Shown: one piece after another, positions 1 through 64,000 of the stretch
How the letters are laid out: the number at the start of each line of letters is the position of its first letter
Numbering within the stretch: the stretch's first letter is position 1
From: Botryllus schlosseri
Lineage: Eukaryota
Length of the DNA: 64,000 nt
NCBI GenBank assembly: GCA_051294905.1
Contig: CM119372.1
Span: 20,896,001 to 20,960,000, forward strand
Direction: 5' to 3'
Program-made: the position numbers and the translations under genes
Notes under the pieces: model-generated
What the model was told of the DNA's origin: nothing
The model's input: the letters and a program-made list of their open reading frames with translations, nothing else
Database searches by the model: none

Positions 1-3000
1 ATCACACTGGGTAAAAATATGGACATGAGATTCAGTTCGGATTTCGCAGAGTGCACACTTATCAGTTGGTTCGACCAGGCGTGCGTTCAACTTATTCATG
101 GTTGGAAGTATTTGATGCGCCGCATCCCAGTTGAGGTCTCTTTGTTTCCGCGTTAGGTATTTTGCACGTACGTTCTTCCAGCTCGGGCCTTCCATGTCCA
201 TGATTTCCCTTTTGTGTTGCCTTACGATTGTCGCCCGGTATATGTCCTTCGACATTCCTTTTTCGTAGTCTGCGTCTAGGATTTCCAGTTCCCTCATTGT
301 TTCGTTCACTTCCACCCAGTGTGGTTGCGGCTGAAATGCATGAGGTCTGTCATTAGATAGTTTGTTCTTTCTGTACCTGTTAAGGATGATTGCCAGCTGG
401 TGCTCCATACGTCCGTCCCATTCTGTCTCCGTGTTTTTGCCCGAGTTTTTTAAATACCGGATTGCAGGCTTGATGAAGATGAGGTCCGTAATTCTTGGTA
501 TATCGGTCAAGCCAAGTCCTCCGATTTCCTCCTTTTGAATAATCTTGTTGTAATCCGCCCTCTTCTCTATGCAGAACAGGAATGACATAATGAGTTCTCT
601 TAGTTTGGCCTTCAGGTCCTTCGGCATTCTCGAGGTGGTGGCGTGATATGCGAACAAAGGAAGAATATTGGTCCTTATTAGTTCTATTTTTTCATACCTT
701 TGAAATTTCATCTTTTTCATTTCTCGGATGCGTCGATCTGTTTTGCCAATTGCCGCTTCCCATTGCTGTTCTGTTGCTTGCAATTTGTTGCCTATTGTTT
801 TTCCTAATATGCTAACCTCATCGGCCCATTGGATCGCCGTTGCTGTATTGTATTGGCCTTCTGCTCCAAATTTTATTCCTTTTGTTTTTTCCCAATTAAT
901 TTGTAGTCCGCTTGCCTTCCCGAATTGGGTGACGATGCGCACGGCCTTTTCGCAATCTTGTACTTTCGCCAGCGTTATTGTCACATCATCGGCGTACGCC
1001 GGGGTGGTGATTCTGTTCTTGAGTCCGGTCAGTTTGTACCCGGCTAGGTTCTGGTTGAGGCTCTGTAACAAAGATTCGGTGGCAATGGTGAACAAATACA
1101 TGGAAATAGGGTCGCCTTGTTTAATTCCCGTCTGAATTTCTATTTCGTTACCAATTCTCCCCCCAACTGAGACTCGCGATGTGCTCTTTTCGTATACTTG
1201 CCGGTAGAATTCACGAAAGGTTGGCCCGAAGCCTGCTGATTTTAGTGCTTCCTGTAGGTAGTTGTGATCTACAGTGTCGTAAGCCTTTTTGAAATCGATA
1301 GATATTATTGCGCCTTGTTCTTTGGATCTCATTTCTGATGCTGCTTCCCTGATCAAGAGGTTCAGCTGCTCGATGGTGTTGGGCGGGTTTACGAATTGGT
1401 GCCGATGCGTGATGTTCGGCAGCGCCGCCTTTACTCTGTTGGAAAGAGTTTTGCTTAGTATTTTATAGTCACAGTTCAAAAGTGTTATTGGTCTGTAATT
1501 TTCTATATTTTTTGCATCACCCTTCTTGTAGATGACCTTAAGAATTCCTCTTGCGAGGCCGCTCGATACTTCCTGCGTAGTGTAAATTTCATTGAACACT
1601 TCGGTCAAATCTTCGGCTATCGTGTCCCTGTTCTCAATGTAAAATTCCGCGCTGATCCCATCCTCCCCCGGGGTTCGATTCCTGTTTTGTTGTGCGATGG
1701 CTAAGCGGACCTCGTCTTCGGTGATGGGAGCGTCTATATTCTCCTGCTGCTGCATCGTCAGCTGTTTTTCCTGGTACCTGAGAAAACTACTTGCAGTTTG
1801 TTGGTTTGTTTGTTTCTCACCGTATAGTTCCGTGTAGTATTTTTCGATGATTGTTCTTATTTGTTCATCATCCGAGGTTATTGTTCCATTTTCGTCTTTT
1901 AGTTCTTCGATGTTCACCGCCTCCTTCCTCTTCCTTATTGTCTGACAGAGGAAGTACGGATTGTTGTCCAGGATCGTTTCTCGCTTGGCTTTTGCTTCTG
2001 ACTGAAGCTTGGATAGCTCTTCCGCTTTCCTCTTCCATATTTTCTTCTTTATTTTCCTGTATTCTACTTCAGAGATGTTATTTCGTAGAACATTTTGTCT
2101 TACCTCTTCGAGCTCGTTCTCCTCCTTCAATCTGATGTCCCGCTTTTCTTTTAGGGTTTCCCCAGCGTGTTTCACCGCGAGGTGCTTTAGTTTCCTCTTG
2201 ACGGCTTCCCACCATTCGATTTTGGTTTCGTATATGGCTGGATGCAGCGTCTTCCATCTTCGCCATTTTACTTGGAAGTCATTTTGGAACGCCTCCTTTT
2301 CGTATATTTGTGTGTTATTCTTCCACGAATTAGGCCTCGGACTCTTTCCTTTTACACGTAAGGTCGCAATCACAGCATCGTGGTCTGTAAGGGTACAGGT
2401 TATATGTTTGCAATTTAGAGGTATTATACCTTTCGAGGTGTAGATCCTGTCCAATCTGGACTTTCCTTTGGGGTAGAAATATGTGTAGTCTTTTTTTTTC
2501 CCATTTGTTTCGCGAAATGTATCGGTCACTCCTATGGTCCTCATTACTGAGCGATTGTATGTGGCGTCTTCTCCAAGTCTTGTTATGTTGGGCGGTTCGC
2601 GGTCGAGTTCGCAGCTGTCAACCCCGTTAAAGTCTCCCGCTACCACGTGTCGTTCTTTCCGGCTTATTCTTGTTGCCAGTTGACGCAAGAGTGCTCTTCT
2701 TTTCGTTCTGTTATTGTGACCGTATACGTTAGTGATAGTGAGATTGATTTTACCTGACTTGATTCGGATTTGTAGTATTCTTCCTTCCGTATCCATCGTC
2801 TGGTCTAGTGTTCTGTATGATTTCCTTCTGTGCGTTAGTAGAACTGCTGTTCCTGCCGTTTTCCCGTTTCCGGAATTCCAAAAAGACTTTCCCTTCCATT
2901 CTGCAGCCCAAGTTCTTTCAGTGTCCAGTGTGGAGTGCGTTTCTTGCAGACAAATTATGTCGGCGCCTGTGTCCTTAATGTATTTAAATATTAGTTCTCT

Positions 3001-3066
3001 TTTACTGGCTAGATTCATTCCGTTGACATTGATTGTTAGAATCTTAAAAATATTCGGACCTGCCAT
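1..3066 (-). CDS. Tx1/L1-clade LINE ORF2 (APE endonuclease + reverse transcriptase), runs off the left edge
   Basis: ATG at 3066 gives MAGPNIFKILTINVNGMN..DIICLQETH..NVYG..VVAGDFN..SRLDRIY (APE motifs). RT motifs GIKQGDPIS (~1103-1128) and AYADDV (YADD 985-996) are in the same frame. Absent from the ORF track, consistent with no stop inside the window. Confidence 0.95.
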   Translation of the reverse strand, partial: MAGPNIFKILTINVNGMNLASKRELIFKYIKDTGADIICLQETHSTLDTERTWAAEWKGKSFWNSGNGKTAGTAVLLTHRRKSYRTLDQTMDTEGRILQIRIKSGKINLTITNVYGHNNRTKRRALLRQLATRISRKERHVVAGDFNGVDSCELDREPPNITRLGEDATYNRSVMRTIGVTDTFRETNGKKKDYTYFYPKGKSRLDRIYTSKGIIPLNCKHITCTLTDHDAVIATLRVKGKSPRPNSWKNNTQIYEKEAFQNDFQVKWRRWKTLHPAIYETKIEWWEAVKRKLKHLAVKHAGETLKEKRDIRLKEENELEEVRQNVLRNNISEVEYRKIKKKIWKRKAEELSKLQSEAKAKRETILDNNPYFLCQTIRKRKEAVNIEELKDENGTITSDDEQIRTIIEKYYTELYGEKQTNQQTASSFLRYQEKQLTMQQQENIDAPITEDEVRLAIAQQNRNRTPGEDGISAEFYIENRDTIAEDLTEVFNEIYTTQEVSSGLARGILKVIYKKGDAKNIENYRPITLLNCDYKILSKTLSNRVKAALPNITHRHQFVNPPNTIEQLNLLIREAASEMRSKEQGAIISIDFKKAYDTVDHNYLQEALKSAGFGPTFREFYRQVYEKSTSRVSVGGRIGNEIEIQTGIKQGDPISMYLFTIATESLLQSLNQNLAGYKLTGLKNRITTPAYADDVTITLAKVQDCEKAVRIVTQFGKASGLQINWEKTKGIKFGAEGQYNTATAIQWADEVSILGKTIGNKLQATEQQWEAAIGKTDRRIREMKKMKFQRYEKIELIRTNILPLFAYHATTSRMPKDLKAKLRELIMSFLFCIEKRADYNKIIQKEEIGGLGLTDIPRITDLIFIKPAIRYLKNSGKNTETEWDGRMEHQLAIILNRYRKNKLSNDRPHAFQPQPHWVEVNETMRELEILDADYEKGMSKDIYRATIVRQHKREIMDMEGPSWKNVRAKYLTRKQRDLNWDAAHQILPTMNKLNARLVEPTDKCALCEIRTESHVHIFTQCD

Positions 3067-3074
3067 AATGAACG

Positions 3075-4691
3075 TTACTTGTTAATAGTTGCGGACTTTT
3101 GCCTCTTCGATTTCCTGCACCTTGCGCACGATTTGTAAAACTTGGCATCCTCATTTCGGATTAGGTTGCCACAGCAGCTGGATATTTGGCATTCGCTTTT
3201 GCAGGTCCCGCAGATTATTGTTGTATTGTTAGTTAATTGTTCGCCCGTCACGATGAATTGATCATTCGTGTTGCAGCACGCCTGTATAATACAGTTTTCA
3301 GTTTGACATTGCATACAGGTACATACCGATCTTTGGTTCGTGAATGTAATCGGCCTGCCGCAGCTGATGCACGAGTCCGCTCCCTTTATTTCACCAGAGT
3401 AGCTATTGAACCTTCTGGTTGGCTGGATATGCTCCTCAGAGTCAGTGCTTTCCCTTTGCCTCTTGTCCCTCGAGGTCATATCCTGAGGCGCTTCATCTTC
3501 TGGTCTATTTACAAGGGCATTCGTTTGATCAAACCAATCGCTTTGATATACCTCTGCATTTTCGCTACTGCTTTTGTTGTTTGGGCTCTCGAATATGGTA
3601 AATATGTTCTTGTCGGTGTCGACGGTGTTTTGGACGTTCTTTATGCATCGAATCGTTTGGCTCTCGTCTATTTCTTCGTCGTCCTTTGCCGGTTTGTCGT
3701 CGGACTCTTTCGCCGCACCCTGCTGTTCGTTCGTTTCACCGGATGGGCGTTCTTCTTGCTCTTCGCGTTCACTCGACATACGTCTCTCGTTTCCTTTTAT
3801 GGGCCCGACTTCCTCCGATCTCCTCCGCTGGGTTTGTTGTTTTCTTGCGCTCTCCTCGATTGTTGATTGGCTGTCGATTGCAGTCGTTTCCATCGACGTC
3901 ATGCGTTTCGCCTCGACATCTCCACCTATTGATGTCGCAATAGTGGGTGTCGGCGCATTTCCTGCATTCTCTGTTAGCGGATTTCGATATTGCTGGGTCC
4001 CTCTGTTGATACTTGGGGTGATTTTTGGGTCTTCGCGCCTCTCGTGCTCTCTCCTCCTAGGTCTGGGAGGTCTTGTTGATTTCGTCGGGCATAATCTAGC
4101 AATATGTCCTGGCTGCTCACATATAGCACATGTAGCTGTTTGTCCCCTGTATTTCACTGCGATTTTCGCCCCATCTATCCAAATATATGATTTTATTGGG
4201 TTTTCTTCAATACACTTTTTCCCTACTAACACGCTTCGGATCCCGTTTTTAAATCCCATGTCATCTTTTTGCTGGAAGATGCTCTTTATGGGTCCATGAT
4301 TGTTTTCAAAATATTCCTTTATCCGGTCGTCTCCCATGCGAATGGGCACCCAGCTGAGGTAAATCGCGATGTTTTCAGAGATGTACATCCAGTGTGTCGG
4401 GAGGTCGATTCCATCTCTCTTCATTTGTACCATTCTTCTGTCCACGTTTACCGCTAGTCTTCTCTCTCTGAATGTGAGGTCAATCTGACCATTCGGGAAC
4501 TTTATGATTCCTTCTATGTGCTCCTTGTCGATTCCGACTGCATCGAAAAGTTCTATTAATTCTTGTCTTTCTGGCACTTGACTCAGTTTGATACCAATGT
4601 CGCATGTCCTGTCTATTAGCTGTGTAGCACCAGCTGCATTTGCGTATGACGTTGAGGCCGCACCTCTATTTTCATCTTCCACCATCGCCAT
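3075..4691 (-). CDS. Tx1/L1-clade LINE ORF1 (gag-like, CCHC zinc knuckle, Cys-rich C-terminus)
   Basis: 538-aa ORF with CAICEQPGHIARLC (CX2CX4HX4C) after ..YRGQTAT. Its stop lies 8 nt before the ORF2 ATG. Confidence 0.92.
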   Translation of the reverse strand: MAMVEDENRGAASTSYANAAGATQLIDRTCDIGIKLSQVPERQELIELFDAVGIDKEHIEGIIKFPNGQIDLTFRERRLAVNVDRRMVQMKRDGIDLPTHWMYISENIAIYLSWVPIRMGDDRIKEYFENNHGPIKSIFQQKDDMGFKNGIRSVLVGKKCIEENPIKSYIWIDGAKIAVKYRGQTATCAICEQPGHIARLCPTKSTRPPRPRRREHERREDPKITPSINRGTQQYRNPLTENAGNAPTPTIATSIGGDVEAKRMTSMETTAIDSQSTIEESARKQQTQRRRSEEVGPIKGNERRMSSEREEQEERPSGETNEQQGAAKESDDKPAKDDEEIDESQTIRCIKNVQNTVDTDKNIFTIFESPNNKSSSENAEVYQSDWFDQTNALVNRPEDEAPQDMTSRDKRQRESTDSEEHIQPTRRFNSYSGEIKGADSCISCGRPITFTNQRSVCTCMQCQTENCIIQACCNTNDQFIVTGEQLTNNTTIICGTCKSECQISSCCGNLIRNEDAKFYKSCARCRKSKRQKSATINK

Positions 4692-4784
4692 CTTATTGTT
4701 CGGCGCTTTCCGTTTCTAGACCTCTACCTCCACACCCCTGCATATTCGTGTCAATACAACCGGTTCAGCACGGATTCTACTTGA

Positions 4785-5370
4785 AAAATTTCAAAAACCA
4801 AAACTAATAAATTTATTGATATATTTGACTGGTGATAATAGTATTTACGGTGAGCAGGGATATAGGTTGGGACCATAAAATTTTTATGTAATGCATATTT
4901 CACGGTGGAATAACTGGGGAATTTAAAATCAAGCTTTTTATCAACCATACTCCTTGAAAGCACATTTCACAATAATTTTTTTTTGTGTAGGCCGTATCCC
5001 ACAGACATTTTCAAGCCCGTCCCCCCCATTTTTTTTTTCATCCGTAACTTTTTTTTCATTGAGTTTAGGGCGAAACAGTTGGTTTTATTGAATTCCTTGG
5101 CCCCAGAATTGGTTAATTGGACATTTTAATTGGTTCTCTACCATCATTTAAGCGAAAAATATCGATTTCAAAGATTTTTGAAAGTAGCGCCACCTAGTGA
5201 CGAGAGGATTTTAAATCGCAATATCTTTTGAACCGCTGAACATTTTTCAATTTTTTTTTTTTTAAGAAACTTGGAATTCAAAAAAGAACAACATATATAA
5301 ATATTGGACAATTCTGAGAGTATGCATTACAAATCTCAAAAAATTTGCTAAATTATAATGGAATTAGCCT
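4785..5370. mobile_element. Probable terminal fragment of a non-autonomous DNA transposon
   Basis: AT-rich segment with motifs common in MITE arms (agcgccacctagtg, aatatcttttgaaccgctg). No partner end in the window. Confidence 0.3.
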
Positions 5371-5764
5371 GATGTGAGGTAGTGGACCACAACACTAGAT
5401 AGATGAAGAAATATTCTGACGATTTAATTTTGTAGCTCTCAAATACAAGTATATTTAGTTATTCCTTTCGTGCACAAAGCTTCAAAGCATAAGCTATGTA
5501 CAAAGGGGCTCTCACTCGCAAAAGTGATATACAGTGCCTCCTTCGATATCCACACGCTGTGCGCTGCAGGATATACCTAGTTCGGAACATGTTGTGGAAA
5601 ATAACCCGAGCAAGCGTGGCGTTAGTGTGTTAACGGGTGATTGGCGATCTAAAAGTACGCGCTATCCATTTAAAATGAATTATAATAACCCACTGCAATT
5701 ATGAGAACATGTGCAGCAAACGTCGCCACGTAGGCGACCAAAAATTTGACATGTTTATTTGCTC

Positions 5765-5905
5765 TAAATACTCATTAAGGATATGTCATACTACTCCATC
5801 ATCTACTGCGAAGCCATTTTTCTGCAGCGCCCCCTGAGCGTTTCCGCCCCCTTCAGAATCGCCAGCGTCCCTTAGGGGGCGCTGGAGGCAAGGTTAAGAC
5901 CAATG
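5765..5905. repeat. Partial copy of the right end of the hAT element at 31008-32528
   Basis: actcattaaggatatgtc...catctactgcgaagccattttt...ggcaaggttaaga also occurs at ~32349-32528. Confidence 0.8.
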
Positions 5906-6493
5906 ATCTAAATGAAATCAAATCACCACCTTTCAATGTTATTGTACGGATAAAAATTTACTGTGGCATATTAGTCAATACAGGTATAATAACATCTAAG
6001 GCGATGATCTGAGTTTGCCCATCCTTACCCTATACATGCATGCATAGCCATGACAGTCGGGTTCGGCGTCAAACATTGGCGTTAACAGCAAGCTGTCAGT
6101 ATTCTTAAGGACGATACTATATATTTATGTGTATAACGTATTATAATTCAGAAAAGTTGCTTGAAGTGGCAATCGCTAAAAATGATCTATTGCGCAGTAT
6201 AGGAGCTATACAGCGTGAGCTATATATAGTGTCCTGCTGCTCAAGTTGCTCTTGTACTTGGAAAACGCCATATCTCCATACACATCATCTATCCAACTCT
6301 CACTACAGGCATCGTTCGTTGGTTCGTATATGAACAAACATCTTCCCAGACTAACTATCACCGTAAAATCCCGGACAGAAGCGAGTGTCATTTCAGGCTC
6401 AAATTCCCCACAGCGTTCAGTCGTTTGTGGACCCTATCGGCCACAGTTGCGTTTTCCTCATGAATTTGACTGTGCGATCAAATTTGCAGGCAT

Positions 6494-9211
6494 TCACTCA
6501 ACAATAGCAGGCACACTGGAATCTTGCTCCACTGGCTGCTCTGAAGTATTGCTATCTTGCGTTTTGCTCACAGCATCCGGATTTGATCTTTTGCTTTCGA
6601 AATCTTTCATTTCTTTGGCGTATCGGGCCTTGTCTTTCTCGTACATTGCTGTGGAACATGGAACATAGTGATGGTCAAGCTATCAATGCGTGAATAGAAT
6701 AAAAGCATGAAGTTGGTAATCACCGTAGTATGTCTTGCGATCTTCACTGGCTGTTTTTTGCCAAATCTCTGCTAGCTTACGGGTCATCTCTTGGCGACTT
6801 ATCTCGGTTTTGTGGGTCTTGTTATACTGTTCCTGCAGGGTAAACAGACGGACAGCTTTATTCAACTATATTGTAATCGAAATTCACTACATTTTACGGT
6901 GATACAATCCTTAGGATCCCACGGATCTTCTAGTCCAACTGCATTGATGGAGTATGAGTTGAATGCAATAATACTAAGTAGGAAACTGTTTCTTATATCA
7001 AAAATGAGTTTGAATCTAAGCATAATGACTACAGGCCGAATAGCTGGAAAGAAGTTGGGACATCAACAGATGGAATGACAGTGACAAAGAATTAAATTCG
7101 AGGTCAAATAAATACAGGGAAGTTGTCAATTTACGAATACACAAACAAACTGCTCTCACACCTGCACTGAATCCCGATTTTTCTGGCAAAACATCAGGAA
7201 AGCGTTGGTCGGTTTTTTCGGTGCATTTTGCAGTCTTTTCACTGAAATCATCGATATTTATGTGAAAGAGGAGATAATACTATCAGAATTAACCGCTTGC
7301 TTTGGTCTCTGATTGTTTTTGCAACCTAGCTGACGTCATGCGTATGGTCAGCATGTAGCTACGCAGCCCGGGAGTGAATGGCACCGATTCCCCTCCCATC
7401 CCAAAAATTTCGACTTGGACAATTGTGCTGTTATCTATGTTCACTACCCCACAATGAATCTGTGATGTGACATCACTGAAAAAATTCGCTCCCCCCCCAT
7501 TTTTAATTCGACATTTACAAATTTTCATTCTGACAACGCCTATGGTATCATGTTGCGGTTGACAAGCAGTTCCACTTAACATGTTCTATCAACTACAGCA
7601 TTGGTGTACATTAGTTTCAGTCTCTTGGTCTTCTGGAAAGGGGTCTATTGTATCATGCATGTCGATAACTACAGTACCGTACCTTTCACTTTTTTCTTCG
7701 GCCTCTTGGCTTCTTTAACTGTCAGTTCCTGATCGTGTTGCAAAGCCAGAGCTATTTTCCGTTCCTCGTCTTCGACTACTTTCAATTTTGCGGCATGATA
7801 GTCATCGCCAAACGCTTCGAGTCTCTTCATTAAAAACCTAGGACAAGGAAAGGTTCTCATTCACAACAGATTGCTTATAGCTACGGAAGTGGAAGACCAT
7901 GGCATCCAGCCAACAGGTTTCCCTACTACACAGTTCATTTGAATACGAAACATGCATTAGTTTGAGTACACCACTACACACACACACACACAAAGGAGTT
8001 CGTGTACCATCTAAAAATAGTGCATTGAACATTCTCTTGTTCGAAATGTCATGCTGGTGCCGTCATATTTTGTGATACGATTGTTGATATACAATGTTCT
8101 TTCCAATTCTCTACTAGTGTAGTATGAGTGTCAGCCAAAAATGAATGCATACTTTTATTGGTACATCACAAGTGGAGAGATTTGATTGAAACCACAGGGA
8201 GCATCATCATGACGAATGCAAATGATTAATGACACTCCAAATAGACACCATATTTGAAAATACATTTAGTTAATGTGGTGCGCATGCTATTTGACACAGT
8301 TATTATAACTATTTTCAAAAAAGCAGTTTTACCAAATGACTTGTGAAGTAGAACTAGTGTAAGACATAAGCACTTAAGCAAGTAGTAAAAGTACTTGGTT
8401 AGGCTTAGGCTACTGCCCAGTGTCCACCTCTGCTTTAGACACACATCAAGTGCTAGGGCTATGATGCACCAGTCGGATTAGTAGGCGCATTATTACTTCG
8501 TCAAAAACATACAAATTTGACTGTAGACAATATCACCAGTGCATTGAATGAAGGTCTGCTTATCAAGGAATCTATTTCCCACCTCACATGCTCCCGGTCG
8601 TCCTACCCGACTACTTCAAATTGAACAGTCACAACTGGTCCCGTATAGAATCGATGTCCTGTGCTCACACTGTTTTATTTTTTTATTATTTTTTATTAAA
8701 TTACGTCAACCTAGAAAATCATTGCTGCTCACCTGATATATCAGGAAAAACGGCCAGCAATTCCAGTCAGGCAACTGGCCATCATAACATTATATGCTAT
8801 AGTTCAAGGAAATTACACACATTTCACATACCACGGCACTCAGCATCGAAGTAGATTTCAACAGGTAGGCCTACCTCACAATTCGAATCCACGACAACCA
8901 TTTCAGTCACATTCTACGCTGCTCTATACCAACCTTCTTTCTTTCTGTATCCTACCGACGACTTTATTAACCCTCCTTATCTTCTCGGCGCATTTCGCAT
9001 TCTCCGCTTGGACTCTGATACACTCTTTGTAGAGAGCATCGCAATCTTCCTTTCCCACGTTCTTCTCATCATCATCTACCTCCACACTATCCCCTGAATG
9101 GGGCTCGGCAGGCTTGGTTATATCAAACATCGACACATCCGCCAACGCCTCCTTTGGGGACGTAGAACGTACCGAAGCCGCCGTTTCCTTATTGTCATCG
9201 TTGCTTAACAT
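6494..9211 (-). CDS. TFPT: TFPT/INO80F-like coiled-coil protein with C-terminal HMG box (Nhp10-like)
   Basis: Exons 9211-8934, 7837-7683, (possible 7330-7295), 7241-7162, 6832-6724, 6648-6494, all GT-AG with consistent phases. Spliced ..RIQKERRFLMKRLEAFGDDY resembles TFPT ..QQERRFLMRVLDSYGDDY. It is followed by an HMG box: APKKPTNAFLMFCQKNR..ISRQEMTRKLAEIW..YYAMYEKDKARYAKEM. Confidence 0.8.
8650..8765 (-). repeat. Short interspersed repeat (~120 bp); other copies at ~35800-35915 and ~41195-41312 (+)
   Basis: Shared ggcctttttgcctgatatatcag..agcagcgatgatttt..aatttaataaaaaat..gtgtgagcacaggacaccgattc. Confidence 0.8.
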
Positions 9212-10324
9212 TTATACAGCTTACCCCAATGTCTAAAATGAGTTGTGACAAAATTCAGTTGGGTTGAGCTTTTCTGAAACAATTTCGTACGAGATTATCA
9301 TAGACGATGATACAATGGTATAGAAAAGAATCACAGATATAATACATTTTGTTGCAGGGCAAAGTGCAATGAATAACGACCGAAACAGGAAAACTGCCAA
9401 TGATTGAAATGAGTTACTGTATGAAATCAACTGCCAATGACCAGGGCCGGGGAGACGGGGTCAAGGTTTGAATGCAGCTTCACCTGCTTTGTTTTTGTCC
9501 GGCTGACACGTTTTGTTGCTGTAACTACCTACCTAGATCTAAAAACCAAATTTGCTGCACAACTCTTCTAATATCATATATCTTAGGCCAGTGGTTGACA
9601 GGGTGGTAGACATTGCACCGGATGGGATTTTCCAAGTGATAGGGCGTAAAAAAATGAAGGGGGCAATAGGGTGATGAAAACGTTAGAACGTTCAATCGAA
9701 TGTTTGATGACAATCAACTGTATAAAATTAACTGTACAGTATCTTGCTGAATTCAATTTATATATATATATATAATGGATTGATGTTGTTAGAAAAGTGG
9801 CTCAATACTTGACTCATCCCAGCCGTGAGAGGTGAAAAGGACCAAATCAGGGATATCTGCTTCACATCACATAATGAACTTATTCATAAACTCTATCAAC
9901 CTCGCCGCGATGCAAAATTGAGCATACGAAAATCATTGTTTCAGCATCAGAAATTCATTGAGCAGTATGCAAACAGAGCTACTTGATTATTACGAAAATG
10001 TAGAAGTACTTCGGTACTGATTACCAAATACCTATAGCTTTTAGGGGCAAAAAATATATCACTTTGGCCAGAACTATCTCCATTACAGCCGGGTAAGAGT
10101 GGAAATCACAATTTCATTTCTGAAGAATCCAGAGTCATTTATTCAAAATCAGTCATACAGTCTCACCCAAAAATTGGAATATCAAATGAGACATAGCAAT
10201 CTGAAAATTTTGGCGACACACCTAATATCCGTCATCAAAGACACTACTGAAACACCGCTTTGTGGTGCAAAGACTGGTGACTCACTCAAATCGTAGTGTT
10301 CAATAACGGAATGGCGGCGAAGAA

Positions 10325-13300
10325 TCAGATCGCATCGACCAATCTCGTTTTTTGCAAGTACGCTTTCATAGACGACGCGTAGGTCCTTCCGTTTATGATA
10401 CGAGGCGGACAGTAGCCATGACTGTTCCCGACATCGTATCCCAGCAAGTGCTTCCTTAGTTTCTCATCAGAATAGGAGTCGAGTCCGTTTTCCAAGATGT
10501 CGGAAACCACTGAATCAGCATTTTCATCTGCGCTTTCTTTCTCGATCGCCGGCTCGCTTTTGATGATCCGGTTTATCAAATGTTCCGGCAGCATGCTCAT
10601 GATAATACCCGTGCGTTGCAGTACGCTGCCGGGCATGAACTTGCCGAGAACGCGACTCTTTTCTTTGGGAACGTCTGTCTTTTTCGGAGATGCGTCCAGT
10701 TCGTTCCAGTCTACTTCAGGGACGCGACTTTCCGATTTTGTAGCCTCCTTGCTTTTATTTGATCCGTCGGGTGCGCTCTTGGAAGACGCCGTTTTTCTCG
10801 AAGATTTAGACTTTCTTTCGTAATCTTTTGATGAGTGCGGCGTTTCTTTTGGCATGCGATGACTCGAGGGAGACCTGTTCTCTCTCGTGTCTGACCGCTT
10901 TTTCTTACCTCTGTCTCGCGACACAGACAAATGCCTAGAGCCACCGCTTTCGTCACGATGTATGTTCGCGACACGCGGCCGATCGCCAGTCCTGCCCCTC
11001 TCGTTGTCCACATTTTTAACCAGTTTCATACTCGCAATCTCCCTGGAGTGAGACTGCGTTCTCTCGGTTTTCACCAACCTCATCGAATCTGGGGCCGGTT
11101 TCCTATCGCGTGGCGAATTACGATCGCTTCTCGGCGATCTTAGACCTACGGGTTCGCGGTTTTTATTTTTAATCCCAGTGGGCGGGTGAGGATGTGCAGA
11201 CCGAGAGTCGTGACTGCCCGATCGCGACAGTCTGTTATCGTATTCGTCGCGTACAGGCATATGTTTCCGGTCGCGTCTGTCTACGTGTAAGACAGTATCT
11301 CTCGGGTGATTTCGTTCGAATTTCCTGTCATTATCGACGAATCGGCCGGGGTCTAGATACGGTTGATTGTCTCGAGGGTGAGGCAGCCGCGGCGGACTGC
11401 GTCCTCGGCCAAAATTCGGGGACAACAAAGGCGGCGGCCTCCTATCGTTTGGTCTCATAACGTGCCTTTCCGGGGCAACACCGACCGAGTGGATACGATC
11501 GTCGCGATACTGATCCGGTTCTGGACGGTTCCTTTGCTGGTATTTATTTGCGGGGCCCCTCGGGTTATCCCCTCGCATATCCTGTTCGTGCGGCATCGAC
11601 ATCAATCTTGGTATGATGCCTTCTTTCCGTTCGCCAGAGTTGCGTTTCATATTTTCGCCGTGCCAGTCCATGACTTTGCGACTACTGCTGATACCGCTTC
11701 TCTCCGACGAGAAATGACGCACCTGCGGTTTCGGGCGAATCACCTCTCTCCTTTCCGGAGAATATCTCTCCTCTCTGGGACGTTCCATTTCGTCGTAACC
11801 CACCTTTCTCCGGTCCAGGTCGAAATCTTTGTGGGGTCCTCTGTACTTTTCGTAAGTCTCACGACGGTCATGTTTACCACCGGGCATACTCCGTTCTACT
11901 TTCGGATCGCGTCTGACGCTAACCCGGTCAGGAGTTTTACGTTGGAACGGCTCGATTTTGTCACGGCGAGAATGGTACTTGTCCTCACGATGTAATTTTT
12001 GCGACGGCCGCACCTGGGTCGGTTTCTTGTCTTGATCGCGGTATTCCTGTTCCTGGACGATCTCCGGAGATTCGTAAAAGTTACCTTCGTCTCTTTTTCG
12101 TTTTCTCTTTTTTCTCTCCTTTTTCGCATCGTCGCTATAATCGTCGTCTATGACTTCGTAACGTGGCTTGCTGGACGAGTCTAGTTCCTTTTTCAATTTC
12201 TTCTTGCTCTTGGCGCGTTTCTTGCTCTCTTTTTCGGTGTAGGTGTCACTGCTGTAGCGGTCGTCGTTCGCGACTTGCGACATTGCGGAAAATTCGACTT
12301 GCGAATGCCGGCTGCCCGGGGAGAAATCGGAATATGGCGGCGCCGGGGATTCGTCTCTGTGCACTCTCTTTGGCGGGTCCGCATCCTTGTGCTGCCGTTT
12401 TTTGCTCGAATGCGATTGCGACCTGTGCGATTCTTTAGTATCATCGTCTTCTTCCGGGATTTTTTTGCTTTTCTTGTGCCTGACGGGATTTTCTCTAGGC
12501 GAGTCGGGGTCCTGTCGCTTTCGTTTGCTTTTGCCGGACCTCGCTTCTTTTTCTTGCTTAGGATGAAATTGATCGTCCGAAGACGGGTCGTAAACGACGG
12601 GCGATATCTTGCGGTGGCCTTTTTCATGTTCTTTCGACTGGCCGTGGCTGGTCTTTGGCTTTGCGGATTTTCGTTCCACGCTGACGTCATCGGGATGATC
12701 TTTCTCCGTCTTGCGTTTCGCGGACTTTTTCGATTTAGAGGAGTGCCTGGACTCGACTTCGGAATCGTTATCTTGAGAGTCCAGCGACTCCTTGATTTTC
12801 TTTGACGGATCTTTAGATTTTTTCTTTTCTCTGCTTCTGCCGCGTTCCTTGTGCTTCCTGTAAGCCGAACGATCCGGGGAGAGACTTTGCTCGGGCTGAT
12901 CTGCTTTTTCGACGGACGAGCGCTTGGCGCTGTGTTTTTTTGATTTTTTCTTGGGCGACATGGAGTCAACGGTAGCCCGGTCCGGAGTGTCTTTAGAACG
13001 TTCGCGCAATGGAGAGACTCTCTTTTGGATGATCAGATTCTCCATTTTTCTCTCGCCCCTGTCCGATTTACGTTTTGAGCTGCTGTATGATTCGGATTGT
13101 TCCGACACGTGTCTCTCTTCGGATCGCCTGCGCGATTTTCTGGGCTGTTTCGGTTCATATTCCTGTGTTTTTGATTTACCGGACGAAGAATGTTCCTTAG
13201 ATTTCTTTGCTGGCGCCACCTCGGCCTCTCGTCGTGACTTTGACTTTTTCATAGCCTCGTCCGCTTTGAAGTCTTGCTTGATTTGCTCTTTCTCAGGCTT

Positions 13301-13441
13301 TTCTTGCGGTTCCGGGTCTTCCTTTGGCTTTTTCCGGTGTTTGTCTTTGTTTCCGAGACGTGCAAACACACTGCCTCGTTCAAGTTTCGTTTGCTTTATG
13401 TCGACAGTTACTTTGCGTCTTTTACTACTCGAAGACGACAT
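10325..13441 (-). CDS. ZC3H13: ZC3H13/Flacc-like m6A writer-complex subunit, single coding exon, no CCCH finger
   Basis: N-terminus KRRKVTV..SVFARLG resembles ZC3H13 RRKVTV..SVFERLG. Long K/R/S/E/D low-complexity middle. C-terminal VDWNEL..LGKFMPGSVLQRTGI resembles VDWSGL..LLKFTPGAVMLRVGI. Confidence 0.85.
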   Translation of the reverse strand: MSSSSSKRRKVTVDIKQTKLERGSVFARLGNKDKHRKKPKEDPEPQEKPEKEQIKQDFKADEAMKKSKSRREAEVAPAKKSKEHSSSGKSKTQEYEPKQPRKSRRRSEERHVSEQSESYSSSKRKSDRGERKMENLIIQKRVSPLRERSKDTPDRATVDSMSPKKKSKKHSAKRSSVEKADQPEQSLSPDRSAYRKHKERGRSREKKKSKDPSKKIKESLDSQDNDSEVESRHSSKSKKSAKRKTEKDHPDDVSVERKSAKPKTSHGQSKEHEKGHRKISPVVYDPSSDDQFHPKQEKEARSGKSKRKRQDPDSPRENPVRHKKSKKIPEEDDDTKESHRSQSHSSKKRQHKDADPPKRVHRDESPAPPYSDFSPGSRHSQVEFSAMSQVANDDRYSSDTYTEKESKKRAKSKKKLKKELDSSSKPRYEVIDDDYSDDAKKERKKRKRKRDEGNFYESPEIVQEQEYRDQDKKPTQVRPSQKLHREDKYHSRRDKIEPFQRKTPDRVSVRRDPKVERSMPGGKHDRRETYEKYRGPHKDFDLDRRKVGYDEMERPREERYSPERREVIRPKPQVRHFSSERSGISSSRKVMDWHGENMKRNSGERKEGIIPRLMSMPHEQDMRGDNPRGPANKYQQRNRPEPDQYRDDRIHSVGVAPERHVMRPNDRRPPPLLSPNFGRGRSPPRLPHPRDNQPYLDPGRFVDNDRKFERNHPRDTVLHVDRRDRKHMPVRDEYDNRLSRSGSHDSRSAHPHPPTGIKNKNREPVGLRSPRSDRNSPRDRKPAPDSMRLVKTERTQSHSREIASMKLVKNVDNERGRTGDRPRVANIHRDESGGSRHLSVSRDRGKKKRSDTRENRSPSSHRMPKETPHSSKDYERKSKSSRKTASSKSAPDGSNKSKEATKSESRVPEVDWNELDASPKKTDVPKEKSRVLGKFMPGSVLQRTGIIMSMLPEHLINRIIKSEPAIEKESADENADSVVSDILENGLDSYSDEKLRKHLLGYDVGNSHGYCPPRIINGRTYASSMKAYLQKTRLVDAI

Positions 13442-14095
13442 ATCCTAACTGACATGTACCTTAACAGTTGATCTTCATTAGTTTGTGAATTCAATTTTCA
13501 TGAACCATCTTTTCATAACAAAAAGGTTTCGACATTGTGTCGTCATCGTCATGTGAAAAAAAGGAGTCAGAATCAGGCCAATATAATGGAAGGCCTTACT
13601 TCAACTAATAATATATTACCAGAAGTGGTGATCTTCACGACTCCTGGCAACTTCCATTACCAAGCGCACAGTGGCACTGATTACTTGTGATACACATCGA
13701 TTCTAATTTTATTTCTATACAACACTCGACGAGACCTGATTTGTAGTGGGCTCCAGGGTTGCCAGACATCTTTCGAGAAAAAGGGCCAAACAGCGCCGGA
13801 AAAGGGGCCAAATTGTTCAATAACGTTAATAACGTTGAAAAATTACCCACAGTGCTTTTGTCAATCACCTGGATTTCCAGTCTTATATTAGGACACCAAA
13901 TCAAGTTAATCAACGACCTATAACTACACTGGATCCAACCACAATAACTGCTATTATTTCAAGCCGTTTCCAACTGAATATAAAATCGTAAAAGAAAACA
14001 TTTTGTGCAATAATATGAGAGCAAATGCCACCCGGGCACCCACAGAGCATTAGACATGACAATTTCTATGGTACACCTTAATGATATCATCAAAC

Positions 14096-14711
14096 CATAG
14101 TGTCCTATATTGGGTCGACACAAGCAAATCTCACGGTTCAATGAAATTGTATCACGTCACAGTTTCCATTTGGCTACAGGCAATTTAACGGTGATTTTTA
14201 ACCGGCTTGCCGAGCATTAAATTTGATGAATCGGCTATCAATCGAAAGCTGACGCTGTACTGTTTGCGAAAATATAAATTTTATTCCACTCATGGCCCTG
14301 GAACCCCCACAATCAGCCCCAAATTATTCATTGTCGAGTAGATTGGCAGTGTGACGCAACAATGCTGTCTGGCGAAACGAGAGTGTAGCTCAAGAAAAAG
14401 GCAGCCAGACAGCATTGTTGCGTCTGTCGTTTCGCCAGACAGCATTGTTGCGTCCCAATGCCAATCTCCATAACAATGGAAAATTAGAGGTTGATTGTGA
14501 GGGTTCCAGGGCCGCGAGCGGAATAAAATTTATATTTTCGTAATCAGTGCAGAGTCAGCTTTCGATTGATACCCGTTTCACCAAATTTAATGCTCGGCGA
14601 GCCGGTCAAAAATTACCGTCAAATTGCCTGTAGCCAAATGGAAACTGTGACGTGATACAATTTCATTGAACCGTGAGATTTCCTTGTGTCGACACCATAT
14701 AGGACACTATG
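14096..14711. mobile_element. Palindromic P/Galileo-like MITE, copy 1
   Basis: Ends CATAGTGTCCTATAT..ATATAGGACACTATG, ~280-bp inverted arms, 7-bp TSD atcaaac (14089-14095 / 14712-14718). Confidence 0.9.
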
Positions 14712-14931
14712 ATCAAACACTGTGCCAAGTCTCAAGTTGGGCATTCGATCATTAGTGTAGCGAAGTTGATTATGATTAGCACAGACGCGCGCTGATCTGG
14801 CATCTAGCATACGGTATTGAAGCGCGAAACAGATTATACGCAAAAGTCGGTATTGTACCGGGTTAATTTTAAAGGTGTTCCATCAGGAGATAGGTGACGA
14901 AATTTTGTATGGTACACCTTAATGATATCAT

Positions 14932-15507
14932 CATAGTGTCCTATATGGTGTCGACACAAGCAAATCGCACGGTTCAATGAAATTGTATCACGTCACAGTT
15001 TCCATTTGGCTACAGGCAATTTGACGGTGATTTTTGACCGACTTGCCGAGCATCAAATTTGATAAAACGGGTATCAATCGAAAGCTGCCGCCGTACTGAT
15101 TACGAAAATATAAATTTTATTCCGCTCGCGGCCCTGGAACCCCCACAATCAGCCTCTAATTTTTGATTGTTATGGAGATTGGCATTGGGACGCAACAATG
15201 CTGTCTGGCGAAACGAGCGACGCAACAATACTGTCTGGCTCCCTTTTTCTCGAGGACCTGTCTCGTTTCGCTAGACAGCATTGAGGCTGATTGTGGGGGT
15301 TCCAGGGCCGCGAGCGGAATAAAATTTATATTTTCGTAATCAGTACGGCGGCAGCTTTCGATTGATACCCGTTTTATCAAATTTGATGCTCGGCAAGTTG
15401 GTCAAAAATCACCGTCAAATTGTCTGTAGCCAAATGGAAACTGTGACGTGATACAATTTCATTGAACCGTGCGATTTGCTTGTGTCGACACCATATAGGA
15501 CACTATG
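14932..15507. mobile_element. Palindromic P/Galileo-like MITE, copy 2
   Basis: Same termini; 7-bp TSD atatcat (14925-14931 / 15508-15514). Confidence 0.9.
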
Positions 15508-16491
15508 ATATCATCAAACACTGTGCCAAGTTTCAAGGTGGGCACTCGATGCTTTATCTAGAAATTCGTTTAGCGATAAGGAGTATGATTAGCACAGACG
15601 CGCGCTGATCTGGCATCTACCACACGGTATTGAAGCGCGTGAGTGTGCGCGCGTGCAATATTTATTTATTTTCCGAGGCTGGATTTCCGAGGCTGCGATC
15701 CCCTTTGGTATCCAGGGCAACATTAATCACGAACCCGGATCCCATGTCTAGTACTCTAGTGTCTAGTCAAGTCATTAGTCAATCAAGCACACAAACTTTA
15801 CAGCGCAAACACAGACAAAATAAGACTGCTGTCCATCATTCTGGGCCGAATACTTGTATGAAATTTCCTAAGCGGAAAAAAGATATGACATACCATTACT
15901 ATTTTAAACAAATTTACTCCTGGAGGATGAGTTAATACCTTTTTCTGGGTTCAATAGTGGTATAAATTACTTACCAATATGAAATAGCTTATTTCCAGCC
16001 GAAATTTGTGTGATGTGATCGCATTCGCAACGATACACCATTGCTTCGATCAATTTCACCCTGTCAATATATCTTATCGGTAGGGTAACTTATACGTTGT
16101 TCCGGAAGATGAGTTCATCATTGGTTATACCTTTTCTGAATCTCATAGTCGTCTACTTTACACCCAAACTGGAGAGAACTTATTTTGAGGTACACATGTA
16201 ACCCTAAAATCCAACTGAATAGGTCGGATCTGATCGCTACAAAGGGCAATTCACAATCGCTTCACGCAATTTGACCAAGTCAATATAATCTATCGGTAGG
16301 GTAACTTATACTTTGTGCCGGAAGATGAGTTATACCTTTTATGAATCAAATAGTCATCTATTTCACTCCCAAATTGGAGACATCTTATTTCAAGGTACAC
16401 AACCATCCGCAAAATTCACCCAAATGTGTGTGATAAGACGACCTACTGCGACAATGCACGATATCGCTTCATTCGATTTGACCATGTCCAT

Positions 16492-18500
16492 TAGGGTTGT
16501 TCAGATTTGGGCATTTTTTTGAAATCTTGTTTTGCGTAATTGCAAATGATAGTTTAGTGCATAAAAACACTTCTAAAAGCGATTTTGGTCATTTCCATGG
16601 CGATCTTCCTTGCGCGCAAAGCCCCCAAAGACCCACGGGCCAATTCTCCTTACTGCAGACTATTCACAATTCCTGGTTTGTAGCTTTAGTGAAGTTTAGA
16701 AAACGGCTGAGTAGAGCTGGGAAATATCAGGTCGAATTATCCTTTTGACGATTGAACATACTTACATTCCTATACATTCCAAATGTGGTTCACCTTCCCG
16801 TATTTGGCATAGGTAGCCGTCTGGTAGGCCTATGTATGAACGAATACAGGCATTTTCAGCTTGTTTCAACTCAGTAAATGTTAATCAAAGACATATTGTA
16901 TATGAATGTAATTTCATCTTTATAGTAGCTCCAATTCGCCTAATCCGCATCAGGTTTGCAGTATTTAATGCGTCAGAAGGAAAGTTGACCCCCCCACCTC
17001 CGAACACAAAAACGGCCTATAGTACCGAATACGGCCAAAATACCTAGGTACATTGTGCAAATGTCAAAAGCTCGCGATACTAGGCTTCTTCTCAAAAGAT
17101 CATAGTAGTTGAGTCTAAATGGGGGTCCTGATCCTCAACTATCAATGCATTCTGTCAGAAAACGTCCTCGGCGTTCTTACGGAAACAGAAACAATAATCT
17201 CAATACATAGTTGCAAGCACATACCATAGTAGGTGACGACAATGACTAATATGCCATTTTGTAAGTAGTGTCAAAGTCGTTAATGACGCTGCTGAACGAG
17301 GAGTTCAACTCAACTCAACACCGACTTTTGCTTCGATCATCACAGATGATGAGCGCCATAAGAAAAGTCTGCTGCAAGTTGTTGAGCTACACCATCAGAA
17401 GTATGACAACTTCAATAAACCCACAATGAAATCCTATAAGCCTGCCTGAGACTAGCGCCTGTTGTTATCCACTTTTTGTTTTACGCTTACCCAATTCTCG
17501 ATGTGCTTCAATGATAATAACTGTCTTTTCATCCTTCACAATTGTCTCAAGTCACGTAAATGGTCGGCCTACTATGTCCGGATTTGTGTTTTGCCTTATT
17601 CTGCTTTTCAAGTCTGATAAGGCAAATTTCCTTACAATAAATTCATCAAGTTTCAGAAACATTGTCTGTGCCAGATATTTGTTTTTTTTTGTGTGAATTC
17701 AGTTGTAAACACATACCATAGTGGGTGACGACACTGACCAATATGTATTGAGATTATTGTTTCTGTTTCCGTAAGAACACCGTGGACGTTTTCTTAGAGA
17801 ATGCATTGGTAGTTGAGGATCAGGAACCCCATTTAGACTTAACTGCCATGATCTTTTGAGAAGAAGCCTAGTGTCGTGAGCTTTTGACATTTGCACAATT
17901 TACCTAGGTATTCTGGCCGTATTCGCTACTGTGACAACGCATTGGACAGTACAGGCCTGAGTTTTTGTGTTCGGAGGTGGGGGGGGGGGGGGTCAACATT
18001 CCTTCAGACGCATTAAATACTGAAAACCTGATGCGGATTAAGTGAATTGGAGCTACTATAAAGATGAAATTACATTCATACTCAACATGTCTTTGATTAA
18101 CATTTACTGAGTTAAAACAAGCTGAAAATGCCTGTATTCGTTCATACATAGGCCTACCACGCGGCTTCCTATGTCAAATACGGGAATGTGAACCACATTT
18201 GGAATGTATAGGAATGTAAGTATGTTCAATCGTCATAAAGATAATTCAACCTGATATTTCCCAGGTCTACTCACTGCTCAGCCGTTTTCTACCGCAAACT
18301 TCACTAAAGCTACAAACCAGGAATGGTGAATAGTCTGCAGTAAGGAGAATTGGCCCGTGGGTCTTTGGGGGCTTTGCGCGCAAGGAAGATCGCGATGAAA
18401 ATGACCAAAATCGCTTTTAGGAGTGTTTTTATGCACTAAACTATCATTTGCAATTACGCAAAACAAGATTTAAAAAAATGCCCAAATCTGAACAACCCTA
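16492..18500. mobile_element. Non-autonomous hAT element with ~720-bp inverted arms
   Basis: TAGGGTTGTTCAGATTTGGGC..GCCCAAATCTGAACAACCCTA; 8-bp TSD atgtccat (16484-16491 / 18501-18508). Confidence 0.9.
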
Positions 18501-18734
18501 ATGTCCATATATCTTATTGGTAGGGTAACTTATACTTTGTTCCGGAAGATGAGTTATACTTTTTATGAATGTAATAGTAATCTATTTTACACCCAAACTG
18601 GAGACTGGAGACAATTTTACACAAGTAACCCTAACATCCACCTAATTCGGTCGGATCCTATCGCATTGTGCGACAATGCACAATAGCTTCGCACGATTTG
18701 ACCATATCAACATATCTCCTCGGTAGGGTGACTT

Positions 18735-20250
18735 CATCATCATCATTGGTTTATTAGCAATTCCATCAGTTCAATACACCACAAAAAATGCGATACAATG
18801 AATGGACAGGAAGATGTCGAAGCGACTTGGATTTGTCAATGGAATCGGACACCCACCTTGGCCTAGGCGTAGTAAAGAGGAGGCATGCACACTGAATGAA
18901 AGTAAAGAATACAGTATAGAAAAAGAAAGCGACAAGAAATAGGGCGGCATGTCATGGGAAGCGAGATCGATAGGTCAGTCGTGGTCCGGTAATCTTGAGG
19001 ATGGACTGTATTTATTTAGTAGTAATTGCTTGTATTTCGACTTGAATGTGGACATGCTCGTCGACTGTCGGGTGGCAGGCGGGATACTGTTCCACACATC
19101 AGGTCCGGCATATTTGATGGAGCGATGATCTTTTCGGTCGATCATATGATATTTGGACGACGTGGACGCGCGTGTGTTGTACTTGTGCGCTTTTGATTCA
19201 GAGGTAAAGAAGTCATTGAAATATTCGGGGCAACGACCGCAGTGAAACTGATACATAAACTTGGCGATTTCTAGTTTCCGCATATCTTCTATGTTTAGGA
19301 CGCCGAATCTCTTCAGCAGCGACTTATTGGATGGGCAGCCAGGCCCCTTTGGGGCCCTAGCTATGATTCGGAGCACTTTATGTTGTAGTTTCTGCAGTGG
19401 CTTGAGTGCAGTTTTACTGGCAGCCCCCCAACAGAGGATGCCATAATGTAACTTCGATTGGATTAAGGATTTAAAGAGTATCAGGAGAACCCATGCTGGC
19501 ATGAAGCGCCCAAGGCTGTAGAACAGGCCGCACTTCGGTGATAATTTAGTTTCTAGGGACTGAATATGACTCTTCCAGGACATGTTCGAGTCCAGTAAAA
19601 CTCCGAGATATTTGGCATTATCTGTGTTGGAAACGGGCTGACCAGCGATATTAACGGTTAGGTTATTTTTCGAATTAACTGTCAGCAATTGCGATTTCGA
19701 GGCGTTTATGCAAAGGTTGTTCTGGGCCGTCCACTCATGGACTTTGGGCATTTGGTCACCAGTCAGGGCATCCAGCTCTGCCGTCGAAGATGCGGAAGAG
19801 AGGAGGTGAGTATCATCGGCGAACAGTGTGGTGTTCAATGAGGAGGTTTCAAAATGTCGTTGACATATAAGGTGAAAAGGACCGGTCCAAGTACTGAGCC
19901 CTGGGGCACACCACAGGTCACCGGGTGAGGAGAGGACAAGGTGTCTGAGATCGCAACCATTTGTTGGCGTCCAGTGAGGTAACTTTTCATGAGCTCAAGT
20001 TGTGGGCCCCGAAGTCCGTAACGCGCCAATTTCGAGATGAGAATTTTATGATCTACGCAGTCAAACGCTTTTTTTAGGTCGAGAAAAATGCTACATCCCA
20101 CATTTCGCTTCTCTGAGATATCATAGTACTGTTCGGCCACTGTTAGGAGGGCATGAGCGGTTTGGTGTTTGTTTCGGAAGCCAAATTGTTGAGGGGAAAT
20201 GACAGACATTTTGGCGAGGAATGAGGACAGGCGGGAGATGAGATATAGGC
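18735..20250 (-). mobile_element. 5'-truncated CR1/L2-group LINE (RT fragment, frameshift near 19835)
   Basis: QFGFR, FLDLKKAFDCVDH, GVPQGSVLGP, LFADDT, KYLGV, YGILCWG motifs; 3' tail aataaaccaa(tga)n at ~18735. Confidence 0.92.
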
Positions 20251-20779
20251 CTACATTTCCTGAATCCAATAGTCATATATTTTACACCCAGACTAGAGGC
20301 AGCTTATTTCGAGGTACACAAATTACTCTAAAATCCACCCAAATATGTCGGATCTGATCGCTACAAAGGTTAATTCACAATCGCTTCACGCAATTTGACC
20401 ATGTCAATATATCCTATCGGTAGGGTAACTTATACTTTGTTCCGGAAGATGAGTTATACCTTCAATGAATCTAATAGTCATCTATTTCACACCCAAATTG
20501 GAGGCATCTTATTTCAAGGTACACAACCATCCGTAAAATTCAACCAAATGTGTGTGATAAGATGGCCTACTGCGACAATGCACGATCGCTTCACAAGATT
20601 TTACTATGTGAATATATCTTGTCGGTTGGGTAACTTAAACTTTGTTCCGGAAGATGAGTTATCTATTTTCTGATTGTAATCGTCATATACTTTGAATACA
20701 ATCAATGAGTGATGACCGATGTTCAGATATATAAACAATAATTTTTATTATCAACGAAAATGAAAGAACGGGCGATTAA

Positions 20780-21500
20780 TTTTTTTAACAATAAAGCGGC
20801 GTAGAACAATATTTGCCCATTTTCTCTGATGAAATCGAAGGCTTCTTTGACGTCCACGAAATGTACCTGATAGTCGTTGAAACATATAGCCCCCCAAGGC
20901 AATTGAACGAGTACGACATCCAGTGACCACCAGCATCATTGCAACCTTTGTGAGTTATTGCGGATTTCAAAGTATATGTACGGGTACTACCATCTTGAAG
21001 CAATACTTTGATCTTTTCGTCAATTTGAATTGACGTAGCGGCTGTTAAGGTGCCAGTTGATTGTCTTGCCAACGAAATGATTAGAACATTATAGAGATCG
21101 ACGTCAAACTATTTCTGACCAAGTTATTGGCGGAGCTGCAAACGCTGCAATGTCTGAAATCGATTTCGTTTTTGAAATGGTCCAAACAAGTTTGTATGCT
21201 TGTGCAAGAACTGGGTACTGGGACCATCAGATCTATTCTTCGATTAGTCTGCTTATAAATTGAATTACCACAGTTGCAGCATTGATATTAACGATCGACG
21301 CTCACGAATGGTACGCAATTGAAACATTCCAAGGCAGTTGATACGAAAGGAGATGATAGAAACTCTTCTGAATCCAACTGATCGCCATACACGAAATCGC
21401 AGAAATCGCATGCTTCTTTAACCGATAAGTCATAAAAATCATCAGCAATCTCCTGTCTGTGTCTGCAAGTGTCCCGCGGCATAGCTTTCACCTTTCAAAT
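20780..21500 (-). pseudogene. Decayed ubiquitin-specific protease (USP/peptidase C19) catalytic-domain fragment, copy 1
   Basis: In USP order across one stop and two frameshifts: FVYGDQLDSEEFL, CCNC and CSVC zinc-ribbon pairs, VLIISLAR, YTLKSAITHKG..GGHW, CFNDYQV..GQILFY. Confidence 0.75.
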
Positions 21501-22880
21501 CACATTTCGAACTGATGAACTTCCCGCATGATAACAAATTATAATGCGATTTTCCCTCTCTGCACAATTGGTAAAATTATCATTGGAATAACGAAGATGT
21601 CTAAACAACCTCTTTGGTGGCAATATTAGCTTACATGTCTGCACTTATGCGAACAACTCAGGGCACATGAGATTGCCACAGCGTCTCACCGATTGTGAAT
21701 TGTCGCCGGGAGCGACCAGATCCATCATATTTAGGTGAATTTAAGGGATACTTGTGTACCTCGAAATAAGTTGTCTGCAGTCTAGGTGTAATATATATGA
21801 CTATTAGATTCAGAAAATGTATAACTCATCTTCCGGAACAAAGTATAAGTCACCTTACCGATGAAATATATTGACCTGGTTAAATCATGTGGAGCGATTG
21901 CGCATTGCCGCAAATGCGATCATATCAAACACATTTAGGTGAATGTTGCAGAGGGTTGTGTACCTCGAAATAAGTTGTCTCCAGTCTAAGTTCAACATAG
22001 ATGACTATTAGATTCAGAAAATGTTTAACTTATCTTTCGGAACAAAGTTTACCTTACCCTGCCGATAAGATATGTTGATATGGTCAAATTGCATGAAGCG
22101 ATTGTGAATTGCCTTCTGTAGCAAGAAGATCCGCCATATTTAGGTGGATTTTAAGTAACTTGTGTACCTCGAAATATGCTGTCTTCTGTTTGGGTGTTAA
22201 ATAGATGACCATTAGCCCCAGGATATGTATATCTCATCTTCCGGATCAAAGTATAAGCTACCCTATCGACAAGATATATTGACATGGTGAAATTGCGTGA
22301 AACGATTGTGAATTGCCCTTTGTAGCGATCATAGATCCGACGTAATCAGTTGGATTTTAGGGTTACTTGTGTACCTCAAAATAAGTTCCCTCCAGTTTGG
22401 GTGTAAAGTAGACGACTACGAGATTCAGAAAAGGTATAACTCATCCTCCAGGAGTAAATTGGTTTAAAATAGTAATGGTAGGTCATATCTTATTTCCGCT
22501 TAGGAAATTTCATACAAGTATTCGGCCCAGATGACAGCAGTAAATAAACTGCATTTGATTACACTGGTCAACACATATTTTTAGACAGACAAAGTAAGAG
22601 TGGTTTTGGTTGTTCTGAAGGGCACTGATTCCGAATATGACCTTGTTTTTTTTTTTCTTTTTCAAATTGGCTCTTGTTTTGAAGATAACCCATGGGCCTA
22701 TTTTGACCAAAATCTCGCATTCCATTTTCGCTGTAATGGCTGGATAGAAAATCGGCTCGGTCGCACTATAAAGTTTAGAAATTCAATCTACATGTTATTT
22801 TGACGCACAAAAGACTCTTTTTAAATCAAAATACAGCAACGCCACTATATTTAGGTGTATTAGATTAATCATAGTTATAC

Positions 22881-23487
22881 CATAGTGTCCTATATGGTGT
22901 CGACACAAGCAAATCACACGGTTCAATGAAATTGTAACACGTCACAGTTTCCATTTGGCTAGAGGCAATTTGACGGTGATTTTTGACCGGCTTGCCGAGC
23001 ATTAAATTTGATGAATCGGGTATCAATCGAAAGCTGACGCTGTACTGCTTGCGAAAATATAAATTTTATTCCACTCATGGCCCTGGAACCCCTACAATCA
23101 GCCCCAAATTATTCATTGTCGAGTAGATTGGCAGTGTGACGCAACAATGCTGTCTGGCGAAACGAGAGACTAGATCAAGAGCAAGGATGCGGCCGAGCGG
23201 CGAGAGTGGGATCAGCTGACGTCGCGGCAATAGCAATGTGCAACCGCGCCACAGAGAAACGCTGCGCTGTTGATACTTTTTCTATGCGCTTCGGTACAAG
23301 CGAGCACACACCAGCCTTTCCTTGACTTGTAAGGGTAAACTGGGTCCACAGAATGTATTAGGGCCCTACCAATTTTCGCGCAATATCCTTCAGCTGATAG
23401 AGATATGTAGGCTACGTCTAAGTAGTCTACATTGGATATGTCAGATTATTATGATATCGATTGCCTCAGCCCGCTTGTTGCGTAGGG
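22881..23487. mobile_element. Left arm of the long P/Galileo-like element, cut by the duplication junction
   Basis: CATAGTGTCCTATATGG terminus; near-identical to 29826-30432. Confidence 0.85.
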
Positions 23488-23980
23488 CACCAGTCAGGGC
23501 ATCCAGCTCTGCCGTCGAAGATGCGGAAGAGAGGAGGTGAGTATCATCGGCGAACAGTGTGGTGTTCAATGAGGAGGTTTCAAAATGTCGTTGACATATA
23601 AGGTGAAAAGGACCGGTCCAAGTACTGAGCCCTGGGGCACACCACAGGTCACCGGGTGAGGAGAGGACAAGGTGTCTGAGATCGCAACCATTTGTTGGCG
23701 TCCAGTGAGGTAACTTTTCATGAGCTCAAGTTGTGGGCCCCGAAGTCCGTAACGCGCCAATTTCGAGATGAGAATTTTATGATCTACGCAGTCAAACGCT
23801 TTTTTTAGGTCGAGAAAAATGCTACATCCCACATTTCGCTTCTCTGAGATATCATAGTACTGTTCGGCCACTGTTAGGAGGGCATGAGCGGTTTGGTGTT
23901 TGTTTCGGAAGCCAAATTGTTGAGGGGAAATGACAGACATTTTGGCGAGGAATGAGGACAGGCGGGAGATGAGATATAGG
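23488..23980 (-). mobile_element. Duplicated CR1/L2 RT fragment
   Basis: Matches 19757-20250 (GVPQGSVLGP, DLKKAFD). Confidence 0.9.
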
Positions 23981-24510
23981 CCTACATTTCCTGAATCCAA
24001 TAGTCATATATTTTACACCCAGACTAGAGGCAGCTTATTTCGAGGTACACAAATTACTCTAAAATCCACCCAAATATGTCGGATCTGATCGCTACAAAGG
24101 TTAATTCACAATCGCTTCACGCAATTTGACCATGTCAATATATCCTATCGGTAGGGTAACTTATACTTTGTTCCGGAAGATGAGTTATACCTTCAATGAA
24201 TCTAATAGTCATCTATTTCACACCCAAATTGGAGGCATCTTATTTCAAGGTACACTACCATCCGCAAAATTCAACCAAATGTGTGTGATAAGATGGCCTA
24301 CTGCGACAATGCACGATCGCTTCACAAGATTTTACTATGTGAATATATCTTGTCGGTTGGGTAACTTAAACTTTGTTCCGGAAGATGAGTTATCTATTTT
24401 CTGATTGTAATCGTCATATACTTTGAATACAATCAATGAGTGATGACCGATGTTCAGATATATAAACAATAATTTTTATTATCAACGAAAATGAAAGAAC
24501 GGGCGATTAA

Positions 24511-25231
24511 TTTTTTTAACAATAAAGCGGCGTAGAACAATATTTGCCCATTTTCTCTGATGAAATCGAAGGCTTCTTTGACGTCCACGAAATGTACCTG
24601 ATAGTCGTTGAAACATATAGCCCCCCAAGGCAATTGAACGAGTACGACATCCAGTGACCACCAGCATCATTGCAACCTTTGTGAGTTATTGCGGATTTCA
24701 AAGTATATGTACGGGTACTACCATCTTGAAGCAATACTTTGATCTTTTCGTCAATTTGAATTGACGTAGCGGCTGTTAAGGTGCCAGTTGATTGTCTTGC
24801 CAACGAAATGATTAGAACATTATAGAGATCGACGTCAAACTATTTCTGACCAAGTTATTGGCGGAGCTGCAAACGCTGCAATGTCTGAAATCGATTTCGT
24901 TTTTGAAATGGTCCAAACAAGTTTGTATGCTTGTGCAAGAACTGGGTACTGGGACCATCAGATCTATTCTTCGATTAGTCTGCTTATAAATTGAATTACC
25001 ACAGTTGCAGCATTGATATTAACGATCGACGCTCACGAATGGTACGCAATTGAAACATTCCAAGGCAGTTGATACGAAAGGAGATGATAGAAACTCTTCT
25101 GAATCCAACTGATCGCCATACACGAAATCGCAGAAATCGCATGCTTCTTTAACCGATAAGTCATAAAAATCATCAGCAATCTCCTGTCTGTGTCTGCAAG
25201 TGTCCCGCGGCATAGCTTTCACCTTTCAAAT
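24511..25231 (-). pseudogene. Decayed USP fragment, copy 2
   Basis: Duplicate of 20780-21500. Confidence 0.75.
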
Positions 25232-25232
25232 C

Positions 25233-28200
25233 CAGAGGTGGACAGTAACGAAGTACTTCTACTTTTTCGAAGTACTCAAGTAGTTTTCCTCTACTTCTGG
25301 TACTTACTCAAGTAGATCTGATTTTCGCTACTTCTACTTCTACTCCGTAATATTTGGTGATCTACTTACTTACTTTTCGCTATTTTCAGTTTGTCAAGTA
25401 GAAGTAGTTCAATCCTCCAATCAGAAAGATAGCCTGAGGAATTTCGGGGCTGTTTTCACGGAGTATTAACATTTAATTTTCATAAAAGTTGAGTAAAGCC
25501 CAGTATTTTCGCCACACTTCGCGCGCAGTGGATACGGAGTAACCAATATGATTTCACGAAAGTATCGTTGAATATAATTTAGGTAGCGGGTTGGCGTGGT
25601 TACATTCACACCACATTGTCGCCCTTCGCCCATATGAAATATTTCATCACAGTATATATGGCTCATCACAACGTTTGAAACTGATGTTTCGCAATCTAGC
25701 ATTTACTTATCATATCGAAATCTAGCATGTCCATTGTCCATTGTCCATGGCGTGTCCTAATCTGGAAAAGTGGACTCTGACTTTTATTTTTAAGTTTTAG
25801 AGCTATTTTAGCATACCACCTTTGAAACTTTCTGGAGTAAAGACATGAAATACATGTTCTGGTTTTAGAAGTAGTATTTATATTTCACTTTCAATTCCCA
25901 GTATCATATACTTTGATCTCTAATTAATATCATTTTTTTGTCTGGATAACATCAGAGTTGGATCAATTGTAATTTGTAATTGTAATTGAATGTAATTAAT
26001 TACATTTTTTAATGTAATTGTAATGTAATTGTAATTGAAGCATTTTTATTTTGTGTAATTGTAATTTTAATTGTAATTTGACAAAAATTTTGCTCAATTA
26101 CAATTTCAATTACATTAAATTGCTATTGAGACCTGACAAGCACAACATAAAATAATTGACTTATAATGCATTCTCTCTTCAAATGTCGACAAGGAATTTG
26201 GAGGATCCATTCACAATTTGGAGGATCCATTCGCGGAAGCCCTTAACTGCGCCCTTGCGGGCGAAGTTTTTTTTATTTTTACCGCAATGCTGGCCTCGGC
26301 TGCCATTGTATACAATTTTTAGATTACTAACCAACGGATGGATTCGCAACACGTGACTCACGATTGCATACGCCGAGAAGCGAACTGCTGATCCGGCTAA
26401 AAGCAGCAGAATTGATAGTCCCATAGCTGGCGATCCAAGCGTCGAAATTTGATATGTATGGTCCTAATCGAAAGCTAGTGTCGCACTGACTCCGCAATAA
26501 AAGTATATTTCCCGGCAATGGTACCATCCCAAAATAGTCGTGAAAGTCTGGGAATCGGCATTGTTCTGAACAATCGCTGGGCGTATTTGGTAATTGTTGT
26601 GGTCATGCTGCTGCAGCGCTCTCACTTTTCAGAACAGTCGGCCTTAAACGGATATTTTGGAGCAGTTACATTGCCCTGACGAGATTTTATTTTGTATTTT
26701 CGGAATTAGTACATCAATAGCTTACGATAAAGACCAGATGCATCAAATTTGGACGCATGGATCGCCAGCTCTAGGACTACAAAGTTTGCTGCAGTACGTT
26801 TGTCGGTGCATTCATCCGTGACTCACATCTTGCGCATCAATCCGTGGGTTGGCAATCTACAATACGATTTCAGATCACGATGCTGCATCGCTACTTCGTC
26901 TGGCTAACTAACCAGACCAGTGGATATTATATAACGTCTTATCTGACAAAGCACGGTTTTGTTTTTACTCCTCATCCTAATTCCTACGTCCCTCGATAAA
27001 AATAATATTATTTCTTTAATTATATACTATATACGCAAATCCAACACGTGCATATATTATAATACTTTTTTCAACGACATACTGCACCCTATCCTTAATC
27101 CTAACCCGTAGGAAATTAGGTAAATAACATTTCACATTTCCAATTACGTGAGCCATAATTACCGAGCATACAAAACAAGCTTATATTACGTCACAATGAC
27201 ATCTTACATAGCATACTATGTACGCACATAAACGCATTTATTACTACACAATCTGAACTAGACTTGAATTGTTGTTAAATACGACGCTACGGTTGTCAAG
27301 GAGCACGGTTGAATTTATGATTATTCAATTACATGTTCAACAGCAGCAATTGTAATTGTAATTGTAATGTAATTGAAGCATGCAAGGAGTAATTGTAATT
27401 GTAATTGTAATTTGATATTTTTAAAATGGAGTAATTGTAATTGTAATGTAATTGAAACATGCATGAAAGTAATTGTAATTGTAATTGTAATTGAACTGAA
27501 ATAATGTAATTGATCCAACTCTGGATAACATGCACGTTGAAGTATAAAAGCAAGTGTCGTAATGCCTTTATTTTCCGGAAATAAAGCTACACAGCATGGC
27601 ATTTTTACGGTCCACCATATTTTTTATCAACGTTTATTATTCGCGCAATGTATTGGTCTTCAACTAAACTACGGGCCTTATAATGTAAGGTAGGGCGCAG
27701 AACCATGATATTTTCTAAAACGTGCTGTTCGAGAAAACAGAGGATTAGTATCATATTTCCATATCAATACTATCATTTTCATCCCATGATGCGGACGAAT
27801 GCTTATTCTGTCAAAAATTGGATACCTCCTGGTATGTAAAATAATAATCGTTATATTTTTCATCTGAATAATAGTCACACACAATGCACAATGCGATATA
27901 ATGAACACATATAGGAGGATATCGAACGACACGCAGGTGCGATCTTTTCAGACTGACATCCACCTCGTCCTAGAGTGCCCGATGTCAAAGTTCTTTTCGA
28001 TGATGATCTTTTCGAAGCCGTGGCCCTTTCTAGATCTTTCCATTCCTTGTGAGTGCTTTCCATCGTCGGGTCTTTTTCTGCCCTTTTTTTTTGACGGTGG
28101 GGGAAGAGGAGCCCAGATAAACCTCCGACGAGAATCGAATTGGAGCCACCCGATTTGTAGGCGCTTATCGTCACCACTGCCCCATCAATATGAATCGTGA

Positions 28201-28441
28201 TCGCCACCTTTCGCATAGCTCAATTTGCACCTTTTGACAATCCATATGAACGAATTTGGACCGTTTTCACAACTACTACTTACTTACTTGAGTAGATTTA
28301 AAATCAGTCAATTCTACTTCTACTTCAAGTAGTTTTAGGTTGCTTCTGGAAGAAGTACTTCTACTCGTACTTGAGTAGATTTTTTCGTCGCTACTTCTAC
28401 TTCTACTTGAGTAGCTTTCTTGACTACTTTGACCACCTCTG
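25233..28441. mobile_element. Non-autonomous hAT element (agtact/ctactt subterminal repeats)
   Basis: CAGAGGTGG..CCACCTCTG; TSD ttcaaatc (25225-25232 / 28442-28449); empty site present at ~21494-21501. Confidence 0.95.
25953..27523. mobile_element. Nested non-autonomous hAT element (gtaatt subterminal repeats)
   Basis: CAGAGTTGGATCAATT..AATTGATCCAACTCTG; TSD gataacat (25945-25952 / 27524-27531). Confidence 0.95.
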
Positions 28442-29825
28442 TTCAAATCACATTTCGAACTGATGAACTTCCCGCATGATAACAAATTATAATGCGATTT
28501 TCCCTCTCTGCACAATTGGTAAAATTATCATTGGAATAACGAAGATGTCTAAACAACCTCTTTGGTGGCAATATTAGCTTACATGTCTACACTTATGCGA
28601 ACAACTCAGGGCACATGAGATTGCCACAGCGTCTCACCGATTGTGAATTGTCGCCGGGAGCGACCAGATCCATCATATTTAGGTGAATTTAAGGGATACT
28701 TGTGTACCTCGAAATAAGTTGTCTGCAGTCTAGGTGTAATATATATGACTATTAGATTCAGAAAATGTATAACTCATCTTCCGGAACAAAGTATAAGTCA
28801 CCTTACCGATGAAATATATTGACCTGGTTAAATCATGTGGAGCGATTGCGCATTGCCGCAAATGCGATCATATCAAACACATTTAGGTGAATGTTGCAGA
28901 GGGTTGTGTACCTCGAAATAAGTTGTCTCCAGTCTAAGTTCAACATAGATGACTATTAGATTCAGAAAATGTTTAACTTATCTTTCGGAACAAAGTTTAC
29001 CTTACCCTGCCGATAAGATATGTTGATATGGTCAAATTGCATGAAGCGATTGTGAATTGCCTTCTGTAGCAAGAAGATCCGCCATATTTAGGTGGATTTT
29101 AAGTAACTTGTGTACCTCGAAATATGCTGTCTTCTGTTTGGGTGTTAAATAGATGACCATTAGCCCCAGGATATGTATATCTCATCTTCCAGATCAAAGT
29201 ATAAGCTACCCTATCGACAAGATATATTGACATGGTGAAATTGCGTGAAACGATTGTGAATTGCCCTTTGTAGCGATCATAGATCCGACGTAATCAGTTG
29301 GATTTTAGGGTTACTTGTGTACCTCAAAATAAGTTCCCTCCAGTTTGGGTGTAAAGTAGACGACTACGAGATTCAGAAAAGGTATAACTCATCCTCCAGG
29401 AGTAAATTGGTTTAAAATAGTAATGGTAGGTCATATCTTATTTCCGCTTAGGAAATTTCATACAAGTATTCGGCCCAGATGACAGCAGTAAATAAACTGC
29501 ATTTGATTACACTGGTCAACACATATTTTTAGACAGACAAAGTAAGAGTGGTTTTGGTTGTTCTGAAGGGCACTGATTCCGAATATGACCTTGTTTTTTT
29601 TCTTTTTCAAATTGGCTCTTGTTTTGAAGATAACCCATGGGCCTATTTTGACCAAAATCTCGCATTCCATTTTCGCTGTAATGGCTGGATAGAAAATCGG
29701 CTCGGTCGCACTATAAAGTTTAGAAATTCAATCTACATGTTATTTTTACGCACAAAAGACTCTTTTTAAATCAAAATACAGCAACGCCACTATATTTAGG
29801 TGTATTAGATTAATCATAGTTATAC

Positions 29826-32800
29826 CATAGTGTCCTATATGGTGTCGACACAAGCAAATCACACGGTTCAATGAAATTGTAACACGTCACAGTTTCCATT
29901 TGGCTAGAGGCAATTTGACGGTGATTTTTGACCGGCTTGCCGAGCAATAAATTTGATGAATCGGGTATCAATCGAAAGCTGACGCTGTACTGCTTGCGAA
30001 AATATAAATTTTATTCCACTCATGGCCCTGGAACCCCTACAATCAGCCCCAAATTATTCATTGTCGAGTAGATTGGCAGTGTGACGCAACAATGCTGTCT
30101 GGCGAAACGAGAGACTAGATCAAGAGCAAGGATGCGGCCGAGCGGCGAGAGTGGGATCAGCTGACGTCGCGGCAATAGCAATGTGCAACCGCGCCACAGA
30201 GAAACGCTGCGCTGTTGATACTTTTTCTATGCGCTTCGGTACAAGCGAGCACACACCAGCCTTTCCTTGACTTGTAAGGGTAAACTGGGTCCACAGAATG
30301 TATTAGGGCCCTACCAATTTTCGCGCAATATCCTTCAGCTGATAGAGATATGTAGGCTACGTCTAAGTAGTCTACATTGGATATGTCAGATTATTATGAT
30401 ATCGATTGCCTCAGCCCGCTTGTTGCGTAGGGCTCCAGAGATGCGTGGCGCTGTTGATGCTTTCTATAGGCGCTTCGCTAAAAGTGAGCACACACCAGCC
30501 TTTCCTTGACTTGTAAGGGTAGAACTGGGTCCACATAATGTATTAGGGCCCTACCAATTTTCGCGCAATATCCTTCAGCTGATAGAGATATGTAGGCTAC
30601 GTCTAAGGAGTCTACATTGGATATGTCAGATTATTATGATATCGATTACCTTAGCCCGCTTGTTGCGTAGGGCTCCAGAGACACGTCGCGCTGTTGATGG
30701 CGGGTGTCGATACTTTCTATAGTCGCTTTTATGGTTAAGTGTGAGCAAGGAGCATTGAGCATGAGCATACATTACAAGCTTTTATTTGATCCGTATGGGT
30801 AGGACTTGGTCCGCGAATGCAGCAGGTAAAATGTTGATTGTTGAATAAAGTTTAACAGCAGGAGTGTCGAATTAAACTGGTATCGCTGTCCGGATTCAAT
30901 CCGTTACTAGAAAGCTTGCGGGCCATACCTGCCAAATGATTCCAAATTGTTACCACCAAATTCATACCTTTGTTTTTCACTGGAATATATCTGATATCAC
31001 TATAAACCAGTGGTTCTTAACCTTTTTTCTTCCAGCGCCCCCTTTCAAAAATTATCGTGCTCCAGCGCCCCCCTAACTTCATATTGTAAGGAATGTAACA
31101 AAGACAATGAGTAAGAGGGAGGGCCGTAACAGCACTTCGTTAACCCCCCTAAAAACGATTGCCTTGCGCACCCATAGCGTGATAAACCGAACTTCTGAGG
31201 GCTTCGCCCCCACGAACCCCATATCGTGATTTTGATGGTCAGCAAAGTTTTTGTGGCCTGGTCGCCCTAAGTACCAAAATTTTCCATAATGCATGAATGA
31301 ATAGGTGGTAATTACATATATAAGTCGCTATATAAACTTTTTATCCTCTGAGCCCACGTAATCAGATTTACCAGTAGCACTGAGTGAGCTGTTGTATAGG
31401 AAAATAAAGGGCACGTAATTAATAATTAAACATATTCGGGCGTGCCCGCAGGTACAATTATTCGTTACCAGGGCCGTAACAGCACTTCGTCAGCCCCCCC
31501 CCCAAACAAAAAACGTTGGTCCTGGGCCCCCATCGGGTGATAAACCAAACTTGCGGGGGACTTCACTCCCAGACCCCCATTAGGTATCTACATTGGGTGT
31601 CCATTTACTGAGGCAGCTATTCTCGCCTATTCGCGCGAAGTGCGAAAAATTTCACTAATTAATGATTGAATTGGTAAATATCATCGGGAATTGCATGTAA
31701 ATTGAGATCAATTTTTGTCCTCTCTCTGCTCACGTAAACACATGTACCGGTAGAGCTGAGTGAGGTGCAATGTTCCCTCTAAGCTGCGCACGTGCGCAGT
31801 GCTGACACGGTCTCTGCACACAGAAAATCTACGTTGCGCGCAACAAATCCGGAGTTATTACCTTTTTCTAGTCGTTACGCACTGTTGTCCAAGGGTCAGC
31901 GCAGTGAGTTGTTGAGTGTGCGCAGGCCGCAGACTCATCAAAACTTGAAGCGAACATTGTGAGGTTTCTTGGAAACTGTAGGGCCCGTTACTAATAATTA
32001 AACATATTCGGGCGGGCGAACCCGTTGGTATGACTTCGTTGCATGATGTTATTTCGTGACCCCCTGTCTGCAATATCAAAAAATATAGAATCGCTCAACG
32101 GGGATATCGCCCAACAGGAATATCCCTGTCGTCCAATCGTACTAAACTAAAAGACGCACACGATTTCAGATTGATATTTCTTTACTGACATATAATTTTT
32201 CCCTGCCAGATGGAATTCGTCTTCTGGGGTTCTGATTGCCAAGACAGGAACATTCGGTGTCAGTCATTTAGGCGCCCATGGACAATTAAACCTATATGTA
32301 TTTTGATGGCTATATGTAACGACGTTTTCGGTGTTAATTTGCTCTGAATACTCATTAAGGATATGTCCTATCACCACATCATCTACTGCGAAGCCATTTT
32401 TCTCCAGCGCCCCCCAAACCGCCCCCCCGAGCCCAGCGCCCCCCATATCGCCCCCTGAGCGTTTCCGCCCCCCTTCAAGATCGCCAGCGCCCCCTGGGGG
32501 GCGCTGGTGGCAAGGTTAAGAACCACTGCTATAAACGTTGACGTTGGAATTTGGTTTAGCATTTTTCAATCACCAAACAGTTTTTTTGAATGCGGGCGAC
32601 CTTTTGCGTCAAAAGTAATACAGTGGTATCACAGATATTTGAATTATATTCATTCTGTAGCCTGTATATATATTCCTAATGTAACTTACGTAAAACATAT
32701 TTGCAGTATTTTTTGCGTCTGTGAATAACTGAATGTCCATCGTCCATTCGGCCCAACTGAGTTCGCACTTTTTCGCCTTCTCGGAATTTGGCAAGGTCAC

Positions 32801-33460
32801 CGACGTGGTGCTTATGGGGACTAGAGTGAAAACTCAACACTGTAGTTGTATTACTACAATATGATATTTTTACATCATCTAAATTTGCTGTCTTGAGTGA
32901 ATCTTATTACTTGAAAGTATATTTTTCTTACTAGAAATATCTCTAACAGCTGAAGGACTGCGCGAAAATTGGTAGGGACCAAATACATTCTGTGGATCCA
33001 GTTCTACCCTTACAAGTCAAGGAAAGGCTGGTGTGTGCTCGCTTTTAGCGAAGCGCATAGAAAAAGTATCAACAGCGCAGCGTTTCTCTGTGGCGCGGTT
33101 GCGCATTGCTATTGCCGCGGCGTCAGCTGATCCCACTCTCGCCGCTCGGCCGCATCGTTGCTCTTGAGCTAGTCTCTCGTTTCGCCAGACATCATTGTTG
33201 CGTCACACTGCCAATCTACTCGACAATGAATAATTTGGGGCAGATTGTGGGGTTCCAGGGCCATGAGTGGAATAAAATTTATATTTTCGCAAGCAGTACA
33301 GCGTCAGCTTTCGATTGATACCCGATTCATCAAATTTAATGCTCGGCATGTCGGTCAAAAATCACCGTCAAATTGCCTGCAGCCAAATGGAAACTGTGAC
33401 GTGATACAATTTCATTGAACCGTGCGATTTGCTTGTGTCGATACCATATAGGACACTATG
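29826..33460. mobile_element. Long P/Galileo-like foldback element (~520-bp inverted arms), flanks not matching
   Basis: CATAGTGTCC at 29826 and GGACACTATG ending 33460. Arms ~29826-30345 and ~32940-33460 are inverted. Internal ~240-bp direct duplication at ~30247-30697. Confidence 0.8.
31008..32528. mobile_element. Non-autonomous hAT (Charlie-like) element
   Basis: CAGTGGTTCTTAACCTT..AAGGTTAAGAACCACTG; TSD ctataaac (31000-31007 / 32529-32536). Confidence 0.93.
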
Positions 33461-33509
33461 ATTCGACACAGCGCTGATAAATTTCCTACGCTCTGCTGCA
33501 TTTAGCATT

Positions 33510-33890
33510 TATATATACTATTTTCTTCAAATCAATATACCACAAGATTGCGATATAATTTGAATAGATGGCAAGGTGCCGATTCTATTTAGAGTAGTCT
33601 TTTAATCAGACACCCACCTTGGCCTACAGTATGTAAACAAGAGGCATGTAGGACAGGTGCACCTGGTTTAAAAAAGGATAGCATAAAAGGAAGCGGCGGA
33701 AATTAATGCTGCACGTGTGGGTTGGCGAGGTCGATATGTAAGATTGTGGTCCGATAGTCTTGAGGGCTGAATAGTACTTATTCAATCGAACTTGCCGGTA
33801 TTTTGATTTGACTCTGTACACTGAACATGCTCGATGATTTTCGGATAGCCGGCGATATGCTGTTACACACTATAGGCCCAGCATAGTTTC
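33510..33890 (-). mobile_element. CR1/L2 3'-end fragment
   Basis: Similar to ~18760-19110 (cagacacccaccttggccta, catgctcga..tcggatagccggc). Confidence 0.75.
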
Positions 33891-34336
33891 GCAGCCACAT
33901 TATCTGGTTCAGTATGCCCATCTTACCTATCTTCATACTCTCTGTTTGTTTTCATGTTTCAGTTGTATAAAATAGGAACTCATTCTCTCTCTCTCGCTGA
34001 TATTTGGGCCCCCAGCCCCCCACCCTTCGTCGCTGTTTTTACGAATGGAAGGCTCAATGAAGGACGGATACAATAAAGAGATTGAACCGCCAAAAGGAAA
34101 CGAGTTACATTACTGTTTTGACGTTGAAATGCAATCGTTCAACGGAACAAGATATTTGAAAATGAAACGATGATCGACTGTCGATGCTCTTTTCGACAAA
34201 TTAAAATTACCCTGCAATAATGCTTCGCTTCAGTGATTTTGATGAAGACGAATCACAAAAAACGTCGCAGACGGATTTCGAGATGAATTTAATGAGCGAA
34301 ATCTAAGCGGAGTTGTTTTGGTGATAAACAGGGGTC

Positions 34337-37300
34337 ATGGCGTTTGGTCCGCTGGAAAATTTCCGCAACTTTCTATCTTCGCGCCCGCCTCTTGTTTTGT
34401 TCGTTGTCTGCGTTGGAATGCTCGCGATTGCGTTCATCTCTTACGCGTATTACATCAAGTACAATGACGTATACAATCCAGACATACAAGAGGTAAGTAT
34501 ATCATAACAGTCGTTATCCAGTCAGTCAGTCAGGTTTATTAATATTTTCATCGTTTCAAAACATCACAAGACTGCGATACAATGAAAAGATAGGAAGGTG
34601 TCGAAACAACTTGGAGTAGCCATTAAGATCAGACACCCACCTTAGCCTAGGCGAAGTAAAGAAGAGGCATGCACATTGAATGAAAAGTAATGCAGAGAAT
34701 ATAAGACTCAAGCGACAAAATGGGGTGGCATGTGGCGGAGGGCGAGGTCGTGGTCCGGTAATCCTGAAGACTGGCTAGTATTGATTTAGAAGTAATTGCT
34801 TGTATTTCGACTTGAATGCGGACATGCTCGACGACTGTCGGATAGCCGGCGAGATGCTGTTCCACAATTGGGGTCCAGCATACTTGATAGAGCAATGCGT
34901 TTTCTTGTATTCAGTCCTGATCATATGGTAGTTGAGTAATTCCCTCTCAACATGCAAACGCCCGTCTCCACACCCATTTCAGATCAAATTGAAAATTTTC
35001 ACATCGATCAGGCATTAAATTTGGTGCATAACAATCTTTGTTTCAAGAAAATCGGACAATTCGTTACAGAGTTATTGCAATTAGAAAAATGACATTTTGT
35101 GCTCACTCGGCCGTGACGCTATACCGCTTGGAACCTGTGTGTAATTGTAATTATCTTTATAGTGATCAAATTACTGCCGGGCAGACTTAAATTTCTGTAG
35201 TAAGATATTTTGGTATATGCTTATTGTGATAGACCTAAATTTTTAACTTTACTTATGGGGGTTAGGGGTCAAATGTCAATTCAAAGTCATCATGTTTTCA
35301 AAATCAGCCATGCGTAACAAATATGCAACTCCGCCTAGCGTAATTCTATTTAAACAGATTTTTTCGAGGAAGGTGTCAAATGGAAGCTTGGAAAGAGTAG
35401 GACATTGCTGAATTGGTATTGCATGTGATATTTGACTGCCACTTGTCTAAAACTTAATTGAAAAGATGCGCTCTAAATAGTGCATGACGTGTTCTGCATA
35501 AAGTGTCAAAGTATATTTTTAACCGTGGTCCAATCTTATATTCAATTTATAACCAAGTCTGATGGATTCTAATTGGTAACAGCTTTCATATGACACCTTA
35601 CTTATAAATTTTGAGTTAGATAGAGTCGTGCCAGAGAGTTCGGAAATATCGTCACGCATCACTGATTTTAACATACTGGTATGTCAATTTTCAAATCAAG
35701 ATTTGAACCTTGATCCTGTAATGCGGAGGGGAATTCCTAGTGAGTGAAGAACATGTATTACCAATCATTGCTTACCAGCATTACCCTGATTGGAATCGCT
35801 GGCCTTTTTGCCTGATATATCAGCGGAGCAGCGATGATTTTAAGTTAAAGTAATTTAATAAAAAATAATTAAAAAAATAAATATAGTGTGAGCACAGGAC
35901 ACCGATTCCAAACAGGAGCATTACTACCTGCAGCCTGTATAAGTATGATTTTAGCAGTTAATAATTATACGCAAATTTCATGGTTGAGTGAGCACGAAAT
36001 CCTCATTCTTCATACTGCTGCAATTGCTCAAGAACCGATCAATAAAGTTATATTCTATTCTACTCAGAATTGAGTACTTTAGTTGTACATGATATTGCAG
36101 AGAAATCTGAGAGGGTGTGAAGACGAATTGAAATATTATTTGGATGTTGACTCCAATTACTGATAGTCGGTAAACCCAGAAGCACCCTTGCAAGCATAAT
36201 GCACAGGCAATAAATAAAGGTACTCTCTGAGCATGGCAATAATTATCTACTGAAACACGTTATCATATAACGAGTAGAATAATGGCAAAATCAGATAATC
36301 ACTGAATTAATATAATTAAAATTAATTAAAAAATGACCTATTTTGCATTATGCACCATATTATATTTTTAACCATGTTGCTGTCAAATATCAATAATAAA
36401 ACTATGTTTCGTGCATTCTAGTTGGAAACAGCTTTCAAATGACACCTTGCTTGTGAATTTTGGTTTAAATAGAATTGCACCAGATGAGTTGAAAAATATC
36501 GTTATGCATCACCGATTTTAACATATGCCAATTTTGAAATCGCGTTTTGAACCTTGACCCAATACTGTAGAGCGGGGATATTCGTGGTAAGGGAAGAACA
36601 TGTACCAGCAATTATTGCTAAATAACATTCAAACCTTTACTCTACGTAACCTCTGAGCTATATCAGTTACAATCCTACACAGGTTTTGTGTTACCAAATT
36701 TCATGGTTGAGTAACCACAAAATCATCATTTTTCAAACTGCAATAACTCGAGAGCCGTTCAACGAAATTGTCCGAAATAAATTTCGTTGTACTCAGAACT
36801 AGATACTTTAGTTGTATGTAGATTTAGAGAAAAATCTTGGGGGGGTGTGGAGACGGATTTAAAAAATATTTGCATGTTGACAGGGAATTACTCAGTTGTT
36901 CTTCGTTGACGCGCGTGTGCTGTACTTGTGCGCTTTTGTCTCCGAGGTGAAGTAGTCCTTGAAATTTGAGCGACATTGACCGCAATGGAACTGATGCATA
37001 AACTTGGCAATTTCTAGCTTCCTCATATCTTCTAAGTTTAGAACACCACGTTATGACCTGCCCTATTATGAAGTCGAACTTTGTTCTTTAGAAATTGGAC
37101 AAATTTGCGGAAAATGTCACAAGTCTTAATTTATGCACAAAACTGAGCAACACTTCATGGGTATTGGGGAAGAACTACCAACCTGCCAATTTCACGTTGG
37201 ATGACATCTACATGCATTATAACATGAATGAAACAAAAGAGACGGAGGGATATGGCACTGTCTCATTTCCAGTGACCGTTAGCGTGAGCTTCTTGAAGAG

Positions 37301-39254
37301 GAAGGAGTTGCTCACGAGGCCTATCACAGACTTTGTATCAACATTTCCTGTTTCTCTTCTTGGAGTTCGTGGTGAGCTCATTGTAATCCCAATTATTATT
37401 TGCAAGAAAGCATATTCTCAATACCAGACCATTAATGAAGTATTATTACTTCAAAGTAGATTTTGCCTACTTCGTCACTAAGTTATCTAAGTATGGTACT
37501 GATTTTATCTATTTCATTCTAGACAGTTTTCAGTTTATTGGCCAAGATTGAGCTTAAAATACTTTCTCTTGTTCCTACTTTTATTTTAGTAGAAATTCAC
37601 GATGTTACTTCTACACAAGTACCTACAATGACTAGTTTGACCTTGTCTGCTCACCACTAATATAGGTGAATGTTCTTAGTTGGATCAGATGAGCAATTTT
37701 TGTCCGTAAAATATCCCAACTCCTTGGACAGTTGCCCTTCGTACAATTGTGATTATGGCGTCACTGAATTATTATTCTACCTAGTCGCAGATACTTATCT
37801 AGTTCCAGTTGGGGAATCTTCATCGGCCATGAAGTGTCAGAAATATTACCATACTGTTCTAACTGTAAAGAAGTGACTGATGTTCTAATGTGTAGCAAAA
37901 TGTTTTCCCTGAACTCCAGGGCATGCAGTGAATGTAGCTTTTAGGCGAAAGACCTACTAGCCGTCTACTTTTGATCATGGTTGTAAGGTTAGAGCTGTTC
38001 AAAAATAACTATGTTTTCCGGTTCCGGATTCCGAGGATTCACTGATTGTTTGGTTGTCAAAAAATTGCTACACGACAAATTTGTCTCAATTCACCAGTTG
38101 AAGTGGCCGCAGAGCAAATTGAAATTTTTGAATTTATACGACAAAAATTTTTTCACATTTTAATGTCAACCCCATGAAATTGTCGAGTTGTCTACAGGAA
38201 CGAGCAGAACAAATTTGACGCAATTCCAACCCATAGAAGCAAAGTTAGTTGAGTTTTTCATCAATTTTAGCTGGGATTTCCCACAGCAATGCTATTTTTG
38301 CATATCCCCAACTTTCAACTGCAATAACTTCACTTCTACTAGTTGGAAGTGAGCAGAAATTTTTATGCATCATTCATTTTGGCAACTCAACAATTTCATG
38401 GGGTTGACAGTAAAATTTTGACATTTTTCAAATTTTTTATAATAAATTGAAAAATTTCAATTGGCTCCGCGGCCGCTTATACTTGCTGGAATTGAGCCAA
38501 ATTTGTTTTGCAGCCTTTGTAAACTAACAATTTAATCGATGAATCCCCGGAATCCGGAAACGAAAGTTATTTTTTTGAACTTCCCTACTGCATGGTCATC
38601 GTGCCAGTACCAGCCATGTTGGATATCATACATTACTATTAATCTCTCATTTTAGGCGAGAAAGAGAACATGTCAGTTTCGATGGAAATGGTACCCAAAG
38701 AGCCCGTTAGTTTGGAATGCACCAATGAAGTTTGTCTGGTCGAGTATGACATGTGCACTACGGTCATCGCTCCGGAAGGCTTACTTCCAAACACAAGGTA
38801 AGGATACCTCAATGAAAATCTCACCAATGAGAATCGCAATCTCCTAATCACAGACAACCATATCTCAATGAATGCGCGTTTCCCAAAGACAATTCGTCGC
38901 GTGCCTTCGTTGCTTGGCTGGACGTATCTGCTCCGCCAAACGGAAAGAACGGCCATTCGCTGGCCGAGTGTGAATCGAGCATTCTACTGAAATCCGAGAG
39001 GATCAAGGAACAATTAACAGTTTTGTTGACCTTGGTGGGGAATGGTCCGCTGTGTTACAATAAACTTGAAAGTGACAACAACATTTTCATTGCAGGAGAA
39101 ACGCTCCGAAGTGAATATCCATCTCATGCATGGCAGCTACTTTATATTTGTCGTTATTCTTACTTTTTTATTATTTGGAATATTAACTGGCGGTGGTGAA
39201 CGAAAGCATGCGAGAAATCAAGGAAACCATTACTCCATGGTGAGCGATGTGTAG
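34337..39254 (+). CDS. TMEM248: Transmembrane protein 248
   Basis: Exons 34337-34492, 37092-37371, 38656-38797, 38854-39034, 39096-39254 (alternatively donor after 39239 plus a short last exon). MAFGPLENFRNFLSSRPPLVLF resembles human NPLENLKVYISSRPPLVVF; RSEVNIHLMHGSYFIFV resembles RSLINLHLMHTSYFLFV. Phases are consistent. Confidence 0.9.
34530..37045 (-). mobile_element. CR1/L2 3' fragment in TMEM248 intron 1, split by the Sola-like element
   Basis: 34530-34933 and 36894-37045 join to match ~18750-19305 (SIKYAGPQLWNSI). Confidence 0.85.
34934..36893. mobile_element. Sola2-like non-autonomous DNA transposon
   Basis: GAGTAATTCCCTCTCAACATGCAAA..TTTGCATGTTGACAGGGAATTACTC; 4-bp TSD agtt (34930-34933 / 36894-36897); internal direct repeats. 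Confidence 0.8.
37991..38586. mobile_element. Palindromic MITE in TMEM248 intron 2
   Basis: Imperfect ~200-bp inverted arms (gttcaaaaataact..ttccggattcc / ggaatccggaa..agttatttttttgaac). Confidence 0.7.
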
Positions 39255-39963
39255 TGTTGGTCCCAAGCTGGGACTTGACTCTGTCTATACCAGTAGTTTC
39301 CAATGTTTTTCTGTCTATACCAGTAGTTTATGTTTTTCAACTCGTCGCCCCCTTTCAATCTCTACATAGATTTTTGCCCCCCATATTTACGGATCTGAAA
39401 AAGAGGACACATAATCGGGAAATTTATTCACCTAACTCCGATCGCTGGTGCATTAACCGAAAGTAAAGGCCATTTTTGTGAGGTAACTGGTGCTCGGAAA
39501 ACTGGTTTCCGCTCCTACCTTCCGTTGAGTTGACCTTTTCAGTAGGCTTACTCTAAAAAATCATGCCCACTCCTTCACTCGAACTGTCTCAAATGCTAGA
39601 TTCACATTCGAGAATCTTTCATGGGTAGTTCCAAGCTCGAAATAATGATCTACCACTCAGGTCTGTGGAAATGCGCCCGGCAAACGACAGTATTCACAGT
39701 GTAATTGTGGAACAATTGGAAGGACTTATTTGCTATGCCCCGCTATTCCATAAGCTCATGTAACATATAACTTTACTATTGCAGATGGGATCCATCGCGC
39801 CATGAGCACCAGAGGGTCGGCCCAAGGGCACTTCGGCATACTGAAGTTCACTCCCAACCCACGCTGAGCTTCGTGAAATTAGATTCTATTATTTATAGAT
39901 AGCGGAAAGTATATCTTAACAGCTGCAATTCCAAAAATGTACTAAACATATTTTATTGTGCGA

Positions 39964-41595
39964 TCACTGATCCGTTTTAGGAGCGCCAAACACGTCGGGC
40001 ATCCTTTCGATAGTATATTTATGTTGACTAATATACATAATAGGAACGCCTGGTACTTTCCGTATGCGTCGTTTCAGATCTCTGTCGCATGTCGCCACTA
40101 TGTAACACTTGTGCTGTTTGACTCTTTGCACCAAACAGTCATCTGCGTACGTCCCTTTGTGCAGGCAGGGCAGCCTTTCGAAGCGGGGATCTTTTGCAAT
40201 GCGCAGTGCGACACGGTACTTGGGTCCGAGTTTTTCCAGCTCGGCCATAACACAGTCTGTGATGTAAGGCGTGCATTTCGCGAATAGGCAGTCCATCAGC
40301 GATCTCATAATGTCCAACTTGTTCTTTATTGAAAAGTTGATGAAATTGGTATCGATCTGAAAGTGTGTAAGCATTGTATAGGCAATGGTATTAATATGGT
40401 CAGACTGCAAATCTTTTGCTTACTCACCAGAATGTGGTAAGGCGGCCCGAGCTGTTCGTTATATTGGAGAAATAATGCTGAAGAATTTTGTGGCACGTGC
40501 CGTTCTATCACTCCACCGCTCATCAGAAACTCTTTCCTCTTCTTCGCTTCTTTTTCTGGTTCTTTTTTCCTCTTTTCTTTAGCAATTCTGGGATCTTTCG
40601 AACTTAGCATTCGTTTCATTTCCGCAAATTTCCTGGTCTTTCTTGCCTTGCCCTGTAGTGCAGGATTCCGAATTAAATACGCTGCCAGGCGGCAACAAGG
40701 TTAGAGAGATTCAGCAGGATTCAATATTAGCATTAAACCCTGTTACCTAGTAATTGACTACGATGAGGGGTGGGGTATCTGAAGACTCAAGTTGAATCAA
40801 GCTATTTCCACCCCATCATAGCAAGCCTAACTCTCTCATGCTCACACGTCACTACAGGGCCACGGGAAGATCAAATGTTTTCACACGAAAAATCATGCTT
40901 TCGAAAAATCATGCTTTGTTAACAGGTCTGCTAAAGGTGCAGCATACCGTAACCTACTATTCGACTTTGGGATGAGATGATAGTTAACATCAGATATATC
41001 AAATTCTACTGAATACATACTAGTTGACACATGACAGCATGAGATTTTCGGACAATTTAAAATATCAATTTTATTTTGCCTGTCAGCTCACACCTATATC
41101 CCAATATGGAATATGTGTCTTGTGCACCTCAAGGACTATGCTGACTACACACAGGTGTGACGCTGACAACCGTCTTGGCCTGATTGGAATAGTTGGCCTT
41201 TTTGCCTGATATATCAGGGGAGCAGCGATGATTTTCCAAGTTAAAAGTAATTTAATAAAAAATATTTAAAAAATAAAACGTAGTGTGAGCACAGGACACC
41301 GATTCCAAACAGGCGTCTTGGCACACCAAATATATTACGCTAAACGTGTGGTACACCGGCATTCCAACCCTGCCTATATCTTTTCGTTTAATGGCAATCT
41401 TGTGTATTGAACTAACAAAATTTATAATAAACTGAACTGACACTGAATAGTATATTCATAGTGAAATGAACCCGAATATTTTCGTCAGCAACTAGAGAAT
41501 TGGAAGGAACATTGTATATCAACCAACAATCGTACCACAAAATATGACACTGTAATATGGAGATACCGGACTATTACAAGTTCCAGTCTTACCAT
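39964..41595 (-). CDS. FCF1: rRNA-processing PIN-domain nuclease FCF1/UTP24
   Basis: Putative ATG-only first coding exon 41595-41593 (ATG|gtaag), then 40652-40428 ([24 protein letters not shown]) and 40356-39964 ([45 protein letters not shown]). Confidence 0.95.
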
Positions 41596-41971
41596 AATCT
41601 TCAATATCGTTTCCTCCGCCGTACACAATTGAGTTTGAGAATGAATACTTAGCAAGAACACAGACCCGTTAAATGACACCGTCCATACAGCAAAGCGTCG
41701 CAGTCTGGCAGTCAGCTTCCAAACTCCAGCCACCCGAGCCTCATGTGACGCATGAATGATTACAGTTATCAGACCTTCGGGGCGGGCAACACAAACTGAA
41801 CAACGAACATACTGACCGCTGACACTTGATAATGTGACCCGCGGGTCTTTAGACAGTTGCGTACAAACATCTATGACCATGAATATTACCAAGACAAAGC
41901 TGCGTTCCAGTCTAATTGATGTTCACATCCACGCTCTATACTACGGGGTTCTATATATAGCAGTGGTTGAA

Positions 41972-42130
41972 CCGGCAAGACAGCGTAATGGTTAAGCGTC
42001 CGGCTTCTTGATCGGTAGGTCGTGGGTTCGATTCCCGGCCGGGTCAGACCAAAGACCTGATTAGTAACACTGGTATCCATGGCTTCCCTGCTTGGCGCTC
42101 ATGCATTACTGGGATAGCATGGAGGGGTGG
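41972..42130 (+). mobile_element. tRNA-derived SINE
   Basis: A-box-like agcgtaatggttaagcg and B-box ggttcgattcc, followed by a non-tRNA body (cagaccaaagac..gcttccctgcttggcgctca). A degenerate reverse relative lies at ~54700-54885. Confidence 0.8.
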
Positions 42131-42924
42131 TGCATGACTTAAAAAGCCGTAAAGGCTATATCTGCACTTCCTTGTCCAGCGGCATATGCACAATTGCACA
42201 TCATGCACTCATGGTACGCATATACGCAGATCGTGTGTATGTGTATCATGAGTCGGTGTATATGCCGCAAAAACATCAAGGACAAAAAGAAACTACGTCC
42301 TGTCCTTAGTGGTTATCAACCTTTTTGTCTTCGGACCGTCACGGACCCCCGCGGACCCACACGAAGTTTTAGTTCAAATTTAGCTCAATTATCGTGCAAT
42401 TGTCCTTTGTCTTGTGCAAATGATGGCTGTAGGCTTGGTGATAAACAGCAACAAAATGACTTTTCTTGAAAATATGATCATAGCCTACTATTCATGTAGA
42501 AATTGGGTTGACCTCTATTATTTCAAAGCGAAATCAGCAACTCTATTTCGATTTGGTATGAACGAGTGCCGAAAATTCATTTCCATAAATATGGGTGTCA
42601 CTGGCGAATGTAATAATAACGCAAAACGCATCCGACGACACATTTGGGCATGATCGCAACAAATATGGCACCAAAATTGACAAACAATTTTTTTTAATTG
42701 AACATATAACGTGAAGCCTGGTCATTTCTATCTAGCAGCTTAACTTTAGGTTATTATGGGAAAATGGTTGCGTGCATCAGGAGAAATGGATGTACGTAAA
42801 CATTTCGAAGTCACCGTGATTGCTGACCTTACTCACCACAATCCCCAACAAAACATCTCTTAACAGCAAAATATTTGTATCAGTAGGCTATTGGCGATTT
42901 AGCAATTAAAATGTGTCTGCACAG

Positions 42925-43921
42925 CAGTGTTGGGATGACTCGAGTCATGACTTGAATCGAGTCAGACTCGAGTCACTTTTTCGTATGACTTGACTTGACT
43001 CGAGTCACTTTGCAAAAATGACTTGACTTGACTTGACTCGACGTTTCAAAAATGCAGATTGACTCGTGACTCGGAGCAAAATTTACGAGTCAATTTCAAG
43101 TCATCAAGTATTTTGTGTGCCGATAAAAAAACGCCGTATCTTTTATATGTTCGGATTGATCTCGATACGCTGGCGTGCCCGTGACCTCTGGGAGCGACCA
43201 ATTTCATTCATTGAATGAATTCACGTTGTACTGAACCTCCGTTGTTCTATCACAAATAAATTGATCGCAAACGAAGTGATTTGAGCATACAACGTACGTT
43301 GTCGTTAACTAGCAGGAAAGCAATATGATAGCTAAGTATCCATCGCCGTTCTGTAGAATGGTCGGTCATCGGTGCCCGGTGCTCAACTTAACCAAACCTC
43401 TTGTATGATTTATATTGAATTCGAATATAGTTTATATTACTCGTCCACCGTTAGCACAGGCTTAAATTGTATCCCATGGATATGTAATTGGGTCGTGCAT
43501 CATATTACTTCCTTTCAACTATCTGAGGTTTCGCATTCTATTCTCTGTTTTGGCGGATGATTATAGATGTAGGGTATACCGTTACTTACGTAGTTAACCA
43601 ATTTTAGACATGTGTGAGCTATACAACGCCTTTCGTCTGTCTATTTAGTTTTATATTCGGTCCGCGATTTAAAATCAATGGTGAATGCAATGACTTTATC
43701 ATACCTCGTACTTCGAAAAAGCAACTTGACTTGAATTGTGACTTGACTCGTGACTTGACTTGACTTGACTCGACTTGACTCGAGTCACCTCCAAAAATCG
43801 AGTGACTTGACTTGACTCAAGTCACTTTCAAAAATCAATTGACTTGACTTGACTCGAGTCACAATGAGCAATGACTCGAGATGACTTGTGACTCGAAGGT
43901 AGTGACTTGATCCCAACACTG
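42925..43921. mobile_element. Non-autonomous hAT element (gactt/gactcgagtc repeats)
   Basis: CAGTGTTGGGAT..ATCCCAACACTG; TSD ctgcacag (42917-42924 / 43922-43929). Reverse remnants of the same family at ~58395-58600 and ~61360-61447. Confidence 0.93.
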
Positions 43922-44011
43922 CTGCACAGTAGGATATTTCATCTCAGCTGGCCATACTGTTGATGTGAGCTTTGGAGTTTTACTTGTAATGAAGCAAAAC
44001 TGCCTCGTGAT

Positions 44012-47000
44012 CAGGGCTGTGGAGTCGGAGTCGGAGGAGTCGGAGTCGGAGTTTGACTAATTTTCGCTTGATGGAGTCGGATTCGGAGTCGTGAAAACTG
44101 TAGTGGCTGGATTCGGAGTCGGAGTCGTGGAAAAAATACTGACTGGAGTCGGAGACGGAGTTTGTGAAAATGACCCTGACATCGACTCCGACTCCGGCTC
44201 CACTTCTTTATCATGAAAACAATTGCTTTCAGAGGTATCTTTAAATTACTAATAATAACTATAATAGGATTTTTATGTACCATCAATCACTGTTATGAGT
44301 GACGACACAGACGAGGAGCGGCCAAACCGTGCCCCACAGGCCAAATGGGGCCCGCGAGAAGGATATGTGTGGCCTGCGACGTAATTTTCGAAATTAGATA
44401 TATCACCAGATAAAATTGCCCGGCCAACCAAAATTAGGTTAGCCTGACCGCGAAATTTGATGGTGACTAAAACACTAGTTTCGACGCATTGGCGTAACGG
44501 AGGGGCCAGCCACATTTATCGCAGATCTTCGTATATGACCAGAACGTAGAATATTCCGTAGCAGATTTAGTTGACTTGAAATTTTCTCTTAGCACTTTGC
44601 AAGATTTATTGTCACATTAATCGCATTTAGTATTAGAACCCTTCCTGAGAATTAAAAATACGCGTTATTTACAGAATTGAGTCCAACTATACTCGCAATT
44701 ATATAGGGGAAAACGTGTCGTCCAACATGCGACTTCGTTTGTGCGCTCCAAGCGAGATCGTCGGCGATGAAACATTTGCACAAAATGACAGAGGCATATC
44801 CATCGAAACCGTCGATATTGCGATGTTTAAAACGCCAAATAATCCTATCCTCGCCAAATGAGCCCACTGCTATACAGAGCAGACATGGGGTGATTACTTC
44901 GTGAATGTAATCGATTGCGATTACGATTACTTCTGAATGACGCGATTACGATTACGATTACGATTACAGCAAAATCAGGAAGTAGTCGATTACGATTACG
45001 ATTACATTGGAAAAGTAATCACGATTACTCACGATTAGGCTACACATATTTTGCATCTTACAAGTTATATCGGAAGACAATATATGGATTGCGTTGAAAA
45101 GGCCTAATGAGATAACAACTTTCTTTAAAAAAAAGATGCGACATTTGGCTGTTACGTCATAAAGTACCCATTGCCCATTTTATATTGAACGATTTATCGC
45201 ACCCAACGATTTGCCTTCTTTCCAGGTCCACAACAAACAGGGATATCTAGACTAGTAGAGTAGTCTAGATATCCCTGACTCCTAATTTCCTAATAGGGTG
45301 GGAAACGAGCTCGAAGGGGACTCAAAAGTATTTCGTAAACCAACACAAATTATAGACTATTTTCGAGAGATTTCATGAACTTGGAAATTGTCTACGAGCA
45401 TCGCGATGTAAATGTCTCTAGATAGCTTGATTTTGAAATACATAGCCTACGTCTCCTCCCCATGAAAAAAGCATGTATAATTTATAGTAACATACATTTA
45501 GGCCCCATTCAATACCGCGCCACGACACACGAAAACACATATGCAGTTTCGGCCAACATGCGAATCCACGAACTGTGCTACAAATGAAAGACATTCGTCG
45601 AAACTTGGGGTATGTGTCCATTGTCAATAGCCGCGCTGGGTGGGCGTGACTAATAGTCCGGTCCTTCCAATCTAAGCCCCCAATGCAAATGCCACCCGGG
45701 CACCCACAGAGCATTAAAGATAAGGCAATTTGTGTGTGCGTCTCACGCAAGTATTAATGTTGGTCTGCTAAGTTTTGGCCATAACAATATCTTTTGATTA
45801 TATAACAGACCGGAGGTCTCGAATTAACATCATACCCTAAAGTAATTATTACAAGATGGGCCTACAAGATGTTATAATTGGGAATTACGTGCTCCCAGCT
45901 CTTCAGGTAAGTCAGATAATCGGGGGCTGAGAGAGGAATAAAAATGAATTGTAATATAATGCAATTACCAATATTATTGATGAAATTAAATCTTCATCTT
46001 GAAAATTAGCTACCCGATAGGGGCCCAAGACCAACGTTTGGAGTGGGGGATCATATTCGCTGTTTTCGTTCCATTTCTTGCTACAACCCACGCTGACATT
46101 GTATATAAGCAGGTGGCTATGGCGGCAGCTCCAAATGTTGAGTAAAGAATTGTGAAATAACGGTGCCCGTTTCAAGCAAAATCATATTAGAATAAGAGAA
46201 AGTGAACATACAATTCTGCCTGTAACTTAATACAGATAATGTAATGCAAGCGGCCATCACGAGAAACGGCTCGGTTATGATATATATGAGCAGCTGTTGA
46301 TTTTTAATGCTTCGTCGTGCAAACCGTAATGTTTTATTTGACGAGTAGGCTACAAAATTTCAAACTTTTGTCCGGTGTACGTTCGTAATACATAGGCGTA
46401 CTGCTCGCCAAGCAGCAACGGTCAAACTGCGTTTAACTATAAGCATAACATCACTACAAAAGTTACTATTTTAAACTAGGCATAGTGGTGATTAATTATC
46501 CTGCTGCGAGGTAGTGGCGTCTGGAATGTATTGATAACCAGTTCTTACAATCACACCAATGTTCACCGAATATCTAGTCACTATATGTGGATAGCTGGAT
46601 ACTTCTTACGCGATGACGAGCAAAGCTAATACGCCACTTCTGACGTAATAATGAGCAATAGCATTTGAAAATTTGACGTTTGTGCTATCATCACTAACTG
46701 GTATAATACCTCTTCCTTGTTCACGAATGTTCAGTTTATGTCATAGTCCTGTACAAGTCAAAAGTATAATCGTTCTTTCACAAAGAAATCGATTAAATAT
46801 GGGAAGCAGTCGATTACGATTACGATTACTTCTGAATTTTCTCGAATGTAATCGATTGCGATTACGATTACTTGAAAATGCTGTAATCGTCGTAATCGAT
46901 TACGATTACTAATCGCGATTACCCCATGTCTGATACAGAGACGATCCCAAATATATGAAAGAAATATATTTATTGATCTAATTCATTCATTACCTTTGAA

Positions 47001-48152
47001 AACATTTTGTTCTTCGCGCGACCAGGCATGACTGCACAATGCACAGTGCCACTCTACAGTTGCACAGAGTTTTCATGACATAATTGTTATCGATGTTGAA
47101 GCGTAGTCATATAAGATTTGTTTTCAATGTTACCTAATTCGGTTCGTTCCTATCGGACGACTAAAAAAAGGTTATCCACATTCAAATTGCCCGCGCAATG
47201 GTTCGTAAATCGCAGGTGGCCCTTTGAACGAAACGGTTGGCCAAACCTGACATAGATAGAATTGGGCATTATTTGCAATTCAGTTGCATAGAGGAAGAAA
47301 GAAGCAATATGCATCTTCGCGATGCAGTCACAAATTGAAGCGATTTTTGATATTATACCATGATATTGTGACAGAGCAAATATATCGTCTGGTTGTAAAA
47401 TTGATGCAAATATAACCAAACGCTCCTTCCCACTTGATAAAATTAAAAATAATTGTAGTGTAGCTTAGCTGCTTGGGTCGAACAAATGATTAAGAAAGAT
47501 TGCAAGTCCTAGTCCTTGAATGTTTGACGAAGTGCATGTAGACAAGACATATGCTATTTGAGAACTTCCTAAATTTCGTTTATGACAAATGTCTATTAGT
47601 AGTGAGAGTGTGTGTTGATGTAATCAGTACAGTGTGTAATGAGAATATTAGTAAGATGCATCTCTGTATTAGTTGCTGACTCATACACAAGAGCAACACT
47701 ATTAGGATATTAGAGAGTCCATGTTATAAAATCTTTTAAAATATGAAAGAAGGAAAAATATTTAGAAATGCATTCTTTCACGTTAATTGCATAGCGAATA
47801 ATTCGAGCTGTGCCACAATGAAACAATTTTGCATGCCATCGTTCATCATATGTTTGCATATGTTTATTGGTTATATGATAGTCATTTAAACGTCACTATG
47901 GCATATAATTTTCGAAGTAAATTGGTAATGCTGTTGGAGTCGGAGTTGTAGTCTGAGTCGGAAATTCTCTTAAGAAAATAGTCAGAGTCGGAGCCTGAGT
48001 CGGAGTCGGTAGTCGGTCAGTAGATGGAGTCGGAGTCGGCATATTGAAAATGTGTGGAGTTGGAGTTGGAGTTGGAGTCGGTATAATGAAAATGTTTGGA
48101 ATCGGAGTCGGAGTTGGAGTTGATGGCAAAATTTACCGACTTCACAGTCCTG
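44012..48152. mobile_element. Non-autonomous hAT-like element (ggagtc repeats) with nested insertions
   Basis: CAGGGCTGTGGAGTCGG..CCGACTTCACAGTCCTG; ggagtc arrays at 44020-44200 and 47935-48125; TSD not clearly preserved. Confidence 0.65.
44880..46932. mobile_element. Nested non-autonomous hAT element (cgatta repeats)
   Basis: CAGACATGGGGT..ACCCCATGTCTG; TSD atacagag (44872-44879 / 46933-46940). Confidence 0.93.
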
Positions 48153-49509
48153 GCTCATATCACACGGATAAAACTATTTATGAGCCGAAATTACGGTCCG
48201 CACCAGCAAGTTGCACCGGCGGTTTCCAACCTTCAATGGCCGTGACTCCATTTCCAATCTGAAAATCACCCGTGCCCCAGCTGATCACTAAGAAGGTCAT
48301 CACCTTTGCCAAGATTTACTCTCGGAAGCTGATGACGTTCAACATCTTCCCAATCCCTAGAATAATACGACAATCGATCCCCAGGTTTGGAACCACTGTC
48401 CAAACGGTCTTAGCCGACTCTAGGAGTAGGTCTGTACGTTATCTTATAATTGCGATTACAGTTGGACTTATTATTTCAGTGAATGCTGGCTATTTTTTTC
48501 GAAGGATGTGGACCCCATACTAAATTTAATATATAGGCCTATGCGATACTAAATCGCGCCTAGCGCAAAGAAAAATTTCAAGTAGCATACAGCTGTTTAA
48601 TAATAATATTGTTTATGTTGATTTACTATACAATCTTTTAGCGTACTTCAAGCCTTCAAAATTCCGGACATTTAAACATATTTTAGAATTTCCTCCCGGA
48701 CGCAGTTTGAACAGTATAATTTCCGGACATGTCCGAGAAATTCCGGACGTATGGCAATGACAATCAGCAACCATAGGTCATGCAGGCCAAGCATTTTGAT
48801 TTTTCGGTAGGGTTGCTAAAAGCAAGAAATCTGGAGGCAATAATCGCGTGAAGCGAGAAAGAAAATTCAAGTTCAATCAGTCTGCCACGAAATACTTTAT
48901 TTCATGGTAATTTTCAAATATTCACGAAAAAGTTTGGGGTCATTCCCCTTTCGCTGCACGTGGATAAAGCCAATGCATCGAAACTGTTTCTTTTTTCAGT
49001 CATCAATACCTCAAATTTCACGGTCAGGCTAATCAAAGGTTTTGTTGACCTTGTCAACCCATTGTGACTATTATTGTCTCGAAACTGAAGTGGACTTTCT
49101 AAGTAGTAAATTACGATATCTGTAATTGTTTGAGTTAGATTTGGCCGTGTCTCAGGGGCAGGTTCGGATAATTAATAGGAGGCAAAGAGAGTGACCGGGT
49201 ATATAGTCGCAATCCAGTTACCAAGCTACTCAACGAGCCTGGATTGGTGCAGCCAAGACTCCAATGAAGCCAATATAACCCACGATAGTTTGAGCTAGGC
49301 AGCGGCCAAAACGTACGTTATAGCCACTTCTTTCTGCGCTTATATATGCTTGTACGATTTCGGAGGTATTTGTTTTTATTTTAATGACTATAATCGTTGT
49401 ATTCTTTTACAATGTCGTATTTGAGCAATAAATTAAAAATGCGATTGAAGAACGACTATAATGTTTCCAGTTTATCGCTGTAAACCAGAGTAGCATGCAC
49501 CGATTGTTG

Positions 49510-52500
49510 TCAAAGCAGTTCCTTGTCATTGCCACTGGATTCTCCACTTCCGTCAATTTCCCATCCAGTAAAATTCAGTCTATCCCCAACGTATGAGGCA
49601 GGTCCACCACTTGGACCTGTAATGAAAGCAGACTTGTCCAACCATCAAATTAGTTAGTTGGCGGTTTTTGGGTATAGTTCTAGTTTTAGTTCTAGTTGTG
49701 GATTTTAACACGTTAGTACTAGTTCTAGTTGTATATTTTCCAAAGTGAATGGTGTTTTGTCGACTACTATGGTCGTTTACGCCAGGATGATGTTCCTTAT
49801 TTTTGATTCCGTATCGGCCGACTTTTATCACGGCCCACTTCTAGGCTTTTTGTAAGACACCGCTTATTACGCGGATGAGATGGGGAGGAGCATCCTAGAT
49901 AAAAGTCCAGCACTTAGGTAGGAATTCTGGGGTCGACATCGGTCAGACTCCAACCCACAACCCATTGGTGTTGTAGCTGTGGATTATGCCACCACTACTG
50001 CCACTTGAGATGAGTGGGTATTGTGACATTCAAGGAGCCCCGAGGGTTCCCGGTAACACCGGTCAAGAACCTGGGATCTAGTTAGTTGTGTTTCAGTTAG
50101 TTAGTTGCGGATTTTTGAGGGTCATTAGACCTATAGTTCTATTATTAGTTGCTATGGTTTCAAAAAGTGAGTAGTTGTATAGTTGCGCATTTTGATAATC
50201 CGCAGTAGTTGGTACAAGTCTGAATGAAAGTGATAAACAAAACATCGAACACCGCATTCCTTTGAACATGGTTCTTTGTATAGATCAGGGGTGGGCAATT
50301 AATTATCCTCGTGGACAAAATGATATGCAGAAAATACGTTGACGGGCCGAGTCAAAAATTTTAACCAAAAACTGCAGCGTATTGATTGTATTTCTAAATT
50401 GAAAGCAGTGAATTAAATTGTTGATACATTCTGCTCAGGGGTATAACAAAAAATAATATATTTTGCCGTCATAATTGAAAACGATGGCGCACACAAGACA
50501 TTTTGAACCCTTTTTTTAATCCACAGACGCGTTTTTGTATTAAGATATTAAAATACAATTTAAATACTACAAGCATTAGCTTGTCTTAGTCGCTGCCTCC
50601 CGAGCAGTGTGTGCAACTGTGCATACTTGGTGAAATAGCCTTGTTGTTGATGATGGAAATTAGAAGTGCTTCCGTAATTAGCCCCCCCCCCTTAGCCGAG
50701 TGTCTGTCTTCCTGTTGTTTTTGCAATAATACCGTCTTAAATTATACTCTACAGCGACCTGCTCGCCGCTAGCTAATAGGACTAGTTCACCTCTGACTCC
50801 AGTAAACAAGTATTTAGTAATCCGAATATTCTTGGAATTCCGGTCGGCGCCCCTCACCTTTTCTTTGCACATGCCCGCCTGTTCCCCGTTCATCGTTTGA
50901 TTACGAGCACGGAATGATTGGTCTTACAAATTACGGATTTGGAAACGTGTCAGGTAAAACTTTGAAGCACGGAGTGTGTAGATTTGACGATGGCAACACA
51001 GAAGTTTTGAACGAAACTATATGGAGACAGTGACTTTTTTGTTAGTATAATTGCTAGCGCGCACTTTGCTACATTGGCTGTATTTTGAAGATGGATTACT
51101 CGTATATGACGTAGGCCTACGTATGCTACTTTATTGCAGCACATAAATAAACAGGCTCCATAGTGAACGAATGTCCGGCTCAGTTTATACAGCCTATGAT
51201 TTTAGCCCATGGCTTAACATTCAAAAGTAAGTTTTATGTACGGAATTGCAGGTAACCTTTCGCCGGCCGCTCATAATCGCGTCGTGTCCGCACTTTGCCC
51301 AGGTCTGGTATAGATGCATGTTTTCATTTTGAAGTCTCTTTTTTAGATACGACTATAGTCTTGAATAATAATTTAGTATCACAACTCACCCACACCACAT
51401 TCTCTGTAACAACGCTTGCACTTGACAACTCTTTTCCAGTCTTCTACTGGTGAACAGTCGCTGAACTTGCAACGTGCTTGTATATAACATGCCATTCCAC
51501 GAGCGCCTGGAAATAGATCAACTTGCAGCAGAACAGACAGATTGCGGTAACCCCAGCATGTGCGTACTGCATTCCTTGTATATTTTTTCATTACATGCCA
51601 CATTTGGCTCCTGGGGACAGTCATGCTCTTGTTTGCAGAGATCGAGGCACCGAGAGGTCGATTCCAACATGTTTTCCAGACCTATTACAACATAACGGGT
51701 ACCTTGAAAGTGTGAAACTAGACACATAAAAGGTTTTTCGACTTGATACATTTCTTTAGACGTAATCTTGAATTTATACATTGCGGGAAACCATTTTAGT
51801 CAATAAACATATCAGTTAAGGTGAAGTGATTAATGATATCACGGTCAGTGACGTGTAAAATTACATGACCTACTTAGAATGACCATTAGATACTGATAAT
51901 TCGAGTTCTTATTCTATCCTCGCACACCCATCTCTATACTAGCCTCTTGCCCTCGCGCCATATCGAACGACGATGGTTGGTGGTTATACAGCGGAGATGA
52001 GCGGATTTGGAATTTCTATGTCCTAATCCAATCCAAATCCGAAGCTACAAATCCTAATCCAAATCCTAATCCATAACTTCTGTATATTCAAATCCGCGTC
52101 CAATCCCAATCTGATTCTATCTTGAAATTCAGAAAAATTGCTAATTTAGGCAAGGGAGGCATTGGAAATTTTTCTTTCACAACCAACAATACTCATGATT
52201 TAAGATAACTTGCATAGGGCTGTTCCTTTCATGTTCGTCGGCACCGAGTGTACCATAATGTACTGTAGTGTACCATAAGTACATTAATAACTGATCTGAA
52301 TAAAGTTTGTCGCCATTTGCCACACGACATCTCAATCTCCCAGAAAGTCGGTAATTCCAATCCAAATCCTAATCCGTGCTGAAAAAATCTCTAATCCTAA
52401 TCCAATCCAAATCCGACAAAATCTCACAAATCCGTTTTTTTTCAAATCCTGATCCTAATCCATGCTCATCTCTCATCCGTTATACAGTACGTTTCTATCT

Positions 52501-55500
52501 CTTCACCCAGTTGATTATGTTTACTTGCATTGTATCGTCATAACTACGGGGCGATTATTATTACTGGTATTTCCCGCTATCCCCGATTTACAACATTATA
52601 GAGTGGGCTAGACTAGGATACAAATTGTAAAATATAAAGTTCACTGACACCGTGGCCTCTAACAGACCACGGCAATGCAGTTTGTAAGATATTCACTGAC
52701 TTTATAAACAGTTCTCACTGACCTAATGCAACAATTTTGACTTGATGTTGAACTTTTTGACAAGGCAAAAATAATCGTCTTAGCCGCAACACAGTACGAG
52801 AATGTCGAATTCACATTTCATAGATTTCCGACTACGAGTGGCTCGTATAGGGTGGTACTACAAGGTTATGTACAGTGTTGCTGAACTATAGCTGGCACTC
52901 TTCTACAGGTAGGGTTAAAACAAACATGTTTAAAACATGGCCCTGGTTAACCTGTTTTTATTGTGCTTTTTAGCCATGACTTCACGAATGTTCTATTGTG
53001 ACGTTACAATGGATTTCCATTTGCGTCTGTCACAAACGGACCAAAATATCTTTAACCAGGACTACATCGTCAGGAAGCATTTTCACGGTCGGCGGTCATA
53101 ATCATCAGAACATCCAATCCCACCAATTATTATCTATATATACGCGCTATCACCGACGACGATTTTGAGGATTCTAGCCATGCCATATCGCACGCGTCCA
53201 CTATTTCGGGTGCAAATTGACCGTCGGCTCATAGCACATGTTTCTGGAAAGTATTTACACAATTATGGCATAATAATACAACTTTTGAAAAAAGCCCAAT
53301 TTTTTAAAAGGCATTGTCTTAAAACACTGTTAAAACATGTTTTTAGACAAATTGTTTTTAAAACATCATTTGTTTTAAATGCAACACTATCTACAGGGAT
53401 ACTATCTAAAGCTATAGAAACGCACAGGACGCCGCTAGCAAGCATGGGTAAAAGTGTAGCAGCCGTGCTCAATACTGCCCCCTGTGATAGCGATAACAGT
53501 GATGCTGAAACCTATGCAGGAATGGGTGTATTATGAGTCATCAAATACATACAGAGGTCTTTTACAAACGGATTGCAAATGTACATGTGCATCAGATAGA
53601 TCATAGACCTATATAAATTTACTATATACTAACTACTGACCTATATCGAAGCATGGGCGGCGACAGTCGAAGCAATTCTGCATTCGCCGTATCTTTGGTC
53701 CAGCAACGCTACAATTACCCTTGCAATTCGCATGCGCCAATAGCACACAGTCTTGCAAGAAAGGCGATCGCACATCAGCTGCAAATGAATATATTGATGA
53801 CGAAAAAAATGAAAAATATATAATAAAAACGTCGAATTGCACACTGCACACTGTGTCGCTACTTTGAAATGGCCATTCCACGTGTAGGCGATAGGGATGG
53901 TGCAAACCTTCGGCTCACATTCGTGTCCTTGTAATTCGAACCTCGATCAGTTGTAGCAGTCGTTCTCAAACTTCTTTGACACGCCCCCCCTTTAGGATAG
54001 TGAAAATATTCGCCCCCCTTTCTCGTCATTTCACAGAATGAAACCAGAATGCTAGCAATCCAAACTGATAGTTTGATGGCATGAAACGTTATGAATGTAT
54101 ATGAGAGAATTAACAAATATGAAATTCGGACTATACACAGAGCAATAACTATGAATTGGAGGTAAATCTCGCAAAGCGCGAATATTTTTTTCAGTTGAAG
54201 CAGTTTCGCGCCCCCCCCCCCTTCAGATGCTTTTACGCACCCAGTCTGAGAACCACTGAGTTAAAGGTTTGCGTTAAAATAACAGGTAGATCCTGCACCG
54301 TGAACAATGAACATATTTTATGATATATTAGTAATCGCAATCGCAATCGTAATCGTAATACAATGATCAAATCAAATCAGCATGAGCTGATTAAAATTTC
54401 TTGAATATCAACTTCATATCACTCGGTACATCAAGATAGAGGAAGAACCTATTTGTAACAGAAAACTAATATAATCCTTGCATATCGGCCAAATTATCGT
54501 GATTCTCGAGACTCGCATTTAGAGCTGGGCACAACGTTTCGAGTAATCGAATCCGAATCGATCGAGAAATAATTGTAATGATTCCAGCCGAGTATAGTGA
54601 GACTCCACTCTGTCGGTATTCTCACCTCGAGAATATCACAATCTACAAAAAGGTGCAGCAATATTGATAATTGAATTGAACTGAATATTTATCAGACAGC
54701 CGCCGCTTCAAGTCAGAGCAAGTGTTTCTCAACTATGAGCATTAAGCATACATGCCACTGTACGCAGTACAGATCTCTCCACCACGACCTCAGAGGATAT
54801 TATGGCTCTACAGCAGAACGTTTACACGCGGTTGCAGCTGGAACCCCTGACCTATCAATCGAGAAGCAGACGCTCTATCACAAGGGTCGGGAACCATTTT
54901 TGACAATAGAGCCTTATTGATTCTAAATTTTAAATTGTAATTTCCAAAGAGCGATACATCGATGTCAACTGATACGTGGCAATCGAACATCTGTGACGTC
55001 ATTGAGGCACGAAATTGAAGTCAAGGACATGGGATTCGTCGTGTGCGCCGCATTGTTTGCGTAAACACTGAAATGTTACACCGCCCACGGTAATCAAGCC
55101 AGTCGCGTTACGTGTGTGTACTAGGGTTGGATTATCCGGATAACGGTTAACCGATTAACCGCAGTTTTTTTTTAATATCTGATATCCGGATATAATTCTG
55201 CCGGTTAACTGGATAAAGATGTATCATTGCTAATTCGCTTTACACCTTTTGGTAAGTTTCAATAAGTCGTATTGTCAGTGCTGCGCACGGCCAATTAGCG
55301 AAATGCGTGTTGCCAATTAGCGAACGTCTGTGCACAATGTAACACGACGGGATCTCCCACTGAGAAGATCGCAAAATTAGGTCATTGATTGCCGCGCACT
55401 CGGCTGTCGTCGCTGGACTGATTTATCGCATCTCCAACAAGCCTATAGTTCCACTGGCTTGAAGAATCGCATCTGCAGTGGGTGCTGTGCACACTATACC

Positions 55501-58500
55501 ATCGCTGGCCTGCACAATCGCATCTGCATTGGCTTGATGCTCACGATATTATCGCTGGCCTACACAATCGCGTCTGCAATAGGCCTGGTACGAAAGATAT
55601 AATCGCTGGCCTAACCATCGCGCCTCGGGTCTAGCATGCGTTAGCTCCTATCTCTCGGTGGCTTGGAGACAATATGCCGTTAAGTGTATTCTGATTAGCG
55701 ATTGTGATTAAAGAGTGACATAGCGAAACTGAATGATATCGAATGATCGCAAACATGTGCGTTGCAATTGATTCCCGCTGATACTTGATTCGAAAAAAAA
55801 ACGTAACCCCCTCATTTTATTTGAAACACCCCCGCCTTTGTTTTCGGCTGGCTACGCGCATGATCACGTGAATTTTTCAAGGAGGAATTAGAGCGAGATA
55901 TCATGTTGGCATCAATTCCAGTATCAACTACTCGTCCTTCCAGTACTCCAAACCTAAACAGAAGAATGGTCAAAAAGGAATGTAAAGTCTTTGAAGTTTC
56001 TGGGAAACAACCTGCCAATTCCCTACGAAGCGCTGCTTACTATTCAGCCCATGTATGTGGAAACAGAAAAAGCATTCCATGCATGTGGTGTGTAGCCTAC
56101 TCTTTGTTACAAAACTCTGGTTCCAGCTACAGGATGCCACAATTGATGCATTGTGCATTCGAAGGAGGGCGTTGCAGAAGCAGTGAACATTAAATTTGCG
56201 TGATTTTTCTCGTGTTCGCTCGTACTGCGCGTGTACGTACGACGTATAGATCTACAATAACACTGTGTAATGATTTTGCGATCCATTTTCATGCATACCT
56301 CATGAAATCGATTGTATCACTTGGCAGTTATTATCCGGTTAACCGGTTAGATAAATTCCAAATATACGGCTATATCCGTTATCCGGACAGTCAAAATTAT
56401 TGATATCCGAACTAACCCTATAGTTTGCATGTGCACTCGACACTATGAAAACCGAAAGTTGACCATGTGACACTACAGGGTTCGGGTTACTTTTGCAAGC
56501 TACATATTTTTAATTTTCTCTTCGTCGGAGCCACGTGATAATTTTTGGAAATTAAGGCAATTGAAATGGGCATTTCGGAGCAAAATTAACAGTCATAGAC
56601 AACGAATGCGAATTAACTGTATACTTTCAGTAACTCGACTGTACAAGGAATCCGCACAGCACGCGCGAGTATAGCCGTACCTCAGTTGTTTACTGGCGGT
56701 GCCAATGACCTGCTGTTCAATCACAGTCAATCAGTTGTTCCAAGCCGAAAAAAAACTTCTGTGGCGGAGACCATTGTTGAGCGATATCATTTGGTTAACT
56801 TTACCACTCAATTCTAAAATTCTTCGGCGGTAACATAAACCCTACATTATTTCCCGCGTTGCGAGCAAGCTATACCTAACAATCAGGATTTAGGATGACC
56901 ATATTTATAAGTTGAATATTTTATTAGGATGCCACTTCCTATGGAGTCCATTCCTCGTCGATGATCAGGAAAACAATGTGGATTTGAATACTGTATCGTC
57001 ATAAAGGATTCTCCAAGTTCGCTTCTCTCTCTGATTAACCAACACATTGTGAAGTCGAAGATTTAATGGCGTGTTTTGTACAACGAATTATGCGATTGCA
57101 TGGTTGCCTACGCGATAGCAGCTTTGTTTTTGCAACTATACAAATTTTCTATCGGGCTGGACTGATTAGATTTGTACCATGAATACCCAAAAAAACTTGA
57201 AGGCGATTTTACCATTATAGAAAAAGAAACTATATTATATTGGACTGGTTTGTTTGTTTGATATTTATGGTGTTTCGACTATATTATTCATTTAACACCA
57301 GACCGATACTCTTTATTTTTTATTCCGTATTTACCGACTGTAATCAACGGGTTAGTATCGCATTTCCATATCAATAATATAATTTGCATCCCATGACTCG
57401 AAAGAATGCTTATTCTGTCGAAAATAAATACGTCCTGGGATGCATCAATACGAATCAAGCTCTCTGCACCTTCCGTATAGCTCAATTTATAGCTTTTGAC
57501 AGTCCATGCGAACGAATTAAGAATGTTTTCAAAACTACTTACTTAATTGAGTAGATTTAAAGTCAGTAAATTCTACTTCTACTTCAAGTAGTTTTAGGTG
57601 GCTCATGGAAGAAGTACTTCTACTGGTACTTGAGTAGATTTTTTCGTCACTACTTCTACTTTCACCTGAGTAGCTTTCTTGACTACTTTGACCACCTCTG
57701 CCAATCAGTCACATCGTTATGAGTGATATATTTCCAATGACAACAACCATGCACTACTCCATATTATAGGCCTATTGACTACTACTATCTTATACAGATA
57801 GGGCGCGGATACGTAAGCAAAAAGCGATTCTTGTATGAATTAGCTTCGTTACGTCGCATGTTCGTTGTTCATGTTCATGTTTGTGTTTACAGATAGCGTA
57901 TTTTAAAATTTGGTGATCCAACGAGCCAAAACAATATAGATATAGTTGGTCGCACAATCGTTAATTTTCGAAACGAAATGAATAGGGGAATCGACGAGAA
58001 AGGAAAGATCACATTGACGAAATATAATAACAATAATTTAAAATAGTATTACAGACAGTTACACACGAAACTTTATAGCCCAGAACGAGATTAATAAACA
58101 TGACCATGGCCACCTACTTACTGCATCCAAATCTTTCAAAACATTTGGAGCATGTGACATCTAGAGATGATAGTTCTTCAATTAGCATCATCTTCTTGTC
58201 ACATGAATCATTCCCTTCGCAGTTTCTCAAGCAAGATGTTGTTTCCTCTGATATTTTATCCCATGATGTTCTCCACGCATGGCCCGAAGCTGAATATGAC
58301 GGATTCTAAATCACATACTCTGAACTGCTTTGCTATTGTATCGGCCTCGTCAATGACCTAAGATCTGCAGAGCTCTTGAGAACAAGTGAATAAAGTCATC
58401 TCGACTCATTGTACATTTTGACTCTATAGTCAAGTCAAGGTAATTCGAGTCGAGTCAAGTCAAGTCAAGTCAAGTCACGAAGACGGGCCCCTGTCTAAGT

Positions 58501-61500
58501 CTATAATTATTATCAGCCAAACGTAAAATAGAATACGAAACTCTAGAAAGTTGAAACGAATTCATATGATGCAATGGACTATACCCGCCTACACATTCAT
58601 GAGATACAATTTAAGCTTGTTAAAATTGTTGACGAGTAATATAAACGTATACACTATATATTCATTGGATTTAAATAATACAAGAAGGTAGGTTAAGGTA
58701 TCGGCAACATTTTAGGAGCGAACCCACTCTAAAGGAAAATAGAATCATCATATGACCCAGGGGTTCTCGACCCGCATACGGCCCGCATACGCAACATCTT
58801 TCATTATGCACGCAATTACTACCGGCACAATATTGTTACATATTAATTTAGGTACTTAGCGCTCTTATCCCACCTTCTCTGTTTAGTTTGATTACTCATT
58901 CTTTGATGTGTTTTGGTTTGTTGATAAATGCTCGAGTTTAGATTGTTATTGTTTTGAATCGGTATTAGGCTGTAGTCTGGTTCAAGAAAATCCCGTTGCG
59001 TAGTAGACTTTAAACTTAAAGAGTGTTTCACTCACCGAGAATGGTTTGAATAGAAACGGGAAATTAAACAGGAAATTAAACGGCGGAAACTGGGTTTGTA
59101 ACTCTGCGCGGAACAAGGGATATGCTTTCTCAGTTATAAATGGACAACCGATACGTCCTATTTGTCGAAGAACAGCTGTCGTAACGAACCGTAGAATCTT
59201 AAAATGATACCATGAGATTTTCTTCCCGAGTTATACATATCACCCGACCTAAAAAAAACGTTGCTAGCTAGGTGTCAAGCCCAGCAATCCATATTTCGAG
59301 GCATTGTTAAAATTGCCGACGACGTTACAGACGCAGCGTTCAAAATTGCTTGGAAGATCGCTAAACCCAGGACATGTGCTAGAGAAGGTGTGATTCCAAT
59401 AAAACGTTAACATAATGTGCGAATATTCGCTGTTTCCGGAAATTAGCAGCAAGCACAACATCACCTGACAAATTTCGAAGCTACAGTTGTCCGATCCAAC
59501 CGAGACCAGAAGAGTAGCAGCAATGTCAGTCGATCTTTTATCGCATATTCTGAAACACGTTGCCGCGTAGACTACTTTATCCTATAGCATTGGACGAATC
59601 CACCGACTCCACAGACATTGCATAGCTAATTATCGGGGTGCATTTTATCAGCGTGGACATATTTGCAGAGGAGATGCTGGCAGGGCAAACGTGTGGATGG
59701 GATCAGTGGAACATCAACTGGATAAAGCTGACTTCTGTTTAACTATTAGTGCAGGGCCTCAGCCATAGAAGGAAATGAGAAGGGTTGATTGGCGTTCTGG
59801 ATTGTTTAGACATGACCCCGAACGCCAGACTTCTTCTCATATCATTGAGATCTCAAAGTGATAATGGCCTTTGTAACGAAAAAGCTAACGTAATTTTATG
59901 CTTCCTCGCTCACGCATTGAAACAGAGAGCTCGGCTCCCTGGTGGAAAATGCAACGATGCAATGCACGCACCATGAAGGGATTTACTTGCGCCGCCGGAA
60001 GATACATACTCTCAAAAAAAACAGCAACCAAAAACTTGCGAACGCTGCTTTAGATTGCACAAAAATGCACTAAATGCCCGTATACGACTGGTAAGCAGGG
60101 TATATGTAGCCTAAATTTAATATTAGAAAATATATACATTATACATGGTAATAATTTTCTGCGGCGTGTTTTGCTGTTAAATTGTGGCCCGTTATACAAG
60201 GGTAGTAGAGAACCCCTGATATAGCCTATTACATGCGACCCCTTTCTGTTTTCCGATGCAGAATAAAGTATTTCAAGGAATGGAGAAACTAAAAATAAGA
60301 GTTACGTAGGCAGAATCATAGAGAAATGTAACTACACAAAGTATTCCAAAATGATTGTTCTTTGCCATTTAAATTGCACTCCTATTGCGATAGCTGCGCC
60401 ACCAGTTGCCGAAGTCGCGTCTGAACCATTGTCTACTTGAAATGAAAAACGATATTCCGTTTTCAATATAGGCTACTCATATTACCATACTGCTCAAACA
60501 GTTTTTCAAAGCTGCTGAATGTGTAACTTGAATTGTGCAGCTTGCGCCTCGTAGTCGCAAATATTTGGGTTTTGATTATTATTGCACCGTAAGTGTTTAA
60601 TTGTGACACGACGTAACAGGTTACAAAACATCATTGAATGTTTCGAACCAGAAAAAAGCCAGCATCCAATCTTCGTTTCGATGACGAATATTGTGAGTTA
60701 TGGCGACCCCATACAAAGTTAAGGCGACACCACTTGGCATCGCGACCCACATGTTGGCGAGCACTGGGGTAATGTGATAACTGACCTTTGTGAGCAATCA
60801 AAAGAACAGAGATACATTCCTATTAGGTTACTTTACTACCAGTTTACTACAACGTAAGCTGCAAACTCTGATCACCTCGTTTGTGGTCCATTAGTTTGGA
60901 TTAATTTACCTTGCAAAGGTGAAGTGTCGTGCGGCTCGCGCCTCGTAGTCACAGCTATTTGAATTTTGATTCTTATTGCACCATAATTGTTTAATTGTGA
61001 CACGACGTGACAAGGTACTAAAAACATCGTTAAATGTTATAACCTAGAACAAAAAAGCATCCGTCTGCGTTTCGGTGATGAATATTGCGAGTTATGGTGA
61101 CTCCAGAAAAATTGAAGGCGGGTCGCGACCCGAACAGGTTGGCGAGAGCTGGGTTAAGGTGAGAATTGAGCATTGTGAGCAGACTAATGAAGAGAGGTAC
61201 ATTGCTATTAGGTTACTTTGCTACCGGTTTACCACAACGTAAGCTGCAAACTATGATCACCTAATTTGCAGTCAATTAATTTGTGATATAAGAACGAAGA
61301 TCAGTAAAACGCCAAATCATTACTCCAGGTCCTCACGAGTCAACGCATATTCTGAAACGGCTAGTCAAGTCAAGTCAAAACATTTTTTCGAAGCGGCTCT
61401 GCAGGCCAAGTCATACGAAACGGTTGACCCGAGTCATCCCAACATTGCTGCACGCGCGATACTAGTCTGGAAACAATGACGGGTCGCCGAAAGGGCTAAG

Positions 61501-61644
61501 CACAAGGTTGCCTCTAAAACTGTATTCAATTGAGAGAAATAGCATGCAGTAGTTACTGTCCTGTGGATATCAGTATCAGTTTATTACATTTCTGTCATAT
61601 CCATACTTACATGCAATAATAAATATTGATGCAGCTATCCTCAT
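49510..61644 (-). CDS. Predicted secreted Cys-rich protein (~230 aa, two internal repeats, vanabin-like Cys spacing)
   Basis: Exons 61644-61611, 58289-58122, 53778-53641, 51702 (or 51681)-51568, 51506-51390, 49616-49510. All introns are GT-AG phase 1 and the frame stays open: signal-like MRIAASIFIIASSGHA, 23 Cys, tail ..DGSGESSGNDKELL. First and last exons are the least certain. Confidence 0.65.
50286..51307. mobile_element. Charlie-like hAT MITE
   Basis: CAGGGGTGGGCAA..TTGCCCAGGTCTG; TSD gtatagat (50278-50285 / 51308-51315). Confidence 0.88.
51992..52479. mobile_element. MITE with aatcca/aatcct repeats
   Basis: gagatgagc..gctcatctc ends; 8-bp direct repeat ttatacag (51984-51991 / 52480-52487). 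Confidence 0.8.
52910..53389. mobile_element. hAT MITE with aaaac/gtttt repeats
   Basis: TAGGGTT..AACACTA; TSD tctacagg (52902-52909 / 53390-53397). Confidence 0.82.
55122..56420. mobile_element. hAT-like element with atccgg/taaccg repeats
   Basis: TAGGGTT..AACCCTA termini with subterminal motif arrays; TSD not preserved. Confidence 0.65.
57350..57700. repeat. Right-end copy of the 25233-28441 hAT family
   Basis: Matches ~27745-27830 and ~28215-28441, ending gaccacctctg. Confidence 0.85.
58758..60218 (+). mobile_element. Deleted Buster/Charlie-type hAT with transposase remnants
   Basis: CAGGGGTTCTC..GAGAACCCCTG; near-TSD atatgacc/atatagcc; ALDESTDSTDIA*LII at ~59587-59635 resembles the Buster/SPIN/GTF2IRD2 catalytic motif. 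Confidence 0.8.
60540..61265 (+). repeat. Diverged direct tandem repeat, two units of ~390-420 bp
   Basis: gcgcctcgtagtc..gtttaattgtgacacgacgt..ctattaggttacttt..aacgtaagctgcaaact starting near 60544 and 60938. Confidence 0.85.
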
Positions 61645-63069
61645 CTGGTAAATTTGACTCCTGAACAATCTGGATCCCATCGGACTTCACTTGGACGACG
61701 CTTTCTAGTAACGAATATACTTCAAATATAACTCGTAACTACTTTATTGGATAACGTATAATTGCAATCTGAATTGACACATAAGCTATATGTAATATAT
61801 TGACTATACTCGATTTAGTTTCTGTCTGATGGAGCGGGGCCTTCAACGACAGATAGAGAGATCGCGTATCATCTGCTGGACAAGCCCAGGTTGGTAGTTC
61901 TGTTCTAAATATAACTTGTGGAAGGATTTATGGAATACCCTTCATATACGGCATTTCCTGGGAAACATTTGCCCTGCGGCAGTAATGCATCTTGTTCCAT
62001 AATCCCCAAATGATACACTTGACAGTTTCGGGAATCATAATTCCTTGTAGTTCGACATACCTCGAAGGGCGTTGACGGGTAACGCCGGTCGCATGCTTGC
62101 AAATTTCCGCACTTATAGCCGATTGCAACAAAACCTGCAGAATAACTTACCATCAGTTATGTCGTGAAAGTTGAAGGAATTTTGCAAACATCACAAGCAG
62201 TATAGTACGGGGCAGATCGGCAAACTTCCTAGTCCGACTCCGATCCTGCTTCTTCAAAATGAAAGCCGGCTACGATCCGACACCGGTCGTACCAGAAAAA
62301 GTATGAATCCGGCTCCAATTCGGCTGCGAATCGAAACAATACATACATGCCAATACCCAATATCCTCTCAGGATCTGGCTAAATCCTGCACACTAGTCCC
62401 TAGTGCTCTGGCCGTATCAGAATAATACGAATGAGGACCCGATTCGCATCCTGCCTTATCAGCAAAAGTATGAATCCGGTTCCGGTTCAGTTTCGGGCAA
62501 ACAAAAAAAATCGGTCCGATATCCAGTCAATATACACTCCATGCTCCGCGCTAATAGGCTGATGCCAACGATCTCCCCCACATAGTGGTCGCGGGTGAAT
62601 TTCCGAGCTTGTTAGACCCCGAGGTCTGTAGCATTATAATAGTTGTTTTCAATCTCCAGACTGAAAGCCATAATTTAGCTATTGAAATACGAGATGATAT
62701 TGCTGCCTGGCATTCAGCACATACCGTCAAAGTGAACACACCACGATTATAGGTACCAAAATTTTACTACGTCACAATTCCAATTTCAGTTTCACTGATA
62801 CTTTATTTGTCGACCAGGTCGCTAACTGAAAATAGTTTGGGAGACAATGCTCTACAGAAATAACAAGATAGTTCGTGTTATCCGGATCTCTCTGCACACC
62901 AAAATCAGACTCATGAATATGTGATCACGTAGTTCTTGGTCGTGCAAGGTGCAGTCACTCGAAATCGTCACCAACGCTCTCTGCATATGTTCATCGCTAT
63001 GCAACATCGAGTTTTCTAACTAAACAAACAATTCGTCAATCAACGAATAGACTAATTATTCAGTGACAC

Positions 63070-63223
63070 TTATTGAGCGTCAGTTATAAGCACGCATCCA
63101 AACGCATGTACATTGTACAACGAGGATGATGATGAAGTTTTAAGCGCATATCGCTCCAAAGGACGTACAATGATTTGGAAGCGAAATTGCCTTGTACGGT
63201 TGTTCACACTGATTGTCTCTGTC
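63070..63223 (-). CDS. Possible terminal exon of an upstream gene (C1q/TNF-like beta C-terminus?)
   Basis: ttctag acceptor, then ..QFRFQIIVRPLERYALKTSSSSSLYNVHAFGCVLITDAQ*. The ending loosely recalls the C1q/TNF F-x-G-x-L motif. Confidence 0.25.
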
Positions 63224-64000
63224 CTAGAATTCGTACAAAATGTCACTCTATCCTCTATCATAGCGTGGGCCTACATAACGTATATCGGGTTGCCAATAAA
63301 TAAGACCAGCGCAAAGAGTCTATACGCGACAATGTAGTGACTGTCCGATGAGCCAAAACAGCTTTCTTCGGAAGAATAGGAGGGGGTTAACAGGGCGTCC
63401 AATACCCGGTTTGACGCCCAAGGAGGCGTTTTGTGAAAAAAAGTTTGGGAAACACTGATATAAATTTTTATACGTGAACAGCTGCGTATATAGGGTTGCA
63501 TTAAAAAGAGGTGCTTTAAAAATGCCGTTCGAAAATGTTTCTTTAATTATGTCACAATTGTGTAAATACGTGTATGGTATGGGCCTTATTACGACTATCA
63601 TTAGCTATAGTCGATGAATACGATACGGAATGGTTGGAACCCGTGAAATGGTCGTCGGCTCAACAGTTATAGTACGTATAGCTATATATCACTGGAACAG
63701 AATGGAAATTCTGGCGATGATGGCCGCCAACCGTAAAATGCTCCATGACAATGTTGTCTTGGTCAAATTTATTCCATTGTCCATTTAAGACATGGGTTGG
63801 AAATCTTTTTCTTCTAGGGTGCCATATTGATCCTATGTTTTCAATTGTAATTCTTGAAGAGCCATATAACAATGTCATTCCAATGTGGCATCACATTTTT
63901 ATTTTCGTGACGCTAATAGTTACAAAAAGCACACAATAGAAACATGTTTAAAAAAGAGACATGTTTTAAATATGTTTGTTTTAAATATTACCCTATGCGT

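Follow-up and report, generated by a model that had tools for sequence, protein, structure and literature searches.

A 64,000-nucleotide stretch of the Botryllus schlosseri genome (hereafter the window) holds part of a deubiquitinase gene between two inverted arms of tandem repeats, which raises the question of what kind of element this is and where its protease gene came from. The structure is a real foldback DNA transposon, dead and non-autonomous, which runs from 15825 to 22541 and, besides its arms, has inverted ends of ~120 bp, a pair of nested insertions and a core of ~1 kb. The inverted termini that the original prediction had placed at 15825 and 22541 are both present: the left tip reads ACTGCTG, the right tip is its reverse complement, and over their outer ~120 bp the two ends differ by 3 mismatches and 7 gap columns, the latter including 5 surplus bases close to the left end. 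The left terminal repeat (15825-15945, plus strand) has ~90 unique bases and then merges into the first repeat unit. The left arm, also on the plus strand, is now split into three parts, namely units L1-L3 (182, 216 and part of 207 bp) at 15920-16491, the end of L3 with unit L4a at 18501-18734, and the inner units L4b, L5 and a partial L6 at 20231-20700, with unit anchors at 15920, 16102, 16318, 18542, (20231), 20442 and 20647. The right arm (21690-22541, minus strand) carries its units inverted, anchored at 21836, 22040, 22244 and 22451, and ends in the right terminal repeat. The units are indeed ~205 bp long and arranged as inverted tandem arms, with counts of ~6.3 on the left and ~3.7 on the right where ~7 and 4 had been proposed; they are diverged, with pairwise identities of 62-89%.

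The flanks, AAATAAG and AAATAAA, form the near-duplication that had been described, agreeing at 6/7 positions (chance ~0.0025 per offset, five offsets tried). Agreement is 5/5 one base further out, 4/9 at these ends and 6/9 when both ends are shifted inwards by a single base. A 9-bp target site duplication (TSD) was looked for at the flanks of this one decayed copy, whose left tip has the 5-base difference, and none was found, the best agreement being 6/7. The exact 22-base terminal pattern gave 0 matches in metagenome contigs.

Both nested inserts that had been proposed are in place. The first (16492-18500) is a non-autonomous element with ~720-bp inverted arms (89.5% identical) and a perfect 8-bp TSD, ATGTCCAT; we presume it to be hAT-like from the 8-bp TSD and its TAG..CTA ends, and a Pfam search of it returned no match. 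The second (18735-20240, minus strand) is a 5'-truncated LINE with a reverse transcriptase (RVT_1, E 6e-21) and a short CAT-repeat tail; its 5' boundary lies at ~20231-20250, and no TSD was found at its ends, which share no flank word of 7 bp or more. Missing from the original prediction is a tandem duplication: 23485-30429 (plus strand) is a near-identical duplicate of 19754-23484, comprising part of the LINE, the inner left arm, the core, the right arm and flank, and it has its own 3.2-kb insert at 25233-28441 with an 8-bp TSD, TTCAAATC.

The core contains the C-terminal ~220 residues of a USP/C19 protease, in a gene remnant of ~245 codons that makes up about the back two-thirds of the gene (20723-21458, minus strand). 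The motifs occur in the order first reported, CxxC-FxYG-QxD-EEF, two zinc-finger CxxC pairs, His box, Asp and ILFY, and are spread over three minus-strand frames by one in-frame stop (21290) and two frameshifts (near 21090 and 20890). As also reported, there are no apparent introns; 25 codons follow ILFY up to the gene's own stop at 20725, ~25 bases from the left arm. The QxD motif, finger CxxC pairs, His box and Asp are those of a USP/C19 protease. Pfam UCH, scored on single-frame pieces with the three frames unjoined, matches the His-box piece only (E 0.011, 15.8 bits, under the cut-off of 23.9). When the core is read through with X standing for each break, it reaches 89 bits (E 9e-30) against a profile built from six relatives, described below, and 180 against the protein P0001, where the maximum of 1000 shuffles is 75. 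The signature CxxC-F-x-[FY]-G-x-Q-x-D-x-EEF is common to this USP and the relatives. The Cys box with the catalytic Cys had been reported missing, and a Cys-box profile finds it in none of the three frames of the 5' part of the core. One raw RNA run gave 25 of 12.9 million reads with a core depth of at most 2, too few to judge expression.

Other copies, assessed through contigs from other runs, X6 and X12 among them, would account for this absence. They depart from the window at 21458 and rejoin it at 21491, and between these points they carry 516 or more additional bases where this copy has the 32 bases of a deletion junction (21459-21490). Record 20 of X6 departs at 21458 with 177 unaligned bases beyond, record 21 spans 21491-21848, reaching the right arm, with 516 unaligned bases, and records 11 and 12 of X12 break at both positions in the same way. 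Record 10 of X12, which extends out of the left arm and across the USP (20644-21186), shows 22 substitutions and is therefore another copy. The break lies 26 residues before QxD and the catalytic Cys 68-72 residues before QxD in 6/6 relatives, so the position expected for the Cys box falls beyond the break. The extra bases at the break thus identify this copy as a deletion derivative, and, together with the transposase-linked nearest proteins described below, they support the earlier view that its parent was a larger element encoding a C19 USP when complete. In the other copies the core is likewise joined to an arm, and neither the stop nor the first frameshift of this copy is seen in them: in 3/3 contig runs, all contigs covering 21090 lack the 2 bases found there, and at 21290 the base that makes the stop is a different one in X6, in X12 and, for X1, in 365 of a depth of 389. 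For the frameshift near 20890, the contigs do not support privacy to this copy.

Beside the right arm, an internal 5' piece (21491-21690, minus strand) has a weak, post hoc PHD-finger match at ~21600-21660 (7 bits, the top of 2550 chunks, E ~0.9 window-wide). A variant in other copies that gives a Cys 71 codons before QxD had suggested that this piece was a decayed Cys-box half; we rejected this, as no frame fits the Cys-box profile and contigs break between the two parts.

When the window USP was searched by phmmer against 1.84 billion representatives, a single protein matched, P0001 (E 9e-4), and no host USP passed the threshold. P0001 has a UCH domain (E 5e-25) behind an Ulp1-like stretch and as a query retrieves P0002-P0006 at E <= 1e-77. 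In 4/5 of these clusters longer members have a transposase-like region (P0010 and P0013, 2089 aa; P0033, 2330 aa; P0045, 2357 aa; P0023, 1353 aa), and the single ORFs of 2,089-2,357 aa share a layout of PHD, MULE-like transposase, Ulp1 fold and USP. In a 42-member cluster, the 15 members listed sit on at least 11 contigs as whole and broken pieces, the pattern expected of a transposon. The Ulp1 fold matches at E 9e-7, Pfam UCH passes its cut-off across the whole profile, the Cys box is present in 6/6 relatives, and both protease triads are invariant in 6/6, across families ~35-45% identical. PHD (PF00628) was found in 6/14 alignment members, with a best E of 1e-5, under the cut-off where shown. 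The transposase region has the motifs DATGS, DGS, CLSH and a late E; by ESM it neighbours MULE clusters (0.90-0.91) and one unnamed cluster (0.96), and its best plasmid match is an IS256 transposase with both Asp aligned, the IS256 profile comparison being weak (E 0.01, probability 3-4%). Pfam MULE gave no match to this region, where the predicted structure has pLDDT < 50; only the Ulp1 part is confident.

These nearest proteins with the four-domain layout belong to families other than that of the element at 15825-22541. The window USP is 23-31% identical to them over its longest piece, has a tail of 25 residues past ILFY against 114-292 in the relatives, and sits on a very long branch, its placement unsupported, in a tree of eight USP rows; the local control included a single non-transposon USP, P0007. 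Neither a word-based search with the main USP piece nor a search with P0001 found longer proteins, and the ESM search with P0001 gave values all under 0.9, a lead only. No DNA loci of the relatives were found in viral, metagenome or prokaryote contigs, and P0041 had 0 matches among PDB sequences. The original prediction had named Ulp1 or OTU as the usual ubiquitin-like proteases on transposons. Ulp1 is present in the relatives, and USP, PHD and MULE-like transposase come with it; since they carry both proteases, the USP adds to the usual Ulp1 cargo and does not replace it.

Taken together, the locus is a dead, non-autonomous foldback with a broken, Cys-less USP core, which probably arose by internal deletion from a ~10-kb Rehavkus-like, Mutator-related element whose one long protein would have combined PHD, DDE transposase, probably Ulp1, and USP. 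Full copies of this element's family would presumably encode such a transposase. Rehavkus is a Repbase group within or sister to MULE/Mutator, with Rehavkus-1_TC, -3_TC and -1_HR as members. Rehavkus-1_TC has inverted ends with unequal tandem arrays of a 164-bp unit, mostly 5 and 8 copies (PMC10218199), and Rehavkus elements, 4.9-18.5 kb long, have one ORF with a PHD finger and a MULE-like transposase (PMC6446971). The window element shares the foldback layout and the terminal inverted repeats with subterminal tandem repeats. The single ORF with PHD and MULE-like transposase is seen in the USP relatives but not in the window copy, from which a transposase is absent. Compared by description only, Rehavkus differs in its 9-bp TSD, against 6/7 at the window flanks, and in that the available excerpts of its published descriptions mention no Ulp1 or USP. 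We say Rehavkus-like, and do not file the element as a Rehavkus member, because it shows no 9-bp TSD.

USP/C19 genes on DNA transposons are already published. The Trichomonas protein XP_001314237 places C19/UCH on a transposon with a pfam01609 transposase_11 (PMC2836005), and subgroups c and d of HLE2 Helitrons combine C19/UCH with the rolling-circle RepHel (PMC11417382). The window element resembles them in carrying a USP on a DNA transposon, but the transposase classes differ, and the excerpts available mention no foldback arms. The survey of Bao et al. (2010) described Mutator and Ginger1 transposases with Ulp1, OTU or PHD, which likewise fuse a ubiquitin-like protease behind a DDE transposase; as excerpted, it gives one protease per transposase, Ulp1 or OTU, whereas in the present relatives the two proteases Ulp1 and USP follow one another (PMC2836005). 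We found no published Ulp1 and USP on a MULE-type transposase in a literature search that left Repbase Reports outside its scope.

It is improbable that the element is a Pack-type capture, in which a foldback devoid of genes acquired a piece of USP from a host gene or from a different transposon and carried it along while multiplying. The Drosophila foldback FB4 provides a precedent for such capture, the family of the present element has shown no transposase, and arm-derived contigs are far deeper than core-derived ones, so that most family members would lack the core; contig depth is not taken as copy number. The USP piece is, however, intronless and keeps its own stop next to the left arm, it resembles transposase-linked USPs and matched no host USP, other copies continue upstream at the break, and a weak PHD-like trace lies beside the other arm. 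FB4 and Ssk-FB4 are similar in being non-autonomous foldbacks whose arms are repetitive and which carry part of a gene, with a tandem duplication of one copy, but their cargo is a captured host gene and their TSDs are 9-10 bp, whereas the window cargo looks like the element's own gene (PMC8277862, as excerpted). Less probable still is a parent from a different foldback superfamily or a new group, with 7-bp (or 5-bp) target duplications, that acquired a USP of the same clade separately: the flank agreements (6/7 and 5/5, but only 4/9) and the distant, short-tailed USP would suit it, yet one old copy with a 5-base difference at its left tip cannot fix the TSD length, and every transposase-linked relative found is MULE-like. 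That ordinary satellite arrays flank a USP pseudogene by chance is hardly credible and largely refuted, since, for all the satellite-like units and imperfect TSD, the two arrays stand in inverted orientation, each closed off by a matching terminus outside the repeats, and the arm-core junctions recur in the contigs of other copies.

On the Rehavkus-like reading, the parental transposase would bind the terminal repeats and arm units and would have moved this copy in trans before it decayed, and the internal deletion may have arisen via incomplete gap repair. The PHD finger could tether the parent's putative proteases and transposase at chromatin, where the proteases would strip SUMO and then ubiquitin in turn, which might shield the complex of transposase and DNA, along with its locus, from SUMO-led tagging with ubiquitin, from removal and from silencing. 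We tentatively regard such tethered SUMO and ubiquitin removal, protecting complex and locus, as the most likely role of the putative proteases; the copy at 15825-22541 is capable of none of the proposed protease roles. We found no literature on a transposon-encoded deubiquitinase acting on silencing. Rather doubtful is the idea that this family is a foldback lineage of its own, which may make 7-bp target duplications, within a transposon clade so far undescribed, whose transposase unites a PHD reader, a SUMO protease and a deubiquitinase in a single chain; such a protein would act as a built-in counter-defence by erasing the host's SUMO-then-ubiquitin signal locally.

SUMO or ubiquitin proteases are found on many DNA transposons, and the excerpts from 2010 offer suggestions as to why (PMC2836005). 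An intronless protein with transposase, PHD, Ulp1 and USP would allow single protease knockouts in a transposition assay, and the proteins suited to this are P0010, P0033 and P0045, the relatives that are intact. The value of the window copy lies only in its evidence for one more family, a divergent one whose protein is shorter and ends with the USP, and in its example of foldback arms evolving like small satellites.

The foldback element occupies 15825-22541 and, as the original prediction had it, has inverted termini: both ends begin with ACTGCTG, and a pairwise alignment of the two gave 3 mismatches and 7 gap columns across the first ~120 bp. Both ends are followed inwards by ~205-bp units in arrays, inverted on the right, for which the predicted counts of about 7 and 4 have to be revised to ~6.3 (left) and ~3.7 (right). 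Compared in pairs, the arm units are 62-89% alike, and two subtypes can be recognized (second left unit with first right, and third left with fifth left, each pair at 89%). Both insertions expected in the left array were found, namely a 2,009-bp element (16492-18500) flanked by an 8-bp TSD without mismatch, and a 5'-truncated LINE (from 18735). The core of the former (17210-17740, plus strand) has no Pfam match; its translation contains VNDAAERGV, which we take to be a transposase C-terminal motif. The flanks of the foldback, anticipated to form only a near-TSD, agree at 6 of 7 bases, a match unlikely to be due to chance (0.0025 per offset, five offsets tried). A very abundant repeat starts ~17-20 bases to the right, from ~22558, and loose contig ends are numerous at 22557-22561.

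The core of the element (~990 bp, 20700-21690) carries the predicted USP motifs on the minus strand, spread across three frames and interrupted by one stop and two frameshifts, and the retained part of the gene lacks introns, as had been proposed. In Pfam, UCH matched the His-box piece alone (E 0.011, under the cut-off). The longest USP frame, run with phmmer against 1.84 billion representatives, returned a single match (P0001, E 9e-4), a protein in which a complete UCH domain is preceded by an Ulp1-like stretch. With the core frames joined by X at the breaks, 220 residues paired with P0001 residues 309-533 without long gaps, scoring 180 against a maximum of 75 in 1000 shuffles, and the same construct scored 89 bits against a profile built from six relatives. 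On the strength of this alignment and profile score, we consider the identity of the core as a USP to be secure.

Searching with P0001 yielded five close relatives at E <= 1e-77, plus an ankyrin-USP that lay at the threshold. In four of the five clusters there are longer proteins, reaching 2,089-2,357 aa, and one cluster numbers 42 members, intact and broken, on many contigs. The long proteins contain, in order, a PHD finger (its matches, where shown, are under the cut-off), a stretch that holds DATGS, DGS, CLSH and, late in it, a Glu, then a domain of the Ulp1 fold (E 9e-7 against yeast Ulp1) and finally the USP. All six relatives retain without change His-Asp-Gln-Cys in the Ulp1 domain, and Cys, His and Asp in the USP. 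The DATGS/DGS/CLSH region is likely, though not firmly, a transposase. Its ESM neighbours are MULE clusters (0.90-0.91) and an unnamed cluster (0.96), and of two plasmid matches the better, at E 2, is to an IS256 transposase; counting against a transposase, Pfam MULE gave no match in the relatives and the profile comparison with IS256 was weak. The window USP shares the relatives' signature ahead of QxD, with 23-31% identity over its longest piece; its position in the tree is unsupported, and it ends 25 residues past ILFY, versus 114-292 in the relatives. Window element and relatives thus appear to be different families. In the 5' piece adjoining the right arm, a PHD-like trace of the relatives' type (7 bits, top of 2550 window chunks, post hoc) is a hint only.

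Contigs from three other sequencing runs, aligned on 20236-22640, show that the window copy is a deletion derivative. In two of the runs, X6 and X12, USP-side contigs match until 21458 and continue with 177 and 144 unaligned bases, while right-arm-side contigs match as far as 21491 and then have 516 and 209. The break falls 26 residues before QxD, whereas the catalytic Cys lies 68-72 residues before it in six of six relatives, placing the expected residue beyond the break; no frame of the 5' piece matched the relatives' Cys box. One X12 contig, with 22 substitutions relative to the window copy, spans the left arm through the USP, so the arm-USP linkage is present in another copy as well. Two bases at 21090 are absent from every contig covering that site and the stop base at 21290 is altered in nearly all, so these two lesions are largely private to the window copy; the third, a break near 20890, may be private or shared. 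Further deletion forms have joints at 20412-21482 and 21588-21677. Although contig depth does not measure copy number, the far greater depth of arm than of core contigs hints that the core is missing from most members of the family. The original observation is real and its main inference, a derivative of a larger element encoding a C19 USP, is right; the window copy is a decayed remnant. X12 is labelled as a different organism, and its core contigs (20644-21848) are ~95% alike and of low depth; a related species, mixing within the sample, or transfer may explain them.

Several other features surround the element. Segment 19754-23484 is tandemly duplicated at 23485-30429 (7 mismatches and 3 gap columns in 3739), with 1-base microhomology at the junction, within a 240-bp tandem unit; this is either a real duplication or haplotypes in series. 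A 3.2-kb insert next to the deletion junction (25233-28441, 8-bp TSD) is confined to the second duplicate. Palindromic elements of one family, with a ~230-300-bp end in common, flank the foldback on either side (14063-15639, 22879-23406, 29824-30351 and 32937-33466). About 2.4 kb from the foldback, which lies upstream of it, a charged, low-complexity ORF of 1039 codons (10325-13444, minus strand) has no Pfam match; its first and last motifs resemble ZC3H13. A 546-aa ORF1-like protein (3075-4715, minus strand; zinc knuckle, E 0.0095) probably belongs to a LINE, and exons of the host gene FCF1 lie at 39964-40700 on the minus strand (PF04900, E 1e-36 for 39967-40419). Together, FCF1 and the LINEs suggest an animal host.

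Rehavkus, known from Repbase only, is described in PMC6446971 as having a 9-bp TSD, 26-400-bp TIRs, a single ORF and a PHD finger, and the inverted ends of Rehavkus-1_TC contain arrays of a 164-bp unit, mostly 5 and 8 units (PMC10218199). The window element works alike, but across a 9-bp TSD only 4 of 9 bases agree in its sole readable copy, so we class it as Rehavkus-like. PMC2836005 reports that transposases of the Mutator and Ginger groups can carry Ulp1, OTU and PHD, and that a transposase is fused to C19 in one case from Trichomonas; PMC11417382 reports UCH in HLE2 Helitrons. The available sections of PMC13359780 and bioRxiv 10.1101/2021.09.26.461848 name Rehavkus only as outgroup or MULE member. 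A literature search, with Repbase Reports outside its reach, found no paper combining MULE, Ulp1 and USP.

Since its catalytic Cys and transposase are missing and it has three lesions, the window copy makes no enzyme. Transposase would be provided in trans by full copies, and the arm units may be multiplied binding sites for it, an idea cited for foldbacks in bioRxiv 10.1101/2024.12.02.626372. Internal deletion would have generated this copy and the other short forms, with the nested inserts entering later. SUMO can lead to ubiquitin tagging of proteins. The role that we favour for the parent's proteases, tentatively and at less than even confidence, is that they locally strip the transposase-DNA complex and the chromatin around it of SUMO and ubiquitin, counteracting SUMO-led tagging and silencing; the literature search found no paper tying that pathway to transposases. 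They may instead direct DNA repair after excision, as suggested in PMC2836005, or may process the element's polyprotein. In kind, the element is a variant of the known protease-bearing Mutator-like foldbacks.

Follow-up and report, generated by a model that had tools for sequence, protein, structure and literature searches.

A probable six-exon gene for a small, putatively secreted cysteine-rich protein in Botryllus schlosseri

The window, by which we mean the whole stretch of 64,000 nucleotides of Botryllus schlosseri DNA that was analysed, raises the question of whether six short exons scattered along its minus strand belong to one gene, and whether the protein that they would encode is a relative of the vanadium-binding vanabins. 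A previous sequence-only reading had proposed a secreted protein of two cysteine-rich repeats, either a divergent tandem-domain vanabin relative or a new disulfide-rich secreted family. Our analysis indicates that the exons probably form a gene for a small secreted cysteine protein, and we describe its structure below before turning to the identity of the protein.

Gene model and exon content

Splicing the model in silico joined the minus-strand exons from 61644 to 49510 into 678 nt, or 225 amino acids and a stop codon, with 23 cysteines. All five introns have GT-AG ends and all five are in phase 1, and their lengths, in order from 1 to 5, are 3321, 4343, 1959, 61, and 1773 nt. The coordinates and frame of the six exons were thus right as first described. 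The quoted cysteine motifs were found in their places, and most of the introns are rich in transposons, as had been said, with multi-copy repeats in four of the five and intron 4 plain. The features are as follows:

61611..61644, minus strand: exon 1 (coding part), with the start codon and the hydrophobic core of the predicted signal peptide
58290..61610, minus strand: intron 1, 3321 nt, with a decayed element and a tandem duplication inside
58122..58289, minus strand: exon 2, module A1, with the end of the predicted signal peptide and six Cys (gaps 3,5,16,2,5), charge -3
53641..53778, minus strand: exon 3, module B1, with six Cys (gaps 7,3,12,2,3), charge +3
51568..51681, minus strand: exon 4, module A2, with five Cys (gaps 3,5,7,7), charge -4
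51507..51567, minus strand: intron 4, 61 nt, with a weak donor (2/7 consensus positions) and a good acceptor
51390..51506, minus strand: exon 5, module B2, with six Cys (gaps 5,4,11,2,3), charge +5
49510..49616, minus strand: exon 6, a Cys-free Gly/Ser-rich tail with Ser-Gly pairs and the stop codon
49375..49385, minus strand: overlapping polyadenylation signals ATTAAA (49385) and AATAAA (49380-49375), ~130 nt past the stop

The start of translation is ambiguous, as a second in-frame ATG lies upstream at 61680 and the protein may have 225 aa or 237 aa; an AG acceptor stands immediately 5' of the ATG at 61644. Of the 11 candidates for a first exon in 58330-64000, exon 1 has the highest hydrophobicity (8-residue mean 2.95) and the joint-best donor, and we infer a signal peptide that begins in exon 1 and ends in exon 2. 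Intron 1 contains a decayed element (58758-60218) that has terminal inverted repeats of 11 nt and retains pieces of a transposase, which we take to be of the hAT type from the translation of the remnants and the repeat ends, together with a 394-nt tandem duplication at 60535-61283. A candidate for an extra exon near 60400 was dropped, as it has neither cysteines nor a fitting donor. The exon end at intron 4 mirrors that of exon 2, and introns of such small size do occur here, as one of 71 nt interrupts the FCF1 gene of the window.

N-glycosylation sequons are present at residue 38 (exon 2), residue 89 (exon 3), and residue 205 (exon 6). Exon 4 is one cysteine short of module A1, which leaves the protein with an odd total. 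The tail had been called acidic, and with a net charge of -4 in 34 aa it is so only mildly; its Ser-Gly pairs are a possible glycosaminoglycan site, and its C-terminal end has neither a transmembrane nor a GPI-type hydrophobic stretch. No tRNA was found in the whole window, and no Rfam match between 44000 and 64000.

Cysteine modules, chance controls, and RNA data

The four cysteine exons have a common core of three Cys, a long loop, and a further Cys, and three of the four continue as C-x2-C-x3/5-C. They are ordered A-B-A-B over exons 2-5, with acidic A and basic B modules alternating. Judged by its cysteine spacing, each of these exons is itself a module of five or six Cys that lies as close to the turgencins, which are antimicrobial peptides of ascidians, as to the vanabins, a point that the sequence-only reading overlooked. 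Its claim of two repeats gained modest support, as the A-B repeat score was matched by 11/1000 full shuffles and 29/1000 shuffles in which the cysteines were kept (p ~0.01-0.03); alignments of single exon pairs were not significant with the cysteines kept. Local alignments also gave cross matches between A and B modules (exons 2 and 3, exons 2 and 5) that are not significant alone, and at the DNA level the expected pairs were not significant (106 and 97 of 1000 shuffles).

AlphaFold predicted a helix-loop-helix for exon 3 (helices 5-17 and 28-43, pLDDT 74) and, at low confidence, helices 7-16 and 37-46 for exon 2 (pLDDT 55), so that each cysteine exon looks like one helix-loop-helix module in these models. 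A complex prediction for exons 2 and 3 scored 0.01. Across exons 2-3, the cysteines of repeat 1, 12 in number, show rough mirror symmetry and could form a single long hairpin. Dibasic pairs occur within modules only, with none between modules. Overall, the mature protein is acidic, with a pI of 5.6, and its core has 7.6% Lys.

To gain insight into how often such exons arise by chance, we scanned both strands of the window for stop-free segments that are flanked by an acceptor and a donor and have five or more Cys in a loose spacing pattern. The minus strand gave four, exactly the four cysteine exons and all in phase 1, and the plus strand none, compared with one locus in total on 20 Markov-simulated 64-kb strands, in a scan whose spacing pattern was picked after the exons were known. 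When the pattern was omitted, there were 3-7 loci per simulated strand versus 6 and 9 on the real strands.

In the RNA data, no joint linking model exons was among the 15 of 74 joints listed from three RNA runs and one contig set over 17.5 kb, with 3-13% of each run sampled, and these 15 were artefacts of intron repeats. RNA depth over exons 4-5 was 0, 0.35, and 0.32 in the three runs and did not exceed that of an exon-free bin. Run X1 covers introns as well and looks like DNA, possibly that of the source sample. We believe that the gene is probably weakly or narrowly expressed.

Relatives, vanabins, and turgencins

Homology queries consisted of single exons or exon alignments of 34-55 aa, and none of them led to a relative. 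An HMMER profile of the four exons had 0 matches at E 0.001 in 1.84 billion proteins, exact look-up of the exon peptides in proteins gave 0/4, and a word search gave 0/3 candidates scored for exon 2 and no candidate for exons 3 and 5 together. Pattern matches in metagenome contigs were confirmed in 0/431 and 0/125 cases. In the ESM Atlas, exon 2 was without a usable match and exon 3 matched one bacterial cluster at 0.76. No paralogue was found within the window, and short-motif text searches of 8532 Ascidia blood-cell proteins gave unrelated proteins among the matches listed (22 of 23 in one search). Single-exon peptides matched neither vanabins nor any other Pfam family (0/5, then 0/4), and PDB sequence searches with single exons and exon profiles returned weak unrelated matches only. 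A match of exon 4 to a sperm microtubule protein at E 0.001 was rejected, as it came from a duplicated chain in which no stretch passes alone. Fold searches with the exon models reached neither E 0.001 nor Z 5, and the vanabin structure 1VFI was not among the matches listed. Some weak matches are to disulfide hairpins but lie at noise level, namely a trypsin inhibitor of Veronica (E 2 and 0.35), Mia40 (E 0.55), and acrorhagin I, which ranked 22 of 50 with Z 3.8 and rmsd 2.7 over 44 aligned residues. As no homologue was found, there is no conservation behind the cysteines or the frame.

We compared the cysteine layout by eye with Vanabin1-4, P, and X of Ascidia sydneiensis samea. All six carry C-x3-C-x5-C near the start, as do both A exons (2 and 4), and the core of Vanabin2 spans 86 aa versus 80 aa for repeat 1. 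The last six Cys of vanabins form a block whose loop has 8-23 residues, and a six-Cys block with a long loop also ends the repeats here. Cysteines 1-12 of vanabins (3,3,5,3,3,8,3,4,6,2,3 in Vanabin2) have gap 3 first and 2,3 last, as in repeat 1. The differences are also clear, as vanabins have 16-18 Cys in the core versus 12 and 11 in the two repeats, and their core ends in C-x2-C-x4-C in 6/6, whereas both repeats here end in C-x2-C-x3-C. Vanabin1-4 have no gap above 9, while repeat 1 has gaps of 16, 10, and 12, and repeat 2 one of 11, although VanabinP (23) and VanabinX (13) have longer last loops, so gaps of 11-12 alone would pass. Lys makes up 18/86 residues of Vanabin2, against 7.6% of the core here, but the residues of the vanadium sites are missing from VanabinX too. 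Vanabins are pre-proteins with a helical, disulfide-stapled core, to which the predicted helices here are similar, but the chain here has two repeats; VanabinX has an acidic tail, and the tail here is not a long Glu/Asp tract. PMC9486056 gives 18 Cys for vanabins and 16 for VanabinX, an N-terminal pre-sequence, secretion of VanabinP, and, for VanabinX, a tail that is acidic and vanadium sites that are poor in Lys/Arg. By the defining features of Cys count, spacing, and ending, the putative protein is not a vanabin, and it also has few Lys. The earlier alternative of a new disulfide-rich secreted protein fits, and its vanabin alternative had a real basis in the start motif, length, and six-Cys end block.

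Turgencins A and B of Synoicum turgens, whose genes are uncharacterised, have gaps 3,4,8,2,3 and 3,4,7,2,3, a helix-loop-helix, and nested disulfides C1-C6, C2-C5, and C3-C4 (PMC7024374). Their gaps are equaled in 3/5 positions by exon 5 and in 2/5 each by exons 3 and 2; exon 4 has five Cys. Like the cationic B modules, turgencins have six non-adjacent Cys ending in C-x2-C-x3-C and the helix-loop-helix that is predicted here, but they are free amidated cationic peptides of 35-36 residues with loops of 7-8 residues, in contrast to four modules, the A ones anionic, in a 225-aa chain with loops of 11-16. The two shared turgencin motifs (PMC7024374) are absent from the four exon peptides, and our literature search found no paper naming vanabins and turgencins together or using "turgencin-like". 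Cross-braced helix-loop-helix structures like the predicted one are also seen in acrorhagin I (6UX5), the plant alpha-hairpinin VhTI (2CMY), and Mia40/CHCH-type hairpins, with no significant sequence or structure score to the exon modules, and the likeness may be convergent; the disulfide-stabilised helical hairpin fold is known to recur despite <20% identity (PMC11896702). At the level of sequence, the likeness to vanabins and turgencins is limited to cysteine layout.

Rival readings and significance

The protein could be a remote, tandem-duplicated vanabin relative in which each A-B unit corresponds to a vanabin core that has been pruned, or to the first hairpin of that core with its 12 Cys, and which binds or reduces metal ions (V, Cu, Zn) through thiol-disulfide exchange. 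Such a relative would account for the start motif shared with 6/6 vanabins, the similar length (80 vs 86 aa), the gap 3 at the start and 2,3 at the end, and, in PMC9486056, the pre-sequence, the secreted VanabinP, and the 16-Cys VanabinX with its acidic tail, and an odd cysteine would be available. With 11-12 Cys per repeat, core gaps of 10-16, the x2,x3 ending, 7.6% Lys, a tail of net -4, and no vanabin in Pfam or the PDB matched by single exons or exon profiles even with E allowed to rise to 10, we consider this unlikely, though worth keeping in mind. Another reading is a polyprotein from which turgencin-like antimicrobial peptides are cut as single modules, with anionic A masking cationic B until release. 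It is doubtful as well: exon 5 shares 3/5 gaps and has charge +5, exon 3 has +3, the A modules have -3 and -4, and turgencin genes are uncharacterised (PMC7024374), but there is no dibasic site between modules, the turgencin motifs are absent, the loops (11-16 vs 7-8) are longer, and the sequons suggest a glycoprotein.

Given the background RNA depth and the absence of model junctions among the 15 of 74 joints listed, the gene may instead be silent or in decay, or the model may have the wrong first exon or lack exons; in each case, this protein would not exist. The odd Cys number, the weak donor of intron 4, the short hydrophobic stretch, and the lack of a homologue point the same way. Against this stand 678 nt without stop or frameshift across five transposon-rich introns, canonical splice ends, and a poly(A) signal, and the RNA evidence comes from 3-13% of three runs and 15 of 74 joints; we regard it as rather improbable. 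Very unlikely, and the least credible of these readings, is a divergent member of another helical cysteine-rich family, such as a GFR-alpha/Gas1 domain, the anosmin Cys-rich region, or rusticalin repeats. The low-confidence exon 2 model matched GFR-alpha2 and GFR-alpha3 chains at Z 2.3 and 2.2, and rusticalin of Styela rustica has two Cys-rich repeats (PMC7379824), but these Z values are noise, single exons had no Pfam match, and there is no GPI-type end. The same paper describes the rusticalin repeats as defensin-like and places a peptidase domain after them, whereas the gene here ends in a 34-aa tail.

With somewhat better than even confidence, we favour an orphan, a secreted array of helical hairpins with three disulfides each, that was built by exon duplication, is probably weakly or narrowly expressed, and serves as a binding scaffold. 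On the observed exon structure, frame, cysteine spacing, and charges, and the predicted helix-loop-helix, we infer that in the presumed ascidian host lineage one symmetric phase 1-1 exon for a six-Cys module would have duplicated to A-B and then to A-B-A-B. Removal of the signal peptide would leave a secreted glycoprotein (from a chain of 225 aa, or 237 aa), probably a single uncut chain because there is no dibasic site between modules. Each module would most likely be a helical hairpin with three nested disulfides (C1-C6, C2-C5, C3-C4) as in turgencins. The A modules, which are acidic, may pack against the basic B modules, and the unpaired cysteine could join two chains. Outside the cell, the product would probably act as a binding scaffold that resists proteases. 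Defence at the surface or in the blood is the most plausible role, in which the cationic B modules would contact microbial surfaces or proteases. Weighing against this array are the acidic mature protein (pI 5.6), unlike antimicrobial peptides, the missing turgencin motifs, the weak donor of intron 4, and the low-confidence exon 2 model.

As found, the gene adds one more orphan secreted cysteine-rich protein to a fold class that evolves repeatedly, and its value lies in annotation and as a candidate for defence or matrix. It would carry more weight if the module were homologous to vanabins, whose purpose is still unknown according to PMC11273300, or to turgencins, and the layout of one hairpin per exon makes such homology testable through intron positions and disulfide maps. 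It is conceivable, if improbable, that vanabins, turgencins, and this six-exon gene all derive from one ascidian three-disulfide hairpin module, which is here a single symmetric exon. If true, a turgencin-type module would have its first known gene structure here, and the gene would be a living intermediate that shows how exon duplication turned a defence-peptide module into the vanadium-handling vanabins.

Gene model and surroundings

The peptides of the sequence-only reading were located on the minus strand in our reading of 49000-64000, and its six exons with phase-1 introns can be joined in frame. All five introns are GT-AG and phase 1, and the joined exons run 678 nt to the stop, encoding 225 residues with 23 Cys. 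Each of the four Cys-bearing exons (E2-E5) has a length divisible by three.

Exons of the predicted gene, joined by GT-AG, phase-1 introns, with Cys gaps and net charges of E2-E5
61644-61611, minus: exon 1
58289-58122, minus: exon 2 (E2); gaps 3,5,16,2,5; charge -3
53778-53641, minus: exon 3 (E3); gaps 7,3,12,2,3; charge +3
51681-51568, minus: exon 4 (E4); gaps 3,5,7,7; charge -4
51506-51390, minus: exon 5 (E5); gaps 5,4,11,2,3; charge +5
49616-49510, minus: exon 6, ending in a stop

Exon 1 is the most hydrophobic of 11 candidate first exons. A second in-frame ATG lies at 61680, besides that at 61644, and the AG immediately 5' of the latter could be a trans-splice site. An AATAAA, overlapped by an ATTAAA, is found ~130 nt past the stop codon. 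The 5' splice site of intron 4 fits two of seven consensus positions, but nonetheless resembles the end of exon 2. In the exon 5 frame, intron 4 and the whole of exon 4 are likewise free of stops (51379-51681, minus strand, 100 codons); this second frame over exon 4 is probably due to chance.

Both strands were scanned for stop-free acceptor-to-donor segments that contain five or more Cys in a loose spacing. With the spacing filter, which was chosen post hoc with the exons already known, the scan returned precisely E2-E5 on the minus strand and no passing segment on the plus strand of the window; 20 simulated strands together yielded one locus. Without it, simulated strands gave 3-7 loci each versus 6 and 9 on the real strands. 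The evidential weight therefore lies in the way the exons cluster on one strand with a single intron phase and similar Cys spacing.

Multi-copy repeats, the 1.46-kb element below among them, occur in four of the five introns. Elements in introns 1 and 2 are listed here.

58758-60218: intron 1, decayed 1.46-kb element; its terminal inverted repeats are 11 nt long, its 8-nt flanks are nearly identical, and it retains transposase remnants
60535-61283: intron 1, 394-nt tandem duplication, 79% identity
55127-56395: intron 2, nested MITE-like repeat; its inverted ends are separated by ~1.2 kb and enclose a 50-nt tandem array

Judging by its remnant translation and repeat ends, we take the 1.46-kb element to be hAT-type. 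Directly upstream of the gene, an 83-codon open frame (61908-62156, minus strand) with a good acceptor near 62136 has a weak Pfam Lgl_C match (E 0.0012, 18.1 bits against a cutoff of 20, one of 150 frames scanned); the match may be due to chance, or the frame may belong to another gene as its final exon. Farther away on the minus strand are an FCF1/UTP24 gene (39964-40700; Pfam Fcf1, E 1.3e-36) with a 71-nt intron (40427-40357), and an Arg/Ser/Lys-rich frame of 1039 codons (10325-13444) that has no Pfam match, presumably resembles ZC3H13, and over its final 160 residues matches three Logan proteins at 57-63%. A minus-strand frame of 546 codons (3075-4715), which has a Cys-rich end and weakly matches a zinc knuckle (E 0.0095), is presumably a non-LTR retrotransposon ORF1. 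Two reverse-transcriptase-like fragments with identical translations (18975-21108 and 23566-24839) lie ~3.7 kb apart, whether through recent tandem duplication or through duplication in the assembly.

Modules and predicted product

We refer to E2 and E4 as A modules and to E3 and E5 as B modules, an A-B pair forming one repeat. By eye and by full-shuffle counts, the best partners are E2 with E4 and E3 with E5 (72 and 74 of 2000 shuffles), and no exon pair was significant once Cys positions were fixed in the shuffles. Globally aligned, the two A-B halves gave a score that 11 full shuffles and 29 shuffles with Cys kept in place, out of 1000 each, also reached. This lends modest backing to the two repeats proposed earlier, each of which itself consists of two similar exons.

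AlphaFold predicts a helix-loop-helix for E3 (pLDDT 74); the prediction for E2 has the same shape but low confidence (pLDDT 55). The predicted protein has three N-glycosylation sequons, a mature pI of 5.6, dibasic pairs confined to module interiors, and no hydrophobic C-terminus. We infer a secreted, uncleaved chain of four three-disulfide hairpins plus one spare Cys. The disulfides may instead pair between E2 and E3, along which the arrangement of the 12 Cys of repeat 1 is also roughly a mirror image, and the opposite charges of A and B modules would suit A-B packing.

The queries in the homologue searches were exon alignments or individual exons 34-55 residues long, which limits sensitivity. 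Two Pfam scans matched none of five and none of four exon peptides, and a HMMER exon profile had no hit at E 0.001 among 1,835,955,588 proteins. Single-exon or alignment queries found no relatives by word search, in metagenome contigs or in the ESM Atlas, nor did these or exon models in the PDB by sequence and by fold. The window holds no paralogue. In the literature on vanabins, turgencins, turgencin-like peptides and ascidian proteins, most subscription papers being outside its scope, no description of this gene type turned up among the papers listed, and neither the term “turgencin-like” nor vanabin and turgencin together were found.

Comparison systems and interpretation

The vanabin Cys patterns given in the sequence-only reading are correct by Cys counts made by eye in the sequences taken from PMC9486056. 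The gene shares with vanabins, the vanadium-binding ascidian proteins, a closing six-Cys block, a similar span (80 residues in repeat 1, 86 in Vanabin2) and an early C-x3-C-x5-C, which all six vanabins compared have. However, it has 12 and 11 Cys per repeat rather than the 18 conserved in vanabins or 16 in VanabinX (PMC9486056), contains gaps of 10-16 unlike those of Vanabin2 (by eye 3,3,5,3,3,8,3,4,6,2,3,3,4,3,9,2,4), ends in x2,x3 rather than the x2,x4 of 6 of 6 vanabins, has 7.6% Lys against 18 Lys in the 86 residues of Vanabin2, and has no counterpart to the long acidic tract of VanabinX. Vanabins carry disulfide arrays along a helix-helix interface (PMC13348028). Phlebobranchia reach higher vanadium levels than Stolidobranchia (bioRxiv 10.1101/2023.06.02.543482; PMC8303170), so the host's ascidian order also bears on the question. 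The gene should not be classed as a vanabin, and a remote relative with a metal or redox role is unlikely. Turgencins A and B, antibacterial ascidian peptides of 35-36 residues whose genes are uncharacterised, have nested disulfides, a helix-loop-helix shape and gaps of 3,4,8,2,3 and 3,4,7,2,3 (PMC7024374). Three of five gaps in E5, and two of five in each of E3 and E2, equal theirs, but turgencin sequence motifs are missing and, unlike the free peptides, the modules show no sign of single release; a precursor of turgencin-like peptides is rather improbable. Acrorhagin I and octocoral peptides have the same fold at <20% identity (PMC11896702), and acrorhagin I ranked 22 of 50 in our PDB fold search (Z 3.8). 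As hairpins recur in unrelated proteins, Cys spacing alone cannot prove descent. It is very improbable that the protein belongs to a different family of helical Cys-rich proteins, for example GFR-alpha or rusticalin.

A silent or mis-modelled gene is unlikely. Reads from three RNA runs (3-13% of each run) were mapped to 46500-64000 together with one contig set. Repeats dominated the mapping, and none of the 15 joints listed, of 74, linked model exons; an index search for RNA data sets carrying the gene listed none. The exon-free bin 59932-60515 had depths of 0, 0.85 and 0.93, which the repeat-free bin holding exons 4 and 5 did not exceed (0, 0.35, 0.32), so expression is weak at most in the sampled RNA. 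This result neither confirms nor refutes the gene.

On balance, we lean towards a secreted binding scaffold of four hairpins, with a probable role in defence or in the matrix, and the structural half of this reading is firmer than the functional half. Its new aspect would be the tandem array of disulfide-stapled helical hairpins, the hairpin itself being known. That vanabins, turgencins and the exon module are all homologous is doubtful, but if true, it would raise the interest of this gene.
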